Made by a program: the position numbers and the translations under genes
The notes under the pieces: generated by a model
The model's input: only the letters and a program-made list of their open reading frames with translations
Database searches by the model: none
What the model was told of the DNA's origin: nothing
Shown: positions 1 to 64,000 of the stretch, in pieces
Numbering within the stretch: position 1 is the first letter of the stretch
Layout of the letters: the number at the start of each line of letters is the position of its first letter
Origin: a virus
Virus record (IMG/VR): IMGVR_UViG_3300045988_154953
Length of the DNA stretch: 64,000 nucleotides
Direction: 5' to 3' (one strand)

Positions 1-76
1 TTACGTCAGAGAAAATTATGATATGAGGAAGCTGATTTAAGTAGATAAAACTAAATTTCAACAGGAGGATTAATTT

Positions 77-493
77 ATGAAAAGACAAATTAGACGCGGA
101 GTATTTGAAACAAATTCATCAAGTACTCATTCACTTACAATCTGCACCGAAGAAGAATTTGAACAGTGGAAAGAAGGAAAACTCCTTTTTAATGAATATA
201 ATAATACGCATTTTGTAAAAGCAAATAAATTATCGGATTATGATAAGAAATGTGCCGCTCAGCATTATGAAGATAATAAAGATGAATTTTACAAAGATTG
301 GTCGGATTTATCTCAGTCAGAAAAAGAAAAATATTATACAAAATATGCAAAAGAGAATTACATTGCAAATGAGGATGATGAAACTTATGAAGAATGGAGG
401 CACGATGATTACCTTGAAATTTTTGTAAGTAAATATACAAGTAAAAGTGGTGATAAAATCGTTGCATTTGGTAAATATGGATACGATGGTTAA
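77..493 (+). CDS. hypothetical phage protein (N-terminal GVFETNSSSTHS motif)
   Basis: 138-aa ORF with SD-like caggagga upstream of the ATG. First gene of a tightly packed co-directional + strand block. No family recognised. Confidence 0.55.
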   Translation: MKRQIRRGVFETNSSSTHSLTICTEEEFEQWKEGKLLFNEYNNTHFVKANKLSDYDKKCAAQHYEDNKDEFYKDWSDLSQSEKEKYYTKYAKENYIANEDDETYEEWRHDDYLEIFVSKYTSKSGDKIVAFGKYGYDG

Positions 494-516
494 TTTAGAT
501 TAGGAAGATTTTGAGA

Positions 517-1407
517 ATGGAATTATTAGGGAGATATAAGAATGGTAATTTTACGACTACCATCTTGAGTAATGGAACAAAGATCAGAGAGACAGACGAG
601 GATGAATTTATTCCAACTTTTGCAGAAAATATGGATATAAAAATAACAAATTTTTGTGATATTGGATGCCCATTCTGTCATGAAGGTAGTACAACATATG
701 GAAAGTTTGGGGATATTCTGAATGAGAAATTCATTGATACACTTCATCTGTATCAAGAAGTTGCTCTTGGTGGTGGTGATGCTACAAGTCATCCTGATTT
801 AATTCCATTTTTACAGAAACTCAAAGATAGAAAAGTTATTGTAAACATGACTGTTAATCAGATCCATTTTGAGAAGAAACAGGAACTTATTAGAAAACTT
901 GTTAATGAAAAACTTATCTATGGTCTTGGTGTATCTCTTGTAAATCCCACAGAAAATTTTATTAAACTCATTAAACAATATCCAAATGCAGTTATCCATG
1001 TAATCAATGGTGTATTAAAGCTATCAGATGTAGAAGCTTTGGAGAATAATAATCTGAAGATGCTGATTCTTGGATACAAACATCTCAGGCGTGGTGGTGA
1101 CTTTTATACAGAAGATCACGACAATATTGTAACTAAACAGAACTGGTTATATGAAAATCTTGTTAATATTATTGATAAGTTCAAGGTCGTTAGTTTTGAT
1201 AATCTTGCAATTGACCAGTTAAATGTCAAAAGATTAATGACTGATGAAGAGTGGAACGAGTTTTATATGGGAGATGATGGCACAATGACTTACTACATTG
1301 ATATGGTAGAACGTAAATTTGCGAAAAGTTCAACGGCTGCATTTGATAAGAGATACAATTTATTGGATTCAGTTGACGATATGTTTCAAAAAATTGTATC
1401 TGAGTAA
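517..1407 (+). CDS. radical SAM domain protein
   Basis: CDIGCPFC is a CX3CX2C cluster motif near the N-terminus, with a glycine-rich LGGGD motif downstream. The track ORF opens at TTG 511, but ATG 517 is better spaced from aggaag. Confidence 0.7.
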   Translation: MELLGRYKNGNFTTTILSNGTKIRETDEDEFIPTFAENMDIKITNFCDIGCPFCHEGSTTYGKFGDILNEKFIDTLHLYQEVALGGGDATSHPDLIPFLQKLKDRKVIVNMTVNQIHFEKKQELIRKLVNEKLIYGLGVSLVNPTENFIKLIKQYPNAVIHVINGVLKLSDVEALENNNLKMLILGYKHLRRGGDFYTEDHDNIVTKQNWLYENLVNIIDKFKVVSFDNLAIDQLNVKRLMTDEEWNEFYMGDDGTMTYYIDMVERKFAKSSTAAFDKRYNLLDSVDDMFQKIVSE

Positions 1408-1437
1408 AATTGCAACAGATGGATTAAGGAGTATTAA

Positions 1438-1800
1438 ATGGATTGGAGAAATAGAAAATATTACGTTGTTACATTTTGTTATAATTCATTTGACATGAGA
1501 ATGAGTTATTTAAAACTTATTCCTAATATTAAGTTTACATATTATAAAAATATTCCAAAACAAATAGATGAGGCTGAGGAACGTGGTAATTATCAATTTA
1601 TGATTGGTGTCCCTCATGATTTTTCTTCCACTGTTGAGTATGAATTGGAAAAAGCAGAAAGAAAAGATCTATATTGTGAATGGAAAGAGATTAAACAAGA
1701 TTTGTCTAAGAAATATCTGGATGTATTTGGCAATCCAATGCCTTATAGAAGATGTGATATAAATCCGAACAAAATGTGTAATCATTGTATGAATTGTTAA
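1438..1800 (+). CDS. hypothetical protein (C-terminal Cys cluster CNHCMNC)
   Basis: 120-aa ORF with SD aaggag upstream, in the co-directional block. Confidence 0.5.
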   Translation: MDWRNRKYYVVTFCYNSFDMRMSYLKLIPNIKFTYYKNIPKQIDEAEERGNYQFMIGVPHDFSSTVEYELEKAERKDLYCEWKEIKQDLSKKYLDVFGNPMPYRRCDINPNKMCNHCMNC

Positions 1801-1845
1801 AATTATTTTTTCATGTAGCGTCATATTCAGACGCATAGAGAGAGT

Positions 1846-2031
1846 ATGAATAATATTAAGAAAAATTCGAGAGGACTTAGAGCAGAATTAAAAGTTTATG
1901 ATGATTTCATAGTTGACAAGGAAGAGTCCGATAAAATTATAGAAGCATTTGCGAATATACCTGAGAAGTATATTGTGACATATGATACGTTATTATATAT
2001 GAGTTCTGCATTGAAAGAAGGTGATGAATAG
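1846..2031 (+). CDS. hypothetical protein
   Basis: 61-aa ORF with SD-like gagagag upstream, abutting the next gene. Confidence 0.4.
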   Translation: MNNIKKNSRGLRAELKVYDDFIVDKEESDKIIEAFANIPEKYIVTYDTLLYMSSALKEGDE

Positions 2032-2457
2032 ATGGAGGTATTGGCAAATACGAAATATCAAGATGTTTATAGAATCACAGATGGTGTATTACTTATTGTG
2101 AACAAGTTTTTGTATAAAGATTATTCTAAGAAAACTAAACGTATTGTAGAAGTCAATAACACTGGAAGAGACAATTGTAAAACATACAATAAAGGATGTC
2201 AGTCTTGTCTGAAAGAGTTGAAAAAAGATTATCTTGACACATATGCAACAGTAACAATTCCTAAAGGTACAGTTCTGTATCATGGTTATCCAGTAGAACC
2301 TACAACTAAACCAGAGAATTATATCTATGAGATCAAAACCACAGGAAATTCATTTGGCGGTGATTATAGTGAAGTAATGGATATGATTAATAATGTTTGT
2401 GAAGTTATGGATGAGAATAATTTTGCTGACAATTCATGTTTGAAAGGTGAAAAATAA
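2032..2457 (+). CDS. hypothetical protein
   Basis: 141-aa ORF whose start directly follows the previous stop. Its stop overlaps the next start (ATAATG). Confidence 0.5.
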   Translation: MEVLANTKYQDVYRITDGVLLIVNKFLYKDYSKKTKRIVEVNNTGRDNCKTYNKGCQSCLKELKKDYLDTYATVTIPKGTVLYHGYPVEPTTKPENYIYEIKTTGNSFGGDYSEVMDMINNVCEVMDENNFADNSCLKGEK

Positions 2458-3014
2458 TGTCTGATTTATATGTATATCTAATTCTTTCAAGAAACAAAGA
2501 TAACAAAGATATTCCTAATTTCAAAGAACGCGCAAAAACTATTTTAGAATATAAAGAAAACGAAGATAGAGTAATCAAAGAATTTCATAAGTTTGCAGCA
2601 GATGGAGTTCCAGGTGAAAGAGCAAGATTGTATCGTTCTGTAAATTCTAGAAACGAAGAAAAGATAAGAGAAGAACTTATTATTAAATTGCTGAGAGACA
2701 AACCAAGTATGACAAAATTAAATAAAACGTTAGCTTCTGTTGCACAGCAAGTCTATAACCGAGACGAAAGTAAATGGTTATTTGATTTTGATGTGGACGA
2801 TGAAGAAAAAGTAGATGATTTTGTTGACGATATTTACTTTTATTCTGAAATAGAAAGTCATGAATTACATAAAACACCACATGGTTACGCAATTGTAGTT
2901 CCTTATGGTTTCGATACAAGAGAGCTTATGGAGAAGTGGAAAAATTATGATATTACGTTGAAGAAAGACGAGTTATTATTTTTAGATATGATTGTGAATG
3001 CTACAAAAGTATAG
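2457..3014 (+). CDS. hypothetical protein
   Basis: 185-aa ORF translationally coupled to the upstream gene. No family recognised. Confidence 0.55.
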   Translation: MSDLYVYLILSRNKDNKDIPNFKERAKTILEYKENEDRVIKEFHKFAADGVPGERARLYRSVNSRNEEKIREELIIKLLRDKPSMTKLNKTLASVAQQVYNRDESKWLFDFDVDDEEKVDDFVDDIYFYSEIESHELHKTPHGYAIVVPYGFDTRELMEKWKNYDITLKKDELLFLDMIVNATKV

Positions 3015-3026
3015 AGGTGAAACATA

Positions 3027-3233
3027 TTGGTAAGTTTACCTAAGAAACCAAGCGCAATACCTTTAGAATATAGAGATGATTGCTGTTTAAGATGCATAAA
3101 ATCTGATGTGTGTAAATACAAAGAACAATTCAAAAATGCTCGTTATATTATGAAAAAGGCACTAGAAGGAAACAATTCTTTCTCTCAGCTGTTAGATATT
3201 GTAGATATTACGTGTAAGAAAATAAAGTTTTGA
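3027..3233 (+). CDS. hypothetical Cys-rich small protein
   Basis: 68-aa ORF with a TTG start 6 nt after gaggtga. Confidence 0.4.
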   Translation: MVSLPKKPSAIPLEYRDDCCLRCIKSDVCKYKEQFKNARYIMKKALEGNNSFSQLLDIVDITCKKIKF

Positions 3234-3234
3234 G

Positions 3235-3471
3235 GTGATGAACGTTTTATATTACATAATTTTTGTAGTGGTAATGATTTATTTTATTTTAAAATGTTTA
3301 TACGTTGTTGCAGCACACAATAAGCATTTACAGAAATTTTATTGTAAAATTGGTTGGCACTGTTATTATGATGATTATATTTTTCTGGATTATGACGGTA
3401 AAAATTATTATTGTAAATGTAAATGGTGTGGTAAGGAAGGTATCCTGGATGATCAGGGTAAATTATTTTAG
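3235..3471 (+). CDS. small membrane-anchored Cys-rich protein
   Basis: 78-aa ORF with a hydrophobic N-terminal helix (YYIIFVVVMIYFIL) and a C-terminal CKCKWCG motif. Confidence 0.45.
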   Translation: MMNVLYYIIFVVVMIYFILKCLYVVAAHNKHLQKFYCKIGWHCYYDDYIFLDYDGKNYYCKCKWCGKEGILDDQGKLF

Positions 3472-3515
3472 ATAAAGCATGTGATACTAGAAAAGATATA
3501 CAAAAAATTTAATTT

Positions 3516-3555
3516 AAAAGGCGACTGTAAAGAGCTTTTGAACCAGTCGCCTTTT
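3516..3555 (+). terminator. rho-independent terminator
   Basis: The stem aaaaggcgactg / cagtcgcctttt pairs perfectly and ends in TTTT, just after the 3235..3471 gene. Confidence 0.65.
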
Positions 3556-3570
3556 GGAGAATATGTTACA

Positions 3571-3604
3571 TTGATAGTATAACATTTGAATAATATATTA
3601 TTCA
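3571..3604 (+). promoter_or_regulatory. sigma-A type promoter with overlapping palindromic operator
   Basis: TTGATA (3571-3576), a 17-nt spacer, then TATATT (3594-3599). A perfect 18-nt palindrome tgaataatatattattca (3587-3604) covers the -10. Confidence 0.5.
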
Positions 3605-3652
3605 ATAGAATTTCAAAATTACAATATAAGAAATGGTAAAGAAAGGAATAAT

Positions 3653-4159
3653 ATGAAGGTTGCATTAACTGGTCATAGACCAGAAAGATTGGGGATGCCT
3701 GATAATGAATTAGATGATAAATGGAATAAAATAAGAGATTGGATTGTAAATAATCTTATACAAATGTTTCAGACAACACTGCTAGAAGATGATTCATTAG
3801 ATGTATATTGCGGAATGGCTACTGGAAGCGACATCTTATTTGGAATGAGTTCTGTTTTTCTAAAAATAGATATTGTTCCTCTGAAGTTACATTGTGTGCT
3901 TCCATGTAAAAATTACAATTCTTCACACAAATATTATAACGATATTAAGCTTCTTGCAGACGAATGGATAGAACTGTCAGAAGAGTTCTATAAAGGTTGT
4001 GATAATGTGAGAGATCAGTACATGGTTGATCACTGTGATGTATTATTGGCTATTTGGGATGGTAATAAATCTGGTGGTGTTTGGTCTACAATTCGAAAAG
4101 TACAAAAAGCTGGAAAACAAATTATATATTGTCCTAAAGAAATAGTAACGGGAGAATAG
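3653..4159 (+). CDS. DUF1273/YoqJ-like SLOG-fold protein (tentative)
   Basis: N-terminal LTGHRPERLG motif and C-terminal LLAIWDGNKSGG motif resemble the DUF1273 family. Confidence 0.45.
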   Translation: MKVALTGHRPERLGMPDNELDDKWNKIRDWIVNNLIQMFQTTLLEDDSLDVYCGMATGSDILFGMSSVFLKIDIVPLKLHCVLPCKNYNSSHKYYNDIKLLADEWIELSEEFYKGCDNVRDQYMVDHCDVLLAIWDGNKSGGVWSTIRKVQKAGKQIIYCPKEIVTGE

Positions 4160-4162
4160 TAG

Positions 4163-4501
4163 ATGAAGAAAGAATTAATAAAAGTATGGAAAGCAAAAGA
4201 ATTTGTTGGAGATTCTTATATTTTGGAAGATGAAGACATTGTTCTGAATTCTATTAAAGTATATAAAAATGTTGATTTTAACATTATTGGTCTGATGTGT
4301 TTTGATATATCTTTTGATAATAAGAGCATGGGCTATAAAATAATTGTCAAAGGAATACCGAGTGCATACACAATTATATATCAGGTTGTTATAGAAGGAT
4401 ACAAAATAAACATATCCGCAAATGATTTACCAAAATATAAGGATAAAAACGATAACATTACAATATGTTTTGACAATGAATTGAATGTTATAGAAAGATG
4501 A
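4163..4501 (+). CDS. hypothetical protein
   Basis: 112-aa ORF, tightly spaced in the operon. Confidence 0.5.
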   Translation: MKKELIKVWKAKEFVGDSYILEDEDIVLNSIKVYKNVDFNIIGLMCFDISFDNKSMGYKIIVKGIPSAYTIIYQVVIEGYKINISANDLPKYKDKNDNITICFDNELNVIER

Positions 4502-4505
4502 AATA

Positions 4506-4973
4506 ATGTTTATATTAAAAATTGTTCTTTTAACACTGATTATATACTCTACAATTTCAACATTGGTTTTTATTCTGTCGAAAGAGAATGAGAAAATTAT
4601 TACATTCTTTGGTTTAGGAGTTGTTGGAACAATATTATATTTTATTTGCAGAACTATCTGTAAAATACGAAACTATTTCAAATATCATTATAAAAAACGA
4701 TCTATATTCCAGGATAAGACTGGTGATAAATATATTTGTAGTGTAGACGAAGCATCTGACATAATGTGCCTTCAATCATATAAAATGATAAAAAGATACG
4801 CCCATCAATCAGAGTGGGAGGGATTGCCAGAAATACCGAAGGATGTAATATTACAGAGTAAACGAACTTGTAAATACTGTAAATATGATGATATGTGTGG
4901 AGAAGAATATGATTATATTTTATGTAATCGCTCAGAAAATGGAATAGAATATGATAAATTTGAAAAGAAATGA
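4506..4973 (+). CDS. membrane-anchored Cys-rich hypothetical protein
   Basis: Two N-terminal hydrophobic helices and C-terminal CKYCKYDDMCG. Confidence 0.5.
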   Translation: MFILKIVLLTLIIYSTISTLVFILSKENEKIITFFGLGVVGTILYFICRTICKIRNYFKYHYKKRSIFQDKTGDKYICSVDEASDIMCLQSYKMIKRYAHQSEWEGLPEIPKDVILQSKRTCKYCKYDDMCGEEYDYILCNRSENGIEYDKFEKK

Positions 4974-4983
4974 GGTAGACTAT

Positions 4984-5313
4984 ATGCGACTTTTTTATTG
5001 TCCTAGATGCCAGCGAGAGCAGAAATTAACGTCCAATCCATATAAGAGGGAAGAAACGATAATAAATATCAGAGACGGCTATGGACGGCCAATACGGCAC
5101 TATAAATGCGAATGTGGCTACTATTTGGCGGGTAGCATGGACATAAGTGGGTACGATGAAAGTGATATTTCATACGCTAAAAATGTTATCTCTCTCTACA
5201 GTAATCTCAATTCTAACTCTGATTCTGGCTATGTTATTAGCAGCTTTTCTTTATCAAATACTAATCTATATGAACAGGCCAAAGCTGCCTATGAAAGAAG
5301 TCATCAAAAATAA
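4984..5313 (+). CDS. zinc-ribbon hypothetical protein
   Basis: CPRC..CEC motifs. ATG 4984 follows SD gaggtag, whereas the track start 4951 overlaps the upstream gene. Confidence 0.45.
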   Translation: MRLFYCPRCQREQKLTSNPYKREETIINIRDGYGRPIRHYKCECGYYLAGSMDISGYDESDISYAKNVISLYSNLNSNSDSGYVISSFSLSNTNLYEQAKAAYERSHQK

Positions 5314-5327
5314 GGAGACAATTTGTT

Positions 5328-5618
5328 ATGGGTTTTACTAAACAACAACGTATAAATGAAGCAATAGAACTACTCACAACACATGGCTATATTGTGAGGC
5401 AAGACTTCTCTTCATTTATTGGCAAATGGGTATCTTTTTTGAAACCAGGAATGTTACCGGTATTACATGGGAGAGTTATAGATGAAATTGGAAAAGATGA
5501 TGCTATATTCAAAGTTAAATGCAAGAATAGTTGTTATCGATTCGTACATATGGATAATGTAATCGAGTTTCATGATAATAAACAAGATTGCTATGCCATT
5601 AAAAATAAATGGAATTAA
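5328..5618 (+). CDS. hypothetical protein
   Basis: 96-aa ORF with SD aaggag upstream. The N-terminal EAIELLTTHGYIV motif recurs in the 6320..6493 ORF. Confidence 0.5.
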   Translation: MGFTKQQRINEAIELLTTHGYIVRQDFSSFIGKWVSFLKPGMLPVLHGRVIDEIGKDDAIFKVKCKNSCYRFVHMDNVIEFHDNKQDCYAIKNKWN

Positions 5619-5634
5619 GAGGATGTGATAAAAT

Positions 5635-5898
5635 ATGAGTTTTACTAAAAACTTTCCAGTTGATACTGGAACATTTGTAATTGTAGATTACGAAAATATT
5701 GATTTGAGAAATCCTAAAGAATTGCTTGGCAAAGTAGGTACAATAGCTGCTTATCAATGTGTAACAAAAAAAGAAGATATTTATATTGTAATGGTCTCTG
5801 GATATAAAGATTCATGGTGTGGCGAATATTTGCTTGATAAATGTTTGATAGCAACTGATGAACAAATTAAATTATATAAGAAAGAAATGGGAATATAA
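5635..5898 (+). CDS. hypothetical protein
   Basis: 87-aa ORF with SD-like gaggatg upstream. Confidence 0.5.
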   Translation: MSFTKNFPVDTGTFVIVDYENIDLRNPKELLGKVGTIAAYQCVTKKEDIYIVMVSGYKDSWCGEYLLDKCLIATDEQIKLYKKEMGI

Positions 5899-5900
5899 GT

Positions 5901-6137
5901 ATGGAAATAATTATTAAAGATGTGCCAGTATTTATTACAATAAGACAACGTTGTGATAAATGCAAAAAAGGTGATATGGAACGTACAAATCCGTATATTA
6001 CATTAACAACGTATCCAGCACAATATACACATAAATGTACTAATTGCGGCTGCGTTGAACATTATACAAAAAGTTATCCTTATTCTCAAGTTATTTCAGA
6101 AGCAGAATATAATAAAATAATGCATGATAAAGCTTGA
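5901..6137 (+). CDS. zinc-ribbon hypothetical protein
   Basis: CDKC..CTNCGC motifs, directly abutting the upstream gene. Confidence 0.45.
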   Translation: MEIIIKDVPVFITIRQRCDKCKKGDMERTNPYITLTTYPAQYTHKCTNCGCVEHYTKSYPYSQVISEAEYNKIMHDKA

Positions 6138-6147
6138 AGGAGTAAAT

Positions 6148-6336
6148 ATGTGTGAGTTATGTAATGATGAATCAAGTAGTTGTGAAGTATTTTATAATGA
6201 CATATTAGGAGAATACTATTTAGATGTTGAGACAATGCAATGGGATGATTATGATGATGAATTCTTACATATAAAAATAAATATTTCGTATTGTCCATAT
6301 TGCGGAAGGAAATTAAACAATGAGAGAAAAGAATAA
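6148..6336 (+). CDS. zinc-ribbon hypothetical protein
   Basis: CELC..CPYCG motifs. ATG 6148 lies 7 nt after aaggag, in frame with the track ORF at 6124. Confidence 0.45.
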   Translation: MCELCNDESSSCEVFYNDILGEYYLDVETMQWDDYDDEFLHIKINISYCPYCGRKLNNERKE

Positions 6337-6493
6337 AAATATTCTGGAGGCAATCGATCTATTAAAATCTAATGGATATTTTGTAATAAAGAAGCCGAAG
6401 AAAATATGTAAAACGGCTGAACGTTGCAGTGAGTTTGGTTGTGGTGAATGTTTAGATTGCAATTGTTTTGTATGTCTTTTAGGTAACGAGTAA
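6320..6493 (+). CDS. small Cys-rich hypothetical protein (57 aa, below the track cutoff)
   Basis: Hand translation gives MRENKNILEAIDLLKSNGYFVIKK...CGECLDCNCFVCLLGNE. It shares the EAIxLLxxxGY motif with the 5328 ORF and overlaps the preceding stop. Confidence 0.4.
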   Translation: MREKNKNILEAIDLLKSNGYFVIKKPKKICKTAERCSEFGCGECLDCNCFVCLLGNE

Positions 6494-6744
6494 AACATAT
6501 ATGAGGTAAAAAGAATCGAAAAGCTGCGATGCTGAAAAGATGAAGGTGAAGGCTAGATGTAAAGATCTAGTCAACTGATGAGCGTATGGATTGAAACTCT
6601 GATGAGAATATAATATCCAGGAACAACCCTCGACCTTAACATATAATGATGAAGGATAATGATGCTCTCATAGAATACAGAAAATGAATGTATTCTTAAT
6701 TAAAACTATAATGGAGGATTGGAATAGAGTTTTGGAAATTAGAA

Positions 6745-6776
6745 AACCACACTCATATTTTAGAGTGTGGTTATTG
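6745..6776 (+). terminator. terminator-like hairpin ending the early + block
   Basis: 10-bp stem aaccacactc / gagtgtggtt with an 8-nt loop, followed by ttatt. Confidence 0.45.
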
Positions 6777-7233
6777 AGAAAAAAGGAAACTAAATATGAC
6801 AATATATAGAATAGAATCATTTAGAATTGTGTTTATCTTTAGAAACCATGGTAGTTATGTATTTGACTTTCTCATCAGAAAGTTCAGGATGTTTACAGAT
6901 GTGGATTATTGTGAACATTTTCAATCCTAAATATCCTAAATAACAAATACTAACAGGTTCAAAGATTTTAATAATTTGTGTTAGTGTTTCTAACAACTCT
7001 ACCCTCCCTTCTTTATAGTATTTCATAAAAGTTGGGGAATTGTACGCCCAGAATAGGGCAAAGATATTTAATTTCCAAAGCGTACCATACTACAAACTGG
7101 TACTTCGTATGATATACAATATCGGGCATTCTGGCGTGCAACTTATAAAAGATACGATAGCTTCTATACGATCAGCTTGGTATTAGTATATCATACAGAA
7201 TAATCAAAGTGAAGAATTTAAAGGAGACGAACA

Positions 7234-7500
7234 ATGAAGAAATTTTTGCTTGGTACATTTTTAGTACTTTCGATTGGATTAACTGGTTGTCAAACGGCAG
7301 CTAAAAACTTTGGTGGCTCTATAACAATTGATCTTGATCCAAATCAGAAACTAGAAGAGATCACATGGAAAGATGATGATTTATGGTATCTTACAAGACC
7401 AATGACATCAGATGACAATGCAGAAACACATACATTTCAGCAGTCAAAAGATCTCGGTGTGTTTGAAGGAACTGTAACCATTGTAGAGCATAAGAAATAA
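7234..7500 (+). CDS. phage-encoded lipoprotein
   Basis: Signal peptide MKKFLLGTFLVLSIGLTGC carries the lipobox LTGC. SD aaaggaga upstream. Confidence 0.7.
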   Translation: MKKFLLGTFLVLSIGLTGCQTAAKNFGGSITIDLDPNQKLEEITWKDDDLWYLTRPMTSDDNAETHTFQQSKDLGVFEGTVTIVEHKK

Positions 7501-7539
7501 ACAAGAGAAGAAGGCTAATTTAAATATTAAAAATAAGAG

Positions 7540-8103
7540 GTGATTAAAATAGAGACAGAATGTTATATTAACTACGATACAGGAAGTACACATCAAGCAA
7601 ATTCTTATTGTTGTTCAAATGGAATTAAAATTATAAAAAACAACTATAATAAATCAAATTTAAGCGGAGTATTAGAATTACCGAAAAGAATTCGTACACT
7701 CTGTGAGAATTGTGATTCTGAGTTAGAGATTACAGAAAAAGACGCACATGTTGGATGGTTAGGATTGAAATATATTACTTGTCCATGTTGTGGCAAAGAA
7801 AGCTGCGTTGAAGAATTAGAAGAAACCAATATCACAAAAGATAATATTAAATTTCCTACACATTTTCGAAGAGTTGTAAAAACTAATCGTGGTACTGTCG
7901 ATATAAAAGAAGATGAGATAAATAAAAATATTCAAAAAGGGATAGAGTATCTTAGAAATAACAAAAATGAATTTTATTACTATACGCAATTTGGCGATTT
8001 ATTTCTAATTATATTCAGATATGAAGACGATGAAGAGTATACTATTATGATAACAAAAGATTACTATGAAGCTAACGCATCTTTTAAATATGAAGATTTT
8101 TAG
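7540..8103 (+). CDS. hypothetical zinc-ribbon protein
   Basis: 187-aa ORF with a GTG start after aagagg, and CENC..CPCCG motifs. Confidence 0.5.
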   Translation: MIKIETECYINYDTGSTHQANSYCCSNGIKIIKNNYNKSNLSGVLELPKRIRTLCENCDSELEITEKDAHVGWLGLKYITCPCCGKESCVEELEETNITKDNIKFPTHFRRVVKTNRGTVDIKEDEINKNIQKGIEYLRNNKNEFYYYTQFGDLFLIIFRYEDDEEYTIMITKDYYEANASFKYEDF

Positions 8104-8116
8104 AAAGTGTGATAAT

Positions 8117-8377
8117 ATGATTATGATTAATTTAGACTGTCTTGAAACAGCTAGTAAACTTGTATCAATGTGCGAAAAGTATAAAGATCAGATGGACATG
8201 GATGTGATATATGGTAGGTATGTTATTGATGCTTGTAGCATTCTTGCCGTAACCTCTCTTGTAGGAAATATTGTAAAAATTCAAGCAAATTGTAACGACA
8301 ATTCTTCACTTCAGTCTCTTAAAAATGATATTATTTCAATTGGCGGTTGGGTTCCAATACAATTCAAAAAAGAATGA
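8117..8377 (+). CDS. hypothetical protein, weak HPr-like resemblance
   Basis: DVIYGRYVIDACSILAVTSLVG resembles the KSIMGVMSLG region of the HPr family. The start is chosen at the first ATG after the upstream stop. Confidence 0.3.
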   Translation: MIMINLDCLETASKLVSMCEKYKDQMDMDVIYGRYVIDACSILAVTSLVGNIVKIQANCNDNSSLQSLKNDIISIGGWVPIQFKKE

Positions 8378-8406
8378 AAATTTTACAGAAATTGTGCGAC
8401 AACTTG

Positions 8407-8435
8407 TTGACAAACTATTATGTAAATGTTATAAT
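8407..8435 (+). promoter_or_regulatory. consensus sigma-A promoter
   Basis: TTGACA (8407-8412), a 17-nt spacer ending in TGT (extended -10), then TATAAT (8430-8435). Confidence 0.7.
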
Positions 8436-8472
8436 AACTATAACAGCATAAAGCTGTTAAATAAAACAACGG

Positions 8473-8490
8473 AAACTAATCAATATAATT
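8473..8490 (+). repeat. copy of recurring motif AAACTAATCAAT(A/T)TAAT
   Basis: aaactaatcaatataatt lies in the 5' UTR of the 8519 gene. Related copies are at 22175, 22263 and 22761. Confidence 0.6.
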
Positions 8491-8518
8491 TTACAACATT
8501 GAAAGAAAGGATGCTTTA

Positions 8519-8866
8519 ATGAAAAAAAATGAATTATTAACAGCCGATGTTGTTCTTAGCTCAAAGGGCAGCTATGGTATTGTACTTAAAAACACATCAA
8601 AAGGTGATTTGATCAAATGGTTTAGAAACAAGAAAGATGAAGTTATTCATAAATTTCGATCATTTGACATGTTAAATGATGACTTGTCTTTCAAATATGA
8701 TTCAGATAATAGAATCATCAAAGTATATAGAATTACAGATCCGCATGATATGACAACTCAGGCTGCTATTGATGATAAGTATTTGATCTGGGAAGAACAA
8801 ATTAAAGAAGTTACTATGGCTGAGCTTGAAGAAAAGTTTGGCTGCAAAGTAAAAATTGTAAAGTAG
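8519..8866 (+). CDS. hypothetical protein
   Basis: 115-aa ORF downstream of the consensus promoter, with SD aaagg 8 nt upstream. Confidence 0.55.
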   Translation: MKKNELLTADVVLSSKGSYGIVLKNTSKGDLIKWFRNKKDEVIHKFRSFDMLNDDLSFKYDSDNRIIKVYRITDPHDMTTQAAIDDKYLIWEEQIKEVTMAELEEKFGCKVKIVK

Positions 8867-8879
8867 AAAGGAAGAGATA

Positions 8880-9239
8880 ATTATTAGCACAGAAGTTTTA
8901 GAAACATTATTATCATCAATTGATGAAGACCCTACAATTGTTTTACCGGTAGTTAGAGAGTATATTAATAAATACAAACCTTTAGTATATGGTTTATTAA
9001 AAGAAGTTGTTGAAGTTTGTAAAGACTATTCAAATTACACCGAATATCAAGAAACAGTAGCAAAAGTAAAAAGAAATACATACGAAGCCTATCTCAATGT
9101 TGGTTTTACAGAAGATCAAGCACTTGCATTGATGTTAAATGATAATCTTCAACTCATGAAAAATTTCAAAACCAATTCTACAAAAACATCTAATAATTCT
9201 ATTACATCTAAATCAAAAATCCCATTAAGAAATAATTAA
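8880..9239 (+). CDS. hypothetical protein with a non-canonical (ATT/ATA) start
   Basis: The frame is open from 8862 to TAA 9237-9239 (about 120 codons). It has no in-frame ATG, GTG or TTG near its 5' end. The strong SD aaaggaagag ends 3-6 nt before ATA/ATT. The region is otherwise unassigned. Confidence 0.45.
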   Translation: MISTEVLETLLSSIDEDPTIVLPVVREYINKYKPLVYGLLKEVVEVCKDYSNYTEYQETVAKVKRNTYEAYLNVGFTEDQALALMLNDNLQLMKNFKTNSTKTSNNSITSKSKIPLRNN

Positions 9240-9370
9240 AAAATCTTTAAAAAATTCTCAAAAATTTTACTAGTTTAGGTGACGTATGAAAAATAAATAT
9301 ATTAGAAAGGGTAACAGAATAGTAAGTGTGCGTGACGCACCTTGGTTTGCCTTCGGAAAGGAGGTTGACC

Positions 9371-9595
9371 GTGAAAAATCCAGAACAACATAAAAAAATA
9401 TATCAAAATCATGAAATTAAATGCAATATGTGCGGTACATTTTATATTTCAGATGAAGAAATACATTTTGATGAACGTGGATATGGATACAGTACAAAAT
9501 ATTGCAATTGTCCAAAATGTGGAAAATTTATAATTTTAAAACATATTGAAGATTACGGATTTGATGTCAATTTTGACGAAAGATTTTACGAATAA
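9371..9595 (+). CDS. zinc-ribbon hypothetical protein
   Basis: CNMCG..CPKCG motifs. GTG 9371 lies 6 nt after aaaggagg, in frame with the track ORF at 9326. Confidence 0.5.
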   Translation: MKNPEQHKKIYQNHEIKCNMCGTFYISDEEIHFDERGYGYSTKYCNCPKCGKFIILKHIEDYGFDVNFDERFYE

Positions 9596-9721
9596 ATTTC
9601 ATGTCTAAAACTTATAGAATATCTGAAAATATCTCGTGTTAACTCCCGATTATTAAAAAATTACAAAATATAAAACATTTTAATAGAACTATATTATTCA
9701 AATTTAAAAGGAGAAATTTTA

Positions 9722-10672
9722 ATGAAAGAACTTAAAAATTTAGTATCAATCAAAGGAAAGTTAGTAAAAAATACAATTGAAGAATTTACTACAAAGAAGG
9801 GCGAAGATGCAATTGGCGGAAGTTTAACACTAAGAACAGCCGATGACAGTGAACATGAAGTTAATTTCTTTGCTTTTAAATATAAAAAAGATGAAAATAA
9901 AAATTTTACATCCGAAGAAAGTTATTTTTACAAAAAGTATATCGATGCTATGAATCTTAAAGATATTGAACATTGTGCAGATGGTGAAATGCCAGATATT
10001 ATTTCTATTGATGATGGTATGTTCATAGCAAATGATTTTAAAGGCAGCGATGGTAATGTTGTTTCAACTAACAAGATTTCAGCAAGATTTATTAACCGAG
10101 TTGAACCAAAGGATTACGAAAACACAATATTAGATGCAAAATTTGAAGTTGAGGGAATTATCGAATCAATTACAGATGAAGTGCGAAATGATATTTCTAC
10201 CGGAAATCTTATAATCCAGATGAATGCTATTAATCAGAGAGCAGATAAATTTGGGAAAGATGCAAATTATGAAGTTGATTCTCTTATTCCAATCAGAATG
10301 ACAGTTGATAAATCTATGGCAAATGATTTCAAGAGCGCTGGCTATTATGATGGTTGTTTCACAAAACTTACAGGTGTAATTGTCAACAATGTTGAAATTG
10401 AAAAAGTGACCGAAAAAGCAGCATTTGGCCCAGATATTGTCAAGACAGTGAAGAGAACAATTAGAAAAAATGATGTGAAGTCTGGTCTTGCCCCATCTAC
10501 AATTTTTGAACATGAACTTACACAAGATATCATTGATACATTACAGGCTAAGAGAAAAGCTAAATTAGCTGAAGTTAAAGCCGGTGAATCATCTAGTCAG
10601 ATTGCTGAAGGATTCCAGAAAAATACTAGTACACCAGCTCCCCAGACTACATATAATCCATTTGCACAGTAA
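9722..10672 (+). CDS. hypothetical protein, possible ssDNA-binding protein
   Basis: First gene of the replication module. It has a low-complexity C-terminal tail ending NPFAQ. The call rests on position only. Confidence 0.3.
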   Translation: MKELKNLVSIKGKLVKNTIEEFTTKKGEDAIGGSLTLRTADDSEHEVNFFAFKYKKDENKNFTSEESYFYKKYIDAMNLKDIEHCADGEMPDIISIDDGMFIANDFKGSDGNVVSTNKISARFINRVEPKDYENTILDAKFEVEGIIESITDEVRNDISTGNLIIQMNAINQRADKFGKDANYEVDSLIPIRMTVDKSMANDFKSAGYYDGCFTKLTGVIVNNVEIEKVTEKAAFGPDIVKTVKRTIRKNDVKSGLAPSTIFEHELTQDIIDTLQAKRKAKLAEVKAGESSSQIAEGFQKNTSTPAPQTTYNPFAQ

Positions 10673-10722
10673 AATAATATAGTTAAAAAAAACGAAAATT
10701 ATAAAAGGAGATAATATAAAAT

Positions 10723-11706
10723 ATGGTAGGAAATTTATTAGATTTACAACCAAATAAAGTGTCAGTGGACTTAACTCAATATTCTACAGTATGGATGGGT
10801 GATACTGGCGTTGGTAAAACAACAACACTTATGAAATTTTTAAAAGAACTTGTTCCAGATAAAGATCCATTTTTTTTAGAGTTTGAAGATAGATATCAGA
10901 ATATTCCTGGTATTATGGCTCAGAAAGTCAATAGCATGTCGGATTTCAAATCAATTATTGCACAGTTAAGAAATCCAGCATTAAAGCAAAAATTTTCATG
11001 TATTGTAATTGATACATTAGATAAATTTGAAGAAAGTTGTGAGAGATATGTACTTGAAAATAGAGATGCTGAAATCCTCAAAGATGTAGGTGCATTTGGC
11101 GAAGGATCTCTTCGTTTTAAAAGTGCTTTAAGAAATATTGGAATTATTCAGAGTCTTGGTTACACTGTTCATTTTATTGCTCAATCAACTCACAGTAAAG
11201 ATTTTGAGACAAAAAAAGAAAGTGATGCTCTCAAGCTCAATAAAAATACTTTTTCCTATTGTAGAGAAGCAGCATTTTTAGTTGGATATATGTATAAAGA
11301 AAAAGATGAACGATATATTACTTTCAAGAAATGTGAAAAATACCCAGATTTAAAAGATACGTTTGGACTTCCAGAAAAAATCAATGTTAAAGATTTAAAA
11401 AATGTTTGGACAAAATCTGTCGAAAGTTTAGGCGGAGAATTTATCACAAAAGAAAAGACTATTGATAAAACTATTCAAACAGAAGATTTTGATTCAATTA
11501 AAGCAAGAGGTGTCGAATTAGGCAGTCTGCTTGCTTCGAATGGTCATCTTCCTGAAGCAACAGCTGTTCTTCAGCGTAATCTTGGTTTGGATGATAATGG
11601 CAATGTTAAAATGTTCGATTCTCTTAGAGATACACAATTAGATCTTACAAAAGTCATTGTTATGGAACTTGAAGAATTGGTTCAGAAATACAAAATTAAA
11701 GCGTAA
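10723..11706 (+). CDS. AAA/RecA-like P-loop ATPase
   Basis: Walker A GDTGVGKTT and Walker B-like CIVIDTLD. Confidence 0.55.
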   Translation: MVGNLLDLQPNKVSVDLTQYSTVWMGDTGVGKTTTLMKFLKELVPDKDPFFLEFEDRYQNIPGIMAQKVNSMSDFKSIIAQLRNPALKQKFSCIVIDTLDKFEESCERYVLENRDAEILKDVGAFGEGSLRFKSALRNIGIIQSLGYTVHFIAQSTHSKDFETKKESDALKLNKNTFSYCREAAFLVGYMYKEKDERYITFKKCEKYPDLKDTFGLPEKINVKDLKNVWTKSVESLGGEFITKEKTIDKTIQTEDFDSIKARGVELGSLLASNGHLPEATAVLQRNLGLDDNGNVKMFDSLRDTQLDLTKVIVMELEELVQKYKIKA

Positions 11707-11711
11707 CATAA

Positions 11712-11737
11712 CGGAGGGATTTTCCCTCCGGTTATTT
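11712..11737 (+). terminator. rho-independent terminator-like hairpin
   Basis: cggaggga ttt tccctccg (8 bp) followed by gttattt. Confidence 0.45.
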
Positions 11738-11752
11738 ACAAGGTGGGTATGC

Positions 11753-12247
11753 ATGGGTAGATTATCAACATGTAGAGGCTGTGGAAAGAAATTAAAAAAA
11801 GAAGAAAAATTTATGCATTCATCAAAACCATATTGTGAGGAATGCTTTAAAAAAGTTGAAAGAGAATCTACTGAATATAAGCGATTGATTGAATTTATAT
11901 GTAATAATTATGAACTAGATAAACCAACAGGGTTCATTCTGAAACAAATTAAAGAATTAAAAAATGACTGTGGATACAATTATGCAGCAATGGAGTATAC
12001 ACTTTGGTATTGCAAAGAAGTCTTAAATAAACCTTTAAAAGAAAAATATGGTGTATCACTTATTAAATATTATTACGAAGATGCTAAAAATTATTATGCA
12101 CAACAGGAAAAATTAAAGAAACAAATTGATAAATTGTCAGATGCAAAGATTAAAACTAAAATCGTAAAACATATTTCGATGAATTCTGATAATCGATCAT
12201 CTTTGATAAATTTAGATGAATTACTAAAAGGTGGTGACTCAAATTAA
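11753..12247 (+). CDS. zinc-ribbon protein upstream of the helicase (possible loader or initiator)
   Basis: CRGCG..CEEC motifs. ATG 11753 is in frame with the track ORF 11657, which would otherwise overlap the upstream gene and terminator. Confidence 0.4.
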   Translation: MGRLSTCRGCGKKLKKEEKFMHSSKPYCEECFKKVERESTEYKRLIEFICNNYELDKPTGFILKQIKELKNDCGYNYAAMEYTLWYCKEVLNKPLKEKYGVSLIKYYYEDAKNYYAQQEKLKKQIDKLSDAKIKTKIVKHISMNSDNRSSLINLDELLKGGDSN

Positions 12248-13856
12248 TTTTGAACAACAAGTGGATAAAAAAGCAATATTCTTACTTTTTGGATGTTATT
12301 GTTTGAATCCAAGATATGTATTAGATGAGCGTTATTCAACAAATATAAATGATTATCCTGAAAATTTTCATAAAATGATATTTGGGTCAATTGTTAATAT
12401 TGCCAAAAAAGGCAACGTCGAAAAAATTACACCTATTGATATTGAAAACGACATTGCTCAGTTTGAAGCAGCAGTTTCATTGTGGAAAAATAATAATGGT
12501 TGGGATTATATTGAATCAGCCATCGAAATGACATCTGATAATACAATGAATATTGCAAAATATCATGATGATGTTCGTAAATATTCAATTGTACGGAACG
12601 CTATAGAATATCTAAAAATGGATATTACTTTTTTATATGATGAAAATGATGACGAAAAGCTAGAAAATTTTAATAAAATGACTAGCACAGATGTTTTAAA
12701 TGAAATAAATAATAAATTTATTGATTTTAAATCAATGTGGAAAAATATGTTTGGGGATAATTATTCATTTAAAGTAGGAGATGGTATTGAATGTAGATTA
12801 TTAGAACATAAAGAGCAGCAGAATGTATATGGCTATCCTTTCCAATCTGGATATTTAACAACAGTATATAGAGGTATGAGACCAAAAAAATACATATTAA
12901 GAAGTTCTGTATCTGGCGGTGGCAAATCAAGAAGTTCTCTTGCAGATGGATGTAATATGGTTTCTGATCGAATATATGATTGGAACAAAAAAGAATGGAT
13001 ATCAACAGGTGAAAGTAAGCCAGTATTATTTATTTCTACAGAATTGGAAAAAGAAGAAATACAAGATATCATACTTGCTCATGTGAGTGGAATTGAGCAA
13101 GACAGGATTGAAACTTGGGATAATATTACCTCTGAAGAAGAAGATATTTTAAATAAATCCACAAAATATATTGAATCATATGAATATTATGTCGAATATA
13201 TGCCAGATTTTACAATCGATCTCATTTCTCAGACAATTGAAAAATATATCTTAAATTATAAAATAGTCGCCTGTTTCTTTGACTATATAAATGATTCCCC
13301 CTCATTATATGAATATTATTACAATAAAACACATACACGACTTAGAACAGATCAGATTTTATTTTTGTTTAGTGCAGCTTTAAAGTCTGTTTGCAATAAA
13401 TTTGGTATATATCTTGGTTCAGCTACTCAGTTGAATGATAATTATAAAGAAGATAATAATAAAGATGCAGGTGCATTAAAAGGATCTAAAGCAATCATCG
13501 AAAAAGCTGATGGTGGTATTTTGGCATTACCTGTTACTCACAAAGATTTAAAAAGACTTAAACCAATACTTGAAAGTGATGGTAGTTTTGGAAAACTTGT
13601 TCCGAATATGTCGTATTATATTTTCAAAAATCGTGGTGGTAAGTGGAAATCAATTATTATTTGGACAAAGCTAAATATGGGAACAATGAGAGAAGTAGAT
13701 TGTTTTGTAACGGATTATAATTATGAAATTATAACAAATATTGAACAAACACTTATTGATTTTAAACTTGAAGATGTTGGTGATGTCGGAATTATTGAAT
13801 CAGATGTAGATGTTTTAGGATCTGACTTAGCAACACAATTATCAAAAACGTTTTAG
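12231..13856 (+). CDS. dnaB: DnaB-like replicative DNA helicase
   Basis: DnaB-type N-terminal region and a P-loop SVSGGGKSRS in a RecA-like C-terminal half. It sits next to the primase. Confidence 0.6.
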   Translation: MVTQINFEQQVDKKAIFLLFGCYCLNPRYVLDERYSTNINDYPENFHKMIFGSIVNIAKKGNVEKITPIDIENDIAQFEAAVSLWKNNNGWDYIESAIEMTSDNTMNIAKYHDDVRKYSIVRNAIEYLKMDITFLYDENDDEKLENFNKMTSTDVLNEINNKFIDFKSMWKNMFGDNYSFKVGDGIECRLLEHKEQQNVYGYPFQSGYLTTVYRGMRPKKYILRSSVSGGGKSRSSLADGCNMVSDRIYDWNKKEWISTGESKPVLFISTELEKEEIQDIILAHVSGIEQDRIETWDNITSEEEDILNKSTKYIESYEYYVEYMPDFTIDLISQTIEKYILNYKIVACFFDYINDSPSLYEYYYNKTHTRLRTDQILFLFSAALKSVCNKFGIYLGSATQLNDNYKEDNNKDAGALKGSKAIIEKADGGILALPVTHKDLKRLKPILESDGSFGKLVPNMSYYIFKNRGGKWKSIIIWTKLNMGTMREVDCFVTDYNYEIITNIEQTLIDFKLEDVGDVGIIESDVDVLGSDLATQLSKTF

Positions 13857-13870
13857 TAGGGAGGTATATA

Positions 13871-14947
13871 ATGACCGCCCAGGAATTGAAAAAACGACTA
13901 AAAGAAGATGATATTCGAAAGTTGTTGATAGAAATGGGAGCAACTTTCTATTATGAAGATGATGACATATGGATAACAGATACCATATGTCATCATGGAA
14001 CTAAACCGAAATTATATTTCTATAAAGATTCCATGTCATTTCATTGTTATACAGAATGTGGGCAAATGGACATTATCGGTGTAGTAATGGGATACAAAGA
14101 TTATGCTCAAGAAGATTTTCAAAAAGCTATCAATTGGATATGTAAAAAATTAAATATTGATAATTGTGAATATGGCTTTGGTAAACAGGAACAGATTTCA
14201 GATTGGGAATTTATTAGGAAATATAAAAGAAATAAAAAGGAAACAAAAGAAAAATCATTAATTCCATATAATAAGAGCATTTTGAATATTTTCCAAAAAT
14301 TCTATTCGAAACAATGGATTGATGAAGGAATTTCGATTAAGAGTATGAAAAAATACAATATTTTATATTCTACTTGGCAGCAAAAAATAATTATACCTCA
14401 TTATGATATGAATAATAGATTAGTTGGAGTTCGTGCAAGGTCAATGTTAGACGAAGATATTGAAATTTATGGTAAATATTCTCCATTTAAAGTGGGAAAT
14501 AAATTTTATAATCATTCTCTTGGTATGAATTTATTTGGATTAAATTATAACATAAACGCTATTCAAAAGAAAAGAAAAATAATGCTCGTTGAAGCCGAGA
14601 AATCTGTGCTTCAAACAGATACGATGTTCGGTGAAGATAACTTTACAGTCGCTTTGTGTGGAAGTAACTTAACAGATTATCAAAAGGGGATAATTTTAAT
14701 GCTCGGTGTAAGAGAAGTGATCATAGCATTAGATAAACAATATCAAACATTAGATTCAGAAGAATGTAAAAAATGGGCAAAACATATAAAGGATAAGATT
14801 ATTGATAAATTAAGTCCATTTTTTGTTGTATCTGTATTATGGGATACAAATGATTTACTTAAATATAAAGATAGTCCGACAGATAGAGGTAAAGAAACTT
14901 TACTTCAATTGATGGATAATAAAATATATGTAGGAACTAATCAATAA
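13871..14947 (+). CDS. dnaG: DnaG-like DNA primase
   Basis: CHC2-type zinc finger CHHG..HCYTECG and Toprim-like LVEAEKSV / IALDKQ motifs. Confidence 0.65.
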   Translation: MTAQELKKRLKEDDIRKLLIEMGATFYYEDDDIWITDTICHHGTKPKLYFYKDSMSFHCYTECGQMDIIGVVMGYKDYAQEDFQKAINWICKKLNIDNCEYGFGKQEQISDWEFIRKYKRNKKETKEKSLIPYNKSILNIFQKFYSKQWIDEGISIKSMKKYNILYSTWQQKIIIPHYDMNNRLVGVRARSMLDEDIEIYGKYSPFKVGNKFYNHSLGMNLFGLNYNINAIQKKRKIMLVEAEKSVLQTDTMFGEDNFTVALCGSNLTDYQKGIILMLGVREVIIALDKQYQTLDSEECKKWAKHIKDKIIDKLSPFFVVSVLWDTNDLLKYKDSPTDRGKETLLQLMDNKIYVGTNQ

Positions 14948-14962
14948 GGAAGGAGTGTAAAT

Positions 14963-16702
14963 TTGAGTTTCAAATATGACGTATTAGGTAAGGTTAGATT
15001 CGGAAATGAGTTAGAAGATATTTTGAAATTAAAAGGTATCAAAGATATAGACTCCTTTCTGAATCCTACTATCAAAAATACAGAGAGTGAATTACTTTTT
15101 GATAATATAGAAAAAGCAAGAGATTTGTTTATAAAGCATATAAGCAATAAAGATGTTATAGATTTACTGGTAGATTGTGATGTTGATGGATTTACATCAG
15201 CATCCAATATTTATCAGTATATAAAAAGATTAAGTCCTGACATTGAAGTTAGATGTTTTATTCACAAAGGTAAAACTCATGGATTATCCGAATTTGTGGA
15301 TAGTATGTGTGAAGACGATTCAAATCTTGTTATTGTTCCAGATGCAGGTTCAGGAAATTTTAAGGAATGTGAAAAACTTATAACACATGGAAAAGATGTA
15401 ATTATTTTAGATCATCATAGTATTGATGCAAGTGATAATCCTGCAATAGTTGTAAATAACCAACTTTCGGATAGAATAACAGACAAAGCTATGACTGGTG
15501 TTGGAATTACATATAAATTCACAAAGCTATTGGATAAGTATTATGGTGTGAATTATGCAGATGATTATTTGGACTTAGTTGCGTTGGGGATGATTGGAGA
15601 TAGGGCTGATACATTTAATCTTCAAACAAGATATCTTATATTAAAAGGATTGGAACAGATACAAAATAAAGTTAATAAAAATAAACTTATATCTGTTCTA
15701 GTAGATGCTCAAATGTATTCAATGAATAATAAAATCACAATAAATGGAATTGGATTTTATGTATGTCCTCTTATGAACTCAATGATTCGATTGGGAGAAT
15801 ATGAAGATAAGTGTTATATGTTTGAAGCATTATGTAACTCTGATAGAATGCTTGACAGAAAAGTACGAGGAAAAGGTGTAGTCAATATGACTATTCAAGA
15901 ATATGTTCTAAAAGCTTGTCAATCATCAAATAGAAAACAGAAAAAAATAACAGAGGAAAGTGCTGCTGTTTTATCTGAGGAAATTAAGAAGTTTAATATG
16001 GACAAATTACCTATTCTTGTATGTAATGCAAGAGATGATGTTGATAGTAATTCAACAGGACTTATTGCAAATAGATTGGCTGATCAATACAGAAGACCAT
16101 GCTTATTAATGAGACGGGTGGGAGATATTTGCAAAGGTAGTGGTAGAGGTAGTGATAAATGCGAAATATTAAATTTTAATCAATGGTGTAAAGATACAGA
16201 ATTATTTAACAAAGTGAAAGGGCATCCAGAAGCATTTGGATGTGAAATTACTTATGAGAATACTAATAAATTATTATATTTGTTATCTACAATGAGAAAA
16301 ATTGATGAACCAACTTATCATGTATATAACGTTTATGAAGCTGATAAGATTTACGATCAAATTATTAAAAATGTAGCTAAATGGGATTGTATATGGGGTA
16401 ATTCTGTAAGTGAACCTATTTTCTTAATTAAAAGTGTACCTTGTAATAAATATAATTTGTATCTTCTTGGTTCTAAACAAAATAAAATTGAATTTACATA
16501 TCATAATATAAAATTTGTAAAACAAACAAAAGGTAGTTCATTGGCTTCTTTATACAAAGAGATTGTATCGATTGGAGAAAATGTTGAATTTGATATCATT
16601 GGTAGATTTTCAATCGATTACAAATCTGGAAAAACAGCACAAGTATTAATTGAAGATTGGATGTTTTACAAAAGTGATAAAGCGCAAGGATTTTTTGGTT
16701 AA
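14963..16702 (+). CDS. DHH-family phosphoesterase, RecJ-like
   Basis: DHH motifs DCDVDG, VPDAGS, ILDHHS and GDRAD. TTG start after aaggaagga. Confidence 0.65.
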   Translation: MSFKYDVLGKVRFGNELEDILKLKGIKDIDSFLNPTIKNTESELLFDNIEKARDLFIKHISNKDVIDLLVDCDVDGFTSASNIYQYIKRLSPDIEVRCFIHKGKTHGLSEFVDSMCEDDSNLVIVPDAGSGNFKECEKLITHGKDVIILDHHSIDASDNPAIVVNNQLSDRITDKAMTGVGITYKFTKLLDKYYGVNYADDYLDLVALGMIGDRADTFNLQTRYLILKGLEQIQNKVNKNKLISVLVDAQMYSMNNKITINGIGFYVCPLMNSMIRLGEYEDKCYMFEALCNSDRMLDRKVRGKGVVNMTIQEYVLKACQSSNRKQKKITEESAAVLSEEIKKFNMDKLPILVCNARDDVDSNSTGLIANRLADQYRRPCLLMRRVGDICKGSGRGSDKCEILNFNQWCKDTELFNKVKGHPEAFGCEITYENTNKLLYLLSTMRKIDEPTYHVYNVYEADKIYDQIIKNVAKWDCIWGNSVSEPIFLIKSVPCNKYNLYLLGSKQNKIEFTYHNIKFVKQTKGSSLASLYKEIVSIGENVEFDIIGRFSIDYKSGKTAQVLIEDWMFYKSDKAQGFFG

Positions 16703-16716
16703 GGCGGTGAATTAAA

Positions 16717-19290
16717 ATAATAAACAAAAGTAAAATTTGGGGATACGATTTCGAAGTATATTCGGCTATTCCAGGTGGCGGATGGTTTTGTGTGACATTT
16801 ATTAATTATGAAGATAGAACAAATGAGATCGTAATTGTAAATAATAGAGCTGAATTGATTCAATTTTATAATAATCACAAAGATGATATTTTTATTTCAT
16901 ATAATGGTAGACAGTATGATACGGGTATTCTCAAAGGAATACTTGATGGAATGAATGTTGGATACGTAAATGATAAATTGATCAAAGAAGGTAAGAAACC
17001 GTTCCAAGTTGTTAAAAATGCAAAAAAATATCCATTTAATGACTATGATACAATTCTTAAAGATAAGTCACTTAAACAATTAGAAGCTTTTATGGGTGAC
17101 GACATTCGCGAGACAGAAGTAGACTTTAATATTTCCAGACCGCTAACAGATGTAGAAATACAACAAACATTGTATTATAATCATCATGATGTAATTGAGG
17201 TATTAAGAGTCTTAGATTATTGTTGGGATGATTTTGAAGGTCAATTAGATATCATTGAATTATATGGTCTAGACATGTCATATTTCACAAAAACAAAAGT
17301 TCAATTAGCTTCTAAAATTCTAAACGCTGTAAGTCAACATACTCTTGATGATGAATTTGAAATTCGAATTCCTGATACAATTAAATTATCAGATAAATAT
17401 AAATTTATTTCAGAATGGTATCTTAATCCTAAGAATTGGAGATATAAAGAATATTTACATTCAGAAGATGATCAACATAATAATCAATTATGTTGTATTG
17501 TTGCCGGTATTCCTCATGTGTTTGCATGGGGAGGATGTCATGGAGCAGATGATAAACAAGCTGTATTTGAAGGTATAATCCTCCACGCAGATGTTTCTTC
17601 GATGTATCCAACAACTGATATCGAATATGGATTATTAAGTAGGAAATTTAAGAATCCTGATGATTTTAGACAAATGCGAGATTTCAGATTGAAACTTAAA
17701 GCAGATGGTGATTCTAAAAATAAAGCATTGAAACCTATGATAAACGGTGTATACGGGGCTTCAAAAGATAGAAATAATCCATGTTATGATCCACTTATGG
17801 CTAATTTAACTTGTGTATTTGGTCAGATGTTTATTTTGGATTTAATTGATAAGCTAGAGCCTTATTGTAGATTATTACAAACTAATACAGATGGTATTTT
17901 TGTTCTTTGTAAAAATGAAGAAATGAAAAACAAAGTCATTGAAATTACAAACGAAGTAGGAAAACGACTCAGGATGGAGTTTGAAATAGATGAATACACA
18001 AAATTAATTCAAAAGGATGTAAACAATTATATCGCTGTTATGAAAAATGGTAAATTGGAATGTAAAGGTGCAATGGTTAAATTTAATAAACCAATTGACA
18101 ATGATTTACCTATTCTCAATGATGCTGTTAGAAATTATCTTGCTGAGGGAATTCCTGTTGAAGAAACAATTAATAATTGTACAGATTATATTAAATTCCA
18201 AAAAGTAATAAAATTATCGGCTAAATATAAAGAAATTTGGTATGGCAATGGTGTAGCTGCAAAAGATGGAAAGATTACTTCAATAAATGGAGAATTATTA
18301 AAGGGTAAAGTACATAGAGTATTTGCTAGTAAACGTCCATCGGATGGGTCAATTTACAAATTGAAGATTGAAAAAGGTGTTAAATCATATGAACAGTTTG
18401 CAAATACACCTGCTCATTTGTTTATAGATAATGAAGATATTCATAATAAAAACATCCCTGAATACTTGGATAAAGAATATTATGTCAATGAAGCAAAAAA
18501 GCGAATAGATATGTTTTTGACTAAAGATAAAGAAAAAGTTGATAAAAATCCAGTTATATTATTTAAATGTATGTCTGAAAGTCCTACATTTTATGATTTT
18601 TTAGAGAAGTGTTCGGAAAATAAGATAACAAAGAAAATTTTAGAACAATATTTAATAGCGGACTGTTGTTCTAATTATGGTAAAACCAAAAAATTGTTAT
18701 TATTTAGAGATTATTTTCTTTTATTATATAAAAAAGATAAAATTAACTTAACTACATTGAACAAAAAATTCTCTGATGATAAAATCAAATCTATCATTTT
18801 ATTAAATTCAGAATTATCAAAAACCGGAAAGTCTTATACAAATCTTGATTCTAAAAAATGTCTATTAGAAATTTTCGATATTATCCCAGATGAACATATA
18901 GATATATACGACATAATGGAGATGCAAATTAACAAGTTCGGAACAGTTCGATATAAAGATTCATTGATGGATAACAGGTACTTTGTATTAAACACAAGAA
19001 ATGTTATTGCTCCGAATTTAACTCTTTATAATATTGGAACAGGCGAAATAGAATATAGAAAAATAAAAAAAGAAATATTTAAAATTCTTCCATTGCAGGA
19101 CGGAGATATCATTGATGTTAAGAATTGTGAAAAACAATTTGATATGAAAATTATTGGCAAAGACGATGAAGGAAAAAATATTTTAGCTGCTAACATTGAT
19201 AAAGAATATGATGTGATCACACAATATGAAATTGTTTATAGAAAATATAATAAAAAGCATAGTCTTTTAATAGATCGTGAGGAATGTTGA
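16717..19290 (+). CDS. family B DNA polymerase (true start uncertain, non-canonical)
   Basis: Exo I YDFEV, Exo II YNGRQYD, Exo III YYNHHD, motif A DVSSMYP, motif B KPMINGVYG, motif C TNTDG. Exo I lies upstream of the track start GTG 16792, inside a frame open from 16711 that holds only ATT/ATA codons. Confidence 0.75.
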   Translation: MINKSKIWGYDFEVYSAIPGGGWFCVTFINYEDRTNEIVIVNNRAELIQFYNNHKDDIFISYNGRQYDTGILKGILDGMNVGYVNDKLIKEGKKPFQVVKNAKKYPFNDYDTILKDKSLKQLEAFMGDDIRETEVDFNISRPLTDVEIQQTLYYNHHDVIEVLRVLDYCWDDFEGQLDIIELYGLDMSYFTKTKVQLASKILNAVSQHTLDDEFEIRIPDTIKLSDKYKFISEWYLNPKNWRYKEYLHSEDDQHNNQLCCIVAGIPHVFAWGGCHGADDKQAVFEGIILHADVSSMYPTTDIEYGLLSRKFKNPDDFRQMRDFRLKLKADGDSKNKALKPMINGVYGASKDRNNPCYDPLMANLTCVFGQMFILDLIDKLEPYCRLLQTNTDGIFVLCKNEEMKNKVIEITNEVGKRLRMEFEIDEYTKLIQKDVNNYIAVMKNGKLECKGAMVKFNKPIDNDLPILNDAVRNYLAEGIPVEETINNCTDYIKFQKVIKLSAKYKEIWYGNGVAAKDGKITSINGELLKGKVHRVFASKRPSDGSIYKLKIEKGVKSYEQFANTPAHLFIDNEDIHNKNIPEYLDKEYYVNEAKKRIDMFLTKDKEKVDKNPVILFKCMSESPTFYDFLEKCSENKITKKILEQYLIADCCSNYGKTKKLLLFRDYFLLLYKKDKINLTTLNKKFSDDKIKSIILLNSELSKTGKSYTNLDSKKCLLEIFDIIPDEHIDIYDIMEMQINKFGTVRYKDSLMDNRYFVLNTRNVIAPNLTLYNIGTGEIEYRKIKKEIFKILPLQDGDIIDVKNCEKQFDMKIIGKDDEGKNILAANIDKEYDVITQYEIVYRKYNKKHSLLIDREEC

Positions 19291-21647
19291 TGGAAGAAAA
19301 TATTTTAAAAGAAGAAAATATTTTAAAATTTGAATGCGTTTTGGATAGAATTTTCTATCCAAAATATTCTAAAAAAGTAAATTCTGGTGAGTTCGCCATA
19401 TTTAATGCTGCTATTACGAAATGGTTAGATAATAAAGTAGAAAATTTAGATTTAATTAAATTAAAAGGTATATCTCCTTGTCTAGAGTATGGAACTACAT
19501 ATAAAGTATTCTGCAAATTAGCTGACACACATGAAAAGTTTGGAGATACATATCAACTTATATATATTAGCAAATGTATTGATATTTCAAGTAAAGATAA
19601 GCAAAAAGAATTTTTAAAAAGTATATTGCCGGAAATTACGGTAGAGAGATTATTTGAGAAATATGACGATGTTATACAACTTTTAGAAAATAGAGATGTG
19701 AAATCTCTTATGGAAGTAAAAGGTATTGGTAATCAAGTAGCTTTAAGAATAATTGATGAATACGAAGAATCTAAAGACTATAGTTCTATTTATATGGAAC
19801 TTGGTAAATTGGGTTTAACTCACACATTCATAAAAAAATTAGTAGATTTTTATAATTCTCCAGATACAGTTATTGATGTCATAAGAAACAATCCATATGA
19901 TTTAATACGTATAGATGGAATAGGATTTAAAAGAGCGGATGAAATTGCATGTAAAGTTGGAATAGGACAATACGACATTACACGAGTTAAAGGTTTTTTG
20001 ATGTATCATTTGAATGAACAAGGTGAAGCCGGTAAAAGTTTTTTAAATTACCAAGAATTAATGAAGGCACTCTACGATACACTTGGATATATTCCAGAGA
20101 ATATTGTTAATAGTACAGCTAAACAAATGATCGAAAACACAGATGTGATAGTACTTGACAATGGATCAAAAATCGCCTTAAAAAAATTTTATAATCTGGA
20201 AAATAACATAATGAGAGAACTTGTACGTCTTCAAATTGGAAGAGTAAAAGTAATAGAAAATAATCACGACAATGAAAGTGATTCTTGCGAATATATTCCA
20301 AAATCATTTAATATCTATGATTGGGAATCAACGATAAAAAGAGTAGAAGAAAATCAAGGTTTTACTTTCACAGATGAACAGAGAGCTGCTATTAAATTAA
20401 GTCTTGACAATAATGTAATTGAAATAACAGGATCTGCTGGCTGTGGTAAAACTAGTACAGCAAATGGTATTTGTTCACTATATGATGATTATAATATTCT
20501 GGCTTGTGCGTTATCTGGTAAAGCAAGTGTAAGAATTACAGAAGCAACTGGATTACCAGCATCTACAATTCATAAAGCATTAGAATATCAGAATGGTGCT
20601 TTTTCTAGAAATAAATACAATAAATTATGTGTGGATATTGTTCTTATCGATGAAGCAACGATGATAAATGGTAGTTTGTTTTTGGCGTTATTAGAATCTA
20701 TTCCAACAGGAGCAAAGGTGATCATTATGGGTGACGTACAACAGCTTACTCCAATTGGTAATTGCCAGGTATTTGCAGATATTCTCGATAGTGATGTATT
20801 ACCAGTCGCTAGACTTACAAAACCTCATAGACAAGCTCTTAAAAGTGGTATAATTCCAACATCTATAAAAATAGCAAATCAAGAACAAATTTTTAGTGGC
20901 AGCTTCGTTGGAAATACTATTCTTGGGGAATTAAAAGATATGGAATTAGATATTTCAAATCCAAAAGAAACAATTCAAGATTGTATCATCAAACATTTTC
21001 AAACTGAAATGAATAAATTTAACGATGTGATGGAAGTACAAATATGCGTTCCAATGAAGCTAAGAGGAGATTTATCTTGTTATAATCTTAATACTAAAAT
21101 TCAGAATATATACAATCCAAAATTAAATGACTGTAACGAAATAGAAATTATTTTAGATAAGAAAAATGACGAATTTAAAAAATATGTAATTAGAGAAAAT
21201 GACAAAGTAATCAACACCAAAAATAATTACAAATGTTTTAATTCTAATGGTGAAGTAACTCCTGTATTTAATGGTAATATTGGAATCGTAAAAAAGATTG
21301 AAGATGATGGATATTGCTTAATTGATTTTGTGGGAATTGGAGAAGTATTATTTAGTAAAAGTGATACAAATAATCTTGAATTAGCATATGCTTGTACCAC
21401 ACATCGTCTCCAAGGATCTGGATTTACTGTAACAATTGTAGGAATGGATTCTAGTAGTTATATAATGAATAATTCTGAATTACTTTATACAGCTATCACA
21501 AGAGCTAAAAAATATTGTGTTTTAGTTGGTGATAATCATGCTATTAGAAAAGCAATTCAAACAAAAGAAGCAAATACTAAACAAACATTTTTAAAGAAAA
21601 TGTTACTTGAAAATGCATATAAATTAAAAGAAAAGGAGAATAATTAA
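19284..21647 (+). CDS. RecD2-like SF1B DNA helicase
   Basis: HhH-like GIG motifs, Walker A GSAGCGKTS, Walker B LIDEATM, MGDVQQLTPIG and THRLQGSG. Confidence 0.75.
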   Translation: MLMEENILKEENILKFECVLDRIFYPKYSKKVNSGEFAIFNAAITKWLDNKVENLDLIKLKGISPCLEYGTTYKVFCKLADTHEKFGDTYQLIYISKCIDISSKDKQKEFLKSILPEITVERLFEKYDDVIQLLENRDVKSLMEVKGIGNQVALRIIDEYEESKDYSSIYMELGKLGLTHTFIKKLVDFYNSPDTVIDVIRNNPYDLIRIDGIGFKRADEIACKVGIGQYDITRVKGFLMYHLNEQGEAGKSFLNYQELMKALYDTLGYIPENIVNSTAKQMIENTDVIVLDNGSKIALKKFYNLENNIMRELVRLQIGRVKVIENNHDNESDSCEYIPKSFNIYDWESTIKRVEENQGFTFTDEQRAAIKLSLDNNVIEITGSAGCGKTSTANGICSLYDDYNILACALSGKASVRITEATGLPASTIHKALEYQNGAFSRNKYNKLCVDIVLIDEATMINGSLFLALLESIPTGAKVIIMGDVQQLTPIGNCQVFADILDSDVLPVARLTKPHRQALKSGIIPTSIKIANQEQIFSGSFVGNTILGELKDMELDISNPKETIQDCIIKHFQTEMNKFNDVMEVQICVPMKLRGDLSCYNLNTKIQNIYNPKLNDCNEIEIILDKKNDEFKKYVIRENDKVINTKNNYKCFNSNGEVTPVFNGNIGIVKKIEDDGYCLIDFVGIGEVLFSKSDTNNLELAYACTTHRLQGSGFTVTIVGMDSSSYIMNNSELLYTAITRAKKYCVLVGDNHAIRKAIQTKEANTKQTFLKKMLLENAYKLKEKENN

Positions 21648-22172
21648 ATGGCTAATATATATGATTTAACAGGTGAATTTCTTCAGCTTTTGGATATGTT
21701 AGAAGATGAAGAAGTAGATGAACAAGTGATTATGGATACTTTGGAATCAGTTGAATGTGAAATTGAAGATAAAGCAGATGGATACGCTAAGATCATAAAA
21801 TCACTTGAATCTGATATAAATGGTTTTCAGAAAGAAATTGAACGACTTACTTCTCGTAAAAAGACGTATGAAAACAGAATTAAATGGTTAAAACAAAATC
21901 TTGAACTGTGTATGAGAGCGATAGGAAAGAAGAAATTTACGACAAATCTATTTTCATTTAATATTCAGAAAAACGGTGGAAAAAGAAAACTTACGATAGA
22001 TGTTGATATTAAAAACATTCCAGAAGAATACAGAATAAAACAACCAGATGCTGTAGATGGTGAAAAATTGAGAGAATATTTAAAAGAAAATGGACTCGAA
22101 GGAAAAGATGGATCTATTAACTGTGAGTGGTGTCATTTGGAACCACAGGGTGAAAGCTTGAGAATCAGATAA
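21648..22172 (+). CDS. siphovirus Gp157-like protein
   Basis: The N-terminal YDLTGEFLQLLDMLEDEE pattern and coiled-coil middle are typical of the Gp157 family. It sits at the end of the replication module. Confidence 0.5.
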   Translation: MANIYDLTGEFLQLLDMLEDEEVDEQVIMDTLESVECEIEDKADGYAKIIKSLESDINGFQKEIERLTSRKKTYENRIKWLKQNLELCMRAIGKKKFTTNLFSFNIQKNGGKRKLTIDVDIKNIPEEYRIKQPDAVDGEKLREYLKENGLEGKDGSINCEWCHLEPQGESLRIR

Positions 22173-22192
22173 TTAAACTAATCAATTTAATT
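22171..22192 (+). repeat. copy of recurring motif (aattaaactaatcaatttaatt)
   Basis: Identical 22-nt copy at 22259-22280, with related copies at 8473 and 22757. Confidence 0.6.
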
Positions 22193-22200
22193 AAAGCATA

Positions 22201-22229
22201 TTGACAAAATACAAATATGATGATATAGT
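22201..22229 (+). promoter_or_regulatory. sigma-A type promoter
   Basis: TTGACA (22201-22206), a 17-nt spacer ending in TGA (extended -10), then TATAGT (22224-22229). Confidence 0.6.
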
Positions 22230-22322
22230 ATATACAGATTCAAGTGGAGTATAACAAAAATTAAACTAATCAATTTAATTTTTATTATACAAGTAAGATA
22301 TGCTATATCATCATATTTTTTT
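22217..22322 (+). terminator. long-range hairpin plus U-tract overlapping the promoter -10
   Basis: atgatgatatagtatat (22217-22233) pairs with atatgctatatcatcat (22298-22314). That is 17 bp with one G-U, followed by attttttt. Confidence 0.35.
22259..22280 (+). repeat. copy of recurring motif (aattaaactaatcaatttaatt)
   Basis: Exact repeat of 22171-22192, located in the 5' UTR of the 22333 gene. Confidence 0.6.
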
Positions 22323-22332
22323 GGGGTGAGAA

Positions 22333-22762
22333 ATGTATAAACAGATTATTATAGTTAGAAAAGACTTGAACATGTCAATTGGGAAAATTTGCAGTCAAGT
22401 ATCACACGGCTCTATGGCGTTTTTAACAACGTTTATTCGAAATAATACCGACTTAGATGGTCATGTTGATGGATATATAAATGAATGTATATACCATAAA
22501 TGGATCAACGGGTCTTTTACAAAAGTAGTATTAGAATCAAAAAAACAAAAATCAATTACTCAAAGCTGTTAAAATGGCAGAAGATATGGGAATGAATGAA
22601 GGAGTAGATTTCTTTCTTATAAAAGATAATTGTCTTACAGAACTTAAACCAGAAGAATATGATGAAAATGGAGTCGGAAGAACGTTGACATGTATTGGAT
22701 TCCGGCCAATGGATTCAGAAATAATAGATAAAATAGGTAAAAAATTTCAGTTATACAATTAA
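22333..22762 (+). pseudogene. PTH2-type peptidyl-tRNA hydrolase split by a frameshift at an A7 run
   Basis: ORF1 has IIVRKDLNMSIGKICSQVSHGS. ORF2 has DFFLIKDNCLTELKPE..TLTCIGFRP. Together they form one PTH2-like protein. Removing one A from 22539-22545 gives a continuous ..VVLESKNKNQLLKAVKMAEDMG.. Confidence 0.6.
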
Positions 22763-22777
22763 ACTAATCAATATAAT
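22757..22777 (+). repeat. copy of recurring motif (aattaaactaatcaatataat)
   Basis: Lies upstream of the nicotinamidase gene and overlaps the preceding stop codon. Confidence 0.55.
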
Positions 22778-22821
22778 ATTACATAGTTAATTAAAACTCA
22801 AAAGAATATAGGAGGACTAAA

Positions 22822-23367
22822 ATGAAAAAACGGATTCTTTGTGTAATTGATGTCCAAAATGATTTCATTGATGGGTCACTAGGAACACCAGAAGCACAAG
22901 CTATTATTCCTAATGTTGAGAAAAAGATTGATGAGTATATCACCAATGGTAATCCAATTATTTTTACAAGAGATACACATTTCTTAAATTATTCTAAAAC
23001 TCAGGAAGGTAAAAAACTTCCTATACACCATTGTATTAAAGATACTCATGGATGGCAAATTGGTATTAAAACAACACCTGGATCGTATGAAATTATTAAT
23101 AAATTATCAGTTGGATATTACGATTGGAAGTCATTTCTGAATAAATTTATTAATACATATTTTATAGATGATGAAGATTTGATAATAGAATTAATCGGTC
23201 TTGATACAGATATCTGTGTAATATCAAATGCTATTATTATCAAGGCTGCATATCCAGAAACAAATATTGTTGTTGATGCGTCTTGCTGTGCCGGTTCTAC
23301 ACCAGAAAAACATAAAGCTGCATTAGAAGTTATGAAGAGTTGTCAAATAGATGTGATTGGAGAGTAA
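22822..23367 (+). CDS. pncA: isochorismatase-family nicotinamidase
   Basis: ILCVIDVQNDF, the catalytic-type GLDTDICV motif, size and the NAD gene context. Confidence 0.65.
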   Translation: MKKRILCVIDVQNDFIDGSLGTPEAQAIIPNVEKKIDEYITNGNPIIFTRDTHFLNYSKTQEGKKLPIHHCIKDTHGWQIGIKTTPGSYEIINKLSVGYYDWKSFLNKFINTYFIDDEDLIIELIGLDTDICVISNAIIIKAAYPETNIVVDASCCAGSTPEKHKAALEVMKSCQIDVIGE

Positions 23368-24000
23368 ATGGATAAATATTTAAGCGTTATAACAAATTTT
23401 GGCTGCCATTATACTTGCCCATATTGCATTGTAAAGAACAACAATCTTCATATCCCAAAAACAACAATCGAAGGCTTAGATAACTTAGAGGAAGAAATAA
23501 AGAAAAATAATTGTAATTGGGTATCTATCTCTGGTGGCGGTGATCCACTGTGGAATTTCGAACGAAATAGATTTTGGTATTATAAATTTGCTGCGATTAT
23601 TACTGGATTGGATGTTAATATTGAACTGCATACAAGTATTATTAATCCGCCTTCTTACATTGCATTATTTAAAAGAATAGTTTACCATTTACATAATTTT
23701 GAACAATTATCATTAATTTATCGTTTGAATGATGAAATAGTTAGAGTTGTATTCGTAGTCACAGAAGACTTTACAGAAGAATTAATCGACAAAATAGCAG
23801 CATTTTGTAAAGAATCTAAACAAATTGATGAACTCAGTTTTAGACAAATGGTTGATGATAACTATCAGAACACAGATTATTACAGAGATTATTTACGAGC
23901 TGGCCATCAAAAGGATTGGTGGTACATAGAACAATGTGATTACAATTTATATTACTGTGAGAACAAAATATATACAGAATACAGAATGATTGGAGAGTAA
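23368..24000 (+). CDS. radical SAM domain protein (second copy)
   Basis: ITNFGCHYTCPYC is a CX3CX2C motif, plus SISGGGDPL. The N-terminus resembles the 517..1407 protein (ITNFCDIGCPFC). Confidence 0.65.
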   Translation: MDKYLSVITNFGCHYTCPYCIVKNNNLHIPKTTIEGLDNLEEEIKKNNCNWVSISGGGDPLWNFERNRFWYYKFAAIITGLDVNIELHTSIINPPSYIALFKRIVYHLHNFEQLSLIYRLNDEIVRVVFVVTEDFTEELIDKIAAFCKESKQIDELSFRQMVDDNYQNTDYYRDYLRAGHQKDWWYIEQCDYNLYYCENKIYTEYRMIGE

Positions 24001-24002
24001 AC

Positions 24003-24839
24003 ATGATAAAAATTGATGACGAGATTGTACAGATTGAAAAGTTTCCAGATGGTACACCTAGAATTAATATTGATACGAACGATATTTTAGAAAAGTATAA
24101 TGTTGGTTGCGGATTTATTATAATCACATGGTTGTATGAAAATGATGCTGAGATGTTCTATCTGTTATTAGTTAAGAAACACCTTGAAAGATTTTTTACT
24201 AATGTTGATTACTATTTATATCTTTCATATATACCAAATGCGAGGATGGATAGAACTAAATCAAATGATGAAGTCTTTACATTAAAGTATTTCTGTGACT
24301 TTATCAATTGGTTAAAATTTTCTGTTGTTTATGTATTAGATGCTCATAGTGATGTTTCAGTAGCATTAATTAATAACTGCTTCAATGAAAATCCAAAGAC
24401 TTATATCAATAATGCGCTTACTATAATCGCAAATAATGATATAATTCTATATTTCCCTGATGCTGGTGCAGCTAAACGCTACTCTGGATTATTCCCAGAG
24501 ATTCCTTATTGCTATGGTGAGAAGAATAGAGATTGGAAAACAGGTAAAATCCTTGGACTTAACGTCAGAACTAATGGTATTAAGCTTAAAGGAAAAGATA
24601 TTCTGATTATTGATGATATTTGCAGCTACGGTGGTTCAATATTTTATAGTGCTAAAACATTAAAAGAACTTGGTGTTAATAAAATTTATGCTTATGCAAC
24701 ACATACTGAAAATTCAGTTCTTGACCATGAGAAAGGTACACTTATTAAATCATTAGAAGATGGTACAGTAGAATGTCTATTTACAACCAATAGTTTATTT
24801 ACTGGTAAGCATAACAAAATCAGTGTTATGGAGGTTTAA
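24003..24839 (+). CDS. ribose-phosphate pyrophosphokinase (Prs)-like protein; candidate ADPR-pyrophosphate synthetase
   Basis: N-terminal FPDGT and the PRPP-binding loop ILIIDDICSYGGS. It overlaps the start of the Nampt-like gene. Confidence 0.6.
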   Translation: MIKIDDEIVQIEKFPDGTPRINIDTNDILEKYNVGCGFIIITWLYENDAEMFYLLLVKKHLERFFTNVDYYLYLSYIPNARMDRTKSNDEVFTLKYFCDFINWLKFSVVYVLDAHSDVSVALINNCFNENPKTYINNALTIIANNDIILYFPDAGAAKRYSGLFPEIPYCYGEKNRDWKTGKILGLNVRTNGIKLKGKDILIIDDICSYGGSIFYSAKTLKELGVNKIYAYATHTENSVLDHEKGTLIKSLEDGTVECLFTTNSLFTGKHNKISVMEV

Positions 24840-24840
24840 A

Positions 24841-26310
24841 ATGAATAATATCTCATTTATGTTGATGGCAGATACATATAAAAATACAAATCCAGATGCA
24901 ATGCCTCAAGGATTAACAAAATTAACATCATATATTACACCGAGAAAATCTATGTTTAAAAATATTGATAAAGTAGTTTTCTTTGGTTTACAGGGATTTA
25001 TTAAAGAATTCTTGATTGATTTGGTGAATGATTCTTTCTTTAATAGAGATAGAAAAGAAGTTCTTAATGAATATAAAACATACCTTGATGCACAGATTGG
25101 TTCTCATAGTTATGATATCCAACGAATCGCAGATTTATATGATTTGGGATATCTACCAATTGAGATGAAGGCGCTGCCAGAAGGTTCATTAGTATCAATG
25201 GGTGTTCCATGTATCGAACTTACAAATACTCATCCAGATTTTGCTTGGGTTGTGCAATGGATCGAATGTATATGTCAGTCAGAAACTTTTGGTACATGTA
25301 ATTGGGCTACTATGGCTCATGAGTATCGTAAATTAGCAAATGTATTCTACAACAAAACAACAGACTCTAATCCTGCAATGGCAATGGCCGATTTTGGATT
25401 TAGAGGACTTGGTGTAGATAATGGTATTAGAGCTAGTAGTTCATGGTTGCTGTCATTTAACAAAACTTCTACAATCCCGGCAATGCAGTATATTGATAAA
25501 ATGTATTCTGCAGAATGCGCTAAAAATCATATTGGTATTGGTGCTGTAAGTCTTGAACATGCAACAGTTTGTGCTAATCTTGCTGTATGTGAAACAGAAG
25601 AAAATCTATTAAGAAGATTACTTACAACAGTTTATAAAGATACTTCGTTTAGTTACGTTTCTGATACATTCGATTACTGGTCTCTTATCAATGATACTCT
25701 CCCTAAACTTCGAAAAGAAATTGAAGAACATAATGGTAAATTCCTTGTTCGTCCAGATAGCGGTGATATTGTAGATATTTCTGTTAAAACAGTACAGAGA
25801 TTATGGAAAATTTTTGGTGGAACAGTCAATCTAAAAGGTTATAAAGAATTAGATCCTAAAGTTGGCATCATTTATGGTGATGGTTGTCAATATGAGAAAA
25901 TTAAAGAAATTTGGACAAAGCTTGAAAGTTTAGGTTTTGCTGCAAATACAATTCTTTTTGGTGTTGGTGCATTCTCATTTACAGCTATGTGTACTCCAGA
26001 TGATGGTATGGTTTGTCTCACAAGAGATACATTTGGTTTCGCAATGAAAAGTACAGATTGTGTAATAGATGATCGTGAACATACTATCCAAAAAAATCCT
26101 AAAACTGATCAGAATCATCTAAAAAAATCGCATAAAGGTTTATGTTGTGTAACAAAAGAAGATGATAAATTTGTTTGTCATGATGGTTACACATCCGAAA
26201 CCATTCCAGAAGATAATCTTCTTACAACAGTATTTAAAGATGGAAAACTTGTACGAGAAGATATATTTATAAATATTCGTAATAGATTAAATGGAGAAAA
26301 TGATGATTAA
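24841..26310 (+). CDS. nadV: nicotinamide phosphoribosyltransferase family protein (NadV/Nampt-like)
   Basis: ADTYK, FGFRG, RPDSGD and IYGDG motifs. ATG 24841 follows ggagg, and the track start 24823 lies upstream in frame. Confidence 0.8.
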   Translation: MNNISFMLMADTYKNTNPDAMPQGLTKLTSYITPRKSMFKNIDKVVFFGLQGFIKEFLIDLVNDSFFNRDRKEVLNEYKTYLDAQIGSHSYDIQRIADLYDLGYLPIEMKALPEGSLVSMGVPCIELTNTHPDFAWVVQWIECICQSETFGTCNWATMAHEYRKLANVFYNKTTDSNPAMAMADFGFRGLGVDNGIRASSSWLLSFNKTSTIPAMQYIDKMYSAECAKNHIGIGAVSLEHATVCANLAVCETEENLLRRLLTTVYKDTSFSYVSDTFDYWSLINDTLPKLRKEIEEHNGKFLVRPDSGDIVDISVKTVQRLWKIFGGTVNLKGYKELDPKVGIIYGDGCQYEKIKEIWTKLESLGFAANTILFGVGAFSFTAMCTPDDGMVCLTRDTFGFAMKSTDCVIDDREHTIQKNPKTDQNHLKKSHKGLCCVTKEDDKFVCHDGYTSETIPEDNLLTTVFKDGKLVREDIFINIRNRLNGENDD

Positions 26311-26830
26311 AATTATAGACGGTGATTTATTTAATACGAATGCTAAGTTCATCTGTCATCAAGTAAATTGTCAAGGACAGATGAATTCCGGTGTAGCTTT
26401 ACAAATTAAACAGAAATATCCACATGCATACGAAGAATATATAAAACTTTTAAATCAAACATCTGGTGATGTACTTAGTAAGATTCAAATCATACCAGTT
26501 AAATCAGAATATTTAGAATATGATTGTGGTAGTCTTGCGGTTCCATATACTGAGCAGTGGATTTGTAATATGTTTGCTCAAGATAAATATGGTTATGATG
26601 GAAAAATGTATACATCTCTAGAAGCATTACAGAATTGTTTTACTCAATTGTATTGGCTTACATGTGAGAGGAATAATAATTTCAATGCTAAAATTGCTAT
26701 GCCTTATGGGATTGGTTGCGTAAGAGGCGGAGCTGATTGGAACGTAGTATATAAAATGATAGAGGATACGTTCGTTAATAGAGAAGTAGAATTGTGGAGG
26801 TATGATAAAGATAATAGTAACAGAAGATGA
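26291..26830 (+). CDS. macro domain protein (ADP-ribose binding or hydrolase)
   Basis: IIDGDLFNTNAKFICHQVNCQGQMNSGVALQIK is typical of macro domains. Alternative starts lie at 26300 and 26303. Confidence 0.65.
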   Translation: MEKMMIKIIDGDLFNTNAKFICHQVNCQGQMNSGVALQIKQKYPHAYEEYIKLLNQTSGDVLSKIQIIPVKSEYLEYDCGSLAVPYTEQWICNMFAQDKYGYDGKMYTSLEALQNCFTQLYWLTCERNNNFNAKIAMPYGIGCVRGGADWNVVYKMIEDTFVNREVELWRYDKDNSNRR

Positions 26831-27768
26831 AATTGGAAAAATATATGGATGTTATAAAGTAATAGGTATTGCTAACGATAGAATTTCTCCTCAAGGTCAA
26901 ATTAAAAAGTATTATAAATGTAAATGCATAAATTGTGGAAATACAAAAGAACTTAATGCTTATAAGGTTCGCCATAACAATTATAAATATTGTGAAAAAT
27001 GCAGACCGAAACATAAAGAAACAAAAACTAAAATTGGGAAAAAATTTGGTCATTTAACTGTAGTTGAACGAGCAGATAATTATATTCAACCAAACGGTTC
27101 TATAAAAGTTGTATGGAAATGTTTATGCGAGTGTGGAAATACAATTAATGTTACGGATACACATTTAAAATCTGGCCATACAACAAGTTGTGGTTGTTTT
27201 CACAAAAAGATAATGCAGGATTTTTTAATAAAAGATATTAGCGGTCAAAAATTTGGCAAATTGACAGTATTGGAAAAAGCATATATAAAAAACGGGAGAC
27301 AGTATTGGCATTGTAAATGTGATTGTGGGAAAACTTGCATTGCATATACGACATCTTTGTTATCTGGGAAAAGAAAATCCTGTGGTTGCCTCATATCTAA
27401 AGCAGAATATGAATTAAGTTTATATTTAGACAAATAATATTCCATATGAATCACAATATAAATTTGACGATTGTAAAGATATAAGATGTTTACCTTTTGA
27501 TTTTGTTATATTTGATAAAAATAAAAATATAACAATGGCTATCGAATTAAATGGTGCACAACATTATCATCCTTTTACATATTCCAATGAAGATAAAGTA
27601 ACTCAAATATTGAATTTAAAAGACAGGCAGAAAAAAGATAAAATTAAACGAGATTATTGTCTCAAAAATAATATTCCGTTATTAGTAGTTAAATACACAA
27701 ACTTTAATAAAAAAGAAGAACTTTTTGATAATTTCTATAAAAATATTGTAGGGGAAAAATATGCATAA
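26802..27768 (+). pseudogene. zinc-ribbon-repeat plus PD-(D/E)XK-like endonuclease gene, split by a 1-nt frame change
   Basis: It has three repeats of GxxFGxLTVxExA..WxCxCxCG. The downstream frame is open from 27430 and encodes ..YKFDDCKDIRCLPFDFVIFD..IELNGAQHY. Skipping one base around 27432-27437 fuses the two parts. Confidence 0.45.
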
Positions 27769-28507
27769 CTTTAACGTAAAAAATGTGACAGATGATGTTG
27801 TTAAATGGGTTAAAAATTTATTTGAAAAAAACTTTCCTGAAAAAAATTGTTGCATTGCTTTATCTGGAGGGAAAGATTCTAGTGTTGTAGCCGCTATTAG
27901 TGTGAATGCATTAGGGAGAGATAAGGTTAAAGCTATAATGTTGCCGCAGCACGAACAAGCAGATATTGATTATAGTATTTTATGTGCAGAACATTTAGGA
28001 ATTGAATACAAAATTATTAATATTGGAGAAACTGTAGATTCTATTATATCTGAAATGAAATCCAACGGAGTAAATATTACAGAACAAGCAATTACTAATG
28101 TTCCTGCAAGAATACGAATGGCAGAATTGTACTTCTATGCTCAATGTAACAACGGCATTCCCAGTTGTAATTGCAATCTTTCAGAAGATTGGGTTGGATA
28201 TGCAACTTATGGTGGTGATGGATTTGGATCTTTTGCACCATTGTCAAATCTTACTGTAACAGAAGTCAAAGCAATTGGCAGAGAGCTTGGACTTCCAAAA
28301 GAACTGATTGAAAAAATACCAACAGATGGCTTATGCGGGAAAACAGATGAAGATAACCTTGGATTTACATACGATGTACTGGATAAATATATCAGAACCG
28401 GTAAAATTGACGATTTGTCAGTAAAAGAAAAGATTGATTCTATGCATGAAAAGAATCTGTTTAAGTTACAACCAATGCCATACTTTAAATATACGCCAAA
28501 TAATTAG
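27761..28507 (+). CDS. nadE: NH3-dependent NAD+ synthetase
   Basis: PP-loop ALSGGKDSSV, size about 248 aa and the NAD gene context. Confidence 0.75.
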   Translation: MHNFNVKNVTDDVVKWVKNLFEKNFPEKNCCIALSGGKDSSVVAAISVNALGRDKVKAIMLPQHEQADIDYSILCAEHLGIEYKIINIGETVDSIISEMKSNGVNITEQAITNVPARIRMAELYFYAQCNNGIPSCNCNLSEDWVGYATYGGDGFGSFAPLSNLTVTEVKAIGRELGLPKELIEKIPTDGLCGKTDEDNLGFTYDVLDKYIRTGKIDDLSVKEKIDSMHEKNLFKLQPMPYFKYTPNN

Positions 28508-28522
28508 TCCAGGTAGTTTATT

Positions 28523-28723
28523 ATGACAGAAGAAAAGTTTAAGAAATGTAAAGATTTAGACAATGATATAAGAATAATGAACAAACTTTTCGAAGAAAGA
28601 AACTATTCAAATTATGATCTTCTTGTGAACATTGCACATTTTTCTTCGAGGTTTAAAGATGAATTTTTCGAGTGGTTAGATGAAACACAACGAAAATATA
28701 TGAAAGAATTCAAGGAGTTATAA
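28523..28723 (+). CDS. hypothetical protein
   Basis: 66-aa ORF in the operon. Confidence 0.45.
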   Translation: MTEEKFKKCKDLDNDIRIMNKLFEERNYSNYDLLVNIAHFSSRFKDEFFEWLDETQRKYMKEFKEL

Positions 28724-28915
28724 ATGACTATAACAAATGTATTGTTTGTAATGATTATGACATTGTTCATATCTTCAGGTATCGCAACAATTATTATTGA
28801 ACTTTTTTATGAAGACGAAAACGTAATCGCGTTGTTTGGCTTTGGAATAACGGGAAATCTCATAGCGTTAGTTTTATATGTAATAAGAGGAATGTATGAA
28901 AGATTTAAAAATTAA
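28724..28915 (+). CDS. small membrane protein
   Basis: Two hydrophobic helices, abutting the previous stop. Confidence 0.45.
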   Translation: MTITNVLFVMIMTLFISSGIATIIIELFYEDENVIALFGFGITGNLIALVLYVIRGMYERFKN

Positions 28916-29375
28916 AAAATATGAAAAACCTTTAGATATAATAATTCATAAAATTGATTATTCTGAGGGTGGAAAAGAATCTGATGTATATTGGATGAAT
29001 CAAGGATTAGGTAATGCACATACTCATGGAATGGGGCAATATGGTTTTATTGATATATGTTTAGGTATAGATTTAGAAGAAAGAAGAACATACTTTATTT
29101 TGAATACGATTTGTGAATTAATTTGCGATCCAAATGAAGAATTTGATTTTTCAGTAAAACATATTGTTTATGACAAAAATGATGAGATACAATTTGAATT
29201 CCATTTAATTCCAGCATTTTGTTATAATGAACCAAGTTTTTTAGTTATACTCGCTGATGAAGATGGTCATTATCCAACTGATTTAATCTGTAAAGAACCT
29301 TATAATTTACAATACGTAAATCATTGTGATATTGAAATAATCCATAAAAATTACATGTATAGCTGCAATAATTGA
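28896..29375 (+). CDS. hypothetical protein
   Basis: 159-aa ORF. No confident family. Confidence 0.5.
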   Translation: MKDLKIKKYEKPLDIIIHKIDYSEGGKESDVYWMNQGLGNAHTHGMGQYGFIDICLGIDLEERRTYFILNTICELICDPNEEFDFSVKHIVYDKNDEIQFEFHLIPAFCYNEPSFLVILADEDGHYPTDLICKEPYNLQYVNHCDIEIIHKNYMYSCNN

Positions 29376-29391
29376 TTACAAGGAGAAGAAT

Positions 29392-30048
29392 ATGATTAAA
29401 CTATTTACTCATAGTGACAGAGATGGACAAGGGTGCGCTGTTTTAGCTAAATTAGCTTTTGAAGACAATGTAGACATTGAATATTGTAACTATGACGATA
29501 TTAATGATAAAGTAAAAGATTTTTGCGCTAATTATTGTAGAGATAGAAACGTTAGAGAAAAATATGAACATGTTTATATTACAGACATTTCTATTACAGA
29601 AGAATTAGCTAGAAAAATAAATAATTTATCTCTATTTGAACATATCACATTATTAGACCATCATCCCACAGCTTTAAAATTGAATAAATTCAGTTGGTGC
29701 AAAGTTTCTGTTGATAATTCAGAAGGATTAAAGACATCTGGTACAGAATTGTTCTACCAGTGTCTACTTTCAACAAACTGCTTTTCTGATAAATTAAAAA
29801 GCAGTGAATACTTGAAAAGATTCGTTGAATTGACAAGGGATTATGATACCTGGAGATGGACAACTCTTGGTGAAAACGGGCTTATTTGTAAACAGTTAAA
29901 TGACCTGATGTACATTTATGGTATGGATAACTTTACTGATTGGTGTATAAAAGGAATATTAAATAAATCATTTCCTAGATTATCATTAGAAGATCAAATT
30001 GTTCTCAGTATTAGACAGCAGGAGATTGAAAATTTATTTAGGAAATAA
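29392..30048 (+). CDS. DHH-domain-only phosphoesterase-like protein
   Basis: HSDRDG, ITDIS and LLDHHPT motifs in DHH order. At 218 aa it lacks a DHHA1 domain. Confidence 0.5.
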   Translation: MIKLFTHSDRDGQGCAVLAKLAFEDNVDIEYCNYDDINDKVKDFCANYCRDRNVREKYEHVYITDISITEELARKINNLSLFEHITLLDHHPTALKLNKFSWCKVSVDNSEGLKTSGTELFYQCLLSTNCFSDKLKSSEYLKRFVELTRDYDTWRWTTLGENGLICKQLNDLMYIYGMDNFTDWCIKGILNKSFPRLSLEDQIVLSIRQQEIENLFRK

Positions 30049-30107
30049 TGAGTATAAAAATGAAATTATTCAACAACTGGATTAAAGCCACAGTATAGAG
30101 GTGTAAC

Positions 30108-31370
30108 ATGAAAAGTAATATTTTTATTCCAAAAACGATTAATGTTGGATATCAAAATCGAAATGATACATATACTGGTAAACTTGCTTATGTTATTTAT
30201 TACGATGAGAAAGGTAAGTTGAGAAAAGAGACATCTTGGAATAGTTGGCGTAATAAAGATATTCCAAATGATGAGTTTGAAAATGTTCCAACTGAAGGTT
30301 TTGTTCTCAATAAGAAAGCAGGTGATTACTCTACAGGATGGGATCACAGACATGCATATTGCAGAGTATATGACCCAAGAGGATTTGAATTTGAAATTAC
30401 CATTGAGAATTTATTGTACATTCTTGAAAATGCAACTTGTATTCCAGGCAAAGGATTACAAGGCGAATTTGTGTATGGATGGGATGGTACAGATTTAGTT
30501 CTTATGCCAGTTGTTGCACCTGACTATAAGCAAATCGCAGCTTATAACAAGATTGTGCATAATAACGAATCTATAAAGACAAGGGACTTGCTTCTAGGTG
30601 CCACATATCTTACGAAAGAAAATACTGAATGGATCTATATGGGACGTTTTGAAACATATGGATATGGATACAAATTTGTGCAAGATGGTAAAATTATGAG
30701 AACTAAGCGATACAGTGATCTCCCGACAGAAGGAAGTTATATGGGACGCAAAGTAATTTCTCATAAAAGTATTAACAATCTTCCATATGGGAAGATGCAT
30801 TGGTTCGCAATATTATACAATGATAAATATGTATTTGAGCAATTCAAAAGTGTTCCTAAAAATAAACTTATCAGTTGTGTTGATGATAAATGCACTTCTA
30901 AATATTCTGAAATCTATGATGAAATGGAATCATCTTATCAGTTTTCTCCAATAGATGACAGTAAGGATAAAATCATAAATATTCCATTTGAAGATTTTTA
31001 TGCAAAAGCAGTTAATACATACGTATATGACGATGAAACAAGAAAATATGTTGATGTGCAGTTTATGGCTAATGCTAATGGAGAATACACCAAATATGAA
31101 ATGAGAACGCCATATAGATCAGAAGATAATGGTAAATATATTGTTTATAAATATAGAAAAACAAATATGTATTATGGTGATGAAGAACTTATTGATATCT
31201 TCCCGACACAAGAGAAGGAAGTAACAGATTCTTATGGAATAAAGAGAATAGAAACGCATATGATTCCAGTTTCTATTGAAACAGTTTTTGAAAAATTAAA
31301 GCCAGTGTGCAAACAAAAATATTTAGCAAATGGCAGGGAATATAACAAGGAGTTTTTGTTTAATGAGTAA
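30108..31370 (+). CDS. hypothetical protein
   Basis: 420-aa ORF with SD agaggtg upstream. Confidence 0.55.
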   Translation: MKSNIFIPKTINVGYQNRNDTYTGKLAYVIYYDEKGKLRKETSWNSWRNKDIPNDEFENVPTEGFVLNKKAGDYSTGWDHRHAYCRVYDPRGFEFEITIENLLYILENATCIPGKGLQGEFVYGWDGTDLVLMPVVAPDYKQIAAYNKIVHNNESIKTRDLLLGATYLTKENTEWIYMGRFETYGYGYKFVQDGKIMRTKRYSDLPTEGSYMGRKVISHKSINNLPYGKMHWFAILYNDKYVFEQFKSVPKNKLISCVDDKCTSKYSEIYDEMESSYQFSPIDDSKDKIINIPFEDFYAKAVNTYVYDDETRKYVDVQFMANANGEYTKYEMRTPYRSEDNGKYIVYKYRKTNMYYGDEELIDIFPTQEKEVTDSYGIKRIETHMIPVSIETVFEKLKPVCKQKYLANGREYNKEFLFNE

Positions 31371-31779
31371 AAATGATGATAGAATTTTAGAACTAAAGAA
31401 GCAGATTGATGAAAAGAAAAAACTATTGGCAGATAAAAATACAAGATTTGTACCAGAGACAAATTGCGTATTAACGATGAATAAAAATAGTACAAATATT
31501 AATGTGTGTTCTAACGAAGAATTGAAGTTGCTATTAATTTCATTGAATGCATATTTAATGTCCGCAAAAGACCTTGGTATGAACGACTTCGAAATCTCTG
31601 GATATAGCGTAACATCATGGATCAAAGATATTAAAAATAAATTAGATATTTTTAATTTGAAGAAACAGCAGTCAGATTTGAAAACAATGGAACAAAAGCT
31701 AGATAAACTTCTTTCTGATGATAAGAAAACTGAGCTTGAATTAAATGACATTGCTGCGCTGTTAAAATTGGAGAAATAA
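31363..31779 (+). CDS. coiled-coil hypothetical protein
   Basis: ATG 31363 lies after aaggag and overlaps the upstream stop, in frame with the track ORF 31330. Confidence 0.5.
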   Translation: MSKNDDRILELKKQIDEKKKLLADKNTRFVPETNCVLTMNKNSTNINVCSNEELKLLLISLNAYLMSAKDLGMNDFEISGYSVTSWIKDIKNKLDIFNLKKQQSDLKTMEQKLDKLLSDDKKTELELNDIAALLKLEK

Positions 31780-31849
31780 TATGACCAAAAATAAAGAAAA
31801 TTTTATATTCTGATGGAACGATAAAATTATATGAAAGTGGTGATTTGAC

Positions 31850-32017
31850 TTGAATCCTATTATGTATTTAATAGTTATTGTGGATGCTATTATAGTTTGG
31901 TTTCTATTAACGATTGTGTTTAAACCATTAGGATCAATTATTTCTAAGATATGGGATGACACATCTAAAACATTAAATGAAAAAGAAGAGAAAGAAGAGG
32001 ATAACAAGAATGGCTAA
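31850..32017 (+). CDS. small membrane protein coupled to the SPFH gene (below the track cutoff)
   Basis: Hand translation gives LNPIMYLIVIVDAIIVWFLLTIVFKPLG..EKEEKEEDNKNG. TTG 31850 follows ggtga, or ATG 31862 could be the start. Its stop overlaps the ATG of the next gene (ATGGCTAA). Confidence 0.4.
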   Translation: MNPIMYLIVIVDAIIVWFLLTIVFKPLGSIISKIWDDTSKTLNEKEEKEEDNKNG

Positions 32018-32951
32018 AAGAAAAGGATTAATCGGTGGCGTTGGATTGGCAGTATTAATCATTGGTGGTTTGTTTGTTGGAATTTCCTGTACAGAGAAAA
32101 TTCCGGCGGGTTATGTCGGTGTAGTTTATAACTCACTAAACGGTGGTGTTGATGGAGAGGTTATCACACAGGGATGGCATCTCGTATCACCTACAAAGAA
32201 AGTCACTACATATTCAATCGGTATTGAACAGTCTTATCTCACATCAGAAGAGAAAGGTGATTCGCCAGTTGACGAAAGTTTTTCAACACCAACATCTGAC
32301 GGTAAATCATTAACAGTTGATTTGGAATTTTCATACAAGTTTGATCAGGATAAGATCGCTGATACATTCATAAAATTCAAGGGGCAATCTGGAAACACTG
32401 TTAAAGATACATTTATTAAACCTAAGATGAGAGCTTGGACACAGGAAGTTACAGCAAAATATCCTGTTACTGATGTTTTTGGTGATAAGAGACAGGAATT
32501 AAACGAAGCACTTGATGTGTATCTAAAGCAGAAGTTTGAACCATATGGTATTATTATTGACACTGTGAACTTCACAAATATCTCCACTGATTCAGAAACT
32601 GCAGAAGCAATTCAGAAGAAAGTTACAGCGCAGCAGGAATTAGAACTGGCAACTATTGAAGCTAAAACAGCTAAAGTACAGGCAGATAAAGACAAAGAAG
32701 TAGCTCTTATTGCAGCTGAACAGGAAAAAGAAAAAGCAGCTATTGTTGCAGAGCAGAAGAAAATTCAGGCAGAAGGCGAAGCACAGGCTACAAAGATTAA
32801 AGCTGATGCAGAAGCAGAAGCAAATGTAAAGATTGCTAAATCACTTACACCGGAGCTGATTGAAAAGCAGAAGATCGAAAAATGGAATGGTTCTGTTCCT
32901 ACAGTCCAGGGTAGTTCAACACCTATTGTCAATATGAGTGATGATAAATAG
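32010..32951 (+). CDS. SPFH/band-7 (prohibitin-like) domain protein
   Basis: An N-terminal TM helix, then IPAGYVGVVYN..GWHLVSP and a long Ala/Glu/Lys-rich coiled coil. ATG 32010 is in frame with the track start 31977. Confidence 0.7.
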   Translation: MAKRKGLIGGVGLAVLIIGGLFVGISCTEKIPAGYVGVVYNSLNGGVDGEVITQGWHLVSPTKKVTTYSIGIEQSYLTSEEKGDSPVDESFSTPTSDGKSLTVDLEFSYKFDQDKIADTFIKFKGQSGNTVKDTFIKPKMRAWTQEVTAKYPVTDVFGDKRQELNEALDVYLKQKFEPYGIIIDTVNFTNISTDSETAEAIQKKVTAQQELELATIEAKTAKVQADKDKEVALIAAEQEKEKAAIVAEQKKIQAEGEAQATKIKADAEAEANVKIAKSLTPELIEKQKIEKWNGSVPTVQGSSTPIVNMSDDK

Positions 32952-32968
32952 TTTTAGAAAACGAATTT

Positions 32969-33132
32969 GTTTGGTTATGGATTAAAATTTGATTCATAAC
33001 CAAACGATAAAGTAATCAGTATATTAAGTATTATTACTTGATATCTGCAGGTGATTTTGCACCTGAAAAGTGAGGTTAATAACACTCACTAAAATCTGTG
33101 TAATTAGATTCGAAATGTACATGTGAATTTGA
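32969..33132 (+). ncRNA. tracrRNA-like structured RNA, module A (boundaries approximate)
   Basis: Hairpins at 32969-33005, 33010-33039, 33048-33065 (caggtg/cacctg) and 33069-33090 (agtgag/ctcact). Next come taaaat and the anti-repeat ctgtgtaatt (33096-33105), which is the exact reverse complement of repeat bases aattacacag. A second partial anti-repeat lies at 33117-33130. Confidence 0.5.
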
Positions 33133-33236
33133 GGTTTTAGAGATATATTAAATTACATAGATACAAAACTCATGGACTCTATAAGATAAGTATGGTGTGG
33201 TTTTAGAGATATATTAAATTACACAGGTACATAAAT
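33133..33236 (+). CRISPR. mini CRISPR array A: 2 repeats, 1 spacer
   Basis: R1 33133-33170 ggttttagagatatattaaattacatagatacaaaact. Spacer 33171-33198 catggactctataagataagtatggtgt. R2 33199-33236 is 34/38 identical to R1. Period 66 nt. Confidence 0.55.
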
Positions 33237-33247
33237 AAGTCTATAGA

Positions 33248-33276
33248 TTTACATAATTATAAAATAATTATAAATA
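33248..33276 (+). promoter_or_regulatory. candidate promoter of the nuclease gene
   Basis: TTTACA, a 17-nt spacer, then TAAATA, about 20 nt upstream of ATG 33296. The background is AT-rich, so the call is weak. Confidence 0.3.
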
Positions 33277-33295
33277 TGAAGGATAACAAATAGCA

Positions 33296-35026
33296 ATGAA
33301 TACAATAAAAAATACATATATACGAACATTAAAATTTAATTTAAATTTAACACCAAAATTCGAAACAGAAGAAGATAATAAAAAATATATAAATGATGTG
33401 TATTCATATCTAAGAGATGCTATATGGGCACAAAATAGAGCTATGAATATTGTTCTTGATCGAACTAAAGAAGCTTATACACTTGGACGAGGGATGAACA
33501 GGGTTAAAGAAATATATTATTCATATTCCCATCAAAAACCAATTAGTAATGACAAAAAAGAAAGCTTCTTAGAATCATTGTTGCAGTATGCACCTATAGA
33601 CGATCAATTTGTAAAAAATGAAGTTAAAAAATTACGTAAATTCTATGAATCTAAAAAGAAACCACCAAAAGAAGAAACTGTTTCTAAAAATTGTGAAGCT
33701 TTAAAAAATAAGTACATAAAATATGTTGGTAAATCAAAAGATGATGTCAAACGAGAATTAGATTTACTTGAAAATTATTGTGCATATCCAGAAGATATTT
33801 ATGAAAAATTTGCTAACGGATTAAGCACACCTGCATATATAAAACAGAAAGTAGAATCTTATTGGAAACAGGATGGAATAAAAACAAAAGTTATTTACTC
33901 GATGGATGAAAATCTCAGACGAATAAAAGATGCTCCATTGTTCATACCACCAAATGTTTTTTACAATAAAAAAGATGAATTAATCGGTTTGGTATATGAT
34001 TATACTGACTATATATCTTTTTTAGAAGATTTAGAAAATAAACGAAATGTAAATATATATTTAAGTATTCCATATAAAAAAGGTGAAGATAAATTAAAAT
34101 TCAAATTAGTTCTAGGGAATCCACATAAGTCTCGTGATTCTAGATTATCCATAAAAAGAATTTTTGAAGAAGAATATAGAATTAAAGGCAGCAGTATTGG
34201 ATTTACGAAGAATAAAGAAACTGGCAAAAATACAAATTTAACTTTATATCTTACTGTTGAAGTCCCACAAAATAAAGATAATACTCTTGATGAGAATGTA
34301 GTTGTTGGAGTAGATGTCGGCATCGCTATTCCATGTGTATGTGCTTTAAATAACGATAAATATACAAGAGAAAATATTGGAAGTTATGATACTTTATTTG
34401 CTAAAAGAACCCAGTTTAAAATGCAGAGAAGTAGATTGAATAGTCAATTAAAATTATCAAAGGGTGGACATGGAAGAAAAAGAAAGTTAAAGAAATTAGA
34501 ATTACTTTCAGGAAAAGAGAAAAATTACGTTGATACAGAATGTAGAAAGTATGCAAGTGATGTAATTAAATTTTGTTTAAAACATCATGCTAAATATATT
34601 AATTTAGAGCACCTAAAAGGATATCGAGAGAATCCTAAAGTATTAGCTGGATGGAGTTTTTATAAAATCCAAACATATATTGAACAAGCAGCTGAAAAAC
34701 ATGGAATTATTGTAAGGAAAATTAATCCATGTTATACATCACAGATTTGTAGCGTATGTGGAAATTGGCATCCAGAGAATAGACCAAAGGGTAAATTAGG
34801 GCAAGCATATTTTAATTGTCATAATATTGATTGTAAAACTCATAATACAGATTTGTATAAATATGGTATTAATGCAGACTTTAATGCTGCTAGGAATATA
34901 GCAATGTCAACATTATTTATTACCGATTCTGATGAGATCACAAAGAAACATTGGAAAGAAGCCAGAGAATATTATGGTATAGATGAATCGGATGATAAAG
35001 AAGAAAAATTAAATAAAGTAGCCTAA
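33296..35026 (+). CDS. cas12: compact type V CRISPR effector / TnpB-like RuvC nuclease (Cas12f-like)
   Basis: RuvC-I VVGVDVGIAIP, GGHGRKRKLKKL, RuvC-II YINLEHLKG, WSFYKIQTYIEQAAEKHGI, zinc ribbon CYTSQICSVCG..FNCHNIDCKTH, and RuvC-III INADFNAARNIA. Repeat arrays flank it on both sides. Confidence 0.8.
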   Translation: MNTIKNTYIRTLKFNLNLTPKFETEEDNKKYINDVYSYLRDAIWAQNRAMNIVLDRTKEAYTLGRGMNRVKEIYYSYSHQKPISNDKKESFLESLLQYAPIDDQFVKNEVKKLRKFYESKKKPPKEETVSKNCEALKNKYIKYVGKSKDDVKRELDLLENYCAYPEDIYEKFANGLSTPAYIKQKVESYWKQDGIKTKVIYSMDENLRRIKDAPLFIPPNVFYNKKDELIGLVYDYTDYISFLEDLENKRNVNIYLSIPYKKGEDKLKFKLVLGNPHKSRDSRLSIKRIFEEEYRIKGSSIGFTKNKETGKNTNLTLYLTVEVPQNKDNTLDENVVVGVDVGIAIPCVCALNNDKYTRENIGSYDTLFAKRTQFKMQRSRLNSQLKLSKGGHGRKRKLKKLELLSGKEKNYVDTECRKYASDVIKFCLKHHAKYINLEHLKGYRENPKVLAGWSFYKIQTYIEQAAEKHGIIVRKINPCYTSQICSVCGNWHPENRPKGKLGQAYFNCHNIDCKTHNTDLYKYGINADFNAARNIAMSTLFITDSDEITKKHWKEAREYYGIDESDDKEEKLNKVA

Positions 35027-35038
35027 GTGCTACTAAAC

Positions 35039-35183
35039 CAGTCGAAAGACTGCGGTGTGTTTTGGTGTGTTTATATAGCCTCAAATATAAACACCGCTAT
35101 TGTGGATACAATAGTACGCCGAAAGGTGAGGATTCGTCACTCACTAAAATCCATGTTAAAACTTGTATCTATGGTAATTTGGG
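35039..35183 (+). ncRNA. tracrRNA-like structured RNA, module B (boundaries approximate)
   Basis: Hairpins cagtc-gaaa-gactg (35039-35052), gtgtttatat/atataaacac (35067-35094), ctattgt/acaatag (35097-35114) and gtgag/ctcac (35126-35144). Next come taaaat and the anti-repeat ccatgttaaa (35151-35160), the exact reverse complement of repeat bases tttaacatgg. Confidence 0.55.
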
Positions 35184-35352
35184 GATTAAGAAGTATATCA
35201 TTTAACATGGGTACAAAACTCTATAGAGATACACTGTATATTTAGTTATGATTAAGAAGTATATCATTTAACATGGGTACAAAACTCAGCACTGCATTTA
35301 TTTTTAGGCAGGCACGATTAAGAAGTATATCATTTAACACGAATATAAAAAT
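35184..35352 (+). CRISPR. mini CRISPR array B: 3 repeats, 2 spacers
   Basis: The repeat gattaagaagtatatcatttaacatgggtacaaaact lies at 35184-35220 and 35250-35286 (identical). A third copy at 35316-35352 is degenerate at its 3' end. Spacers: ctatagagatacactgtatatttagttat and cagcactgcatttatttttaggcaggcac. Period 66 nt. Confidence 0.7.
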
Positions 35353-35369
35353 GAAACGGAGACAACTAA

Positions 35370-35918
35370 TTGATTATTATTATTGGTAAAACCGCATCTG
35401 GTAAAGACACAATTGTAAAAGAGTTATGTCTAAATCATAATTTCAAAAAGATTGTTACATATACAACCAGACCAATGCGAGAAAATGAAATTGATGGCAC
35501 TACATACCATTATATATCAAATGAAGAATTTAAGGGAAAAATTAATGAAGGATTTTTTGTAGAATATAAATCCTACCAATCTGAATTCGGTGAATGGTTC
35601 TATGGAACATCTGAAGAGAGCATTCTAAATTCTGATGACAAATCTATTATAATTCTTACACCTCAAGGGTACAAAGATATCTTATCTAAATATCCCAATC
35701 TTAATTATAAATCCATTTATTTATATGCAAGTAATAGAACAATTAGAAAACGTTTAATACAGCGTGGAGACGATGAGGCAGAAGCAAAGCGAAGAGTTAG
35801 ACATGATAAGAAAGATTTTAGAGGTATTTATAAAATAGTAGATAAAGTTATTTGTAATAATCAAAATAAACAATTTGAGAAGGTAATAAAAGAAATATTG
35901 GATGTGATTAAAGAATGA
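35370..35918 (+). CDS. gmk: guanylate kinase-like nucleotide kinase
   Basis: P-loop GKTASGKDT and the signature TTRPMRENEIDGTTYHYIS. TTG start. Confidence 0.75.
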   Translation: MIIIIGKTASGKDTIVKELCLNHNFKKIVTYTTRPMRENEIDGTTYHYISNEEFKGKINEGFFVEYKSYQSEFGEWFYGTSEESILNSDDKSIIILTPQGYKDILSKYPNLNYKSIYLYASNRTIRKRLIQRGDDEAEAKRRVRHDKKDFRGIYKIVDKVICNNQNKQFEKVIKEILDVIKE

Positions 35919-36352
35919 TAAATAAAATGACAAATAGAATAAACGTATATCTTTCTGGAGCAATTAAGAATACAGACTATAAATTCCAAGATTGGAGAGA
36001 ATATTGTTCTGATTCCATTTTAGCTGGTTTTTATCCACATTTAAATATTATTGATCCCAATAAATTTTTCAATTATACCGATAAACAACCAAAAACAGAT
36101 AAACAATGTATGGATTTGTTTATGTATCTATTAAAGAAAAGTGATGTTTTATTGGTTAATTTGGATCAATCGAATAGTAGCGTAGGTACCGGCATGGAAG
36201 TAGAATATGCAATTTGTAATAACATTCCTATTATTGCATTTGGTAATAAACCAGAGACTTGGTATAAGTGGGTTGAGATAAGTGCAGCAGTTATATTAGA
36301 AGATGCAGAGGAAGCATTAGAGTATATTGATAACTCATACGGAGTTATTTAG
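35915..36352 (+). CDS. nucleoside 2-deoxyribosyltransferase-like protein
   Basis: VYLSGAI..DWR and GTGMEVEYA motifs resemble the NDT/Rcl fold. It sits in the nucleotide-metabolism context. Confidence 0.4.
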   Translation: MINKMTNRINVYLSGAIKNTDYKFQDWREYCSDSILAGFYPHLNIIDPNKFFNYTDKQPKTDKQCMDLFMYLLKKSDVLLVNLDQSNSSVGTGMEVEYAICNNIPIIAFGNKPETWYKWVEISAAVILEDAEEALEYIDNSYGVI

Positions 36353-36400
36353 TATAAATGAAACATGATGATTATAAATAAATTAAGAAAGGATGATTAA

Positions 36401-37276
36401 ATGAAAGTAGTCAAGAGAGATTGTACGCTGGTAGATTTTGATAAAAATAAAATTTACACAGCGATAATGAAAGCGATGAAGGATGGATCAGGAATTGTGA
36501 AGCCGAAGGTAGCAGAAGACATCTCAAATGAGATATATGAAATGCACAAAAATGACGATGAAATCGACATTTCAACCATCGAATCAGAGGTCTTCGATAA
36601 ATTGATTACAAAAAAACAAAGACTTACTGCCAGAGCTTATGAAGGATATAGAAGTAAACGAGAGCTGCAACGAGAATATAACACTATAGATGATGAAATA
36701 ATCGGCCTTGTCGAAGATAAAAATGAATATTGGAAAGATGAAAATGCAAACAAAAATCCAATATTAAATCCAACGAAAAGAGATTATATTGCCGGTTCAG
36801 TAAGTACAGATGCAACAAAAAGATATTTATTATCACCAGAAATAGTACAAGCTCATATGGATGGTATTATTCACTTTCATGATGCAGATTATTTTATTCA
36901 ACATATGCATAATTGTGATCTAGTTAATCTTGAAGATATGTTACAAAATAACACTGTAATTAGTGGAGTATTAATTGAAAAACCACATTCTTTTTCTACT
37001 GCTTGTAATATAGCTACACAAGCCATTTCACAAATAGCAAGTAATCAATATGGGGGTCAAAGTGTTTCTTTGGCACATCTCGCTCCTTTCGTAGATATTT
37101 CAAGACAAAAAATAAGAGAAGAATTAGTAGAAGAATTTTCTTTATTGGGTTTCTCTAAGGGTGGAATTATAGACGAAGATTTTAATGCAGTTGTAGAAAA
37201 ACGTTTAAAGAAAGAAATTGAAAAAGGTGTTCAGACTATTCAATATCAATTAGTTACACTTATGACAACAAACGGT
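36401..37276 (+). CDS. nrdD: anaerobic ribonucleoside-triphosphate reductase, exon 1
   Basis: ATP-cone N-terminus (VVKRDCTLVDFDKNKI) and class III RNR body. The reading frame continues as ..LMTTNG | QAPFITIF.. when joined to 38332. Confidence 0.8.
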
Positions 37277-38331
37277 TAATTTTGGCTGTTGTAAAATCTT
37301 GTGAACCATGCCAATGGGTGTCTAATAAATTAGGCTAACGGTCAACTAACCTCAAGGGTAAGGTGGTAAGAGAACCTAAGTCCTGTAATAAGGATATGGT
37401 AATACCGTGTTAAGCGTTTTGTTTATAAAAATAAAAAAAGAAAGGGGGGGAATGAAAAATGTATGGATATATATATTTAACTACAAATCTAATCAACGAT
37501 CGAAAATATATAGGAAAACATAAAAGTGAATTTTATGACGATAAATATTATGGGAGTGGAAAGATTCTTTTGCAGGCTATATCAAAATATGGTATTGAAA
37601 ATTTTACGAATGAAATATTATACGAAGCGGATTACGCAGAAGAATTAAATAAAAAAGAAAAAGAATATATTTCATTATATAGAGGAAAATATGGAAAACA
37701 AATGTATAATATAGCGTCTGGAGGAGACGGGGGAGATACATACTCATCTAAATCTGAAGAAGAAAAAGAAGATTTTGTTAAGAAAATGGAGAAAATAAAT
37801 AGAGACAGATGTTCTTCGAAAGAATTTAAGATACAAGCTTCTGAACGTTTAACTAAAAAATATTCCAACATTGAAGAAAGAAAATTACAATCCGAAAGAA
37901 TTAAAAAAGCTTGGGATAATGAGCAATTAAAGGAAGATCAGAGCGAGCGATTAAAAAATTATTATAAAACACATAAAAAAGAAAATTCATATAATAACAT
38001 TCCATGTGGGATTAAATTTAATGGGGTAAAATATGAATTTGAAAGTGTTAAGCAATTAAAAAAATTCATAAAAGAAGAGTTTAATTTTGTCCCAGGAAAT
38101 TCAAAGATAAAACAGATGATGATTGATGGGACTAATGGTATTCCATATGTTTCTTTCTTTAAAAAATACAGTAATTTGAATGGCGCGTTACTTTATTATA
38201 AACAAAACGAAAATGTAGAGACTATGGGTGATGAATGTAGCCCAGTAGAGCATGAGATAGGCACATGCTCCAAGTGCAAGACTGAAATAGAAGAGATAGT
38301 CCGCTCTGCATAGAAATATGCAGATGGGGTG
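37277..38331 (+). mobile_element. group I intron interrupting nrdD
   Basis: The 5' exon ends in U (37276), which pairs as U-G in a P1 helix aacggu/gcuguu (37271-37276 with 37085-type guide at 37285-37290). The intron ends in G (38331). It has a GC-rich structured 5' core (37300-37420) and a conserved-looking aagagatagtcc near the 3' end. It contains a homing endonuclease ORF. Confidence 0.75.
37459..38313 (+). CDS. GIY-YIG homing endonuclease (intron-encoded)
   Basis: N-terminal GYIYLTTNLINDRKYIGKH..YYGSG is a GIY-YIG motif. It lies inside the nrdD intron. Confidence 0.8.
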   Translation: MYGYIYLTTNLINDRKYIGKHKSEFYDDKYYGSGKILLQAISKYGIENFTNEILYEADYAEELNKKEKEYISLYRGKYGKQMYNIASGGDGGDTYSSKSEEEKEDFVKKMEKINRDRCSSKEFKIQASERLTKKYSNIEERKLQSERIKKAWDNEQLKEDQSERLKNYYKTHKKENSYNNIPCGIKFNGVKYEFESVKQLKKFIKEEFNFVPGNSKIKQMMIDGTNGIPYVSFFKKYSNLNGALLYYKQNENVETMGDECSPVEHEIGTCSKCKTEIEEIVRSA

Positions 38332-39699
38332 CAAGCCCCTTTTATTACAATTTTCATGTATCTTAATGAAGCCAAAAACGAACAAGAAAAACACGATTTA
38401 GCTTTATTAATCGAAGAAATGCTTCATCAAAGAATCAAAGGAGTAAAAAATAAAGAAGGAGTTTATGTAGCACCTGCATTTCCTAAACTAATTTATGTTT
38501 TGGAAGAAGATAATATTCATGAAGATTCAAAATATTGGTATTTGACAAAATTAGCTGCGGAGTGTTCTTCTAAACGTTTAGTTCCAGATTATATTTCAGA
38601 AAAAATTATGCTTGAAACAAAAGGTGATGTATACACCTGTATGGGATGTAGATCATTTTTAACAGTAGATAGATTTTCTGATAAAGTTTCTAACATTGCC
38701 AATGCGAAAAATTACGAACCTGACAAACACAAATATTACGGACGCTTCAATCAAGGTGTAGTTACACTTTCACTACCAGATATTGCTTTATCTTCAGAAG
38801 GTGATTTCGATACATTTTGGAAAATTTTTGAAGAAAGAACTGAATTGTGTCATAAAGCACTTAGAATCAGACATGAAAGATTGCGCGGTACATTATCTGA
38901 TGTTGCTCCTATATTGTGGCAAGATGGTGCTCTTGCTCGATTAAAAGAACATGAAAAAATCGATAAACTTCTTTATGATGGTTATTCAACTATATCTTTG
39001 GGATATGCCGGTTTATATGAATGTGTAAAATATATGACTGGACATTCTCATTCTGATGAAGGTATTGGCGAAGAGTTTGGATTAAAAGTTATGCAAGCTC
39101 TTAATGATAAGTGTGCTCAGTGGAAAAATGCTGAAAATATAGATTATAGTTTGTATGGTACGCCTCTCGAAAGTACAACGTATAAATTTGCAAAATGCTT
39201 AAAGGCTCGTTTTGGTAAAGATGTATTTATTAGATTGGATGGATTTGATAGAAATTATATAACTAATTCATATCATATTCCAGTGTTTGAGCCAATTACA
39301 GCGTTTGAAAAACTTAGAATAGAAGCAAAATTCCAATTATTAAGTCCTGGTGGAGCCATTTCTTATGTAGAAGTACCAAGCATGTCTCATAATATTAATG
39401 CTTTGATCGAAGTTATCAAATTCATTTACTATCACATTCAGTATGCAGAAATTAATACTAAAAGTTGCTACTGTGAAAAATGTGGCTATGATGGAGATAT
39501 TCCTCTTGTACTAGATGAAAATGGTAAATATAGATGGGAGTGTCCACAATGTGGCAATATAGATAATACTACCATGGATATTGCTTTTAGAGTCTGTGGT
39601 TACATTGGTACTGCAAAAAATGGTGGTAATCAAGGACGATATGGTGATGTACATGATCGTGTATATCACTTAGATGATATAGAATATAATGAGAAATAG
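38332..39699 (+). CDS. nrdD: anaerobic ribonucleoside-triphosphate reductase, exon 2
   Basis: Continues the class III RNR. A C-terminal zinc site CYCEKCG..CPQCG is followed by a glycyl-radical-type RVCGY motif. Confidence 0.8.
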   Translation, partial: QAPFITIFMYLNEAKNEQEKHDLALLIEEMLHQRIKGVKNKEGVYVAPAFPKLIYVLEEDNIHEDSKYWYLTKLAAECSSKRLVPDYISEKIMLETKGDVYTCMGCRSFLTVDRFSDKVSNIANAKNYEPDKHKYYGRFNQGVVTLSLPDIALSSEGDFDTFWKIFEERTELCHKALRIRHERLRGTLSDVAPILWQDGALARLKEHEKIDKLLYDGYSTISLGYAGLYECVKYMTGHSHSDEGIGEEFGLKVMQALNDKCAQWKNAENIDYSLYGTPLESTTYKFAKCLKARFGKDVFIRLDGFDRNYITNSYHIPVFEPITAFEKLRIEAKFQLLSPGGAISYVEVPSMSHNINALIEVIKFIYYHIQYAEINTKSCYCEKCGYDGDIPLVLDENGKYRWECPQCGNIDNTTMDIAFRVCGYIGTAKNGGNQGRYGDVHDRVYHLDDIEYNEK

Positions 39700-39701
39700 T
39701 T

Positions 39702-40175
39702 ATGAATATAAATTATAATTTTAGAAATATACACAATACATACAAAAAATGTTCCATTTTAACATATGATGAAGATGAAAATTATGAAGAATATGACGGA
39801 AACGAAGAAAATTACGAAACTTTTACAATTACGTCACATCACAGAGAAGTAATCTTAACGAATGAGAAGCATCATCAATCTATAATTTTTCATGAATATA
39901 GATATAATGACGAGTCTAAATTAGATGATGTTTGTGATATTGCAAATTACATTAATGATAAAGCATATACGTATCTTTGTAATGTTTTGAACACAACTGA
40001 TAGCGTGACTGTATTCTGGAGTCAAATATTTGGAACAACAAGTGATTATACAATTATCTATGATAATTATTTTACTGATGGTGAAGAATGTAGAAATTAT
40101 TTAGAACAAAACTATGATTATTGCTCTTATAAGTATGTTGAAATATTAGGAAATGAACGTAGAAAATGTTTTTAG
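39702..40175 (+). CDS. hypothetical acidic protein
   Basis: 157-aa ORF between nrdD and nrdG. Confidence 0.5.
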   Translation: MNINYNFRNIHNTYKKCSILTYDEDENYEEYDGNEENYETFTITSHHREVILTNEKHHQSIIFHEYRYNDESKLDDVCDIANYINDKAYTYLCNVLNTTDSVTVFWSQIFGTTSDYTIIYDNYFTDGEECRNYLEQNYDYCSYKYVEILGNERRKCF

Positions 40176-40187
40176 GAGAAAAAGTAA

Positions 40188-40766
40188 ATGAGATTTGCAA
40201 GTATCAGATCCATGGACATTAGCAATGGAGAGGGTGTGGGTGTCGCCCTCTTCGTTCAAGGATGTCATTTGCATTGTTATAATTGTTTCAATCAAGAGAC
40301 ATGGGATTTTAACGGTGGCAAGGAATGGACAGAAGATATAAAAAATAAATTTATAAAACTAATTGATCATCCATACATAAGTCGAGTTAGCTTTCTTGGC
40401 GGTGAACCATTGGCGGATGAAAATGTAGAAACTGTATTCAAAATTATAGAAGAGATTCAATCTATATATCCAAACAAGAAAATTTGGATATATACAGGAT
40501 ATACCTTAGAAACTATTAAGCAAACACTTGATAGTTATACTAAAATACCTGATTATTTATCTCTTTGTTTAGAACCAATACCAGTAAACGCAATTTATGA
40601 TATCAAACGTTGGAAAACAATCGAATTATGTGATGTATTAGTAGATGGTCAATTTATTGATAGTCAAAAAAATATGAATTTAAGATTTAAAGGATCATCT
40701 AACCAAAGAATTATTGATGTTCAGAAATCATTAAAACAGAATAAAGTAGTTTTATATTACAATTAA
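40188..40766 (+). CDS. nrdG: anaerobic RNR activating protein (radical SAM)
   Basis: GEGVGVALFVQGCHLHCYNCFN is a CX3CX2C motif in the typical NrdG context, downstream of nrdD. Confidence 0.8.
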   Translation: MRFASIRSMDISNGEGVGVALFVQGCHLHCYNCFNQETWDFNGGKEWTEDIKNKFIKLIDHPYISRVSFLGGEPLADENVETVFKIIEEIQSIYPNKKIWIYTGYTLETIKQTLDSYTKIPDYLSLCLEPIPVNAIYDIKRWKTIELCDVLVDGQFIDSQKNMNLRFKGSSNQRIIDVQKSLKQNKVVLYYN

Positions 40767-40770
40767 TAGG

Positions 40771-41478
40771 GTGATAAACATGTCAAGATATTTAATGAAA
40801 TTTGTCGGTAAATATCGTGTAAAAGCCAATCTTGATTTAGAAACAAATGATGTACCAAGAGATGAGCATGGAGTAATTGATCCAGACTTTGATGACATCT
40901 ACATCAAGTGTGCTAAAAATGCACAGATATATCATTATGGTGATGATGTCATTATTGGTTATATTCCATCTCTTGGGCGCGCACATAATATACTTATTGC
41001 AATGGCAAAAGATTTACACCTTATTCCAGAAGAGTCTATATCTCGTGATTATGAGGCATTGTACTCTATATTAAATCAAGATGGAACAATATATGATATA
41101 CGTGAGAATTCAGAAGAAATAGAATTTAAATTCAAAGATGAAAATATAGAATTTGTAGCAAAATATTTACAACCGCAAACATCTGGCGCTAGTATTTCCC
41201 CATTTTCTTCAAAGAACCTTCCTAAAACATCCTATGTAATTCCTACAGAAGATTTAGAAGAATATTTAAATATTACAAGTGTAATTCAAAAAGAGGATAA
41301 GCTAAAGGTTGGTCGTTTACAAAATCAATTTCTCAGAAATATTCTCTCAAATGAAGAACAGTATAAAGATATTGATTTTAAGTCCGATATGAAGAAGAAG
41401 ATGTTAAAAGGAAAGGAATATATTCATTCAATTGGTGCATGGGATAAATATCTAAAATATTTGCAGCAGGAATTATAA
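40771..41478 (+). CDS. hypothetical protein
   Basis: 235-aa ORF. GTG 40771 or ATG 40780 could be the start. Confidence 0.5.
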   Translation: MINMSRYLMKFVGKYRVKANLDLETNDVPRDEHGVIDPDFDDIYIKCAKNAQIYHYGDDVIIGYIPSLGRAHNILIAMAKDLHLIPEESISRDYEALYSILNQDGTIYDIRENSEEIEFKFKDENIEFVAKYLQPQTSGASISPFSSKNLPKTSYVIPTEDLEEYLNITSVIQKEDKLKVGRLQNQFLRNILSNEEQYKDIDFKSDMKKKMLKGKEYIHSIGAWDKYLKYLQQEL

Positions 41479-41490
41479 GGGGAAATATTT

Positions 41491-41688
41491 ATGAAAAAGA
41501 TTTCAAAAATATTTGAGGCGATACTACAAGCATTAATATATTTTGTAATTGTGATGTTCATTGTTGGCTTTTATTATTTGTTAGTTTATTGCCTTACATT
41601 TTTTGTTGGTAAGCTAATAGCGAATATCATTCTCAGCATATTAGTGTTTGTATTTATCGTATGGTGTATATATCAAAATAACAAGTGA
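41491..41688 (+). CDS. small membrane protein
   Basis: Two hydrophobic helices. Confidence 0.45.
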   Translation: MKKISKIFEAILQALIYFVIVMFIVGFYYLLVYCLTFFVGKLIANIILSILVFVFIVWCIYQNNK

Positions 41689-41701
41689 AAGGTGATAAAA
41701 T

Positions 41702-42325
41702 TTGAAAACAATTTTTAATTGGATTGGTGATGATTGGAAAAGAGTAAAAAATCATTGCCGTACTACAGATAATAAAGAATTTACCGAAAAAGATGCAACT
41801 GATACATTTAAGAAAAAGTTACTTATTTCAGAGCATTCACCCATCAGATTACTAGAATTTGATTGGTCTTGGAAGAATATTTTTTACTGGGTTTCTACAG
41901 AATGGAGTCGTCATAAATTTGAAAAGTTTATTAGCACTCAAAGAGATGATCGTTTAAAAGATAATACTCCAAGAGGAAAGAAAACGCAAGATACATTGGT
42001 TAATTTTGATGGATACGCGAATATGCAAAATGCTATTGATGGTTGGCGTAAAAGATTATGCAGAATGGCTACTGATGATGCAAGAGAACTAGGAGAAGAT
42101 TTTAAAATAGAATTACATAAAACACATCCGTATGAATCTGATGTTCTGGTTCCAAATTGTATATATAGAGCAGGTTGTCCAGAATTTAGTTGTTGTGGCT
42201 TTATTTCTGAATTTATTAAATGGGCAAAAGATAGTGGGAAAGAAATTAATTGGTTAAATATTCAGGATAGATATGATTTATATAATGAATATTTTTATGA
42301 ATTACATAAGGAGGAAACATGTTAG
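41702..42325 (+). CDS. ThyX-like (flavin-dependent thymidylate synthase family) protein, divergent
   Basis: SEHSPIRLLEFDWSW..WSRHKFEKFISTQR resembles the ThyX HSP..RHR..S.R core. It sits next to the dUTPase gene. TTG start. Confidence 0.45.
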   Translation: MKTIFNWIGDDWKRVKNHCRTTDNKEFTEKDATDTFKKKLLISEHSPIRLLEFDWSWKNIFYWVSTEWSRHKFEKFISTQRDDRLKDNTPRGKKTQDTLVNFDGYANMQNAIDGWRKRLCRMATDDARELGEDFKIELHKTHPYESDVLVPNCIYRAGCPEFSCCGFISEFIKWAKDSGKEINWLNIQDRYDLYNEYFYELHKEETC

Positions 42326-42852
42326 ATATTACAAAAATAAACTATACACCGACTGGTATACACAATAAAAGACTACGTGGATTTGAAGTAATTAGTCCAA
42401 AAGAATACAATCGTTCATTTGAACCAGACGAAGAAATTCAGGTTAAGTTACCAAAACGTTCTACAAAAAAGGCAGCAGGATATGATTGTTTTTCTCCATT
42501 CGATTTTACTTTGCAGCCAGGAGAAGATATTAATATTCCAACTGGTATAAAGGCTTATATGCAGGATGGAGAAGTACTTATGGTATTTCCTAGAAGCGGA
42601 TTGGGATTTAAATATTATACAAGACTTTCAAATTCGACAGGTATTGTGGATGGAGATTACTATTCTAATCCAAATAATGATGGTCATATTCATGTAAAGA
42701 TTCGTAATGAAGGTACTAAACCATTAACAGTTAAACAAGGTGAAGCATTTTGTCAGTTTATCTTTATGCCGTTTCTTATTGCCGATGGAGACAATTTTAA
42801 TACAGGAGATGATAGAATTGGCGGATTTGGAAGTACAACAAGAGAAAAATAA
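42319..42852 (+). CDS. dut: trimeric dUTPase
   Basis: Motifs AAGYDCFSP, PRSGLGFKY, GIVDGDYY and RIGGFGST. Confidence 0.8.
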   Translation: MLDITKINYTPTGIHNKRLRGFEVISPKEYNRSFEPDEEIQVKLPKRSTKKAAGYDCFSPFDFTLQPGEDINIPTGIKAYMQDGEVLMVFPRSGLGFKYYTRLSNSTGIVDGDYYSNPNNDGHIHVKIRNEGTKPLTVKQGEAFCQFIFMPFLIADGDNFNTGDDRIGGFGSTTREK

Positions 42853-43048
42853 TTTAATAGAACAAAAGAAATTTTTAAGTTTAAATGACCTATATGATGT
42901 ACTTCCTTTTGGAAAGACTAAAATTTTAAAATTGATCGCTGCCAATGAGTTACCTGTTATGAAAGTTGGTAAAGATTACATTACAACATATAATATATTA
43001 GAAAAATGGGTTGAAGAACATATAGGTGATGAAATATATTTTGAATAA
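42809..43048 (+). CDS. xis: excisionase-type helix-turn-helix DNA-binding protein
   Basis: LSLNDLYDVLPFGKTKILKLIAANELPVMKVGKDYI resembles the MerR/excisionase HTH. It lies immediately upstream of int. The start is uncertain. Confidence 0.45.
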   Translation: MIELADLEVQQEKNNLIEQKKFLSLNDLYDVLPFGKTKILKLIAANELPVMKVGKDYITTYNILEKWVEEHIGDEIYFE

Positions 43049-43056
43049 TTAAGTAA

Positions 43057-43086
43057 TTGTGAATAATGTAAGGTGTGTGCTATAAT
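43057..43086 (+). promoter_or_regulatory. promoter upstream of the integrase gene
   Basis: TTGTGA, an 18-nt spacer ending in TGC (extended -10), then TATAAT (43081-43086). Confidence 0.5.
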
Positions 43087-43091
43087 TAAAT

Positions 43092-43111
43092 TATAATTAA
43101 GTATGCCCTTG
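43092..43111. repeat. left copy of the 20-bp perfect inverted repeat
   Basis: tataattaagtatgcccttg has its exact reverse complement at 44676-44695. Confidence 0.85.
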
Positions 43112-43139
43112 CATTATTCTATTTTGGAGGTGTTTTTTA

Positions 43140-44327
43140 TTGAATAATGTGAAAGCAATTATAAAAGGAATGACATTATATAAACGCAGCGATGGCCGAT
43201 ATGAAGGCCGTATCACGGTTAATGGCAAGCGTAAGAGTTTTTATGGTACAACGAAAGTTGAGGTGAAGAATAAAGCCAAAGAGTATTTAACAAAAGTTGA
43301 AAACGGCTATGTTGAGCCTACTAAAATTATATTCAATGAATACATAGAATACTGGCTGAAAACTTATAAGAAGAATAAGATTCAAGATTCGTCATACAGT
43401 CGTCTGTACACAACATATTTACATCAAATTAAACCAACAATAGGTCAAATGAAGATGGGGAACATTAAGACGAAAGACATCCAAAATCTGATTGATGAAT
43501 ATGCTAATCCAACCAGTGCTGATGTAAAACCTTTGTCGCTGTCTGGCTTAAAGAAGCTTACGCATCTTATAAGGCCATGTATGCAAATGGCTGTTACAGA
43601 AGGACTGTTGCAAAAGAATCCCTGTGATAATGTGGTCTTTCCGCAAGAAGACTGTATTCAAGTAGATACAAAGCAGCAGTACAGTTTGTCAGATGATGAA
43701 TTGAAAAGAATTAGAATGGCAGCGTTGACGAAGTATAAAAATGGACGGTATCGCAGTCGGGATTGGATTGTTCTTTTGATTATGTTGAACACAGGTTTAC
43801 GTGTCGGTGAAATGTTGGCTCTGACATGGAAGGATATTGATTTTGAGAATCGAACAATGCATATCTGTAAGACGCTTCAAAGTAACATTAGAAACTATGA
43901 TGATTTAGAACATGTTGTTTATTATTCGAAGATTAAGAAGTCTGCAAAGACAAAGAACGGTGTCAGATATATTTCATTGAATACGCAGGTTCTTCAGTAT
44001 CTTCAGATGTTAAGGGGCTTTGATGAAGAGAATAAAATCAAATCCGATTATGTTGCATGTACAACTGTAGGGACTATGAATTGTTCAAGAAATCTACAAA
44101 GAAGTCTTGACAGATTAGTAAAATTTGCAGGAATACAACCAGAGTCACATGTATCATTACATACTTTAAGACATACGTTTGGATCAACATTATTAAGACA
44201 TGGGATAGGTATCGAAGTTATTAGCAAACTAATGGGACATGCAAATATTACTATTACATATAACAAATATATCCATGTCATACAGGAAGAGCAGGCCAAA
44301 GCAATGAATTTAGTTAATGTGTGCTGA
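43140..44327 (+). CDS. int: tyrosine integrase
   Basis: C-terminal catalytic pattern GLRVGE..HTLRHTFGS..LMGHANITITYNKYIHV. TTG start 7 nt after ggaggtg. Confidence 0.85.
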   Translation: MNNVKAIIKGMTLYKRSDGRYEGRITVNGKRKSFYGTTKVEVKNKAKEYLTKVENGYVEPTKIIFNEYIEYWLKTYKKNKIQDSSYSRLYTTYLHQIKPTIGQMKMGNIKTKDIQNLIDEYANPTSADVKPLSLSGLKKLTHLIRPCMQMAVTEGLLQKNPCDNVVFPQEDCIQVDTKQQYSLSDDELKRIRMAALTKYKNGRYRSRDWIVLLIMLNTGLRVGEMLALTWKDIDFENRTMHICKTLQSNIRNYDDLEHVVYYSKIKKSAKTKNGVRYISLNTQVLQYLQMLRGFDEENKIKSDYVACTTVGTMNCSRNLQRSLDRLVKFAGIQPESHVSLHTLRHTFGSTLLRHGIGIEVISKLMGHANITITYNKYIHVIQEEQAKAMNLVNVC

Positions 44328-44340
44328 AAAGGTACATTTT

Positions 44341-44360
44341 TGTGGTCAAAATGTGGTCAC
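44341..44360 (+). repeat. tandem TGTGGTCA(AAA) motifs (candidate integrase arm sites, left)
   Basis: tgtggtcaaaa and tgtggtcac lie adjacent. The same motif is repeated at 44557-44580. Confidence 0.5.
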
Positions 44361-44422
44361 GTCAAAATGCAATGTTTAAAAAATACAGATATTATAAGGG
44401 GTTTAAGGGTTGGACGGTTATC

Positions 44423-44441
44423 TCGACTCCCCGCAGGTCCA
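44423..44441 (+). other. candidate attP core mimicking a tRNA 3' end
   Basis: tcgactccccgcaggtcca reads as T-loop remnant, then T-stem 3' strand CCCCG, acceptor 3' strand CAGGTCC and discriminator A. No 5' tRNA half is present. Confidence 0.4.
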
Positions 44442-44451
44442 TCGACCTAAA

Positions 44452-44487
44452 CCTCTGTAAATCGCGTATTTACAGGGGTTTTTCTTT
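44452..44487 (+). terminator. rho-independent terminator following the tRNA-like fragment
   Basis: cctctgtaaat / atttacagggg stem followed by tttttcttt. Confidence 0.6.
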
Positions 44488-44516
44488 GCTTAAAATGCGA
44501 AAAATAGTCGTTTTAG

Positions 44517-44546
44517 ACCGTTTTGAACCGTTTCAGACCGTTTCAG
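44517..44546 (+). repeat. three tandem ~10-nt ACCGTTT(T/C)NN units
   Basis: accgttttga accgtttcag accgtttcag. Confidence 0.55.
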
Positions 44547-44556
44547 ACTGCTGGAA

Positions 44557-44580
44557 GTGTGGTCAAAAGTGTGGTCAAAA
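44557..44580 (+). repeat. tandem GTGTGGTCAAAA x2 (candidate integrase arm sites, right)
   Basis: Perfect 12-nt tandem duplication of the same core motif as 44341-44360. Confidence 0.6.
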
Positions 44581-44675
44581 AATTGAACTATTTTTAGCAG
44601 AAAAATCACCCGTTTTACAACTTTTAACTCTTAAATAACAACTTTTTACAAGTTTTTGGACGAAAATGCTAATTT

Positions 44676-44695
44676 CAAGGGCATACTTAATTATA
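44676..44695. repeat. right copy of the 20-bp perfect inverted repeat
   Basis: caagggcatacttaattata is the reverse complement of 43092-43111. Confidence 0.85.
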
Positions 44696-45026
44696 CATCA
44701 ATATACATCTTGAATTATACGTTATATTAGCTTTAATGAATTTCCATGGAAAGATTTATCCGGTTATTAAAATAACATTTTGTAATCATTATATAAGACG
44801 TTAATTTATCTATCTCTTCCTGAGAGATGATTTGAGACATTTTAATTATTGATATTATAATTTATTCGAATGTAATATAAAAACGTCTCAAGTCGAAGAT
44901 TAGAAGCCTTGTAATTAATTTTATTGATATTTTATATAATTATTACAATCATTCACAAAGAATATGTTTATCTTTTAGATTCTTGGTCATATTACAATTA
45001 TAAGAATCAAGGAGGCTAATATAATT

Positions 45027-45299
45027 ATGTCTAGAGTAAGACGTACAAAAATAGAAGTTGTACAGCAGAAGATAGCAGATATTGAATTGAAGATTAAAAG
45101 TACGGAAGATAAATTAATTGGTTACAAGAAACAGCTCAACGAATTAAATAACGAGATGAAAAAGATTATAGCAGCAGAAGAGAAGTCTAAAGAAAAAGAA
45201 AAACTCAATGAGATTATGAATCTGATTAAAAATAGTTCTATGAATTTAGATGAAATTAAGATCATGATCAGTAAAGAAATACACGATGTACAGGAGTAA
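45027..45299 (+). CDS. coiled-coil hypothetical protein
   Basis: 90-aa ORF with the strong SD aaggagg 9 nt upstream. Last + strand gene. Confidence 0.55.
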   Translation: MSRVRRTKIEVVQQKIADIELKIKSTEDKLIGYKKQLNELNNEMKKIIAAEEKSKEKEKLNEIMNLIKNSSMNLDEIKIMISKEIHDVQE

Positions 45300-45331
45300 A
45301 AAAATGGGAGAGTCCGTAATTGGATTCTCCC
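45298..45331 (-). terminator. terminator at the convergence point
   Basis: The stem gggagagtcc / ggattctccc is 10 bp with one G-U. It is followed on the - strand by T7. Confidence 0.6.
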
Positions 45332-45341
45332 TATAATTATT

Positions 45342-46322
45342 TTATATAATTTCTGCGTAAATATTTTTCCAGTAATTAAATCTACCTTTTACAGACTGTG
45401 AGCTACGTGTACCGCCTTTAGAGTAGATTTCCTTGTATGCTGTATTATCCTTATATGTATCTGAAAATTCTTTAATTGCTGCTACAAGTTTATCAAAATT
45501 TTTTCCATCTCTCAAACACTGTACACCGATGTAAAGAATCATTGGAATAGAAGCATATAGGTAAGGTGTCTTATCCATCTTTTCATCCAATAAATCGAGA
45601 ACATCTACTATAGCAGTTGCGTCAGATTCATCAATATTACCTGCATACCAAACTACAAACTTGTCAAGTGTCGGTTTAGAGAAGCTTAACGTTTCTTTAT
45701 CATCTGTTATACTAAGTAACATAAGCGTTTCTCGTATAAGATCTCTGTTGTTATCGCCCAATAGTTGTTTTGGACTCAAAATCTTCTTGAAGAATGGATG
45801 TTCAGCAAGTGGAAATACAATATCACTAACTACTTTAGGTTCAATAGCTGTACGTTTCTGAGTAGCGGTGAGTGCTTTACCGTTGTTTTGTCTTCGGTAC
45901 ATCTCTCTGATTTCTTCGTCAGTTGCATTTGTGAATATGTAAAGTGTGATTTCAAAATTTAATATTTTGTCTTGGAGTACAGGATCCAATTCAGAAAATT
46001 TCTTACCAGCTGTATCATACGGAACATTATCTATAAGAACTGGTAGATTGTTATTGGATAATGCAAATCCATCCTCTATATATTCTGCAAAAGACGTACT
46101 ACGTTGTATACCATCAAATATACACCTAATATCATCTAATACAGCAGCTCTTATTGGATCGATTAAGAAATCACGAAAGATAGAATCTATCAAAAGACAT
46201 TTCTGAGGTTTTGTCCATTGATCTTCTTTTCTCTGCAAATAATGATGTAGATTATATTTCTTTTCATCTCGAATATCTTTAGTAAAATTTGCTAATAGTC
46301 GTTTTTCACTTTTACACTCCAT
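45342..46322 (-). CDS. DUF262 (ParB/GmrSD N-terminal-like) domain protein
   Basis: YLQRKEDQWTKPQKCLLIDSIFRDFLI and DGIQRST match the DUF262 QR..W..LIDS and DGQQR pattern. Strong SD ggaggtg. Confidence 0.65.
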   Translation of the reverse strand: MECKSEKRLLANFTKDIRDEKKYNLHHYLQRKEDQWTKPQKCLLIDSIFRDFLIDPIRAAVLDDIRCIFDGIQRSTSFAEYIEDGFALSNNNLPVLIDNVPYDTAGKKFSELDPVLQDKILNFEITLYIFTNATDEEIREMYRRQNNGKALTATQKRTAIEPKVVSDIVFPLAEHPFFKKILSPKQLLGDNNRDLIRETLMLLSITDDKETLSFSKPTLDKFVVWYAGNIDESDATAIVDVLDLLDEKMDKTPYLYASIPMILYIGVQCLRDGKNFDKLVAAIKEFSDTYKDNTAYKEIYSKGGTRSSQSVKGRFNYWKNIYAEII

Positions 46323-46359
46323 AGATACACCTCCAAAAATTTTAAAATTTTATAAAATA

Positions 46360-46388
46360 TAAATATCATAAAATTTTTTAAAAGTCAA
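46360..46388 (-). promoter_or_regulatory. candidate promoter of the DUF262 gene
   Basis: On the - strand: TTGACT, a 17-nt spacer ending in TGA, then TATTTA, about 38 nt upstream of the ATG. Confidence 0.4.
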
Positions 46389-46414
46389 TGATCGATTTTA
46401 CATTTTTTGAGAGT

Positions 46415-46454
46415 AAAAAAATAGGGGAAATAACTGGTTATAGTCATTTCCCCT
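46415..46454 (-). terminator. rho-independent terminator after the second recombinase gene
   Basis: aggggaaat / atttcccct stem, followed on the - strand by attttttt. Confidence 0.6.
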
Positions 46455-46545
46455 ATATGTAATATTCGGTTTTATAAGTATGAGAACACTAAGCTGAATT
46501 AAATAAGTACCTCGTCAAATTTATTGTTTTAAGGAATAATGTACG

Positions 46546-47553
46546 TTAAATGCCAAACATTGAATTTATTGTATCTTCCGAATGATCTTTTAAATATCCT
46601 TGTGTAGTACTTGGATCTGAATGATGTGCAAATATCTGTATCTGCTCTAATGGATATTTTTTAGGATTTCCATTTTCGTCAAGCAATCTTAAATCAGTTC
46701 CTTGCGAAAGACATTCCAATCTACTATGTCGCATTGTATGAGTAAATATATTGCATGGTTCACCACGTACTTCTGATAAAATTTTAGATATACTTACGAT
46801 TCTATCATATAATACATTCGAATTTGAAATAGGCTCTTTGTGATCTCCTGAACCTTTAATCCACAATGAATCAATATCATCATCACCACGCCATTCAAGA
46901 TATTTCTTAATTAATTCTCTTGTATCATCTAAATATACAAGAGGAAATTTTTTCCCACGTTTACCGATAACAATATTGGTTTTATTTCCGTCAAGTAACC
47001 CATGCTTTTGGATTTGAAATAATTCATTTTTTCGCCCAGCAGAATCAAAACCAATACTCCATAATACGGCTAGCTGCCATTTTTCTTCAGCAACAAGAAT
47101 ATCTCTAACCTTAACAAATTCATCATATGTAAAAAAGAAATCATCTTCATCATCTTTAACACGAGACTTTGGAATACCTTTTACCTTTTTCGCATAGTTA
47201 ATTTCATATTCATAATCATCATCATCTTCACAGAACGTAAGAAGACTATTGATTGCACTTTTGAGTCTATTTGTTCTGGCAGCAGACATTTCACATTCTT
47301 CTGTGAAATATAAACTAAGATTACGAAAATCCTTCTTTTTTAAATCGAGAATACAACGGTTATCTAACTCTCGAAGCACATAAATCAAGATGATTCTTAG
47401 ATCGTTACGATAGCCTGATATCGTTCCTTTGCTCTTTTTTCTCTGTTTATACTCTTGAAGGAAATCGTCCATTATTCTTTTATTCTCTTTGTTTACCTGT
47501 TCCCACAATTCTTCTGTATAAAAATTATGATAGATACGTCCTCTAGTAGCCAT
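46546..47553 (-). CDS. tyrosine recombinase (XerC/D or integrase family), second copy
   Basis: HTMRHSRLE and FAHHSDPSTTQGYL catalytic-type motifs, with an N-terminal SAM-like domain. Confidence 0.7.
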   Translation of the reverse strand: MATRGRIYHNFYTEELWEQVNKENKRIMDDFLQEYKQRKKSKGTISGYRNDLRIILIYVLRELDNRCILDLKKKDFRNLSLYFTEECEMSAARTNRLKSAINSLLTFCEDDDDYEYEINYAKKVKGIPKSRVKDDEDDFFFTYDEFVKVRDILVAEEKWQLAVLWSIGFDSAGRKNELFQIQKHGLLDGNKTNIVIGKRGKKFPLVYLDDTRELIKKYLEWRGDDDIDSLWIKGSGDHKEPISNSNVLYDRIVSISKILSEVRGEPCNIFTHTMRHSRLECLSQGTDLRLLDENGNPKKYPLEQIQIFAHHSDPSTTQGYLKDHSEDTINSMFGI

Positions 47554-47574
47554 TAAATCACTGTCCTTTCAATC

Positions 47575-47614
47575 AAAATAAAAAAAAGAATAGGAGAGTA
47601 ATTCATCCTATTCT
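47575..47614 (-). terminator. rho-independent terminator
   Basis: agaatagga / tcctattct stem, followed on the - strand by a T8 run. Confidence 0.6.
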
Positions 47615-47687
47615 AAAAATCCTACTGCCAGCTATTACACCGACAGTAGATAAAATTTAATTCCATTAAAATTACACTATTTTTACA

Positions 47688-48156
47688 CTATTTTCTCTTC
47701 GGTAGCCAGAATAATATCTTTCTATTCAGTAAATGATAATGAGGTCTTTCATTATCAGTTCTCAACACGTAATAAACCAAACAATCCTGTAATACAATAC
47801 AAACAATTGATAAAATTGCCCATGCTACACAGAAAAAGACATTACATTGTCCAAAGAAGAATGTACCCCAAAGATTAGAATAATCCCATATATCTAATCC
47901 CAGGAATACATTCAAAATAATACCTGCAACTCCCTCAAACACTGTTGCAAAATATGTTCCAACAAGTATCTGTAAATCTAATGGCATTTCATACGAGAAA
48001 GTATCATTTAACCCACCTATTAAGACCGCGATGATCCCTGTCAAAACAACCATCGCCCAATGACTATATCCTCTATATAAGATTTCAACACCATAATACA
48101 TTAATCCAAATACAACGAACGTAGAAATGCTTACTAATAATTTTTTTATAATTCAT
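47688..48156 (-). CDS. multi-pass membrane protein, apparent frameshift at a homopolymer
   Basis: The track ORF is 47688..48101. The upstream ATG 48156 encodes MNYKK, then is out of frame. Removing one T from the T7 run 48141-48147 gives MNYKKLLVSISTFVVFGLMYYGVEIL.., a continuous first TM helix. Confidence 0.5.
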
Positions 48157-48166
48157 AAAACAAATC

Positions 48167-48475
48167 TTAAGACTCCTTAGAGCCTCCAAATTGGCCTATA
48201 GCTTGTTTAACCTTGTCAAATCCGACCATACTAACAAGACCGCTAGAAAGCCCCATCAGAACCATATAAATAATATTATTAGTTGTGAATGGTATGGTAT
48301 TTAACTGATAATATAAGCCGCAACCAACACCACCAACAATCAAAGCTACGATTAGTGCTAATACGTTATATGAAAAGTTTGTTTTCTCTACAATAAGTTT
48401 CTTAATTGCTTCTGTAACTAATCCACTAATAACTGAAAAAGCTGTTAATAAAAATAAAAAATCTGTTGTTGTCAT
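48167..48475 (-). CDS. holin-like small membrane protein
   Basis: 102 aa with three hydrophobic segments. The GLVTEAIKK motif resembles LC3-type holins. Confidence 0.5.
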   Translation of the reverse strand: MTTTDFLFLLTAFSVISGLVTEAIKKLIVEKTNFSYNVLALIVALIVGGVGCGLYYQLNTIPFTTNNIIYMVLMGLSSGLVSMVGFDKVKQAIGQFGGSKES

Positions 48476-48477
48476 AT

Positions 48478-48828
48478 CTAATTGTCCTCACTTTCATTAT
48501 TTTCTGTTATATCAATATCATCACTCTGTGTTTCATCACAGCTATCATTTTGTCCAGATTCAATCTGGAATTTTTCACGGTCAAATTCTAATTGTTTTTC
48601 TGCTTTAGTTTCAAGAAAACTTTTTGCACAATAAACAGCAAACTCAAGTACAAGAGTTAAACAAGAGCCAATAGCAGTGGTAATTAATACGTCTAAGGCT
48701 TCGAGATTGTCCAATACAAACATTGCGTACATTGCATAGAATTCAATCATTAAGCTATTGACTAAAATAAATACCATAAGAATAGCAGCAATAATTTTAG
48801 TCGTTTGTATTTTCTTTTTATTGTTCAT
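48478..48828 (-). CDS. membrane protein with an acidic C-terminus
   Basis: 116-aa ORF with TM helices, abutting its neighbours. Confidence 0.5.
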   Translation of the reverse strand: MNNKKKIQTTKIIAAILMVFILVNSLMIEFYAMYAMFVLDNLEALDVLITTAIGSCLTLVLEFAVYCAKSFLETKAEKQLEFDREKFQIESGQNDSCDETQSDDIDITENNESEDN

Positions 48829-48829
48829 T

Positions 48830-49408
48830 TTAATCGGCTCCTAAAATTTCTTGATTGTATTTTGCACGAATAAATTTAATAGATTCTTCTACAAATCCAT
48901 TTGTACGGTTTAATTCTTTGATAATTTTTTCATAATCATCATAATCGCGAAACACATTTTCATATCGTTCCCTGTCAACATAACAACTATTGTGTCTGAT
49001 TTCATCAGCAAGATTTAAAATATTCCATCTTTTACGTTCCATTTTTTCTTCTAAAATATCTACTTTTATTTCTGATAATACGTTCGACATAGCCGAAAGA
49101 TTATCCATTAAATTTTTCTGTATTTCGAAGCTTTGTTCACGATCATGCACACGATTATCAACAAATTGTTTATCATTTTTTCTAAGTTCTTTTATTTCTT
49201 GTTTTAAATCATCAATCTTTTGTTTAAAATCTTTGATATCTTCATCGCGTTTTTTTTCTTTTAGTGTCTGTTTTGTTTCTATTCCGAAGAAATCATGAAT
49301 ATAACGCAGAGATTGTAATAATCCAATTATAAGAACAATAAGAAAAAGGAATATTACAACAACATTTCCCCATCCAATATTTGTTAAATTTTGAAATGCT
49401 TCTATCAT
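48830..49408 (-). CDS. membrane-anchored coiled-coil protein
   Basis: N-terminal TM helix VVIFLFLIVLIIGLL followed by a charged coiled coil. Confidence 0.5.
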   Translation of the reverse strand: MIEAFQNLTNIGWGNVVVIFLFLIVLIIGLLQSLRYIHDFFGIETKQTLKEKKRDEDIKDFKQKIDDLKQEIKELRKNDKQFVDNRVHDREQSFEIQKNLMDNLSAMSNVLSEIKVDILEEKMERKRWNILNLADEIRHNSCYVDRERYENVFRDYDDYEKIIKELNRTNGFVEESIKFIRAKYNQEILGAD

Positions 49409-49440
49409 GTCATAATTCCCGTTCCTTTCTTAATTAGAAT

Positions 49441-49911
49441 TTACGCAAGTTTAACAACACTATAGCCAACATAAGCATTAAGCTTTGTTCCGCTAGTTTG
49501 TTTAACGTTAACATAATATGTTGTTGTCGATGTCGGTGTAAGAATTATAGGAAAAGAATTCTTTACTGTGTCTCCATTTACAGGTGGGAATGTTACTGTA
49601 TTAAATCTATTCTCATTATGATTTCTTCCAGAAGCATCGCTTATTCCTACGTATCTTATACCAGATGAGTTATTAGAAAAACCACCAGTTACAATAACTA
49701 AATAAATACCTGCCTCCAACGAAAAATCCATAAGTTTAGTCCATGTATTATTTGAGGTCTCAACTGTATCTGAAGGACTTTGATTTTTTATTAATTTTAA
49801 TTTAGTATTATATTTATCTTTGAGATTTGTCCCGTTTTCTTGTATAGTAGTAGCAGATAACACATCAGCAGTTAATGTGCCATCTACAGTTGTATCTTTT
49901 AATTGAGCCAT
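49441..49911 (-). CDS. hypothetical fibre-associated or structural protein
   Basis: 156-aa ORF with the strong SD aaggaggaag. It has a fibre-like N-terminus (DTTVDGTLTADVL). Confidence 0.5.
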   Translation of the reverse strand: MAQLKDTTVDGTLTADVLSATTIQENGTNLKDKYNTKLKLIKNQSPSDTVETSNNTWTKLMDFSLEAGIYLVIVTGGFSNNSSGIRYVGISDASGRNHNENRFNTVTFPPVNGDTVKNSFPIILTPTSTTTYYVNVKQTSGTKLNAYVGYSVVKLA

Positions 49912-49926
49912 AACTTCCTCCTTTTC

Positions 49927-49958
49927 AAATAAAAAGAGTTGTATTAGTCTACAACTCT
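49927..49958 (-). terminator. rho-independent terminator
   Basis: agagttgta / tacaactct stem, followed on the - strand by ttttattt. Confidence 0.55.
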
Positions 49959-50091
49959 ATGTCGAATATTGCGATATATGATTATTTACCATCATTGATT
50001 CTCATGGTATGCTATACATGATTTAACATTTTACCTCTCGCAACACGCCCCACGAAAGCAACGTGTGTATAATTTTTGTGGGGCGTTTCGA

Positions 50092-50700
50092 CTATCGTAA
50101 ACATATATTAAAATAACCAGTAAACTTATCTATATATTTTTGCCATCCCATAAAATTATAACGTTTATGAAAATCTGGTTTTAAAATAGTAGATTCTTCA
50201 ATAGTTTCCGGTTCTGTTTCGATTACCGTTTCTGATTCAGTTTCCTGTACATCAGATTCTGTTTCTTTCGCCAAATCAATCGGATGTTCTTCTAACCATT
50301 TCTTAGCAGCATTTTCACATGCTTTGTCAATATCTTTACTAGGTTTATATTTAATTTCTGATGGAGGGGTTAAATCACCCCAAATATTTGAATAATCATA
50401 CTGCGGTGTACAACCGAATACTGGAGCTGTCGATGCAATCTGAGCTTCTGTTTCAGTTTCGGTTTCGATAGTTGTTTCAGTTTCTTTTGTTTCTTCAAGT
50501 TCTGTTTCTATTTCAGTTTCAGATGATGGACTTGAAATCTTAATATTCTTAGCAGTGTTTTTGCCTGCTTCATATGCCGCATCATACGCACTTTGAAGAT
50601 CTGGCATCTTCAAATCAAGTCGTGGGGTACAAGCTAACGCTGGCATCGCAATTGTAACCATAATAGCAGCAGTTAAAAAAATTCCTATTAATTTTCTCAT
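50092..50700 (-). CDS. secreted protein or lipoprotein with acidic ETE repeats
   Basis: Signal peptide MRKLIGIFLTAAIMVTIAMPALAC (lipobox-like LAC) and ETETE-rich linkers. Confidence 0.55.
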   Translation of the reverse strand: MRKLIGIFLTAAIMVTIAMPALACTPRLDLKMPDLQSAYDAAYEAGKNTAKNIKISSPSSETEIETELEETKETETTIETETETEAQIASTAPVFGCTPQYDYSNIWGDLTPPSEIKYKPSKDIDKACENAAKKWLEEHPIDLAKETESDVQETESETVIETEPETIEESTILKPDFHKRYNFMGWQKYIDKFTGYFNICLR

Positions 50701-50713
50701 AATTCATTCTCCT

Positions 50714-52021
50714 TTATTTCTCTATTAATTCTGTAAATTTAAAATTATTTTTACTAATACTCATTACGCTTCCTTCGATAAATTCCGGTGCAACTATTGT
50801 TCCAGTTGAATAAAAAGCAATTGTATCACCTTCTATAAAATCCATTGCTTTGCATTTTCCAGAAGAATAAATCAATATATCAGTATTAGCGTATATGGCA
50901 TATAAGGTTATGGTTCCTCCATTTTGAATTACATCAAATGAAGACAATGGATAATATGATTTTCCAGTACCATCAGATTTTGTATTCCATCTTTTAAAAA
51001 TATAATTGGTTTTAGTTGGTTTTGTTTCAGGAATTTGGATAGGAATATCACCAGATTTAGTTACACTTGATGGAGCACCAGTGCCTCCATTTGCATCAAA
51101 TGTTAAAGTATAAGTCCAAGGTGTCCATACGGCATACAGAATTAATCCTGCGTCTTTAGAATATGTTGCACCAGGATTATAAGCAACTGTTGTCGAAGTA
51201 GAAGAGGTTGCCCATCCTTTAAATGTATATCCTGCTCTTGTTGGTTTGGTGTTTGACAAAGTAATAGAAGTTCCTTCTTTTTTGAATTGAGCAGCAGGAG
51301 CACCAGTACCTCCGTTTGCATTATAAGAAATTCTATAAAGAACTACAGTTGTGGTTTTCCTCCATACAGCATATAATGTAACAGACTTATTTGCTTTATA
51401 TATTCCACCGGCTTCATAATTAACAGTCGAACTATCACTAGATTCACTCCAACCGTCAAATGTATAGGTATTACCGTTATCATCCTTTGATCTAGTTGGT
51501 TTAGTAGTACTCAAAGTAAGATCTACGCCATATTTTTTTGTTTGAGCAGCAGGAGCACCAGTGCCTCCATTTGCATTATAAGAAACAGTATAAGTAGCAG
51601 TAGAAAGCGCGAGAGTAGATGAAGTTAATGTACCTTGCGGATTATAAGATACAGATGTTTCTTTGAATTGCCACGAGAATTTTATACTTCTTGCACCATC
51701 TGAACCGTGTACAATGTTAACAGTTTTGGTAAATAATTTATAATATGAATTTGTAGATCGTGTATCATATTTAGTTTTGAACGAAGCGGAATATTGTGTT
51801 TTATTATCTTCATCTATAATTTTTAATGTGTTGGAAGCACCATTTTCTAGGTTATATGCACCATAAGAACTATTGATACTTCTTATGTATCCAATCATTT
51901 TTACATCTGTTGAATTATTGTCTTTTTTTGTTGTACTAACTTCTAATTTTAATTCATAAGTATTAGATATTGTTGAACTACTCGAAACAGCATTAATTTT
52001 AGTTGTATAAGTTGTTGCCAA
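50714..52021 (-). CDS. receptor-binding-type protein with three Listeria-Bacteroides (Flg_new-like) repeats
   Basis: Three copies of the Y..NANGGTGAP....K.....L...KPTR.GYTF.GW......Y.....Y......LYAVW pattern. Confidence 0.6.
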   Translation of the reverse strand: MATTYTTKINAVSSSSTISNTYELKLEVSTTKKDNNSTDVKMIGYIRSINSSYGAYNLENGASNTLKIIDEDNKTQYSASFKTKYDTRSTNSYYKLFTKTVNIVHGSDGARSIKFSWQFKETSVSYNPQGTLTSSTLALSTATYTVSYNANGGTGAPAAQTKKYGVDLTLSTTKPTRSKDDNGNTYTFDGWSESSDSSTVNYEAGGIYKANKSVTLYAVWRKTTTVVLYRISYNANGGTGAPAAQFKKEGTSITLSNTKPTRAGYTFKGWATSSTSTTVAYNPGATYSKDAGLILYAVWTPWTYTLTFDANGGTGAPSSVTKSGDIPIQIPETKPTKTNYIFKRWNTKSDGTGKSYYPLSSFDVIQNGGTITLYAIYANTDILIYSSGKCKAMDFIEGDTIAFYSTGTIVAPEFIEGSVMSISKNNFKFTELIEK

Positions 52022-52034
52022 ATTTTTTCACCTC

Positions 52035-52379
52035 CTATACAAAAGAAATTATAAGAGTATTTTCAGAGGAATTATAAGTTAAAACAGCATTTCCTACTTT
52101 AAATGACGTTGCGGTTAAACGTCCAGCAATTCTATCTAAATAAACACCTGTGTCAAAAATCTGTGTTCCTGTATTAGTAGAAGAGGAAGTTGTACCTGTA
52201 ACGTATGCTTTAGTAGTTGTGTTGAGTGTATTTGTTACCTTAGTATCGGCATCTGATTGTTCAGGTGTCATATAAATTTCATTTTCGTTGATTTCACCAT
52301 TTGATAAAGCCGTTTTATAAGCCGATTCAGATAGATAATTTATTTTTAAAGTTGATATATCTGTTTCTGTTTTTGCCAT
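52035..52379 (-). CDS. short tail-fibre module protein
   Basis: It shares the block KVTNTLNTTTKAYVTGTT..NTGTQIFDTGVYLD with the 884-aa fibre. The DNA is 56/58 identical between 52190-52247 and 59515-59572. Confidence 0.55.
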   Translation of the reverse strand: MAKTETDISTLKINYLSESAYKTALSNGEINENEIYMTPEQSDADTKVTNTLNTTTKAYVTGTTSSSTNTGTQIFDTGVYLDRIAGRLTATSFKVGNAVLTYNSSENTLIISFV

Positions 52380-52403
52380 TTATTAATACTCCTTTTATTC
52401 GTT

Positions 52404-53549
52404 TTATGTACCAAATGCATACCATGTATAACCAGAAGAAACAGTAGTACTTCCTTTAAATAATGCATTTTTTAACTCAGTTGCAGTATATGTTACTGTC
52501 CCTCCATTTGTACTAAATGTTCCAGCACTTGAAGAAGGATTTGAAAGATAACTAGATGTACTAATACCAGATCCTCTAGCTTTTTCACCGTCCCATATTA
52601 AAACATTCGTACCATTAGACCCTGTATTAAAAGAATCTTTTATAATGATTACTTTTTCTACACTTGTAAGACCAGTATCAAAACTTACTGGATTAGTTGT
52701 CCCAGTTCCTGTTATTTGTCCTGTAGTATATCTTGTAGATTGTACAATACCTGTACCAGTTACTTTAATGCCTGCGGCAGAAGTAAATGTTTTGCCAGCA
52801 GCTACATCAGCAGTTGTTGCATCACCAAGATTGGTCAGAGGTGTTTTTAATGTTTGCCAACTTCCGATGCGACAAAGAACATCTTCCGTTCGTTTAAAGT
52901 TAAATTTAATAACATCAGCACCATCATTTGTTATTGTTGCATTTGATAAAATGTCACTATAATTACTTTTGACTTCTTTTACTGTACCAGTTATTTTTTT
53001 GCCATTTACATAGCTTGTTTTACCTTCAGCTATATCGCTAGATGTTGCTGTTGCATCAGAAGTATCAACACCTGACCCAGATCCACTTCCGACATATGTA
53101 CCAGTTACACCAAATATAGAAGTTCCATTTTTAATATTTTCGGCTATTAAATTTGAGTCACCTTTGATTGTTTGAGTTCCGGTAAGATATGTTCCAGATG
53201 CGATAGTTTGAGAAAATGTAGAAGGAGTAATAGTTGTGGTAGATTTTGTTGTAAGTTGTTTTGTACTATTTTTCGTACCAGATGTAACGTAGCCAGCTGA
53301 TTGAGTGGAAGATGCTGTGATTAATCCAGAATTAGAAATAGAAATGGATGGAGTTGCTTGAGTAACAGTGTTAATTGCGTTAACAGTAACACTAGACAAG
53401 CCGTCATAATTATTATCTGCTTTTATGGTTTGTATACTTGTTGATGGAGTAACAGTTTTATCTTGTAATGATATATCACTTAGTAATACTTTTGTGCCAC
53501 CTTTCGTACAAACTTTATTTTCACCTAAGTAAACTGCCATTAATTCCAC
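52404..53549 (-). CDS. tail fibre or structural protein
   Basis: Ser/Thr/Gly-rich with repeated VTP..IQTI..G..VTV style segments. It overlaps the upstream stop. Confidence 0.55.
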   Translation of the reverse strand: MELMAVYLGENKVCTKGGTKVLLSDISLQDKTVTPSTSIQTIKADNNYDGLSSVTVNAINTVTQATPSISISNSGLITASSTQSAGYVTSGTKNSTKQLTTKSTTTITPSTFSQTIASGTYLTGTQTIKGDSNLIAENIKNGTSIFGVTGTYVGSGSGSGVDTSDATATSSDIAEGKTSYVNGKKITGTVKEVKSNYSDILSNATITNDGADVIKFNFKRTEDVLCRIGSWQTLKTPLTNLGDATTADVAAGKTFTSAAGIKVTGTGIVQSTRYTTGQITGTGTTNPVSFDTGLTSVEKVIIIKDSFNTGSNGTNVLIWDGEKARGSGISTSSYLSNPSSSAGTFSTNGGTVTYTATELKNALFKGSTTVSSGYTWYAFGT

Positions 53550-55045
53550 CTCACAATCTTTACCCCTGTACTAGGCATTGTAATTTTACCTGTTGTATCA
53601 TTACCTTTTGTATACGTAATATCTTGTCCATTTACAGATAAATTTTTAATATATGTAGAAGAAATTGTTTGATTTTTATCATCTTTACTTGCTTTCCCGG
53701 CAAGAATATTACTAGTAGATATTGATCCTAATTCATAACCATTCCAAGATGCTAACCAAGAAGTTGATGTTTGAGCAGCTTTAGAATATGTAATAGAAAT
53801 GTCTTTATTGTTATTTGAATCCTTAACTTTTATAGCTCTATCAGAAAGACTTGCACTTTGAACGAAACCAGCATCAGATCCAGCAACGATATTCGTATAA
53901 TCTTGAGAGTGAATAGCAGTACCAGCAGCTGCAATTGTTGCATAACATTCTGTAGACGTTTTTGCGTCAGATGTCGTTGTATTATTTGCTTCTGATGAAT
54001 TAACTAGAACTATTTTATTTCTCCCTATATTCGCACGTTTTCCCTCTAAAGCTCTAACGCTAAAGCCTGCGTATGTACCGTCGGATTTATAGAAAATATC
54101 TGCATATGTTGCACCGTTAACGTTATATAAACCCACTTGTATAGAATCCGTAGCTAATCCTTTTCTGATCAACCATTCTGCATTTGCGGTAGATACATTA
54201 GATCCACTATTTGTTCTAATTGAAACTCTAATTAATCCAAAACCACCACCAACATAATCTTGTGTTACATAAAATAGAGCGGTATTATCTTCAAAATTAT
54301 TTGTAATTACATCTGTTTTAGCAATCCTATGATAAGGATAGTTGTTGGTATTGTTGACACTTGCTGTACAATTATAAATATAACTATTAACTGTAATGTC
54401 TTTACTTCCATCAAAAGAATAAGATCCCGTTAAATCGCCGCTATTTGAAATAGTTCTGGCTGTAGCTAATTTTGTTGTGGTTGCTGCTTTTCCGTTATAA
54501 TCTGAAGCTGTTAAACCTAAAACACTACTTATTTTATTTTTTATATAATCCCATAATGCTGTCATTGAACGTCTGTGATAAGTTGTAGTTGTAGTTCCAC
54601 CACCAGCATATTGAGATATATAATAATCGTTATCAGTTGGAGTAGCACTAGCTGTATCTAAACTATTGATAAAGTAATTAGCACTATCTTTAGCATTTGT
54701 ATGTCCTGTACCACCATTGAAAATTGGAAGAGTACCAGTTATACCAGGTGTGATATTAGCAGAACCATCAAATGAAGCAGTAGATGTAGAACTTAAATTT
54801 GTTTGTATTGTCCGTGCTGTAGCTAATGTGGTAGCAGTGGCTGAATTGCCAGTGCAGCTAGAAGCATTATTCGCATTGTTGTAATACAATTTACTCCATT
54901 TTGTTGATCCATCACCAATTTTAAAAGCTCGTTTGTCGCTGCTAATGGCAATTTCTCCAAGTAACAGTACTGGATCAACTGATTTCCAATTGGCTTCGGT
55001 ATCAGTTTTTTGTTTAATTTGTACATTTAAAACATTATTCGCCAT
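53540..55045 (-). CDS. tail fibre protein with a conserved fibre N-terminal domain
   Basis: The N-terminus KTDTEANWKSVDPVLLLGEIAISSDKRAFKIGDGSTKWSKLYY parallels that of the 59051 gene and known HylP/Mtd_N-type fibre N-termini. Confidence 0.6.
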   Translation of the reverse strand: MANNVLNVQIKQKTDTEANWKSVDPVLLLGEIAISSDKRAFKIGDGSTKWSKLYYNNANNASSCTGNSATATTLATARTIQTNLSSTSTASFDGSANITPGITGTLPIFNGGTGHTNAKDSANYFINSLDTASATPTDNDYYISQYAGGGTTTTTYHRRSMTALWDYIKNKISSVLGLTASDYNGKAATTTKLATARTISNSGDLTGSYSFDGSKDITVNSYIYNCTASVNNTNNYPYHRIAKTDVITNNFEDNTALFYVTQDYVGGGFGLIRVSIRTNSGSNVSTANAEWLIRKGLATDSIQVGLYNVNGATYADIFYKSDGTYAGFSVRALEGKRANIGRNKIVLVNSSEANNTTTSDAKTSTECYATIAAAGTAIHSQDYTNIVAGSDAGFVQSASLSDRAIKVKDSNNNKDISITYSKAAQTSTSWLASWNGYELGSISTSNILAGKASKDDKNQTISSTYIKNLSVNGQDITYTKGNDTTGKITMPSTGVKIVRWN

Positions 55046-55078
55046 TTACAAACCTCCTTTTATTGTTTTTACATAATT

Positions 55079-55103
55079 AAAAAAGAGAGCACTAGGCTCT
55101 CTT
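55079..55103 (-). terminator. rho-independent terminator
   Basis: aagagagc / gctctctt stem, followed on the - strand by T6. Confidence 0.55.
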
Positions 55104-55142
55104 ACATTGCGTATTTCATATGCGATGTTTTTACATCATTCT

Positions 55143-57806
55143 TTATTTTTTTTGAATTAATTGGTACAGGGCATTTCCAAATTCTTCTGGAGATCCGGTA
55201 TAACCAGCCTTGGCAGCACCAATGTAGATGCTTCCAGCAATATCTACTTTCACACCTTTCAAATCATAACAGTACATTCCACCTTTTTCAGTTATATATA
55301 AAGCGTTTCGCATCTTCGATGGGGTAAGTTCTTCCTGCTTCTCGTTAATTCTGCAAAGACGCAATGATGCATTGGTAGAATCTTTTCCTCGTATAGATAC
55401 TTCTTCTCCCAGATCATACATATACACATCTTTGAGGGATAGCGTCACTGTAGTCGCAAATCCGTAGCTTTGAAAACCTATAACCAAGCTGGTCGCATCA
55501 TTTGGAATCGTATACTTCAAACAGCATATTTTTTCGCCATCCCAAACCGCTGATTTATTCTGAGTATTCGCATACAACCGTACCGTATTAGGGTTATCGG
55601 TATTTACGCCAATTCCAAACGCATAGTTTACCCATCCATTTGCAGTATTTCCCACACCTGTCTGTCCATTTGAAAATGCCATTGACGTACAGCCAAGCTC
55701 TATCGTATGTCCTCTTAAGGCTATTAATTCATCACCTGTATATTTATATTTTGTCCATCCCCATGCATTTGTATGAGATACCAGAAAATCATATACCTTC
55801 CATCCCTGCTTTTCGGCAACCGTCATTTTTGCAGTCATGGCTGATGAATTATTAAAATTTGTCGGGAATATATTCGTATACCATTTCTTCGATATCTCGT
55901 CCGAGTGTTCCCCTAGATCAATCAGATATACATTTTTAAGCGTAACAGTGCCGTTAAAATACTTTCCTTCTGGCGCATGAAACCAAACTCGGATATTATA
56001 AGAAGTAAATATATCTTTGGAAGTTTTCGTATAATGCCCGGTTGACGTGCCGAGGTCGCTGCCTATGCCGTCAATTTTATATTCCGCAACTGTTTCCCCA
56101 TTTAACGGCGACTTTTCTGTATAAATATAAAAAGATGGTGTTGACCACAACCATTTTGCATCATAGACGGTACCATTAGGAAGTGTCCAACTGTCGTCAG
56201 ACATATCAAATATGACGTCCGAAAAACCAAACTCCAGGCCTTCTCCTGTTTGTTCAAAATCCTCATAATTCGAAGGACGTATCACACTCAGGTAGATTCC
56301 GCCCTGGCTTAATTCTGTATAAGTACATACGATATCACACGTTCCATCAGAATTACGCACTAATCGCATGGTTCCTCCAGAAATATCATGTATCTCCGGA
56401 TCTACTGGTATCAAGTTTGTGTAATCAGAAAATGTCAGTGATGCGTTCCAGTCATCTATGCTCATTCTCCAGTAAGAAATTGCATTTTTTCGGTTGTCGT
56501 CACTAACTGTATCCAATCGCTCAGATACATTATCAATTCTCTTCGATAATTCCTGCTCGACCACTGGTGCTGTCAGAAATCCATTATTGAAAACTTTCCC
56601 ATCCAAAATATAGTAGTTCTTGTCAGCCGTTTCTTTTGATACTTGCCCAGACAGGCTTTTCCACTGATGAACTTCTAAGGTATGAGTATTTACCTTTAGT
56701 TGATATATGTTGTCATCTATCTTTTTTATAGTTTTCTGATTGCCATTAGAAAATAAATCTACAAATGCCGGCTTTTCAATGCATTTGAATGCTCCCATTG
56801 ATACATACCCACCACCACAGGCAAGTGTCATAGCACACAGATACGTAAGAACAATTTCCTTATAATCTTCCGCATTGCTCGGAAAATAATTCAAAGTCCA
56901 CAGCTTTGCTTTGCACTTTCCATTGGAATACCAGTTTGCATAATAATCGTATACTTTTTTCTGGCCTGCTTGCCATGTGAAATCATCTTTATAGTTCACT
57001 GATGAAATCAGGCAGGATTCCAGACATATGATGTCATTCTCATCAAGGTATGTATACCAGTCTCCAACGCTAAAAGGCATACCCCCATTAGTGATAAGAA
57101 ACAGCCCTCTGTCATGACAGGCATCTATCAACATGATCCATTTTTGATTTAAGGCTACATTTTTATCCGTATAGTCATTCAAAGACAGTCCCATCTGGTA
57201 ACAGATATCTTCCTTTGTGAAGTCATATCCCCAATCATCAAAAAACACTCCATCCGTTCCTGACTCTTTAAAATAATCCAACCAGTCACATATTTGCTGA
57301 TAAGTATATATTCTTGTGCATCCAGACAAATCTGCTGTTGATCCTTCCCAAGAACCGTCTGAATTCAGATGTGCATGGTCTCCATTATATGTAAAATCTG
57401 TACGTCCACTCTCTGACTGGAGATATTCAAATGTTCTTAACTTTGGGTTCAGTTCTTTGGCACGTTTCAATATCTTTACAGTATTTTCTGTAAACAGTGG
57501 TTTTGAGTCTGCCAGACTGTACAAATTTAACCTCTGCATTCCTACGATGTCATGCTTCGAAAACATAATTGCATCATTTTCAATACCGTTCCCACGTTCA
57601 ATATTATTGCTCCATCCCAGCCATGCTAGACCTAATCCTTGATCTTCAGGTTGTTTCGTTCTTAATATATCATAATTTAATATTTCATCTAATCTAGTAC
57701 CTTCATCGTCTGCTTGTACCGAATGTGCTGATATGAGAGGAAAGTCTTGATTATTTGCTGGAGTAATACCAGAAATTAATTCTATTGAACCTTTGTATTT
57801 TGCCAT
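55143..57806 (-). CDS. tail spike, putative polysaccharide depolymerase (TIM-barrel glycosidase-like middle domain)
   Basis: 887 aa. The N-terminus IELISGITPANNQDFPLISAHSV is fibre-like. The central GTDGVFFDDWGYDF..LIDACHDRGLFLITNGG..ICLESC resembles GH114-type hydrolases. Confidence 0.45.
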   Translation of the reverse strand: MAKYKGSIELISGITPANNQDFPLISAHSVQADDEGTRLDEILNYDILRTKQPEDQGLGLAWLGWSNNIERGNGIENDAIMFSKHDIVGMQRLNLYSLADSKPLFTENTVKILKRAKELNPKLRTFEYLQSESGRTDFTYNGDHAHLNSDGSWEGSTADLSGCTRIYTYQQICDWLDYFKESGTDGVFFDDWGYDFTKEDICYQMGLSLNDYTDKNVALNQKWIMLIDACHDRGLFLITNGGMPFSVGDWYTYLDENDIICLESCLISSVNYKDDFTWQAGQKKVYDYYANWYSNGKCKAKLWTLNYFPSNAEDYKEIVLTYLCAMTLACGGGYVSMGAFKCIEKPAFVDLFSNGNQKTIKKIDDNIYQLKVNTHTLEVHQWKSLSGQVSKETADKNYYILDGKVFNNGFLTAPVVEQELSKRIDNVSERLDTVSDDNRKNAISYWRMSIDDWNASLTFSDYTNLIPVDPEIHDISGGTMRLVRNSDGTCDIVCTYTELSQGGIYLSVIRPSNYEDFEQTGEGLEFGFSDVIFDMSDDSWTLPNGTVYDAKWLWSTPSFYIYTEKSPLNGETVAEYKIDGIGSDLGTSTGHYTKTSKDIFTSYNIRVWFHAPEGKYFNGTVTLKNVYLIDLGEHSDEISKKWYTNIFPTNFNNSSAMTAKMTVAEKQGWKVYDFLVSHTNAWGWTKYKYTGDELIALRGHTIELGCTSMAFSNGQTGVGNTANGWVNYAFGIGVNTDNPNTVRLYANTQNKSAVWDGEKICCLKYTIPNDATSLVIGFQSYGFATTVTLSLKDVYMYDLGEEVSIRGKDSTNASLRLCRINEKQEELTPSKMRNALYITEKGGMYCYDLKGVKVDIAGSIYIGAAKAGYTGSPEEFGNALYQLIQKK

Positions 57807-57814
57807 ATTTCCTC

Positions 57815-58555
57815 CTATGTTACTTTAATAGTTTGATTTCCTAAATTACAATTATCTGAACGATAAATTGCATATGATTCTATATATCCATTTGAATTTT
57901 GAAACTCTAACGTTGATATTTTTGAGAATCCACCACTAAATCCACCGACATTAAATACAGGCGTTCCATACTTATTTGGGATACCATACCACACATATTG
58001 ATTTTCTCCACTACTTATAGAAAACGTTTTACTTCTATTCTTTTGTAAAGATTTGGTCAAAGTATTTACAAAAGCACTGTTTATGTTTTCTGGGATAACT
58101 GAAGTACCATAATAAACACCGTTACAAAATATAATGCTTGTATCTTTTTTGTCTATTTTTCCCTTTTCGTCAGTAACCGATAAAGTAAATATTTTATCTG
58201 TATTTAAAGCAGCATTTTTAATTATTGCTGATTGCTCAATTTTTAATTCCATGTTATCTATAGGAACATTATTTATATTTACTTTTGTTGGAATTTTATT
58301 TAAATTCCACGTTAATAAGACTTCGTTTATAACCCCACCAATTTCAAAAACATTTATATTATTCATAAATGACAATATTTTGATTGGTGTATATTCCAAA
58401 TCAAATAATCTATTTTCTAATTGTTCAATAGATATTTCTAATGAGTTTATATTATTTTCTATTGTATTAACACTTGTTCTAACATATTTATCAACAATTT
58501 CAAAAATAGGAGAATCATTAATTTGAAATGAGGACATTGTTTTATTTAAACTCAT
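57815..58555 (-). CDS. hypothetical tail-associated protein
   Basis: 246-aa ORF. The N-terminal FQINDSPIFEIVDKY motif is shared with the next gene upstream. Confidence 0.5.
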   Translation of the reverse strand: MSLNKTMSSFQINDSPIFEIVDKYVRTSVNTIENNINSLEISIEQLENRLFDLEYTPIKILSFMNNINVFEIGGVINEVLLTWNLNKIPTKVNINNVPIDNMELKIEQSAIIKNAALNTDKIFTLSVTDEKGKIDKKDTSIIFCNGVYYGTSVIPENINSAFVNTLTKSLQKNRSKTFSISSGENQYVWYGIPNKYGTPVFNVGGFSGGFSKISTLEFQNSNGYIESYAIYRSDNCNLGNQTIKVT

Positions 58556-58569
58556 AACTATTAATCTCC

Positions 58570-59020
58570 TTACTCATATTTTAAAATTATATTATTAACC
58601 TGCTCTATATTTTCAGCTTTCTTATCAAATTCTGTAGCAACTGGATAAGCTGTACCATCATCGTAACGTTTATAGTTACAGTAACACCACTCGAATAAAG
58701 GATAATGACCATTAAGGTAATCATCCTTTCCTTCCACAGTATCGATTGATGGAACAAATTCTAATCCTGCATTATCTAACAGTTTTTCACCTGTTGATGT
58801 AGGATTCGTTGCAAATTTCCAAATTTTTGTTTGATACACTTTACCAGTACGTTGCATATTGTAATATTCAGATGTTGTTGCAACGTGTGGGGGGGTTCTT
58901 TTGCATATCACAGATTGCACTAATTGGTGCCTTATCTGTTTGAAGAGATGAGATGGCAGTTCTTGCCACCTCATCAGTAATTTCATAAATAGGAGAGTTA
59001 TTGATTGAAAACGTTTTCAT
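58570..59020 (-). CDS. hypothetical tail-associated protein, apparent frameshift at a G7/C7 run
   Basis: ATG 59020 encodes MKTFSINNSPIYEITDEVARTAISSLQTDKAPISAICDMQKNPP, then leaves the frame. Removing one base of 58889-58895 joins it to HVATTSEYYNMQRTGK.. of the track ORF 58570..58986. Confidence 0.5.
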
Positions 59021-59050
59021 TTGTTTCAATGCCAATTAAATCCATCACCT

Positions 59051-61705
59051 TTACATATGTAAAACAACATTACCTCGGCCATCGTCCATTACAGATATAT
59101 TTTCTCCTAAAATATTTGTTGTTCCATCCGCATCATTTACAGTAGATTCTCTTGTGCTATTTACAACAACATTTCCGTCATTGTTAGATACAAGAGTTGA
59201 GACATTGGCAGAAGCTGTACCACAATCAAGAATAAGAACATTATCTCCATTTACAAGATAATCTGTATTAACAGAAGATACAGGAATAGATATATCTTTA
59301 GTTCCGTCAAATGCCTGAGCAGTACCATTAACACCGCCACTAAGACTAATATTTCTTGCTGTTGTCAACTGATCTGCCTTTGTCGCTTTTGAGGCTGTAG
59401 AAGCATTACCGCTTAAGTTACCCTTGAATGTAGAAGCAACAAGTGTTCCTGCTGTAGTATCCAGGTAAACGCCTGTATCAAAAATCTGAGTACCAGTGTT
59501 TGTTGTAGCGTTTGTTGTACCTGTAACGTATGCTTTTGTAGTTGTGTTGAGTGTGTTTGTTACCTTAGTATCTGTATTAGTATCTGTATTGATATCACCA
59601 ACTAATTCGTAGTTTGTACCATCATATACAAATTCATAAATTCTCTTAGCAGCAAGAACACCAGTAGAAATAATAGCACCTCTGTACATAATTGCCTTAG
59701 CACCAGTGTTATTGATGTTTAGAGTTGGAGAAGCAGCAGTATTTGTTACTGTAAACTTAACCATTGCTTTTGCACCTGTAGCAAGCGTGAAGCCTGTTAA
59801 ACTAACTACTTTTGCGGCAACAGCAGCCTCAGTGTTACATGTACCATAATGTGTAATAGCATCTGTACCATTGAAAGATACGCCATCTATTGTTCGTGCC
59901 GTTTGTAATTTAGTTGCACTTCCTGCGTTACCAGTTATGGTAGAAGGAGCAGCAGGCATTGTCATTGTAGTTGTACCCTTACCTGTAATATGACCCTGAG
60001 CATCATATGAAACAGTAGGCACTGTAAATGTTCCACCAAATGCTAAAGTTTTACTAGCATCGCCCTGAGCTGTACCTGCGGTTACACTATTTGTATGCTT
60101 AATAACAGTGCCGTCTACTTTGATACCTGTGTTTGCTGTATAAGTTGTATCTTTTGCGGAGATAGTGATTTTCTTGTCAGTTGCATCTGGTGTAATTGTA
60201 ACATTAGAACCTGCAACTACGTTTAAAGTGTCTGTTTTTGTTCCAGCTGAAACAGTAGTGGAGCCAATAGTTACTTTACTAAAAGCATTTTGATTGACTT
60301 CTGCACCTGCTGCAATACCAGAGAGTTTTGTTCTTTCATCAGCTGTAATATGCACATTACTATTACCAACATGATCAGAGATTGTTTTGTTAACAGTTGT
60401 AATTTGATCATCAACTAATACTGCAACTGCCTTAGATGTTGGAAGTTTAGTTGAAGTTGAGCCAGATGCAATAGAAGAATCAATCTGTTTTGTAGCTGCT
60501 TCACCTAAAATAATAGAGCCAGTTTTAGCAGAAGTAGTCAAATTTTGTGTTGTGGTACTATATGAAATTGTTGTTTCATTTTCATTACCAGATGGTACAT
60601 AAGCCCAGTTATCTGCAGTTGCTTTTGGAGAACCACTTGTTAATGCAATGATTAAATCACCAACTTTACATGCTGAACCAGCATATGTACCGGCTGTAAT
60701 AATCTTGTATGTATCACCTTTTACAACGTTTGTAGTAGGGACTTCAGTAATTGTACCGTTTGTACCTAATGTACCTTTAAATACCATTGCATCAGATGCG
60801 GCAATCTTAGATGTAATTTGAGAATCAACATACTGTTTTGTTGCGGCACCAAGATTTGCAGTAGGATCTGCATTTAACGTAACGTCTCCTGTAAATGTGC
60901 CACCAGATTTTGGCATAGCGTTATCTGCTTTTTTACCCTGTGTGGCTGTAGCGTATGCAGAACTATCTGTGTATGCTGCACTTCTAAGTCCCTTTACAGC
61001 AATGTTATCTGTAGCAGTACCATCAACGGTAAGTTTTACTGTACCATTGTTTGTACCAGAAGCTAAAGATACAGAACCAACTTTACTATCAGCGGTTTTC
61101 TGAGCCGCAGCAGCTGCTTTGTTTGCAGTATCGGCCAAATCATAGGCTTTCTTAACAGCAGCAGGAGTAGCAGCAGTTGAAGTTGATGTACTTGCTACAC
61201 CATCTGTTAACTGAACTAAACCTTTTTCAGATGTAGAACCATTTGCAACACCGATTGTTATTTTATCGTTTGTGACATCTGGAGTGATTGTTACGTTAGA
61301 GCCAGCGAGAGTTAATGTATCTGTAGCTGTATCAGCTTCAATTGTTGTATTTCCAACAACAACTTTGCTAAATGCGTTCTGGTTAACCTGTGCACCAGCA
61401 GAAATACCATTTAACTTATTTAACAGAGCTTCTGTAAACGATGCTGTAGTTGCATCAAGAATAGCTTTGTTGCTATGAGAGTGTTTAGAATCATTTAATC
61501 CCGCAATGATAGTATTGATTTCTTCTGGTGTAAGAGTCATATATTTTAAGTCTTTGTAAGTGTTTACACCGTCTCCGAGTTTGCATTTTCTAGAATCTTT
61601 CTCAATACATAATTCTCCAGCAAGAGGGATTAATGTGCTGGCAGCCCAATTTGCAGCTGTGTCATTTTTTAATATAATTCTAGTATTAAGAGTATTTGTG
61701 GCCAT
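59051..61705 (-). CDS. large tail fibre protein
   Basis: 884 aa. It has the conserved fibre N-terminus (KNDTAANW..PLAGELCIEKDSRKCKLGDGVNTYKDLKY), internal duplicated segments (..GIAAGAEVNQNAFSKV..) and a Thr/Gly/Ala-rich beta-type composition. Confidence 0.7.
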   Translation of the reverse strand: MATNTLNTRIILKNDTAANWAASTLIPLAGELCIEKDSRKCKLGDGVNTYKDLKYMTLTPEEINTIIAGLNDSKHSHSNKAILDATTASFTEALLNKLNGISAGAQVNQNAFSKVVVGNTTIEADTATDTLTLAGSNVTITPDVTNDKITIGVANGSTSEKGLVQLTDGVASTSTSTAATPAAVKKAYDLADTANKAAAAAQKTADSKVGSVSLASGTNNGTVKLTVDGTATDNIAVKGLRSAAYTDSSAYATATQGKKADNAMPKSGGTFTGDVTLNADPTANLGAATKQYVDSQITSKIAASDAMVFKGTLGTNGTITEVPTTNVVKGDTYKIITAGTYAGSACKVGDLIIALTSGSPKATADNWAYVPSGNENETTISYSTTTQNLTTSAKTGSIILGEAATKQIDSSIASGSTSTKLPTSKAVAVLVDDQITTVNKTISDHVGNSNVHITADERTKLSGIAAGAEVNQNAFSKVTIGSTTVSAGTKTDTLNVVAGSNVTITPDATDKKITISAKDTTYTANTGIKVDGTVIKHTNSVTAGTAQGDASKTLAFGGTFTVPTVSYDAQGHITGKGTTTMTMPAAPSTITGNAGSATKLQTARTIDGVSFNGTDAITHYGTCNTEAAVAAKVVSLTGFTLATGAKAMVKFTVTNTAASPTLNINNTGAKAIMYRGAIISTGVLAAKRIYEFVYDGTNYELVGDINTDTNTDTKVTNTLNTTTKAYVTGTTNATTNTGTQIFDTGVYLDTTAGTLVASTFKGNLSGNASTASKATKADQLTTARNISLSGGVNGTAQAFDGTKDISIPVSSVNTDYLVNGDNVLILDCGTASANVSTLVSNNDGNVVVNSTRESTVNDADGTTNILGENISVMDDGRGNVVLHM

Positions 61706-61788
61706 ATTTTCCTCCTTATTTTAATTTGTAGTTTCAGAAACAATAGACAATGAACCAAACCTATTTAAATATCAAATAAATTTAAATA

Positions 61789-62070
61789 TTAATCAGTACT
61801 ATTACCACCATCTATCATGTCAATTTCGTTATAATCAGAACCAATGCAATAATATTTTATTTCATTATCATCCCAACGATAGGTTTTATTTGCTGACTTA
61901 TCTATATAAATATAATTTGAGTTACCAACATTTGGGAAGTTATAGATAGAATCATAATAAGTAATAATTTCTGAAACTTTTTTGTCAGTATAATCTTTTA
62001 AACATTCAACAATTTTATCTTTTAAATAGGAAGTACCGAGCAGATCTAGAAATTTCTTTTCCTCTGCCAT
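61789..62070 (-). CDS. hypothetical protein (possible fibre chaperone by position)
   Basis: 93-aa ORF with the strong SD aaaggagg. Confidence 0.45.
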   Translation of the reverse strand: MAEEKKFLDLLGTSYLKDKIVECLKDYTDKKVSEIITYYDSIYNFPNVGNSNYIYIDKSANKTYRWDDNEIKYYCIGSDYNEIDMIDGGNSTD

Positions 62071-62147
62071 TTATAAAAGCCTCCTTTCTTTGGAAAACAT
62101 TGGAACATTATCTTATTTAATGATTTCTATATAATTTGGATGTTTAT

Positions 62148-62181
62148 ATAAAATAAGAGTATAGAAATCTATACTCTTATT
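62148..62181 (-). terminator. hairpin terminator
   Basis: 13-bp perfect stem aataagagtatag / ctatactcttatt with loop aaat. The flanking T-tract is weak. Confidence 0.45.
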
Positions 62182-62188
62182 AAAAATA

Positions 62189-64000
62189 TTATATTTCCGC
62201 CGTAAATAAAGCATCGATATCCTCTTTGGTAATTGCTGTAATTGCCCCGACAGATTTCTGAAGTGCACTAATGGCATCAGAATTTGATGTGATATTTTTT
62301 TCTGCGGTTGCTAATTTTGTATTCAATCCAGATATAGCGGTAGTATTTGTCTTTACTGCACCATTCGCTAATGTATCTGTATAAGATTTTGCAGCAGTGA
62401 GTGTTTCTGTGTCTTTTCCATCAGCATAATCTTTAGCCTGTTTAAGAATACCAGTCGTTGGATTATTTATAGCTGTTATTGCGTCTGTATTCTTTTTGAT
62501 ATCTGCTTTGATTTCTGTATCATTGTATTTGGCAGCTTCTTTAGCCGCATTAGCTTTTGCATCAATATATTCAACGATTGTTGTCTCTTCACCAACAGGT
62601 GTAAATGTACCAACATATGTTTCAAGTGAATCTACATCTTTCTGTGCAGTGTCAGCAACTTTCTTTGCATTATCAGCACTTGTTTTTGCTTCGCTTGCTG
62701 CTTTTTTTGCACCATAAACTGTATTTTTATCCGAAGTATCGCTTTCTGAACCTAATACTTCAGCAGCAGCTCCAGATCTATCATATGCTGAAGATTCTGT
62801 ATATGCGGCTGAACCTAAGCCTTTAATAGCTACTTCTTCTCCATCCACAGAGATTGTTCCGTTTGTTTTGCCGGTTTTTATTTCTTGAACAGCACTATTT
62901 GCTTTAGTGAGAGATGCTTGAACTGTAGCTTCTAATTTATCTTTGGTTACATTTCCATTAGCAATCTTTGCTGTAGTAACAACTTCATTACCTAACTCTT
63001 TTGTACCGATAGATCCTTCAAGAAGTACAGCACTAATTTCTCTTGTTGAATTATCAACAGTAATTTGCACTTGCGTTGCATTTGCTTTAGCGTTGTAAAT
63101 ATCAACTAATGAACCAACATTAATAAATAAAGGTTTTGAAGAATTCGCAATTACAAGTTTAATATACGTACCTTCTGGCATATCTTCAGGATTGGTTACA
63201 ACAGAACCTTCTTGTACAACAAGATCTTTCGGAATATCAATTGTTCCAATTGTATTCTCACCCTGTTTAATTGTATAAGATTTTAAATAACCATCTGTTG
63301 TTTTACTTGTATCGATAGATATAAGAGCTTCTGTACCACCTGCCGAAACTGCAGCTCGTACCTCATTGATAGCACTTACAAGATCAGTCTTTGCATTTGT
63401 TGCAAGTTTAGAAAAGTCACCTTCAGCGCCTTTGGCTCTTGTAACTTCTGCTTCAATACTACTTTTGTTTGCAGCAATACTTGCTTTTATGGCCGTGTCA
63501 TTATATGTAGCTGCTTTTTGAGCGTCAGAAATCATTTCAACAACTGTTTTTCCTTCAGTTACGTTTCCAATTTTTCCACTGATTTCATCCACTCCAGTTT
63601 TAGCTGTATTTGCAGTAGATTGTGCTGCTTTAGCGGCTGCTTTTGCACCATATACAGTATTGGCATCTTTATCATCCATATCCGTACCAAGAATCGCATC
63701 CGCTGCACCTTTGACATCAAATGAATCAACATCTTTATAAGCAGCTGTCCCAAGATTTTTTACTTTAACATCTGTACCATCTACAGAAATAGTACCGTTT
63801 GCACCACCAGTTGTAATTGTTTGTACAGCTGTATCTGCTTTCTTACCTTGAGCAGTTGTAGCAAAATCTGAAATTTTCTTTCCTGAATCAACAACCTGTC
63901 CATGTGCATCTAATGTAGCAATATTACCAGCTGTAGCTGATTCAACAAGTTTCATTACAGTACTTAAATCTGTTTCTGGAAGAGTGATTTGATAAGCAGG
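62189..64000 (-). CDS. tail fibre-like repeat protein, 5' end outside the window
   Basis: Internally duplicated segments (KAD.AVQ.I.TG..NGTISVDG..V..K.LG.AAY; NTVYGAK.AA). The frame stays open upstream of the first Met to the window edge. Confidence 0.6.
   Translation of the reverse strand, partial: PAYQITLPETDLSTVMKLVESATAGNIATLDAHGQVVDSGKKISDFATTAQGKKADTAVQTITTGGANGTISVDGTDVKVKNLGTAAYKDVDSFDVKGAADAILGTDMDDKDANTVYGAKAAAKAAQSTANTAKTGVDEISGKIGNVTEGKTVVEMISDAQKAATYNDTAIKASIAANKSSIEAEVTRAKGAEGDFSKLATNAKTDLVSAINEVRAAVSAGGTEALISIDTSKTTDGYLKSYTIKQGENTIGTIDIPKDLVVQEGSVVTNPEDMPEGTYIKLVIANSSKPLFINVGSLVDIYNAKANATQVQITVDNSTREISAVLLEGSIGTKELGNEVVTTAKIANGNVTKDKLEATVQASLTKANSAVQEIKTGKTNGTISVDGEEVAIKGLGSAAYTESSAYDRSGAAAEVLGSESDTSDKNTVYGAKKAASEAKTSADNAKKVADTAQKDVDSLETYVGTFTPVGEETTIVEYIDAKANAAKEAAKYNDTEIKADIKKNTDAITAINNPTTGILKQAKDYADGKDTETLTAAKSYTDTLANGAVKTNTTAISGLNTKLATAEKNITSNSDAISALQKSVGAITAITKEDIDALFTAEI

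What the first reader, a model, noticed from the sequence alone, without database searches (positions are those of the whole stretch)
22822..28507. Six-gene NAD+ island: nicotinamidase, radical SAM, Prs-like, Nampt-like, macro domain and NadE
The overlapping Prs-like (24003-24839) and Nampt-like (24841-26310) gene pair has two possible readings. It may be the classical NadV salvage pair. It may instead be the architecture described for the phage NARP1 pathway, in which ADPR-pyrophosphate synthetase Adps plus nicotinamide ADPR-transferase Namat rebuilds NAD+ from ADP-ribose and nicotinamide after immune NADase attack. Here the pair is combined with a PncA-type nicotinamidase, a NadE NAD synthetase, a macro domain (ADP-ribose processing) and an uncharacterised radical SAM enzyme. 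No PncB or NadD is seen, so the deamidated route would be incomplete on its own. The combination looks like an unusually broad counter-defence or NAD-buffering module.
Basis: partly seen in the sequence, partly recalled or inferred. Interest (0 to 1): 0.65.

Follow-up and report, generated by a model that had tools for sequence, protein, structure and literature searches.

The report
Nicotinate-routed phage NAD+ rebuilding cassette
This phage operon looks like a new version of the known NARP1 counter-defence pathway: it appears to rebuild NAD+ from the debris left by bacterial NAD-destroying immunity by going through nicotinic acid and deamido-NAD, which would explain why it carries a nicotinamidase and an NAD synthetase.

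Summary
The six genes are real and tightly packed. All are under purifying selection (dN/dS 0.06-0.26).

The Prs-like and Nampt-like pair belongs with the validated phage Adps/Namat enzymes, not with housekeeping Prs/NadV. The macro protein belongs to the Poa1p-like family already described as the NARP1-AP phosphatase Adpp.

The new point concerns the Namat-like enzyme. It lacks the Asp that hydrogen-bonds nicotinamide (SPbetaL1 Asp215, human NAMPT Asp219). It has Ser210 instead, as NAPRTs do. Three further positions (human NAMPT 191, 217, 244) are also changed.

Across 192 related viral loci with adequate flanks:
- Ser or Ala at this site occurs in 133 loci. 131 of these have PncA, NadE and Adps within 6 kb.
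- Asp or Glu occurs in 59 loci. None has PncA or NadE nearby.

Sibling phages keep near-identical PncA-rSAM and NadE frames but carry PncB-NadD in place of Adps-Namat-macro. This swap happened at least 7-11 times.

Best reading (confidence 0.6, sequence inference only):
- PncA converts nicotinamide to nicotinate.
- Adps makes ADPR-PP.
- The Namat-like enzyme joins nicotinate to ADPR-PP to give NaAD.
- NadE amidates NaAD to NAD+.

The radical SAM gene is a conserved partner of unknown role. A frameshifted homing endonuclease is inserted before nadE.

The parts
22201..22229 (+). Sigma-70-like promoter candidate (TTGACA-17-TATAGT with a TG extension). It lies upstream of the PTH2 gene and the island. 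Tentative.
   Evidence: 11 of 12 consensus matches. Promoter-like sites are not enriched over shuffled sequence in this region, so this is only a candidate. No convincing + strand terminator lies inside 22822-28507.
22822..23367 (+). PncA-type nicotinamidase (181 aa). Proposed step 1: nicotinamide to nicotinate plus NH3.
   Evidence: Pfam Isochorismatase 3e-24. Best solved relative is P. horikoshii pyrazinamidase/nicotinamidase 1ILW. Asp10, Lys94, Cys133 and the Asp51/His53/His69-70 metal site are conserved. It is present next to the Ser/Ala-type Namat in 131 of 133 loci. dN/dS is 0.20.
23368..24000 (+). Small radical SAM protein (210 aa; CX3CX2C at 13-20, SGGGDP at 55-60). Role unknown. It is a conserved neighbour of PncA.
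   Evidence: phrog_17662 1e-69 (unknown function); weak Pfam and NrdG2 matches only. The AF2 model has pLDDT 91, but Foldseek finds only the generic radical SAM core: HydE, LIAS, viperin, BlsE, QueE at TM 0.5-0.6. It lies directly after PncA in both cassette types. It also occurs without NAD genes. dN/dS is 0.06-0.08.
24003..24839 (+). Adps-type ADPR pyrophosphokinase (278 aa). Proposed step: ADPR plus ATP to ADPR-PP plus AMP.
   Evidence: It fails the Prs family cut-offs: TIGR01251 scores 69.8 against 113, and NF002095 scores 72.6 against 296. BLASTP gives 130 bits and 36% identity to validated SPbetaL1 Adps, 129 bits to FADO Adps, and 55 bits and 24% identity to E. coli Prs. It shares Adps-specific motif variants: PNARMDR, DxHSDV, the conserved loop Lys (SPbetaL1 K162 equivalent) and DDxxS[YF]GG in place of the Prs motif DDMIDTGGT.
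24841..26310 (+). Namat-like ADPR-PP transferase (489 aa) with an altered pyridine pocket. Proposed reaction: nicotinate plus ADPR-PP to NaAD plus PPi.

Key sites:
- K208-T209-S210-T211, nt 25462-25473. Ser210 corresponds to SPbetaL1 Asp215 and human Asp219.
- Ser237, which corresponds to SPbetaL1 Ala242.
- Ala183 in place of human His191.
- An insertion in the selectivity-clamp helix (SCH), within residues 376-396, nt 25966-26028.
   Evidence: The best solved relative is SPbetaL1 Namat 9W5X (322 bits), against about 137 bits for mammalian Nampt. The catalytic core is conserved: Tyr18, Phe193, Arg196, His247, Arg311, Asp313 (human numbering) and others. The structural role of Asp215 and Ala242 is given in PMC12774641.
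26291..26830 (+). Poa1p-like macro domain protein (Adpp type). Proposed reaction: ADPR-1''-phosphate to ADPR.
   Evidence: Pfam Macro 4e-5; phrog_335 'phosphatase' 9e-39. PDB hits are DarG macro 5M31 and yeast Poa1p 6LFQ. BLASTP gives 3e-23 to the NARP1-associated macro of Vibrio phage RYC and 6e-7 to the assayed Vibrio phage Gary Adpp. It is 44.6% identical to FADO fado_33. The HNH insertion changed only its last few residues.
26811..27778 (+). Inserted HNH-family homing endonuclease gene. It is frameshifted into two ORFs, 26802-27437 and 27535-27768. It is an intruder, not part of the pathway.
   Evidence: phrog_374 and phrog_559 HNH/homing endonuclease. The window is collinear with L040 on both sides, but 968 bp here replace about 19 bp there. 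L040 and L041 have macro abutting nadE.
27761..28507 (+). NH3-dependent NAD synthetase NadE (248 aa). Proposed last step: NaAD plus NH3 plus ATP to NAD+.
   Evidence: Pfam NAD_synthase 6.5e-45. TIGR00552 is above cut-off. PDB relatives are 2E18 (129 bits), Francisella NadE 3FIU (102 bits) and B. subtilis 1EE1 (56 bits). NadE from PncB-NadD cassettes and from Adps-Namat cassettes reach 99% identity. dN/dS is 0.22.

Best explanation
The island is a nicotinate-routed variant of the phage NAD+ reconstitution pathway NARP1-AP. It would act after a host immune NADase splits NAD+ into ADPR (or ADPR-1''-phosphate) and nicotinamide.

Proposed steps:
1. PncA deamidates nicotinamide to nicotinate.
2. The macro protein (Adpp type) removes the 1''-phosphate where needed.
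3. Adps pyrophosphorylates ADPR to ADPR-PP.
4. The Namat-like enzyme joins nicotinate, not nicotinamide, to ADPR-PP. The product is deamido-NAD (NaAD).
5. NadE amidates NaAD to NAD+.

Shown here by sequence and comparative data:
- The family assignment of each gene.
- The loss of the nicotinamide-binding Asp in the Namat-like enzyme.
- The near-absolute linkage of that loss with PncA and NadE.
- The repeated swapping of Adps-Namat-macro with PncB-NadD inside the same PncA-rSAM...NadE frame.

Inferred, not shown:
- Every substrate and product.
- The anti-defence phenotype.
- Any role of the radical SAM protein.
For: 1. Adps/Namat identity.
- The Prs-like protein fails the Prs cut-offs and is closer to validated Adps (130 bits) than to E. 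coli Prs (55 bits). It has Adps-type motifs.
- The Nampt-like protein's best solved relative is SPbetaL1 Namat (322 bits against 137 for Nampt).

2. Pocket change.
- In the SPbetaL1 Namat-nicotinamide crystal, the pocket is Phe189, Arg192, Asp215, Ala242, Arg306, Asp13' and Tyr15'. Asp215 makes the hydrogen bond to nicotinamide (PMC12774641).
- The window enzyme has Ser210 and Ser237 at the Asp215 and Ala242 positions. It has Lys208 at human Gly217 and Ala at human His191. The alignment there is gapless.
- Human NAMPT D219S 'switches the substrate affinity'. H191, G217 and A244 are sites of NAMPT mutations that prevent inhibitor binding (PMC4919578 Table 2; PMC7096376).
- The equivalent Asp is a Ser in NAPRTs. 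The negative charge is argued to disfavour nicotinate (PMC10907753).

3. Linkage with gene context, among loci with at least 3 kb of flank.
- Ser/Ala at this position: 133 loci, of which 131 have PncA, NadE and Adps within 6 kb.
- Asp/Glu at this position: 59 loci, none with PncA or NadE.
- The Ser/Ala enzymes form three sequence types. NJ bootstrap analysis places them in at least two lineages.

4. Module swap.
- Sibling phages carry PncA-rSAM-DUF5662-PncB-NadD-NadE.
- PncA, rSAM and NadE from the two cassette types reach 98-100% identity. Their trees need at least 7-11 switches of cassette type.
- L065 and L047 are collinear at 85-92% nucleotide identity through PncA-rSAM and from nadE onward. 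The middles are unrelated.
- PncB+NadD turn nicotinate into NaAD. An interchangeable middle is therefore expected to do the same.

5. No phage NadD or PncB is needed.
- None is found in the window.
- None is found in the complete 136-kb phAss-1 genome, which has the same cassette.

6. All six genes are under purifying selection.
Against: - No enzyme here has been assayed. Substrate switching is inferred from one well-studied residue and its neighbours.
- Human D219S is known to me (from memory of Khan et al. 2006) to accept both bases, so the phage enzyme could be dual-specific.
- The SCH clamp that binds the adenine of ADPR-PP is not canonical in the window's clade. The aromatic at motif position 7 (SPbetaL1 Tyr396) is lost and a 10-aa loop is inserted. 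Use of ADPR-PP by this clade is therefore less certain than for the phAss-1 clade, which keeps the canonical clamp.
- The 131-versus-0 association rests on only two or three evolutionary origins, so it is not 190 independent observations.
- The window NadE's second-best solved relative is the NaMN-preferring Francisella enzyme, so its substrate is not fixed by sequence.
- A longer, more ATP-costly route needs a selective rationale that I can only guess at.
Confidence: 0.6

Rival explanations
1. This is canonical NARP1-AP plus boosters. The Namat-like enzyme still uses nicotinamide and makes NAD+ directly. PncA and NadE form a parallel branch. That branch feeds surplus nicotinamide into the host's own PncB and NadD (Preiss-Handler route) and speeds its last step.
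For: - The Adps, Namat and macro assignments hold.
- The catalytic core is fully conserved.
- Human D219S, by my recollection, retains some nicotinamide use.
- No phage PncB or NadD is present, so host enzymes would be needed. Hosts generally have them (established knowledge of bacterial NAD metabolism).
Against: - It does not explain why every PncA/NadE-linked Namat has lost the nicotinamide-binding Asp and remodelled positions 191, 217 and 244.
- It does not explain why Asp/Glu-type NARP1 operons never carry PncA or NadE (0 of 59).
- It does not explain why the Adps-Namat middle is exchanged one-for-one with PncB-NadD in otherwise near-identical frames.
- PncA would compete with Namat for nicotinamide.
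Confidence: 0.22
2. The Namat-like enzyme is a NAPRT analogue acting on PRPP. It makes NaMN from nicotinate and PRPP, and the Prs-like protein supplies the PRPP. Host NadD then makes NaAD and phage NadE finishes. Alternatively, NadE amidates NaMN to NMN, as in Francisella.
For: - The pocket has an NAPRT-like Ser.
- SPbetaL1 Namat retains PRPP-dependent activity in vitro (PMC12774641).
- The adenine clamp is degenerate in the window clade.
- NadE resembles Francisella NadE 3FIU.
Against: - The Prs-like protein carries Adps-specific motifs, not Prs motifs, and fails the Prs cut-offs.
- The phAss-1 clade has the same pocket change with a fully canonical adenine clamp.
- The route would need an adenylyltransferase that neither the cassette nor the complete phAss-1 genome encodes.
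- It would not replace both PncB and NadD, as the swap implies.
Confidence: 0.08
3. This is classical housekeeping-type salvage. Prs makes PRPP, NadV makes NMN, and the other genes are unrelated auxiliary metabolic genes.
For: Annotation-level names in PHROGs and NCBIfam are 'ribose-phosphate pyrophosphokinase' and 'nicotinamide phosphoribosyl transferase'.
Against: - Scores are below the Prs family cut-offs.
- The proteins are closer to validated Adps and Namat.
- No NMN adenylyltransferase is present.
- The nicotinamide-binding Asp is absent.
- Linkage with PncA and NadE is tight.
Confidence: 0.04
4. PncA, rSAM and NadE are leftovers of an ancestral Preiss-Handler cassette. They have no function in the present arrangement.
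For: The cassette frame is shared with PncB-NadD versions.
Against: - All three are intact and under purifying selection (dN/dS 0.06-0.22).
- They are retained in more than 130 diverged loci, including a different gene order in L002 and the unrelated phage phAss-1.
Confidence: 0.03

Closest known systems
NARP1 (Adps + Namat), Osterman et al. 2024; Namat structure, Lan et al. NAR 2026 (PMC12774641)
   Same: - An Adps-clade Prs homologue sits directly upstream of a Namat-clade Nampt homologue.
- The catalytic core is conserved.
- The setting is a phage.
- The expected input is ADPR released by immune NADases.
   Different: - The nicotinamide-binding Asp215 is Ser, and Ala242 is Ser.
- His191 and Gly217 (human numbering) are changed.
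- The SCH motif GSX-Phi-X-Phi-X-Phi-TRD carries a 10-aa insertion and lacks the position-7 aromatic.
- PncA and NadE are obligatory partners.
- The predicted product is NaAD rather than NAD+.
NARP1-AP (Adps + Namat + macro phosphatase Adpp), Osterman et al. 2026 preprint 10.64898/2026.01.28.702374
   Same: A Poa1p-like macro gene lies inside the operon. It is homologous to the proteins in that paper's Table S1.
   Different: - The gene order is Adps-Namat-macro, not Adps-macro-Namat.
- The macro is only 23% identical to the assayed Gary Adpp.
- That paper's Table S1 lists no host named Bacillus or Clostridi* (text search), and it does not mention PncA or NadE.
Preiss-Handler salvage (PncA, PncB, NadD, NadE). 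Phage versions were noted at annotation level in PMC11662467.
   Same: The first and last enzymes (PncA, NadE) are the same. The frame is the same as the full PncA-rSAM-DUF5662-PncB-NadD-NadE cassette of sibling phages.
   Different: PncB and NadD are replaced by Adps and the Namat-like enzyme. The ribose-phosphate-adenylate part would therefore come from ADPR rather than from PRPP plus ATP.
Human NAMPT D219S and NAPRT enzymes
   Same: Ser stands at the position that recognises the amide. In NAMPT this change switches base preference, and NAPRTs naturally have Ser there.
   Different: The enzyme is a phage Namat-clade protein that presumably uses ADPR-PP. It is not an engineered mutant and not a PRPP-dependent NAPRT.

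Membership tests
NARP1 (Adps/Namat) | An Adps-clade Prs homologue, distinct from cellular Prs, lies adjacent to the Namat gene. | tested here: met
   Scores are below the Prs cut-offs. BLASTP gives 130 bits to SPbetaL1 Adps and 55 bits to E. coli Prs. Adps-type motifs are present. A 1-nt gap separates it from the next gene.
NARP1 (Adps/Namat) | Namat catalytic core shared with Nampt: Tyr18, Phe193, Arg196, His247, Arg311, Asp313 and the Gly/Lys phosphate binders. | tested here: met
   All are conserved in the window protein.
NARP1 (Adps/Namat) | Nicotinamide-binding Asp (SPbetaL1 Asp215, human Asp219). | tested here: not met
   Ser210 stands in a gapless alignment: KTSTIPA against GTDTIPA.
NARP1 (Adps/Namat) | SCH signature GSX-Phi-X-Phi-X-Phi-TRD with aromatics at positions 3 and 7. 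| tested here: not met
   The window has GAFSFTAM+CTPDDGMVCL+TRD. The position-3 Phe is kept, the position-7 aromatic is lost, and there is a 10-aa insertion.
NARP1 (Adps/Namat) | Makes ADPR-PP from ADPR plus ATP, and NAD+ from ADPR-PP plus nicotinamide. Counters NAD-depleting defence. | not testable with these tools
   Needs enzyme assays and infection assays.
NARP1-AP | A Poa1p-like macro gene is embedded in the NARP1 operon. | tested here: met
NARP1-AP | ADPR-1''-phosphate phosphatase activity. | not testable with these tools
   There is only homology: 23% identity and E 6e-7 to the assayed Gary Adpp.
Preiss-Handler pathway | PncA nicotinamidase with the catalytic triad and metal site. | tested here: met
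Preiss-Handler pathway | PncB (NAPRT) and NadD are present. | tested here: not met
   There is no hit in the window. Both are present in sibling cassettes such as L052.
Preiss-Handler pathway | NadE NAD synthetase. | tested here: met
   TIGR00552 scores 152.6 against a cut-off of 63.65.
Classical Prs + NadV salvage (NARP2-like) | A bona fide Prs, a nicotinamide-specific NadV and an NMN adenylyltransferase. | tested here: not met
   The Prs cut-offs are failed. The Asp is absent. No CTP_transf_like or NMNAT family is found in the window.

The most novel reading that the evidence does not exclude
The cassette defines a further phage NAD+ reconstitution route. A Namat paralogue has switched its base from nicotinamide to nicotinate, so ADPR is rebuilt into NaAD and only then amidated.

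The detour itself may be adaptive. For example, NaAD might be a poor substrate for SIR2/TIR immune NADases. Alternatively, the ATP-driven NadE step might make reconstitution irreversible.

The always-adjacent radical SAM protein would be a genuine extra catalytic or regulatory component of pyridine handling under anaerobic conditions.
Probability: 0.15. Interest if true: 0.9.

Novelty: new variant of a known kind. Interest (0 to 1): 0.8.

Why it matters
NAD+ depletion is one of the most common bacterial anti-phage strategies. NARP1 is the commonest known phage answer to it.

If the prediction holds, three things follow:
- A large group of phages has re-plumbed NARP1 through nicotinate and NaAD. 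The group comprises more than 130 contigs here. Many come from a few metagenome samples, and human-gut records are among them.
- This would add a new enzyme activity, nicotinate:ADPR-PP transferase.
- It would explain why nicotinamidase and NAD synthetase genes occur in phages.

It also provides a simple sequence rule for separating the two pathway types in annotation: Asp/Glu versus Ser/Ala at the position of SPbetaL1 Asp215. The repeated clean swap with PncB-NadD is a natural experiment showing that the two modules are functionally equivalent. All of this is directly testable with four purified proteins.

Tried and rejected
1. I first mis-indexed human Asp219 as the Asp of 'HDFGYRG', which is really His191-Asp192-Phe193. 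From that I wrongly concluded that the specificity Asp was retained. Re-indexing against native numbering corrected this.

2. Megablast of the island against the phage collection found no match.

3. I guessed a region of the KVP40 genome to obtain a NadV anchor. It did not contain the gene. I therefore have no NARP2 NadV anchor in the tree.

4. PDB 9KE8/9KEO is the third-best solved relative, and I could not identify it. A literature search found nothing. Its best phage match is only 58% identical, to SPbetaL1 Namat.

5. The genome-contig scan for a host or prophage gave one distant Bacilli MAG hit. The host remains unknown. It is presumably a low-GC anaerobe, because the window has 30% GC and encodes NrdD/NrdG.

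6. The structure and fold search of the radical SAM protein gave only the generic fold.

7. The small ORF that replaces the macro gene in some relatives looks HAD-like by eye (DFDDT motif). It has no Pfam or PDB sequence hit, and it could not be submitted for folding.

10. I rejected the idea that the island's radical SAM is the phage's NrdG. A separate strong NrdG (Fer4_12, 4e-44) is present elsewhere in the window.

Full report
**Observation**

Family searches confirm each one:
- An isochorismatase/PncA-type protein (Pfam 3e-24).
- A small radical SAM protein with CX3CX2C (weak Pfam match; phrog_17662 at 1e-69, function unknown).
- A Prs-like protein.
- A Nampt-like protein.
- A macro domain protein.
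- NadE (Pfam 6.5e-45; TIGR00552 above cut-off).

PncA keeps the Asp/Lys/Cys triad and the Asp-x-His...His metal site of P. horikoshii nicotinamidase.

A 968-bp HNH-family homing-endonuclease gene lies at 26811-27778 between the macro gene and nadE, and it is itself split into two reading frames. The window is collinear with the close relative L040 on both sides, and there about 19 bp stand in its place.

A strong promoter-like site lies at 22201-22229, upstream of a frameshifted PTH2 gene. No convincing terminator interrupts the island.

The window has about 30% GC. It encodes its own NrdD/NrdG, a dUTPase, an integrase and a TnpB-like protein. It holds no PncB, NadD or other NMN adenylyltransferase.

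**Adps/Namat or Prs/NadV**

The Prs-like protein scores 70-73 bits against Prs models whose cut-offs are 113-296 bits.
- It is 36% identical (130 bits) to the biochemically validated SPbetaL1 Adps.
- It scores 129 bits to FADO Adps.
- It is only 24% identical (55 bits) to E. coli Prs.
- It shares Adps-specific versions of the Prs motifs: PNARMDR, DxHSDV, the loop Lys equivalent to SPbetaL1 K162, and DDxxS[YF]GG instead of DDMIDTGGT.

The Nampt-like protein's best solved relative is SPbetaL1 Namat (9W5X/9W5W). It scores 322 bits there, against about 137 bits for mammalian Nampt.

The pair is therefore of the NARP1 kind. I have no NARP2 NadV anchor, so this rests on scores, motifs and adjacency rather than on a full phylogeny.

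**The macro domain**

Its nearest solved relatives are a DarG macro domain and yeast Poa1p, an ADPR-1''-phosphate phosphatase.

A 2026 preprint shows that Poa1p-like macro proteins embedded in NARP1 operons (Adpp) dephosphorylate ADPR-1''-phosphate, and that this lets NARP1 overcome the RES-domain defence aRES. The extended pathway is called NARP1-AP.

The window protein matches proteins in that paper's Table S1. It matches Vibrio phage RYC at E 3e-23 and the assayed Gary Adpp at E 6e-7 with 23% identity. This part of the island is already known in kind.

**PncA, NadE and the radical SAM gene are conserved partners**

Scans of viral contigs with the Namat-like protein and with the radical SAM protein returned more than 100 loci. 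PncA and NadE bracket Adps-Namat in these loci, usually with the macro gene present, at protein identities of 41-85%.

The same block occurs in other settings:
- In a different gene order in a human faecal phage contig (L002).
- In the complete genome of the unrelated gut phage phAss-1.

In the curated phage collection, PncA homologues occur in only 7 of 50,697 records, all from the human gut.

Close relatives L040 and L041 and the abundant P0019 group have exactly the window's six-gene order.

All six genes show dN/dS of 0.06-0.26 against L040 and L041.

**A module swap**

About twenty of the radical SAM loci have PncA-rSAM, then 2.4 kb, then NadE, with no Adps or Namat. In L052 the 2.4 kb encodes DUF5662, PncB (NAPRTase_N plus NAPRTase, 5e-67) and a NadD-like adenylyltransferase. 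That is a complete Preiss-Handler pathway.

PncA, rSAM and NadE proteins from the two cassette types reach 98-100% identity. Their NJ trees require at least 7-11 switches between types.

L065 and L047 are an example:
- They are collinear at 92% nucleotide identity through PncA-rSAM.
- They are collinear at 85% from the start of nadE onward.
- The middles are unrelated: DUF5662-PncB-NadD in one, Adps-Namat-macro in the other.

PncB plus NadD convert nicotinate to NaAD. A middle that is exchanged with them again and again, inside the same frame, should accept PncA's product and deliver NadE's substrate.

**The Namat-like pocket has changed**

I first mis-indexed the specificity residue. Correct native numbering places human Asp219 in 'GTDT'.

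The published SPbetaL1 Namat-nicotinamide structure lists Phe189, Arg192, Asp215, Ala242, Arg306, Asp13' and Tyr15' as the pocket. Asp215 makes the hydrogen bond to nicotinamide.

The window enzyme differs at four pocket positions, while the whole catalytic core is conserved:
- Ser210 stands for Asp215 (KTSTIPA against GTDTIPA, gapless).
- Ser237 stands for Ala242.
- Lys208 stands at human Gly217.
- Ala stands at human His191.

The literature bears on each of these positions:
- Asp219 defines NAMPT substrate specificity, and D219S switches it.
- H191R, G217R and A244M are NAMPT mutations that prevent inhibitor binding.
- The same Asp is a Ser in NAPRTs.

**How general is the link**

Three further scans gave 170 more loci. 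Among loci with at least 3 kb of flank:

| Residue at human 219 | Loci | With PncA, NadE and Adps within 6 kb |
|---|---|---|
| Ser or Ala | 133 | 131 |
| Asp or Glu | 59 | 0 (none has PncA or NadE) |

The Ser/Ala enzymes fall into three sequence types:
- Ser219/Lys217 with an SCH insertion (the window's type).
- Ala219/Asn217 with an SCH insertion.
- Ala219/Arg217 with a canonical clamp (the phAss-1 type).

By NJ bootstrap the two insertion types form one clade (200 of 200). phAss-1 joins them in only 23 of 200 replicates. The association therefore reflects two or three origins, not 190 independent events.

**Proposed mechanism**

1. PncA turns nicotinamide into nicotinate.
2. The macro protein turns ADPR-1''-phosphate into ADPR.
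3. Adps turns ADPR plus ATP into ADPR-PP.
4. The Namat-like enzyme joins nicotinate to ADPR-PP, giving NaAD.
5. NadE amidates NaAD to NAD+.

This makes the cassette self-sufficient. The complete phAss-1 genome has no PncB or NadD hit.

Caveats:
- Nothing has been assayed.
- The adenine clamp of the window's clade is atypical. It keeps the position-3 Phe, lacks the position-7 aromatic and carries a 10-aa insertion.
- NadE's substrate is not fixed by sequence, since its second-best solved relative is the NaMN-preferring Francisella enzyme.
- The advantage of the longer route is unknown.

I put 0.6 on this reading and 0.22 on canonical NARP1-AP with host-dependent PncA/NadE boosters. The other readings get small weights.

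**The radical SAM protein**

It follows PncA directly in both cassette types, and it is the most constrained gene of the six.

It also occurs in other contexts:
- 3-6 kb downstream of nadE: next to a YpsA-SLOG gene in L007-type relatives, and next to SprT-like and DNA-methylase genes in L050.
- With DUF5662 and a HAD-like ORF, without NAD genes.
- Alone in Listeria phages.

Its confident model matches only the generic radical SAM core. Its role is open.

**Novelty**

Papers on NARP1, NARP1-AP, RyDEP and NARP3, and a survey of viral NAD systems, do not mention PncA, NadE, nicotinate or NaAD in connection with NARP1. Targeted searches found nothing either.

I class the island as a new variant of a known kind.

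Noticed in passing
window 22333-22762: The PTH2 peptidyl-tRNA hydrolase gene is split into two ORFs by a frameshift in or just after an A7 run at about 22540-22552. The relative L041 has an intact 142-aa PTH2. This could be a sequencing error, a pseudogene or programmed slippage.
   Followed up: partly
window 26811-27778; also L021 7310-8008, L054, L075, L048 9136-10335: Homing endonuclease genes have invaded this cassette repeatedly, at different junctions. The window's copy is frameshifted between its Zn-ribbon repeats and its DUF2726-like nuclease domain.
   Followed up: partly
window 3653-4159; L007 14295-14801: A YpsA-SLOG protein in the window is 70% identical to the gene that directly follows, and overlaps, the radical SAM gene in relatives where that gene lies outside the NAD cassette. 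SLOG domains are proposed nucleotide or ADPR binders, so the pairing may be meaningful.
   Followed up: partly
L052 9485-13766 and about 20 other loci: Sibling phages carry a complete Preiss-Handler cassette, PncA-rSAM-DUF5662-PncB-NadD-NadE. DUF5662 is an uncharacterised member of it.
   Followed up: yes
L095 12940-13347; L069; L084; phAss-1 L044 5784-6203; 9 canonical Adps-Namat loci: A 135-148-aa ORF with HAD-like motifs (DFDDT ... T/S ... K ... DD) sits where the macro gene sits in other cassettes. It also lies between Adps and Namat in some canonical operons, so it may be a non-homologous phosphatase replacement. It also occurs next to the radical SAM gene without any NAD genes. It has no Pfam or PDB sequence hit.
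   Followed up: partly
L239-L255 and others (17 loci): A subgroup of canonical Namats has Glu instead of Asp at the nicotinamide-binding position (GSETIPA). Their operons are ordinary Adps-Namat operons.
   Followed up: no
PDB 9KE8/9KEO: This is an unidentified 'nicotinamide phosphoribosyltransferase' chain. It is 58% identical to SPbetaL1 Namat, but its SCH reads GAQTYQRNTRD, with no aromatic at positions 3 and 7. Its origin and activity would help to calibrate the Namat/Nampt boundary.
   Followed up: partly
L003-L031 versus the window: The Namat-like protein is 78-85% identical across relatives whose neighbouring cassette proteins are only 41-68% identical. This indicates mosaic recombination within the cassette.
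   Followed up: no
window 511-1407, and two ORFs in 1-45 kb matching NRDD: The window holds a second, larger radical SAM protein that is conserved in relatives (77% identity to L008 12600-13496). The anaerobic ribonucleotide reductase appears as two NRDD-matching ORFs, together with a proper NrdG.
   Followed up: no
phAss-1 (OQ749652) 96860-101298: A gut phage that uses genetic code 15 (TAG recoded) carries the same PncA-Adps-Namat-small ORF-NadE block, amid a large tRNA array.
   Followed up: partly

Follow-up and report, generated by a model that had tools for sequence, protein, structure and literature searches.

The window (the whole 64-kb stretch of phage DNA that was analyzed) most probably encodes a functional type V-F1 (V-U3 branch) CRISPR-Cas12f system that is organized as guide cassettes. 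This assignment is based on the family, fold, and catalytic residues of the protein, on RNA pairings supported by covariation, on the conservation of the cassettes, and on matches between spacers and protospacers.

Locus and phage context

The carrier is a jumbo-size, gut-type phage with a genome of ~215 kb, of which 64 kb was examined. Genes in the window include those for DnaB, RecJ, DNA polymerase, exonuclease V, and tail fibres. The locus was identical base for base in two independent assemblies, one of which is the 215,456-bp contig ERZ27262592 k119_156924, and an assembly artefact is therefore excluded. In GenBank, the nearest phage match was only a 48-nt, chance-like one to Staphylococcus phages. 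The features of the locus are as follows:

33014..35290, + strand: Cas12f island, comprising the upstream cassette, cas12f, the downstream scaffold, and some of the downstream array
33048..33065, + strand: upstream stem 1 (CAGGTG/CACCTG), predicted by folding
33054-33059, + strand: loop of stem 1, ATTTTG, predicted to form a pseudoknot with CAAAA at the repeat 3' end
33069..33090, + strand: upstream stem 2 (GTGAGG...CACTCAC), the scaffold hairpin with the highest conservation
33094..33105, + strand: upstream anti-repeat, pairing with repeat U1 (33151-33162) and the equivalent part of U2
33127..33133, + strand: upstream leader end ATTTGAG, abutting the first repeat
33134..33169, + strand: repeat U1, GTTTTAGAGATATATTAAATTACATAGATACAAAAC, 36 nt
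33170..33199, + strand: spacer U1, TCATGGACTCTATAAGATAAGTATGGTGTG, 30 nt
33200..33235, + strand: repeat U2, terminal, with a degenerate 3' end (..GGTACATAAA)
33296..35026, + strand: cas12f gene, 576 aa
35039..35165, + strand: downstream tracr-like scaffold, longer than the upstream scaffold
35039-35052, + strand: 5' hairpin of the downstream scaffold
35059-35064, + strand: downstream unpaired GTTTTG, pseudoknot partner
35067-35115, + strand: two more stems of the downstream scaffold
35125-35145, + strand: downstream stem 2
35151-35160, + strand: downstream anti-repeat
35177..35183, + strand: downstream leader end ATTTGGG, one mismatch to ATTTGAG
35184..35219, + strand: repeat D1, GATTAAGAAGTATATCATTTAACATGGGTACAAAAC
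35220..35249, + strand: spacer D1, TCTATAGAGATACACTGTATATTTAGTTAT
35250..35285, + strand: repeat D2, identical to D1
35286..35315, + strand: spacer D2, TCAGCACTGCATTTATTTTTAGGCAGGCAC
35316..35351, + strand: repeat D3, terminal, with a degenerate 3' end

The first-pass annotation had described a tracr-array-cas-tracr-array layout on a single strand, flanked by genes for an SPFH protein and a guanylate kinase and unaccompanied by cas1, cas2, or cas4 anywhere in the 64 kb. The layout stands, and the flanking genes were identified as SPFH/Band_7 and guanylate kinase. No PADLOC model for Cas1, Cas2, or Cas4 matched any of the 72 ORFs in the window that are 85 aa or longer (64 kb of ~215 kb), which agrees with the third statement; cas9 and csn2 were likewise without a PADLOC match among these ORFs, no match of Cas1 strength was found near nine related loci, and no sigma factor is adjacent to cas12f. 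The locus had no Rfam match at E <= 1, nor did the whole window at the gathering score. A promoter scan returned fewer sites than were found in shuffled sequences and was uninformative. The only terminator-like match on the + strand was the first hairpin of the downstream scaffold.

The island (33014-35290) is shared as one block, with 92% identity over 2.29 kb, with a related phage (L003:3746-6004). In that phage it is flanked by other genes, and positions 29391-30045 of the window are matched instead by L003:6898-7554. The nucleases of the two phages are 98% identical; the island occupies different gene neighbourhoods in them.

The nuclease

As judged from profile searches and a structural model, the ORF at 33296-35026 is a full-length Cas12f1 of the V-F1/V-U3 branch. 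The Pfam profile Cas12f1-like_TNB (PF07282) matched the zinc ribbon between RuvC-II and RuvC-III (1.9e-13, 50.8 bits against a cut-off of 26.3), and the PADLOC profiles Cas12u3 (1.2e-74 over residues 32-545) and Cas12f (2.6e-70) were also matched. The NCBIfam profile guided_TnpB (NF040570) was matched with 126 bits against a cut-off of 100, an assignment at superfamily level only, and Cas12f2 (NF049972) scored 84.8 bits, below its curated cut-off of 450. The top PDB sequence match obtained with phmmer was CnCas12f1 (8hr5; 3e-47). An AlphaFold monomer model of the 576-aa ORF (pLDDT 85) was used in a Foldseek search, in which CnCas12f1 ranked first (1.6e-26), followed by the Al3, As, Sp, and Un1 Cas12f proteins; the top 21 matches were Cas12f chains without exception. 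The parts of the protein, by residue, are as follows:

7-18: WED strand
25-201: REC helices
215-324: WED
340: RuvC-I aspartate (D340)
364-429: helical region
438: RuvC-II glutamate (E438)
485, 488, 508, and 513: zinc-ribbon cysteines
528: RuvC-III aspartate (D528)

The original assignment to Cas12f/TnpB therefore holds across Pfam, NCBIfam, PADLOC, phmmer, and AlphaFold/Foldseek. The catalytic layout, earlier described as complete, was found to be so: all six motifs that had been quoted are present with their order kept (residues 336, 390, 434, 479, 506, and 525), and the RuvC D-E-D triad and the zinc ribbon are intact. In an alignment of 30 homologues, D340, E438, D528, and the four zinc-ribbon cysteines were invariant. 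The N-terminal ~330 aa had been termed unassignable, and this view was abandoned; the region corresponds to the WED/REC lobe of Cas12f, as the model aligns end to end with solved Cas12f1 and has the same N-terminal architecture (WED strand, helical REC, WED, RuvC). The full N-terminus is common to only ~4 clusters at 50% identity. Homologues are annotated in their sources as IS605 OrfB transposase.

Guide cassettes and their private scaffolds

Direct-repeat arrays with a shared 66-nt period had been reported on both flanks, each preceded by a hairpin-rich, relatively GC-rich stretch containing a 10-nt complement of its own repeat. All of this was reproduced. Two repeats upstream and three downstream were delineated with TRF, the period being composed of a 36-nt repeat and a 30-nt spacer. 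The upstream complement is CTGTGTAATT at 33096 against AATTACACAG at 33217 (with a G-U pair against repeat 1), and the downstream complement is CCATGTTAAA at 35151 against TTTAACATGG at 35201 and 35267. GC contents were 0.34 and 0.40 in the scaffolds versus 0.25-0.28 in the arrays and the ORF. Both cassettes folded better than 200 of 200 shuffles (z = -3.8 and -3.6). The upstream scaffold is far shorter than known Cas12f tracrRNAs, and for this reason it might serve as a weaker or differently used guide.

The upstream and downstream cassettes are homologous to each other. Compensatory changes were present at 11 of the 18 pairs in the consensus cassette structure; over 103 distinct cassettes, 97.4% of cells paired and 13 of 18 pairs were compensatory (slid controls, 27-46%). 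Helix 1 (stem 2) was paired in 96.9%, with compensatory changes in six of its nine pairs. For the pseudoknot, 138 modules in all were considered, and eight repeat-end classes with 133 non-identical modules were tabulated. The complement covaried with the class of the repeat end in 126 of the 133 non-identical modules, including all of those in the classes TTTTG (87/87), TTTCG (9/9), TTCAG (12/12), and CTTTG (3/3). The energy of the tracr:repeat duplex across the family was -12.7 kcal/mol with a cassette's own repeat versus -6.9 kcal/mol in cross pairings (p = 1e-29); for the upstream anti-repeat, these values were -13.4 and -7.3 kcal/mol, respectively. [quoted passage not shown] The 5' halves of the repeats drift freely, and complementarity resembling a Cas9-type anti-repeat for this half was found only at chance level in the window.

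With a covariance model, 204 cassettes of full length were detected; they come from 84 sequence sources, almost all of which are loci of related phages. (Counts from this model were used because those from nhmmer were too high, the 3' part of the profile matching lone repeats.) All were on the strand of the nuclease gene, with one to six per locus, and within the window only the two expected sites were found. The placement of an array beside the gene and on its strand is kept in relatives, the arrays hold only 0-4 spacers, and a catalytically intact Cas12f is present wherever cassettes occur. By these comparisons, multi-cassette loci with predicted private tracrs are the rule in the family of the window phage and not a one-off. 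In one relative (L004), a solo repeat runs directly into the conserved cas12f 5' UTR.

Spacers and their targets

Spacer D2 matched, at 30 of 30 positions, a protospacer with a 5'-TTTA flank in a metagenome contig (L169:1359-1388), and 28 of 30 positions matched in three further contigs (L170-L172), again with a TTTA flank. This protospacer adjoins a replication-initiator-like gene and an invertase; the predicted target of D2 is a gene in a replication-initiator/invertase mobile element. The possibility that D2 is aimed at a rival's orthologue was rejected, since the proteins of L169 are without homologues in the window or the related loci. A spacer from a relative (L081) matched the cas12f gene of a rival clade at 27-29 of 30 positions with a TTTG flank, its match to its own gene being only 23 of 30. 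Another (L058) had a 30/30 match in a plasmid of Waltera intestinalis (Lachnospiraceae); this protospacer is flanked by GGTACA, and the nuclease of the source locus is 44% identical and belongs to a distant clade. The flanks TTTA and TTTG from two protospacers suggest a 5'-TTTR PAM, the third being GGTACA.

None of the three window spacers was matched in exact scans of IMG/VR, and U1 and D1 were also without targets among GenBank phages and PLSDB plasmids. Spacers of three relatives matched only their own arrays in the IMG/VR exact scans. Among the 185 spacers of the family, none matched GenBank phages, one matched a PLSDB plasmid, and none matched the window. Self-targeting was considered and rejected: no window spacer has a second copy with three or fewer mismatches, and the best partial matches did not exceed those of shuffled controls. 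Action against competing mobile elements or in regulation had been proposed for the system. The former is favoured by the 30/30 match of D2 and by the targets of relatives; the latter is without support, given that partial self-matches were not above chance and that the RuvC triad is invariant.

Leader ends and spacer acquisition

The heptamer ATTTGAG is the leader-anchoring motif of type II-A Group 1 arrays (PMC5382924), and the leader-repeat junction ATTTGAG/GTTT corresponds to the signal for type II-A integration. At the leader end it was exact in 63 of 126 cassettes and present with at most one mismatch in 104 of 126; it preceded none of 170 internal repeats. The upstream array has the exact II-A Group 1 format (ATTTGAG/GTTT...AAAC with a 36-nt repeat; 33127-33169), and the junction of the downstream array reads ATTTGGG/GATT...AAAC. 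Arrays of related phages show gain of spacers at the leader end, and the Cas12f system is thus not static despite having no adaptation genes nearby.

A possible explanation, which we put forward tentatively, is that II-A machinery of the host (Cas1-Cas2-Csn2, perhaps with Cas9) inserts spacers into phage Cas12f arrays built in the II-A format. The phage would supply the effector and one private tracr per array, and the formation of memory would be outsourced to the infected cell. If this is true, each cassette would stand alone as a leader-array-tracr unit that updates itself and is read by a type V nuclease, and the whole would amount to a natural CRISPR hybrid of two types, divided between virus and host.

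Proposed mechanism and alternatives

In the proposed mechanism, a cassette would be one transcription-oriented unit, in which a tracr-like scaffold is followed by ATTTGAG as the leader end and then by a mini-array (36-nt repeats, 30-nt spacers). After transcription and processing, both of which we infer, the scaffold would pair twice with its own repeat: the anti-repeat with the middle of the repeat, and a 5' UUUUG with the CAAAA at its 3' end, forming a pseudoknot. With these two pairings, the guide would lie on the 3' side of the repeat, the arrangement seen in guide RNAs of Cas12f and TnpB. The first repeat-spacer unit would fold back on the scaffold in cis, giving a natural single-guide-like RNA, and later units would pair in trans. 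The RNA-loaded Cas12f, presumably assembled as a dimer, would recognize protospacers with a 5'-TTTR flank and cut the DNA of other mobile elements in a shared host.

Alternatively, the 2.3-kb island could home in the manner of a gene drive and serve mainly its own spread, by cutting relatives that co-infect the cell with a rival allele or with no island and being copied by recombinational repair. We consider this unlikely. The different neighbourhoods of the island in two phages with 98%-identical nucleases are consistent with it, as is the relative's spacer that targets the cas12f of a rival clade and spares its own allele; however, D2, alone among the window spacers in having a known target, matches an unrelated mobile element rather than a phage relative, and the window is matched by 0 of 185 spacers. 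Still less probable is a regulatory system, in which the cassettes, and especially the upstream one, would tune cas12f, phage genes, or host genes by partial complementarity instead of destroying targets. The upstream cassette does lie directly before cas12f on the same strand, abutting its 5' UTR, the solo repeat of L004 continues into that conserved 5' UTR, and exapted TnpB/Cas12f regulators are known (PMC13472631). Against these points stand the invariance of the RuvC triad, partial matches of the three spacers within the window that were not above those of shuffled controls, and the existence of a perfect 30/30 external target.

The resemblance to type II-A also raises the idea that the cassettes are RNA decoys, mimics of host CRISPR RNAs that would soak up or misdirect host Cas9/Cas12. 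The repeats start GTTTTAGAG and end CAAAAC as type II-A repeats do, the leader end is II-A-like, and published work reports RNA anti-CRISPRs of phages as well as viral sgRNAs. The free drift of the repeat 5' halves, the absence of a Cas9-type anti-repeat from the window, and the constant company of a catalytically intact Cas12f make this reading very improbable. Hardly any weight is given to a plain IS200/IS605-type TnpB insertion with an omega-RNA and incidental repeats. While the guided_TnpB score above the NCBIfam cut-off and the IS605 OrfB transposase annotation of homologues would accord with such an insertion, the immediate neighbours are the SPFH and guanylate kinase genes with no Y1 transposase, and the fold is nearest to CRISPR-associated Cas12f1, not TnpB. 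Furthermore, repeats and spacers alternate with a fixed period, spacers match foreign DNA, and arrays of relatives gain units at the leader end; arrays with private scaffolds lie on both sides in place of a single omega-RNA. The guide-cassette CRISPR-Cas12f system is thus retained as the preferred reading.

Comparison with known systems

The closest known systems are those of V-F1 Cas12f1, represented by CnCas12f1 (PDB 8hr5; PMC7229846). [quoted passage not shown] The window protein is larger (576 aa versus 422-497 aa) with an expanded REC lobe, the system is carried by a jumbo-size phage, and the locus adds an upstream cassette with a shorter scaffold; in the phage family, each mini-array has a covarying tracr, with 1-6 cassettes per locus and 0-4 spacers. 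The arrangement had been called non-standard. This does not hold for the missing adaptation genes, which are normally absent in the V-U3 branch (PMC7229846), and the dual-module layout recurs across the phage family. A literature search of incomplete coverage found no description of a multi-tracr or cassette arrangement in Cas12f or phage systems. The private-tracr cassettes and the II-A-format array are new features; the phage-borne Cas12f is otherwise of a known kind.

Cas12p, the "Cas12 hacker" (bioRxiv 10.1101/2025.01.20.633832; PDB 9jfs), is likewise phage-borne, 500-700 aa in length, and tracrRNA-dependent, with a ~37-nt repeat, an AAAC:UUUG pseudoknot, and rival nucleic acids as its proposed target; the text consulted mentions no layout with several cassettes for it. 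Identity with Cas12p was rejected, as it was absent from the sequence matches and ranked 25th in Foldseek (E 3.5e-11, 12% identity). Type II-A Group 1 arrays (PMC5382924; Wei et al. 2015, PMC4330368) also have ATTTGAG abutting a 36-nt GTTT...AAAC repeat, 30-nt spacers, and leader-end growth in which the first repeat is duplicated. In contrast to them, the phage arrays are without adjacent cas9, csn2, cas1, and cas2, their RNA partner is complementary to the repeat's 3' half, and a type V effector would read the guide on the 3' side of the repeat.

Virus-borne mini-arrays and the type I-F system of ICP1 (PMC11656645) are similar in that phages carry 1-2 spacers against competing viruses or a host-resident mobile island, and adaptation genes are often missing. 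Such mini-arrays normally depend on a host effector, whereas the window phage brings its effector and tracrs, and Vibrio phage ICP1 encodes a full class 1 system, adaptation module included. The dCas12f-sigmaE systems (PMC13472631) also feature Cas12f homologues, a scaffold and guide in one unit, and discontinuous small arrays in the locus, but they are nuclease-dead, from Bacteroidota, linked to rpoE, and transcription-activating, unlike the window locus with its intact RuvC triad and no adjacent sigma factor. A nuclease-dead Cas12f/TldR-type regulator was rejected on the same two grounds, the triad being both intact and invariant.

Implications

One compact nuclease appears to serve several mutually mismatched tracr:crRNA pairs, which would constitute a natural set of orthogonal Cas12f scaffolds; such a set is relevant to multiplexed editing and to the question of what share of the scaffold Cas12f actually reads. 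The scaffold-repeat-guide cassette, in some cases with just one repeat, resembles a surviving transition form between TnpB, with its single omega-RNA, and type V systems, in which tracrRNA and crRNA are separate. It has long been asked how viral and V-U systems that lack adaptation genes gain spacers, and the combination of a II-A-type junction, leader-end gain, and no nearby adaptation genes makes their source of spacers directly testable. The predicted targets, namely a plasmid, a replication-initiator/invertase element, and the cas12f of a rival phage, would be concrete uses of phage CRISPR in gut-type Clostridia.

Locus architecture and authenticity

The 576-aa ORF contained every protein motif quoted in the first-pass annotation, in the order described there, and was flanked on both sides by arrays with a period of 66 nt. 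The features of the locus were as follows.

33127-33133: ATTTGAG leader end of the upstream array
33134-33169 and 33200-33235: upstream 36-nt repeats, separated by a single 30-nt spacer (U1)
33296-35026 (+): 576-aa ORF, nuclease gene
35177-35183: ATTTGGG leader end of the downstream array
35184-35219, 35250-35285 and 35316-35351: downstream repeats, with two spacers (D1 and D2)

The final repeat of both arrays was degenerate at its 3' end. Homology between the two intergenic regions extended past the repeats, both contained the previously reported 10-nt perfect complement to their own repeat, and the folding of both surpassed that of 200/200 shuffles. The window DNA is phage; it encodes DnaB, RecJ, DNA polymerase, exonuclease V and tail fibres. 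The same locus was found without differences in two independent assemblies (in one of them on a 215,456-bp contig); since its features were also re-found, the observation is confirmed and is not an artefact.

Identity of the nuclease

The ORF scored above the cut-offs of Pfam Cas12f1-like_TNB and NCBIfam guided_TnpB and far under that of the NCBIfam model for Cas12f2, which was rejected. PADLOC returned Cas12u3 (1.2e-74, covering residues 32-545) and Cas12f (2.6e-70). By sequence, the closest solved structure was CnCas12f1 (8hr5; 3e-47), followed by further Cas12f1 proteins. An AlphaFold model built with 30 homologues (pLDDT = 85) was aligned over its full length with CnCas12f1 by Foldseek (1.6e-26), then with Al3, As, Sp and Un1 Cas12f; TnpB, Cas12p, Cas12m and Cas12k ranked far below the Cas12f1 structures. 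The N-terminal 330 aa, earlier called unassignable, can on this modeled full-length match be assigned to WED/REC:

Residues 7-18: predicted WED strand
Residues 25-201: predicted enlarged helical REC lobe
Residues 215-324: predicted remainder of WED

The nuclease family comprised 153 clusters (50% identity) at E <= 1e-30. The full N-terminus was common to only about four of these clusters. In an alignment of 30 sequences from the family, D340, E438 and D528 were invariant, as were all four cysteines of the zinc ribbon. Its sequence and fold, together with the RNA topology and the logic of the locus, make the system one of the Cas12f1 (V-F1/V-U3) kind; comparison of membership excluded Cas12p, Cas12f2, a dCas12f regulator and a plain TnpB insertion.

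Structure and covariation of the guide cassettes

Related loci were gathered from ENA/Logan assemblies (nucleases 98%, 74% and 53% identical) and IMG/VR; all those taken had non-coding, repeat-bearing flanks on both sides of the nuclease gene. Twelve cassettes were aligned from the conserved GTGAGG hairpin through the end of the first repeat. RNAalifold recovered this hairpin and a long-range anti-repeat:repeat helix with compensatory changes at 11/18 pairs. The cassette covariance model gave 204 full-length matches in 84 sources, every one on the same strand as the nuclease gene; its matches in the window were the two expected sites and nothing else. Over 103 distinct cassettes, 97.4% of cells were paired and compensatory changes affected 13/18 pairs; when the partner was slid by 1-3 columns as a control, pairing fell to 27-46%. 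Between the window and the locus with the 98%-identical nuclease, a C to T change in the anti-repeat was compensated by G to A in the repeat.

In a second scaffold-repeat contact, a short stretch of the scaffold's 5' part complemented the 3'-terminal bases of the repeat and covaried with them:

Repeat end CAAAA, upstream TTTTG: 87/87 cassettes
Repeat end CGAAA, upstream TTTCG: 9/9 cassettes
Repeat end CTGAA, upstream TTCAG: 12/12 cassettes
Repeat end CAAAG, upstream CTTTG: 3/3 cassettes
Repeat end CCAAA, upstream TTTGG: 4/4 cassettes

Judged from this covariation, the contact corresponds to the known pseudoknot of Cas12f, Cas12p and TnpB guide RNAs (see bioRxiv 10.1101/2025.01.20.633832 for the Cas12p guide RNA), which would locate the guide 3' of the repeat.

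In multi-cassette loci, the scaffold:repeat energy was -12.7 kcal/mol for a scaffold's own repeat vs. -6.9 kcal/mol for its neighbours' (p = 1e-29). The corresponding values in the window were -13.4 (own) and -7.3 kcal/mol (other) for the upstream scaffold, and -14.4 and -4.1 kcal/mol for the downstream one. Because each scaffold covaries with and best fits its own repeat, the real unit is a private tracr plus a mini-array. Loci carried 1-6 cassettes, and the cassettes (n = 187) held one (31), two (78), three (55), four (16) or five (7) repeats. One locus, L014, had one cassette upstream and five downstream of the nuclease gene. The two modules noted earlier are therefore both present but are not peculiar to this phage: a design shared across the family takes this form here.

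The five tandem cassettes 3' of the nuclease gene were located at L014:3460-4470 and, in a second locus that also had one upstream, at L047:3446-4375; each combined a scaffold of its own with a distinct repeat and 1-2 spacers. At L004:3870-4000, in another related locus, the upstream cassette was a single intact repeat abutting the conserved cas12f 5' UTR; it lacked a spacer and any further repeat, and could be either a decayed cassette or a guide with an autoregulatory role.

Spacer gain and array format

As first reported, Cas1, Cas2 and Cas4 were absent from the window (none matched by PADLOC among 72 ORFs of at least 85 aa), and PADLOC found no Cas1-strength match in the 2.5-6 kb surrounding nine related loci. 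V-U3 systems normally lack adaptation genes (PMC7229846). The arrays are nonetheless not static, given their spacer turnover and nested series. All three window spacers differed from those of the 98%-identical relative, with scaffolds about 95% conserved. Within one clade, for which many genomes were sampled, arrays formed nested series with differences confined to the leader end:

Series 1: s38-s39, s42-s38-s39, s47-s42-s38-s39
Series 2: s43-s44, s61-s43-s44, s60-s61-s43-s44

In both, the newest repeat duplicated the first repeat exactly, and mutations sat in older repeats. Such series carry the signature of integrase-mediated, leader-polarised acquisition.

Among 126 non-identical cassettes, the 7 nt 5' of the first repeat were ATTTGAG in 63 and within one mismatch of it in 104; before internal repeats, the motif occurred within one mismatch in 0/170 cases. 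First repeats started with GTTT (86/126) and ended with AAAC (85/126), and 190/264 spacers were 30 nt long. This is exactly the format of the Group 1 type II-A leader-repeat junction (ATTTGAG/GTTT, 36-nt repeat, AAAC end). For II-A adaptation, PMC5382924 (citing Wei et al. 2015) gives ten leader bases and one repeat as necessary and sufficient. The phage arrays may thus be loaded by type II-A machinery of the host. This proposal is limited by its coverage, 64 kb of a ~215-kb genome, by the chance that the ATTTGAG motif has another role, and by the lack of a common 3' flank among the three protospacers described below.

Reviews and papers already describe compact type V systems that phages carry without adaptation genes. 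In the literature searched, of which coverage was incomplete, no paper described cassettes with their own covarying tracr for every mini-array, cassettes flanking the gene on both sides, or a type V effector reading arrays with a type II-A leader-repeat format.

Island mobility and other window genes

The block 33014-35290 was 92% identical to L003:3746-6004, in the relative with the 98%-identical nuclease. There the island was bordered by different genes, and DNA 0.9 kb downstream of it aligned with window 29391-30045. A shared island with differing borders indicates that it moves or recombines as a unit. GmrSD_N-like (DUF262) nuclease-domain proteins were encoded at window 45345-46322 (-) and at L003:405-1868, adjoining the cas12f island.

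The nrdD gene (anaerobic ribonucleotide reductase; 36401-39699) was broken precisely at profile position 154/155, its two parts being the ORFs 36401-37279 and 38329-39699. The 1.05-kb gap contained a 284-aa ORF (37459-38313) without a Pfam match. PADLOC homing-endonuclease models matched somewhere among the window ORFs, and no group I/II intron in the window reached the Rfam gathering score. The split resembles an interruption by an intron, intein or homing endonuclease. A tyrosine integrase (43140-44327; Phage_integrase 1.8e-31, with an N-terminal SAM-like domain) suggests that the ~215-kb phage may be temperate or have an integrative module. Genes for nicotinamide phosphoribosyltransferase and NAD synthase, with an isochorismatase/nicotinamidase-like gene, formed an NAD salvage/synthesis set (24823-26310 and neighbours); one proposed role of such sets is to counteract host defences that deplete NAD. 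Two ORFs matched the Mtd_N (major tropism determinant N-terminal) domain, and our guess is that these are the tail-fibre-like ORFs at 53543-55045 (-) and 59054-61705 (-). No reverse transcriptase was among the families listed for the window, and a diversity-generating retroelement was not established.

Guide targets and function

The window spacers had no second copy or significant partial match within the window and were absent from IMG/VR and from GenBank phages. In a metagenome scan, D2 matched L169:1359-1388 perfectly (30/30), with TTTA immediately before the site, which fixes the repeat/spacer boundary at 36/30 nt. The protospacer falls within a 110-aa ORF, homologues of which had the site at 28/30 with an identical TTTA flank. 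On a 103-kb contig, their neighbours were a replication-initiator/DnaD-like gene, Cro/CI-type HTH genes, phage-family small genes and a serine invertase/resolvase whose DNA was 66-68% identical to resolvases of small Clostridium plasmids. This neighbourhood and resolvase indicate that the D2 target is another mobile element in a Clostridia-type host. The host-type contig L170, on which the D2 target is found, held ordinary copies of IS200/IS605 TnpA-TnpB as well as the toxin-antitoxin pair YoeB/Phd (13328-14700 and 16307-16387).

Two of 185 family spacers gave further informative matches. One (L081:4067-4096 vs. L056:2946-2975) matched 27-29/30 positions, next to a TTTG flank, in the cas12f of a rival phage clade, whereas the phage's own cas12f allele matched at 23/30 (7 mismatches) with a TTGG flank. 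The other (L058, cassette at 3538) matched at 30/30 a 5.6-kb plasmid of Waltera intestinalis (Lachnospiraceae; LC817946.1:4496-4525, L186:3001-3030), where the match spans the start of a small, unannotated ORF together with its ribosome-binding site. Its 5' flank was GGTACA rather than TTTR, which suggests that the L058 clade uses a different PAM.

Genome-binned relatives of the nuclease belonged to Lachnospiraceae, Ruminococcus and related Clostridia. The first-pass annotation had guessed at action against competing mobile elements or at regulation. The targets of the D2, L081 and L058 spacers favor the former. As read from the spacer matches, interference with competing mobile elements is the best-supported function of the system, and regulation, decoy activity and transposition are not.

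Follow-up and report, generated by a model that had tools for sequence, protein, structure and literature searches.

A tracr-like RNA and two-repeat array upstream of a phage Cas12f gene, probably one of two guide-RNA cassettes of a V-F1 CRISPR-Cas12f system without adaptation genes found

The stretch of 64,000 nucleotides analysed here (the window) comes from a phage genome and encodes a DnaB-like helicase, RecJ, a DNA polymerase, exonuclease V, NrdD and tail fibres. Searching the GenBank phages by DNA and by protein revealed no close relative of this phage. Between a Band-7/SPFH gene and a guanylate-kinase gene the window harbours the gene of a 576-aa nuclease flanked by two modules (Table 1). 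Module A (33017-33235, + strand) consists of a structured tracr-like RNA followed by two repeats and lies directly upstream of the nuclease gene. Module B (35039-35351), which begins 13 nt past the nuclease stop codon, is a second cognate module. The Rfam scan of positions 32000-36500 gave no match at E <= 1. The 74 ORFs of the window matched 37 PADLOC families, and none of cas1, cas2, csn2 and cas9 is among the 25 families listed, a result which applies to the part of the phage genome covered by the window.

Table 1. Features of the nuclease locus and its two flanking modules (window positions).
Feature	Position	Strand	Basis or remark
Band-7/SPFH gene	31977-32951		upstream neighbour of module A
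Hairpin, 17 bp	32969-33005	+	directly 3' of Band-7 gene stop; predicted fold
Hairpin 0	33017-33047	+	immediately 5' of stem 1; predicted folds
Stem 1, CAGGTG/CACCTG	33048-33065 (pairs 33048-53/33060-65)	+	covariation
Stem-1 loop, ATTTTG	33054-33059	+	33055-33059 form the second anti-repeat
Stem 2, GTGAGG..CACTCAC	33069-33090 (pairs 33070-77/33082-89)	+	invariant scaffold core
Anti-repeat 1	33094-33105	+	pairs with repeat nt 18-29: 33151-33162 (repeat 1), 33217-33228 (repeat 2)
Variable linker	33106-33126	+	gappy, unconserved columns 80-102 of alignment A4
ATTTGAG motif	33127-33133	+	adjoins first repeat; leader-end-like element
Repeat 1, 36 nt	33134-33169	+	boundary from spacer B2 protospacer
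Spacer A1, 30 nt, TCATGGACTCTATAAGATAAGTATGGTGTG	33170-33199	+	array analysis
Repeat 2, terminal, 36 nt	33200-33235	+	anti-repeat 1 pairing intact; 3' handle CATAAA vs CAAAAC
Putative leader/5' UTR of nuclease gene	33236-33295	+	16-nt insertion with TTTACA 33248-33253; RBS GAAGGA 33278-33283
Predicted Cas12f (V-F1/V-U3) nuclease gene, 576 aa	33296-35026	+	RuvC triad D340/E438/D528, zinc ribbon
Module B scaffold	35039-35183	+	covariance model E = 1.5e-12, outside seed
Module B hairpin 0	35039-35052	+	
Module B stem 1	35053-59/35115-21	+	50-nt insertion
Module B pseudoknot loop, TTTTG	35060-64	+	
Module B stem 2	35126-35144	+	
Module B anti-repeat	35149-35160	+	
Module B ATTTGGG	35177-35183	+	
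Module B array	35184-35351	+	three repeats, two spacers
Module B repeats	35184-35219, 35250-35285, 35316-35351	+	last one degenerate
Module B spacers	35220-35249 (B1), 35286-35315 (B2)	+	
Guanylate-kinase gene start	35370		18 nt after terminal repeat B3

The best PADLOC models for the 576-aa ORF are Cas12u3 (E = 1.2e-74) and Cas12f (E = 2.6e-70). The ORF also matches the Pfam profile Cas12f1-like_TNB (1.9e-13) and scores 126 bits with the RNA-guided TnpB family guided_TnpB of NCBIfam, while an assignment to the Cas12f2 equivalog NF049972 was rejected at 84.8 bits versus a curated cut-off of 450. When a profile of 18 homologues was compared with the PDB, CnCas12f1 (8HR5) was the top match (E = 4e-102), followed by the Rh, Al3, As, Sp and Un1 Cas12f proteins (identities of the entries according to PMC13186708). 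The RuvC residues D340, E438 and D528 align with the motifs of CnCas12f1 and are invariant across the 18 homologues, as are the cysteines of the zinc ribbon. Because of these matches and invariant residues the ORF is predicted to be a nuclease-competent Cas12f of the V-F1/V-U3 kind. It differs from CnCas12f1 in that the identity of about 45% extends over the C-terminal half only, the N-terminal half being longer and divergent.

Studying the DNA between the Band-7 gene and the first repeat bears out the four hairpins of the original prediction (32969-33005, 33017-33047, 33048-33065 and 33069-33090), and the predicted fold of 32969-33132 has a minimum free energy of -52 kcal/mol (z = -7.15; 0 of 200 shuffles as stable). 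The first of these hairpins may be either terminator-like or a variable domain at the 5' end of the tracr-like RNA. It falls outside the cassette common to the window and the related locus L003, which begins at 33014, and a different long hairpin occupies the corresponding place in other family members. A small hairpin adjoining stem 1 is found in nearly all modules, module B included. The block GAAAAGTGAGG..CACTCACTAAAAT, described before as conserved, indeed occurs in both modules (in module B at 35122-35150) and represents the core of an RNA family with 226 occurrences in 89 related loci; its part GTGAGG..CACTCACTAAAAT precedes both arrays, upstream and downstream of the Cas12f ORF.

The anti-repeat CTGTGTAATT was correctly placed at 33096-33105, and its pairing in fact reaches 12 bp (33094-33105 with 33151-33162). 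As had been stated, the duplex with repeat 1 contains one G-U pair (-13.4 kcal/mol) and the one with repeat 2 is perfect (-14.7 kcal/mol). In the co-folding that had been proposed as a check, 33019-33171 reached z = -4.4 in a fold where the anti-repeat binds repeat 1 in cis. In the solved structures of Cas12f guides the repeat:anti-repeat duplex is bipartite, with the second part beside the guide. Such an arrangement had also been proposed here, and covariation supports the concept but not the placement of the second part at 33117-33130. We rejected that segment, as it lies in gappy, unconserved alignment columns of the hypervariable linker and overlaps the ATTTGAG motif with its 3' end. Instead, covariation identifies the stem-1 loop (33055-33059) as the second anti-repeat, which forms a pseudoknot with the 3' end of the repeat (CAAAA, 33164-33168).

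For the covariation count the structure was derived from the window sequence and counted on an alignment of 26 modules. In total 94.2% of the cells form standard pairs, compared with 78% in column shuffles and 32-49% with slid partners, and changes on both sides occur in 19 of the 31 pairs. Stem 1 is paired to 96.8% (both-side changes in five of six pairs), the pseudoknot to 97.7% (compensatory in three of five) and the duplex of repeat and anti-repeat 1 to 89.8% (compensatory in eight of twelve). The pseudoknot alone appears in the variants TTTAG/CTAAA, TTTCA/TGAAA, TTTCG/CGAAA, TTTGG/CCAAA, CCTTT/AAAGG and TTTGA/TCAAA. Four predicted helices, namely stem 1, stem 2, the duplex with anti-repeat 1 and the pseudoknot, are supported by this count, and because G-U pairs are frequent the + strand can be taken as the RNA strand. 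The duplexes are also specific for their module: cognate anti-repeats and repeats reach -13 to -15 kcal/mol and non-cognate ones (A with B) -5 to -7, and between module B of the window and module B of L003 a C-to-T change in the anti-repeat coincides with a compensating G-to-A change in the repeat. Covariation, single-sequence folds and the stability of the cognate duplexes together indicate that the tracr-like RNA and the first anti-repeat had been called correctly.

Protein searches gave 439 relatives of the nuclease, and the DNA was read around nine of them and at 80 IMG/VR loci, most on contigs of 50-213 kb and many from human-gut samples. In all loci read, tracr-like blocks followed by mini-arrays are found beside the nuclease gene. 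A strict regular expression (GTGAG..CTCAC) misses modules and nhmmer over-counts them via single repeats; the module counts given here rest on a covariance model (R1), built from 26 diverse modules, and on filtered nhmmer matches. R1 has 226 matches in 89 loci, every one on the strand of the nuclease gene. In the 64-kb window it matches only 33047-33175, which is part of the seed, and 35102-35225, which is not (E = 1.5e-12). Of the 79 distinct nuclease genes, modules flank 48 on both sides; another 17 carry them upstream only and 13 downstream only, and some genes have four or five modules. In four Clostridia-type bacterial or MAG relatives (36-46% identity) a single module was found, in each case downstream of the gene, and no adaptation genes are among the PADLOC matches listed for their flanks. 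In contrast to these bacterial relatives, the number of modules at a phage locus ranges from 2 to 6 or more, and the gene commonly has modules on either side. Module A is far beyond chance and a real guide module of a phage Cas12f system: family-wide covariation, the calibrated covariance model and the Cas12f classification all strongly support the view that a tracr-like RNA and a two-repeat array serve the adjacent nuclease.

The cassette as a whole (33014-35290) is 92% identical between the window and L003. One flanking gene, located downstream of the cassette in L003, precedes it by 3 kb in the window, so either the cassette has moved or the genomes have been rearranged around it.

The two repeats of module A were recovered by direct-repeat analysis with a period of 66 nt (33134 and 33200). 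The division of this unit had been given as 38 + 28 nt, which is wrong. Spacer B2 has a 30/30 protospacer in human-gut metagenome contigs which includes the 'TC' formerly counted to the repeat and carries the 5' flank TTTTA; because the repeats delimit this match exactly, the unit consists of a 36-nt repeat and a 30-nt spacer. Spacers of two further loci, L026 and L038, target opposite strands of one integrase-gene site on another viral contig, and both protospacers are preceded 5' by CCA. These flanks suggest T-rich and C-rich PAMs for the clade of 540-580-aa Cas12f proteins, based on a single site (TTTTA) for the clade of the window and on two (CCA) for a clade with 42% identity, and resemble the two classes of 5' PAMs, T-rich and C-rich, reported for Cas12f (PMC13186708). 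The orientation of the spacers relative to the observed flanks shows no obvious fit to an NGG-type Cas9 PAM.

No target was found for spacer A1 in IMG/VR (20 nt searched) or among GenBank phages in the family-spacer search, nor does it match anything else in the window at up to three mismatches. Spacers B1 and B2 gave no match in IMG/VR, about 110 concatenated family spacers gave none in GenBank phages, and a widely shared spacer (TGGCAACAGAG...) was found in the arrays themselves only. In L003, whose nuclease is 98% identical, an unrelated spacer occupies the position of A1 although the scaffold is 95-100% identical. The spacers match other mobile elements, and the arrays are real guide stores; spacers against other mobile elements are also known from the 'Cas12 hacker' (10.1101/2025.01.20.633832) and from Cas-Phi.

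The ATTTGAG motif in front of the first repeat is exact in 60 of 116 unique modules, its TTTGA positions being conserved to at least 94%. It has no covarying pairing partner; a pairing with the TAAAAT/CTCAC segment showed no consistent covariation in alignment A4, and a role in RNA pairing was therefore dropped. In the arrays of related phages a dozen loci have trailer spacers in common; spacers on the tracr side are either unique or nested. This polarised pattern indicates that the arrays gain spacers at the ATTTGAG junction, though no integrase genes were found alongside. Repeats of 36 nt and spacers of 30 nt are typical of type II-A systems. The motif is identical to the conserved 3' end of type II-A leaders (ATTTGAG/GTTT), which together with the first repeat is needed for spacer integration (PMC5382924, PMC4330368). 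The junction thus resembles type II-A in the heptamer before a GTTT-initial first repeat, in the 36/30-nt lengths and in the gain of spacers at the leader end. It differs from type II-A in that none of cas9, csn2, cas1 and cas2 accompanies it among the listed PADLOC families, and in its polarity, which is that of type V: it is the 3' half of the repeat that pairs with the tracr, and the guide follows the repeat on its 3' side. We tentatively propose that the phage Cas12f arrays could be built for loading in trans by the type II-A Cas1-Cas2(-Csn2) integrase of a host, and as part of this proposal the tracr gene would double as a CRISPR leader, its 3' end carrying ATTTGAG before the GTTT-initial repeat. 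We consider this possible, though the odds are rather against it.

The original prediction had placed the promoter of the nuclease gene at TTTACA (33248). The hexamer is present, but the sigma-70 scan gives no + strand site there, and promoter-like matches in the region do not exceed the chance level (16 versus 18.6 expected). TTTACA sits within a 16-nt insertion which is absent from L003. A promoter may still lie within 33236-33295. In many relatives the terminal upstream repeat is degenerate or truncated and reaches the RBS within 0-40 nt, which leaves no space for a separate promoter there. As the terminator scan also found no + strand terminator between 32800 and 35030, we infer that scaffold, array and nuclease mRNA form one read-through transcript, and the nuclease is probably expressed by read-through from module A.

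The terminal repeat might influence the expression of the nuclease at the RNA level. The tracr could pair with the remnant of this repeat in the 5' UTR, creating an RNase III-type processing site or occluding the RBS; with array and nuclease mRNA on one transcript, nuclease output would possibly track the level of tracr or RNP. The pairing of repeat 2 with anti-repeat 1 is fully kept, the terminal repeat starts about 30-75 nt before the ATG in most relatives, its conserved 5' part (including AAATTACA) is retained with the RBS about 10-20 nt after it, and neither a terminator nor a scan-detectable promoter lies between. However, the downstream arrays decay in the same manner, from the 3' end, so the pattern of the terminal repeats may be generic, and the distance between repeat and ATG is not fixed, that of the window being among the longest. 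We therefore regard such a coupling as rather unlikely, if worth keeping in mind.

Far less probable is the autoregulation suggested before, in which repeat 2 yields a guide with the promoter or 5' UTR of the nuclease gene as its 'spacer' and binding of the RNP represses transcription. Repeat 2 does pair perfectly with anti-repeat 1, a repeat adjoins the 5' region of the nuclease gene in every locus with an upstream module, in L004 the UTR comes directly after the single intact repeat, and regulatory repeat-derived guides exist in other systems (PMC10120712). But the 3' handle that should form the pseudoknot is broken: repeat 2 has CATAA where the family has CAAAA, which introduces a U.U mismatch halfway along the 5-bp helix; in the 26 modules this position is a UA pair 25 times and a UG pair once. 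The putative guide would find a match in its own template alone, and this self-match is flanked by repeat sequence (TAAA) and neither by TTTTA nor by CCA; since repeat sequence lies beside the self-match of every array spacer, self-targeting would be avoided here as well. In many relatives the terminal repeat is cut short and merges with the RBS, and downstream arrays show the same terminal decay with the RBS of the next gene adjoining, in the window at the guanylate-kinase gene. TTTACA is neither conserved nor called as a promoter, and spacer A1 is not kept in L003, the closest relative. Family-wide, spacer seeds match the upstream region of the cognate nuclease gene no better than that of non-cognate ones (mean 8.30 versus 8.28 of 14 positions). 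The one notable match is that of spacer B1, with 12 of 14 positions at 33240-33253; it has no TTTTA or CCA flank and is not conserved. Taking together the broken handle, the missing PAM-like flank, the unconserved TTTACA, the generic decay and the lack of seed enrichment, repeat 2 is best regarded as the usual decayed repeat at the end of an array, with 33236-33295 being simply the 5' UTR of the nuclease gene.

Module A could also be a regulatory mini-array, a crRNA-like element whose spacer A1 is partially complementary to a cas or cargo promoter. Its layout of two repeats and one spacer beside the effector resembles the mini-arrays of PMC10120712, and a short array or solo repeat beside the effector promoter is likewise a feature of regulatory repeat-derived guides such as these and the Cas9 long-form tracrRNA. 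Regulatory guides, however, are conserved between close relatives and partially complementary to a PAM-flanked promoter site, and the window module is neither: the replacement of A1 in the 98%-identical relative, its lack of matches at up to three mismatches elsewhere in the window, the seed values (8.30 cognate, 8.28 non-cognate) and the spacer turnover, by which the arrays behave like ordinary immune arrays, make this explanation highly improbable.

We give equally little credence to the view that the flanking modules are transposon ends or the omega-RNA of a TnpB-type IS element: although the nuclease matches TnpB models, module B begins like an omega-RNA shortly after the stop codon and the cassette has a different position in a related phage, the top models are Cas12u3 and Cas12f, the separate anti-repeat shows covariation, the multi-spacer arrays have a 36/30 periodicity with leader-proximal turnover, and the spacers match foreign elements and not the flanking DNA. 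The omega-RNA of IS200/IS605 elements carries a single guide at the right end of the transposon, without repeats or spacers.

Comparison with known systems places the locus close to the V-F1 (formerly V-U3) Cas12f group with tracrRNA (CnCas12f1 8HR5, RhCas12f, Al3Cas12f), with which it shares a miniature effector with RuvC and zinc ribbon, a long structured tracrRNA and a bipartite repeat:anti-repeat. Its effector of 576 aa lies within the V-F range of 400-700 aa and is combined with a RuvC triad, adjacent arrays and bipartite tracr pairing. Type V-F effectors act as asymmetric homodimers that cleave dsDNA next to a 5' PAM. According to its original description the V-U3 group lacks adaptation genes (PMC7229846), and none are among the PADLOC families listed for the window either. 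Unlike the known V-F1 Cas12f systems, this one is phage-borne, and each tracr-plus-mini-array module of the phages has its own cognate anti-repeat. The combination of an effector and short arrays without cas1 and cas2 in large phage genomes is reminiscent of Cas-Phi/Cas12j and of V-F/V-U variants in huge phages (PMC7162821). Cas-Phi does not need a tracrRNA, whereas multiple tracr modules are present here; the Cas12 hacker was described with a single sgRNA, a PI domain and a GTN PAM, whereas the effector here is Cas12f-like, and the PDB profile search gave no match described as Cas12 hacker.

We consider module A, with a probability of about 0.8, to be one of the two self-contained guide-RNA cassettes of an adaptation-less V-F1 (V-U3-like) CRISPR-Cas12f system carried by the phage. 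In such a system the scaffold and repeat 1 would pair in cis to form a natural single-guide precursor, later repeats would be paired in trans, and host RNases would trim the repeat:anti-repeat duplexes. A Cas12f dimer could then use the first ~20 nt of the 30-nt spacer and cut PAM-flanked DNA of competing elements, and the ATTTGAG junction would mark the insertion point for new spacers.

Phage CRISPR systems without adaptation genes and Cas12f tracrRNAs are already known, so the module as such is nothing new in kind. Beyond the published descriptions that we found are three points. In a large family of gut phages, several complete tracr-plus-mini-array cassettes, each with a matching anti-repeat, bracket the effector. 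The guide architecture defined by covariation provides ready-made sgRNA designs for the 540-580-aa Cas12f clade. There is evidence that spacers continue to be acquired at a type II-A-like leader end, with no integrase genes found, which makes the question of who loads phage CRISPR arrays directly testable. If the tentative proposal of loading by a host integrase is true, type II adaptation would have been pirated to supply a type V effector, and the multiple orthogonal tracr-array cassettes would represent swappable units.

Comparison of the arrays from related phages reveals a difference between their two ends. The trailer-end spacers are common to these phages, while the spacers next to the tracr-like RNA are unique or nested (L034, L035, L037, L039-L043, L097, L027, L029 and L033; also L006/L018/L019). 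A shared trailer together with differing tracr-proximal spacers is, as judged from the array comparison, the mark of arrays that continue to gain spacers at their leader-proximal end. No cas1 or cas2 was found near the arrays by PADLOC on the 74 ORFs of the window, among the matches listed (25 of 37 families). Directly 5' of the first repeat of each module, in the window and in all related loci, lies an ATTTGAG-type heptamer, whose conservation equals that of the RNA core and which has no pairing partner. The sequence ATTTGAG is identical to the leader-anchoring motif (ATTTGAG/GTTT) of type II-A CRISPR systems.

Features of the modules and loci compared
Feature	Position or loci	Remark
Heptamer ATTTGAG, module A	33127-33133	abuts first repeat
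Heptamer ATTTGGG (variant), module B	35177-35183	abuts first repeat
Stem-1-loop insertion, module B	35065-35114	also in other 'type 2' modules
Start region of the guanylate-kinase gene	35352-35372	TTG start 35370; RBS GGAG
Multi-module loci	L023, L056, L075, L082, L090, L060-L067	
Arrays with spacers against the L100 site	L026/L028/L030/L031 and L038	two phage lineages

Spacer B2 of module B (35286-35315) has a perfect 30/30 protospacer in the human-gut metagenome contigs L197 (1359-1388), L198 and L199; the protospacer lies within a 128-aa ORF and is flanked 5' by TATTTTA, and one of the contigs, of 101 kb, encodes a DNA invertase. Furthermore, spacers of two phage lineages target the same 34-bp site on opposite strands, in an integrase gene of another viral contig (L100:1493-1526). 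Every protospacer at this site has CCA directly 5' of it, in agreement with the C-rich class of PAMs to which that of CnCas12f1 belongs.

The original prediction placed a nuclease promoter (-35 hexamer TTTACA at 33248) next to the terminal repeat of module A and considered autoregulation. Nucleotides 1-14 of spacer B1 (35220-35233) match TCTATAGATTTACA (33240-33253), which overlaps this hexamer, at 12 of 14 positions, a score reached by about 0.4% of non-cognate comparisons. The matching segment has no PAM-like flank and is missing from the closest relative, L003. In module B the terminal repeat, which is degenerate, is followed after 18 nt by the guanylate-kinase start; therefore, abutment of a gene start on a terminal repeat is not special to the nuclease. 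Further downstream, NrdD (anaerobic ribonucleotide reductase, 36401-39699) appears split into ORFs 36401-37279 and 38329-39699; the 284-aa ORF between them (37459-38313), without Pfam match, could represent an inserted intron or homing element.

At some loci, three to five tracr-plus-mini-array modules follow one another 3' of the nuclease; the repeat differs from module to module, and each module has an anti-repeat that matches its own repeat. Downstream modules often contain a structured insertion of 35-55 nt in the stem-1 loop, just 3' of the TTTTG that forms the pseudoknot. In upstream modules this loop is usually 6 nt long, and in place of the insertion there is a long hairpin domain further 5'.

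The whole cassette (33014-35290) is 92% identical to L003:2746-5004, yet is placed differently relative to a flanking gene shared by both phages (29391-30045; L003:5898-6554), which suggests that it is a mobile or recombining unit.
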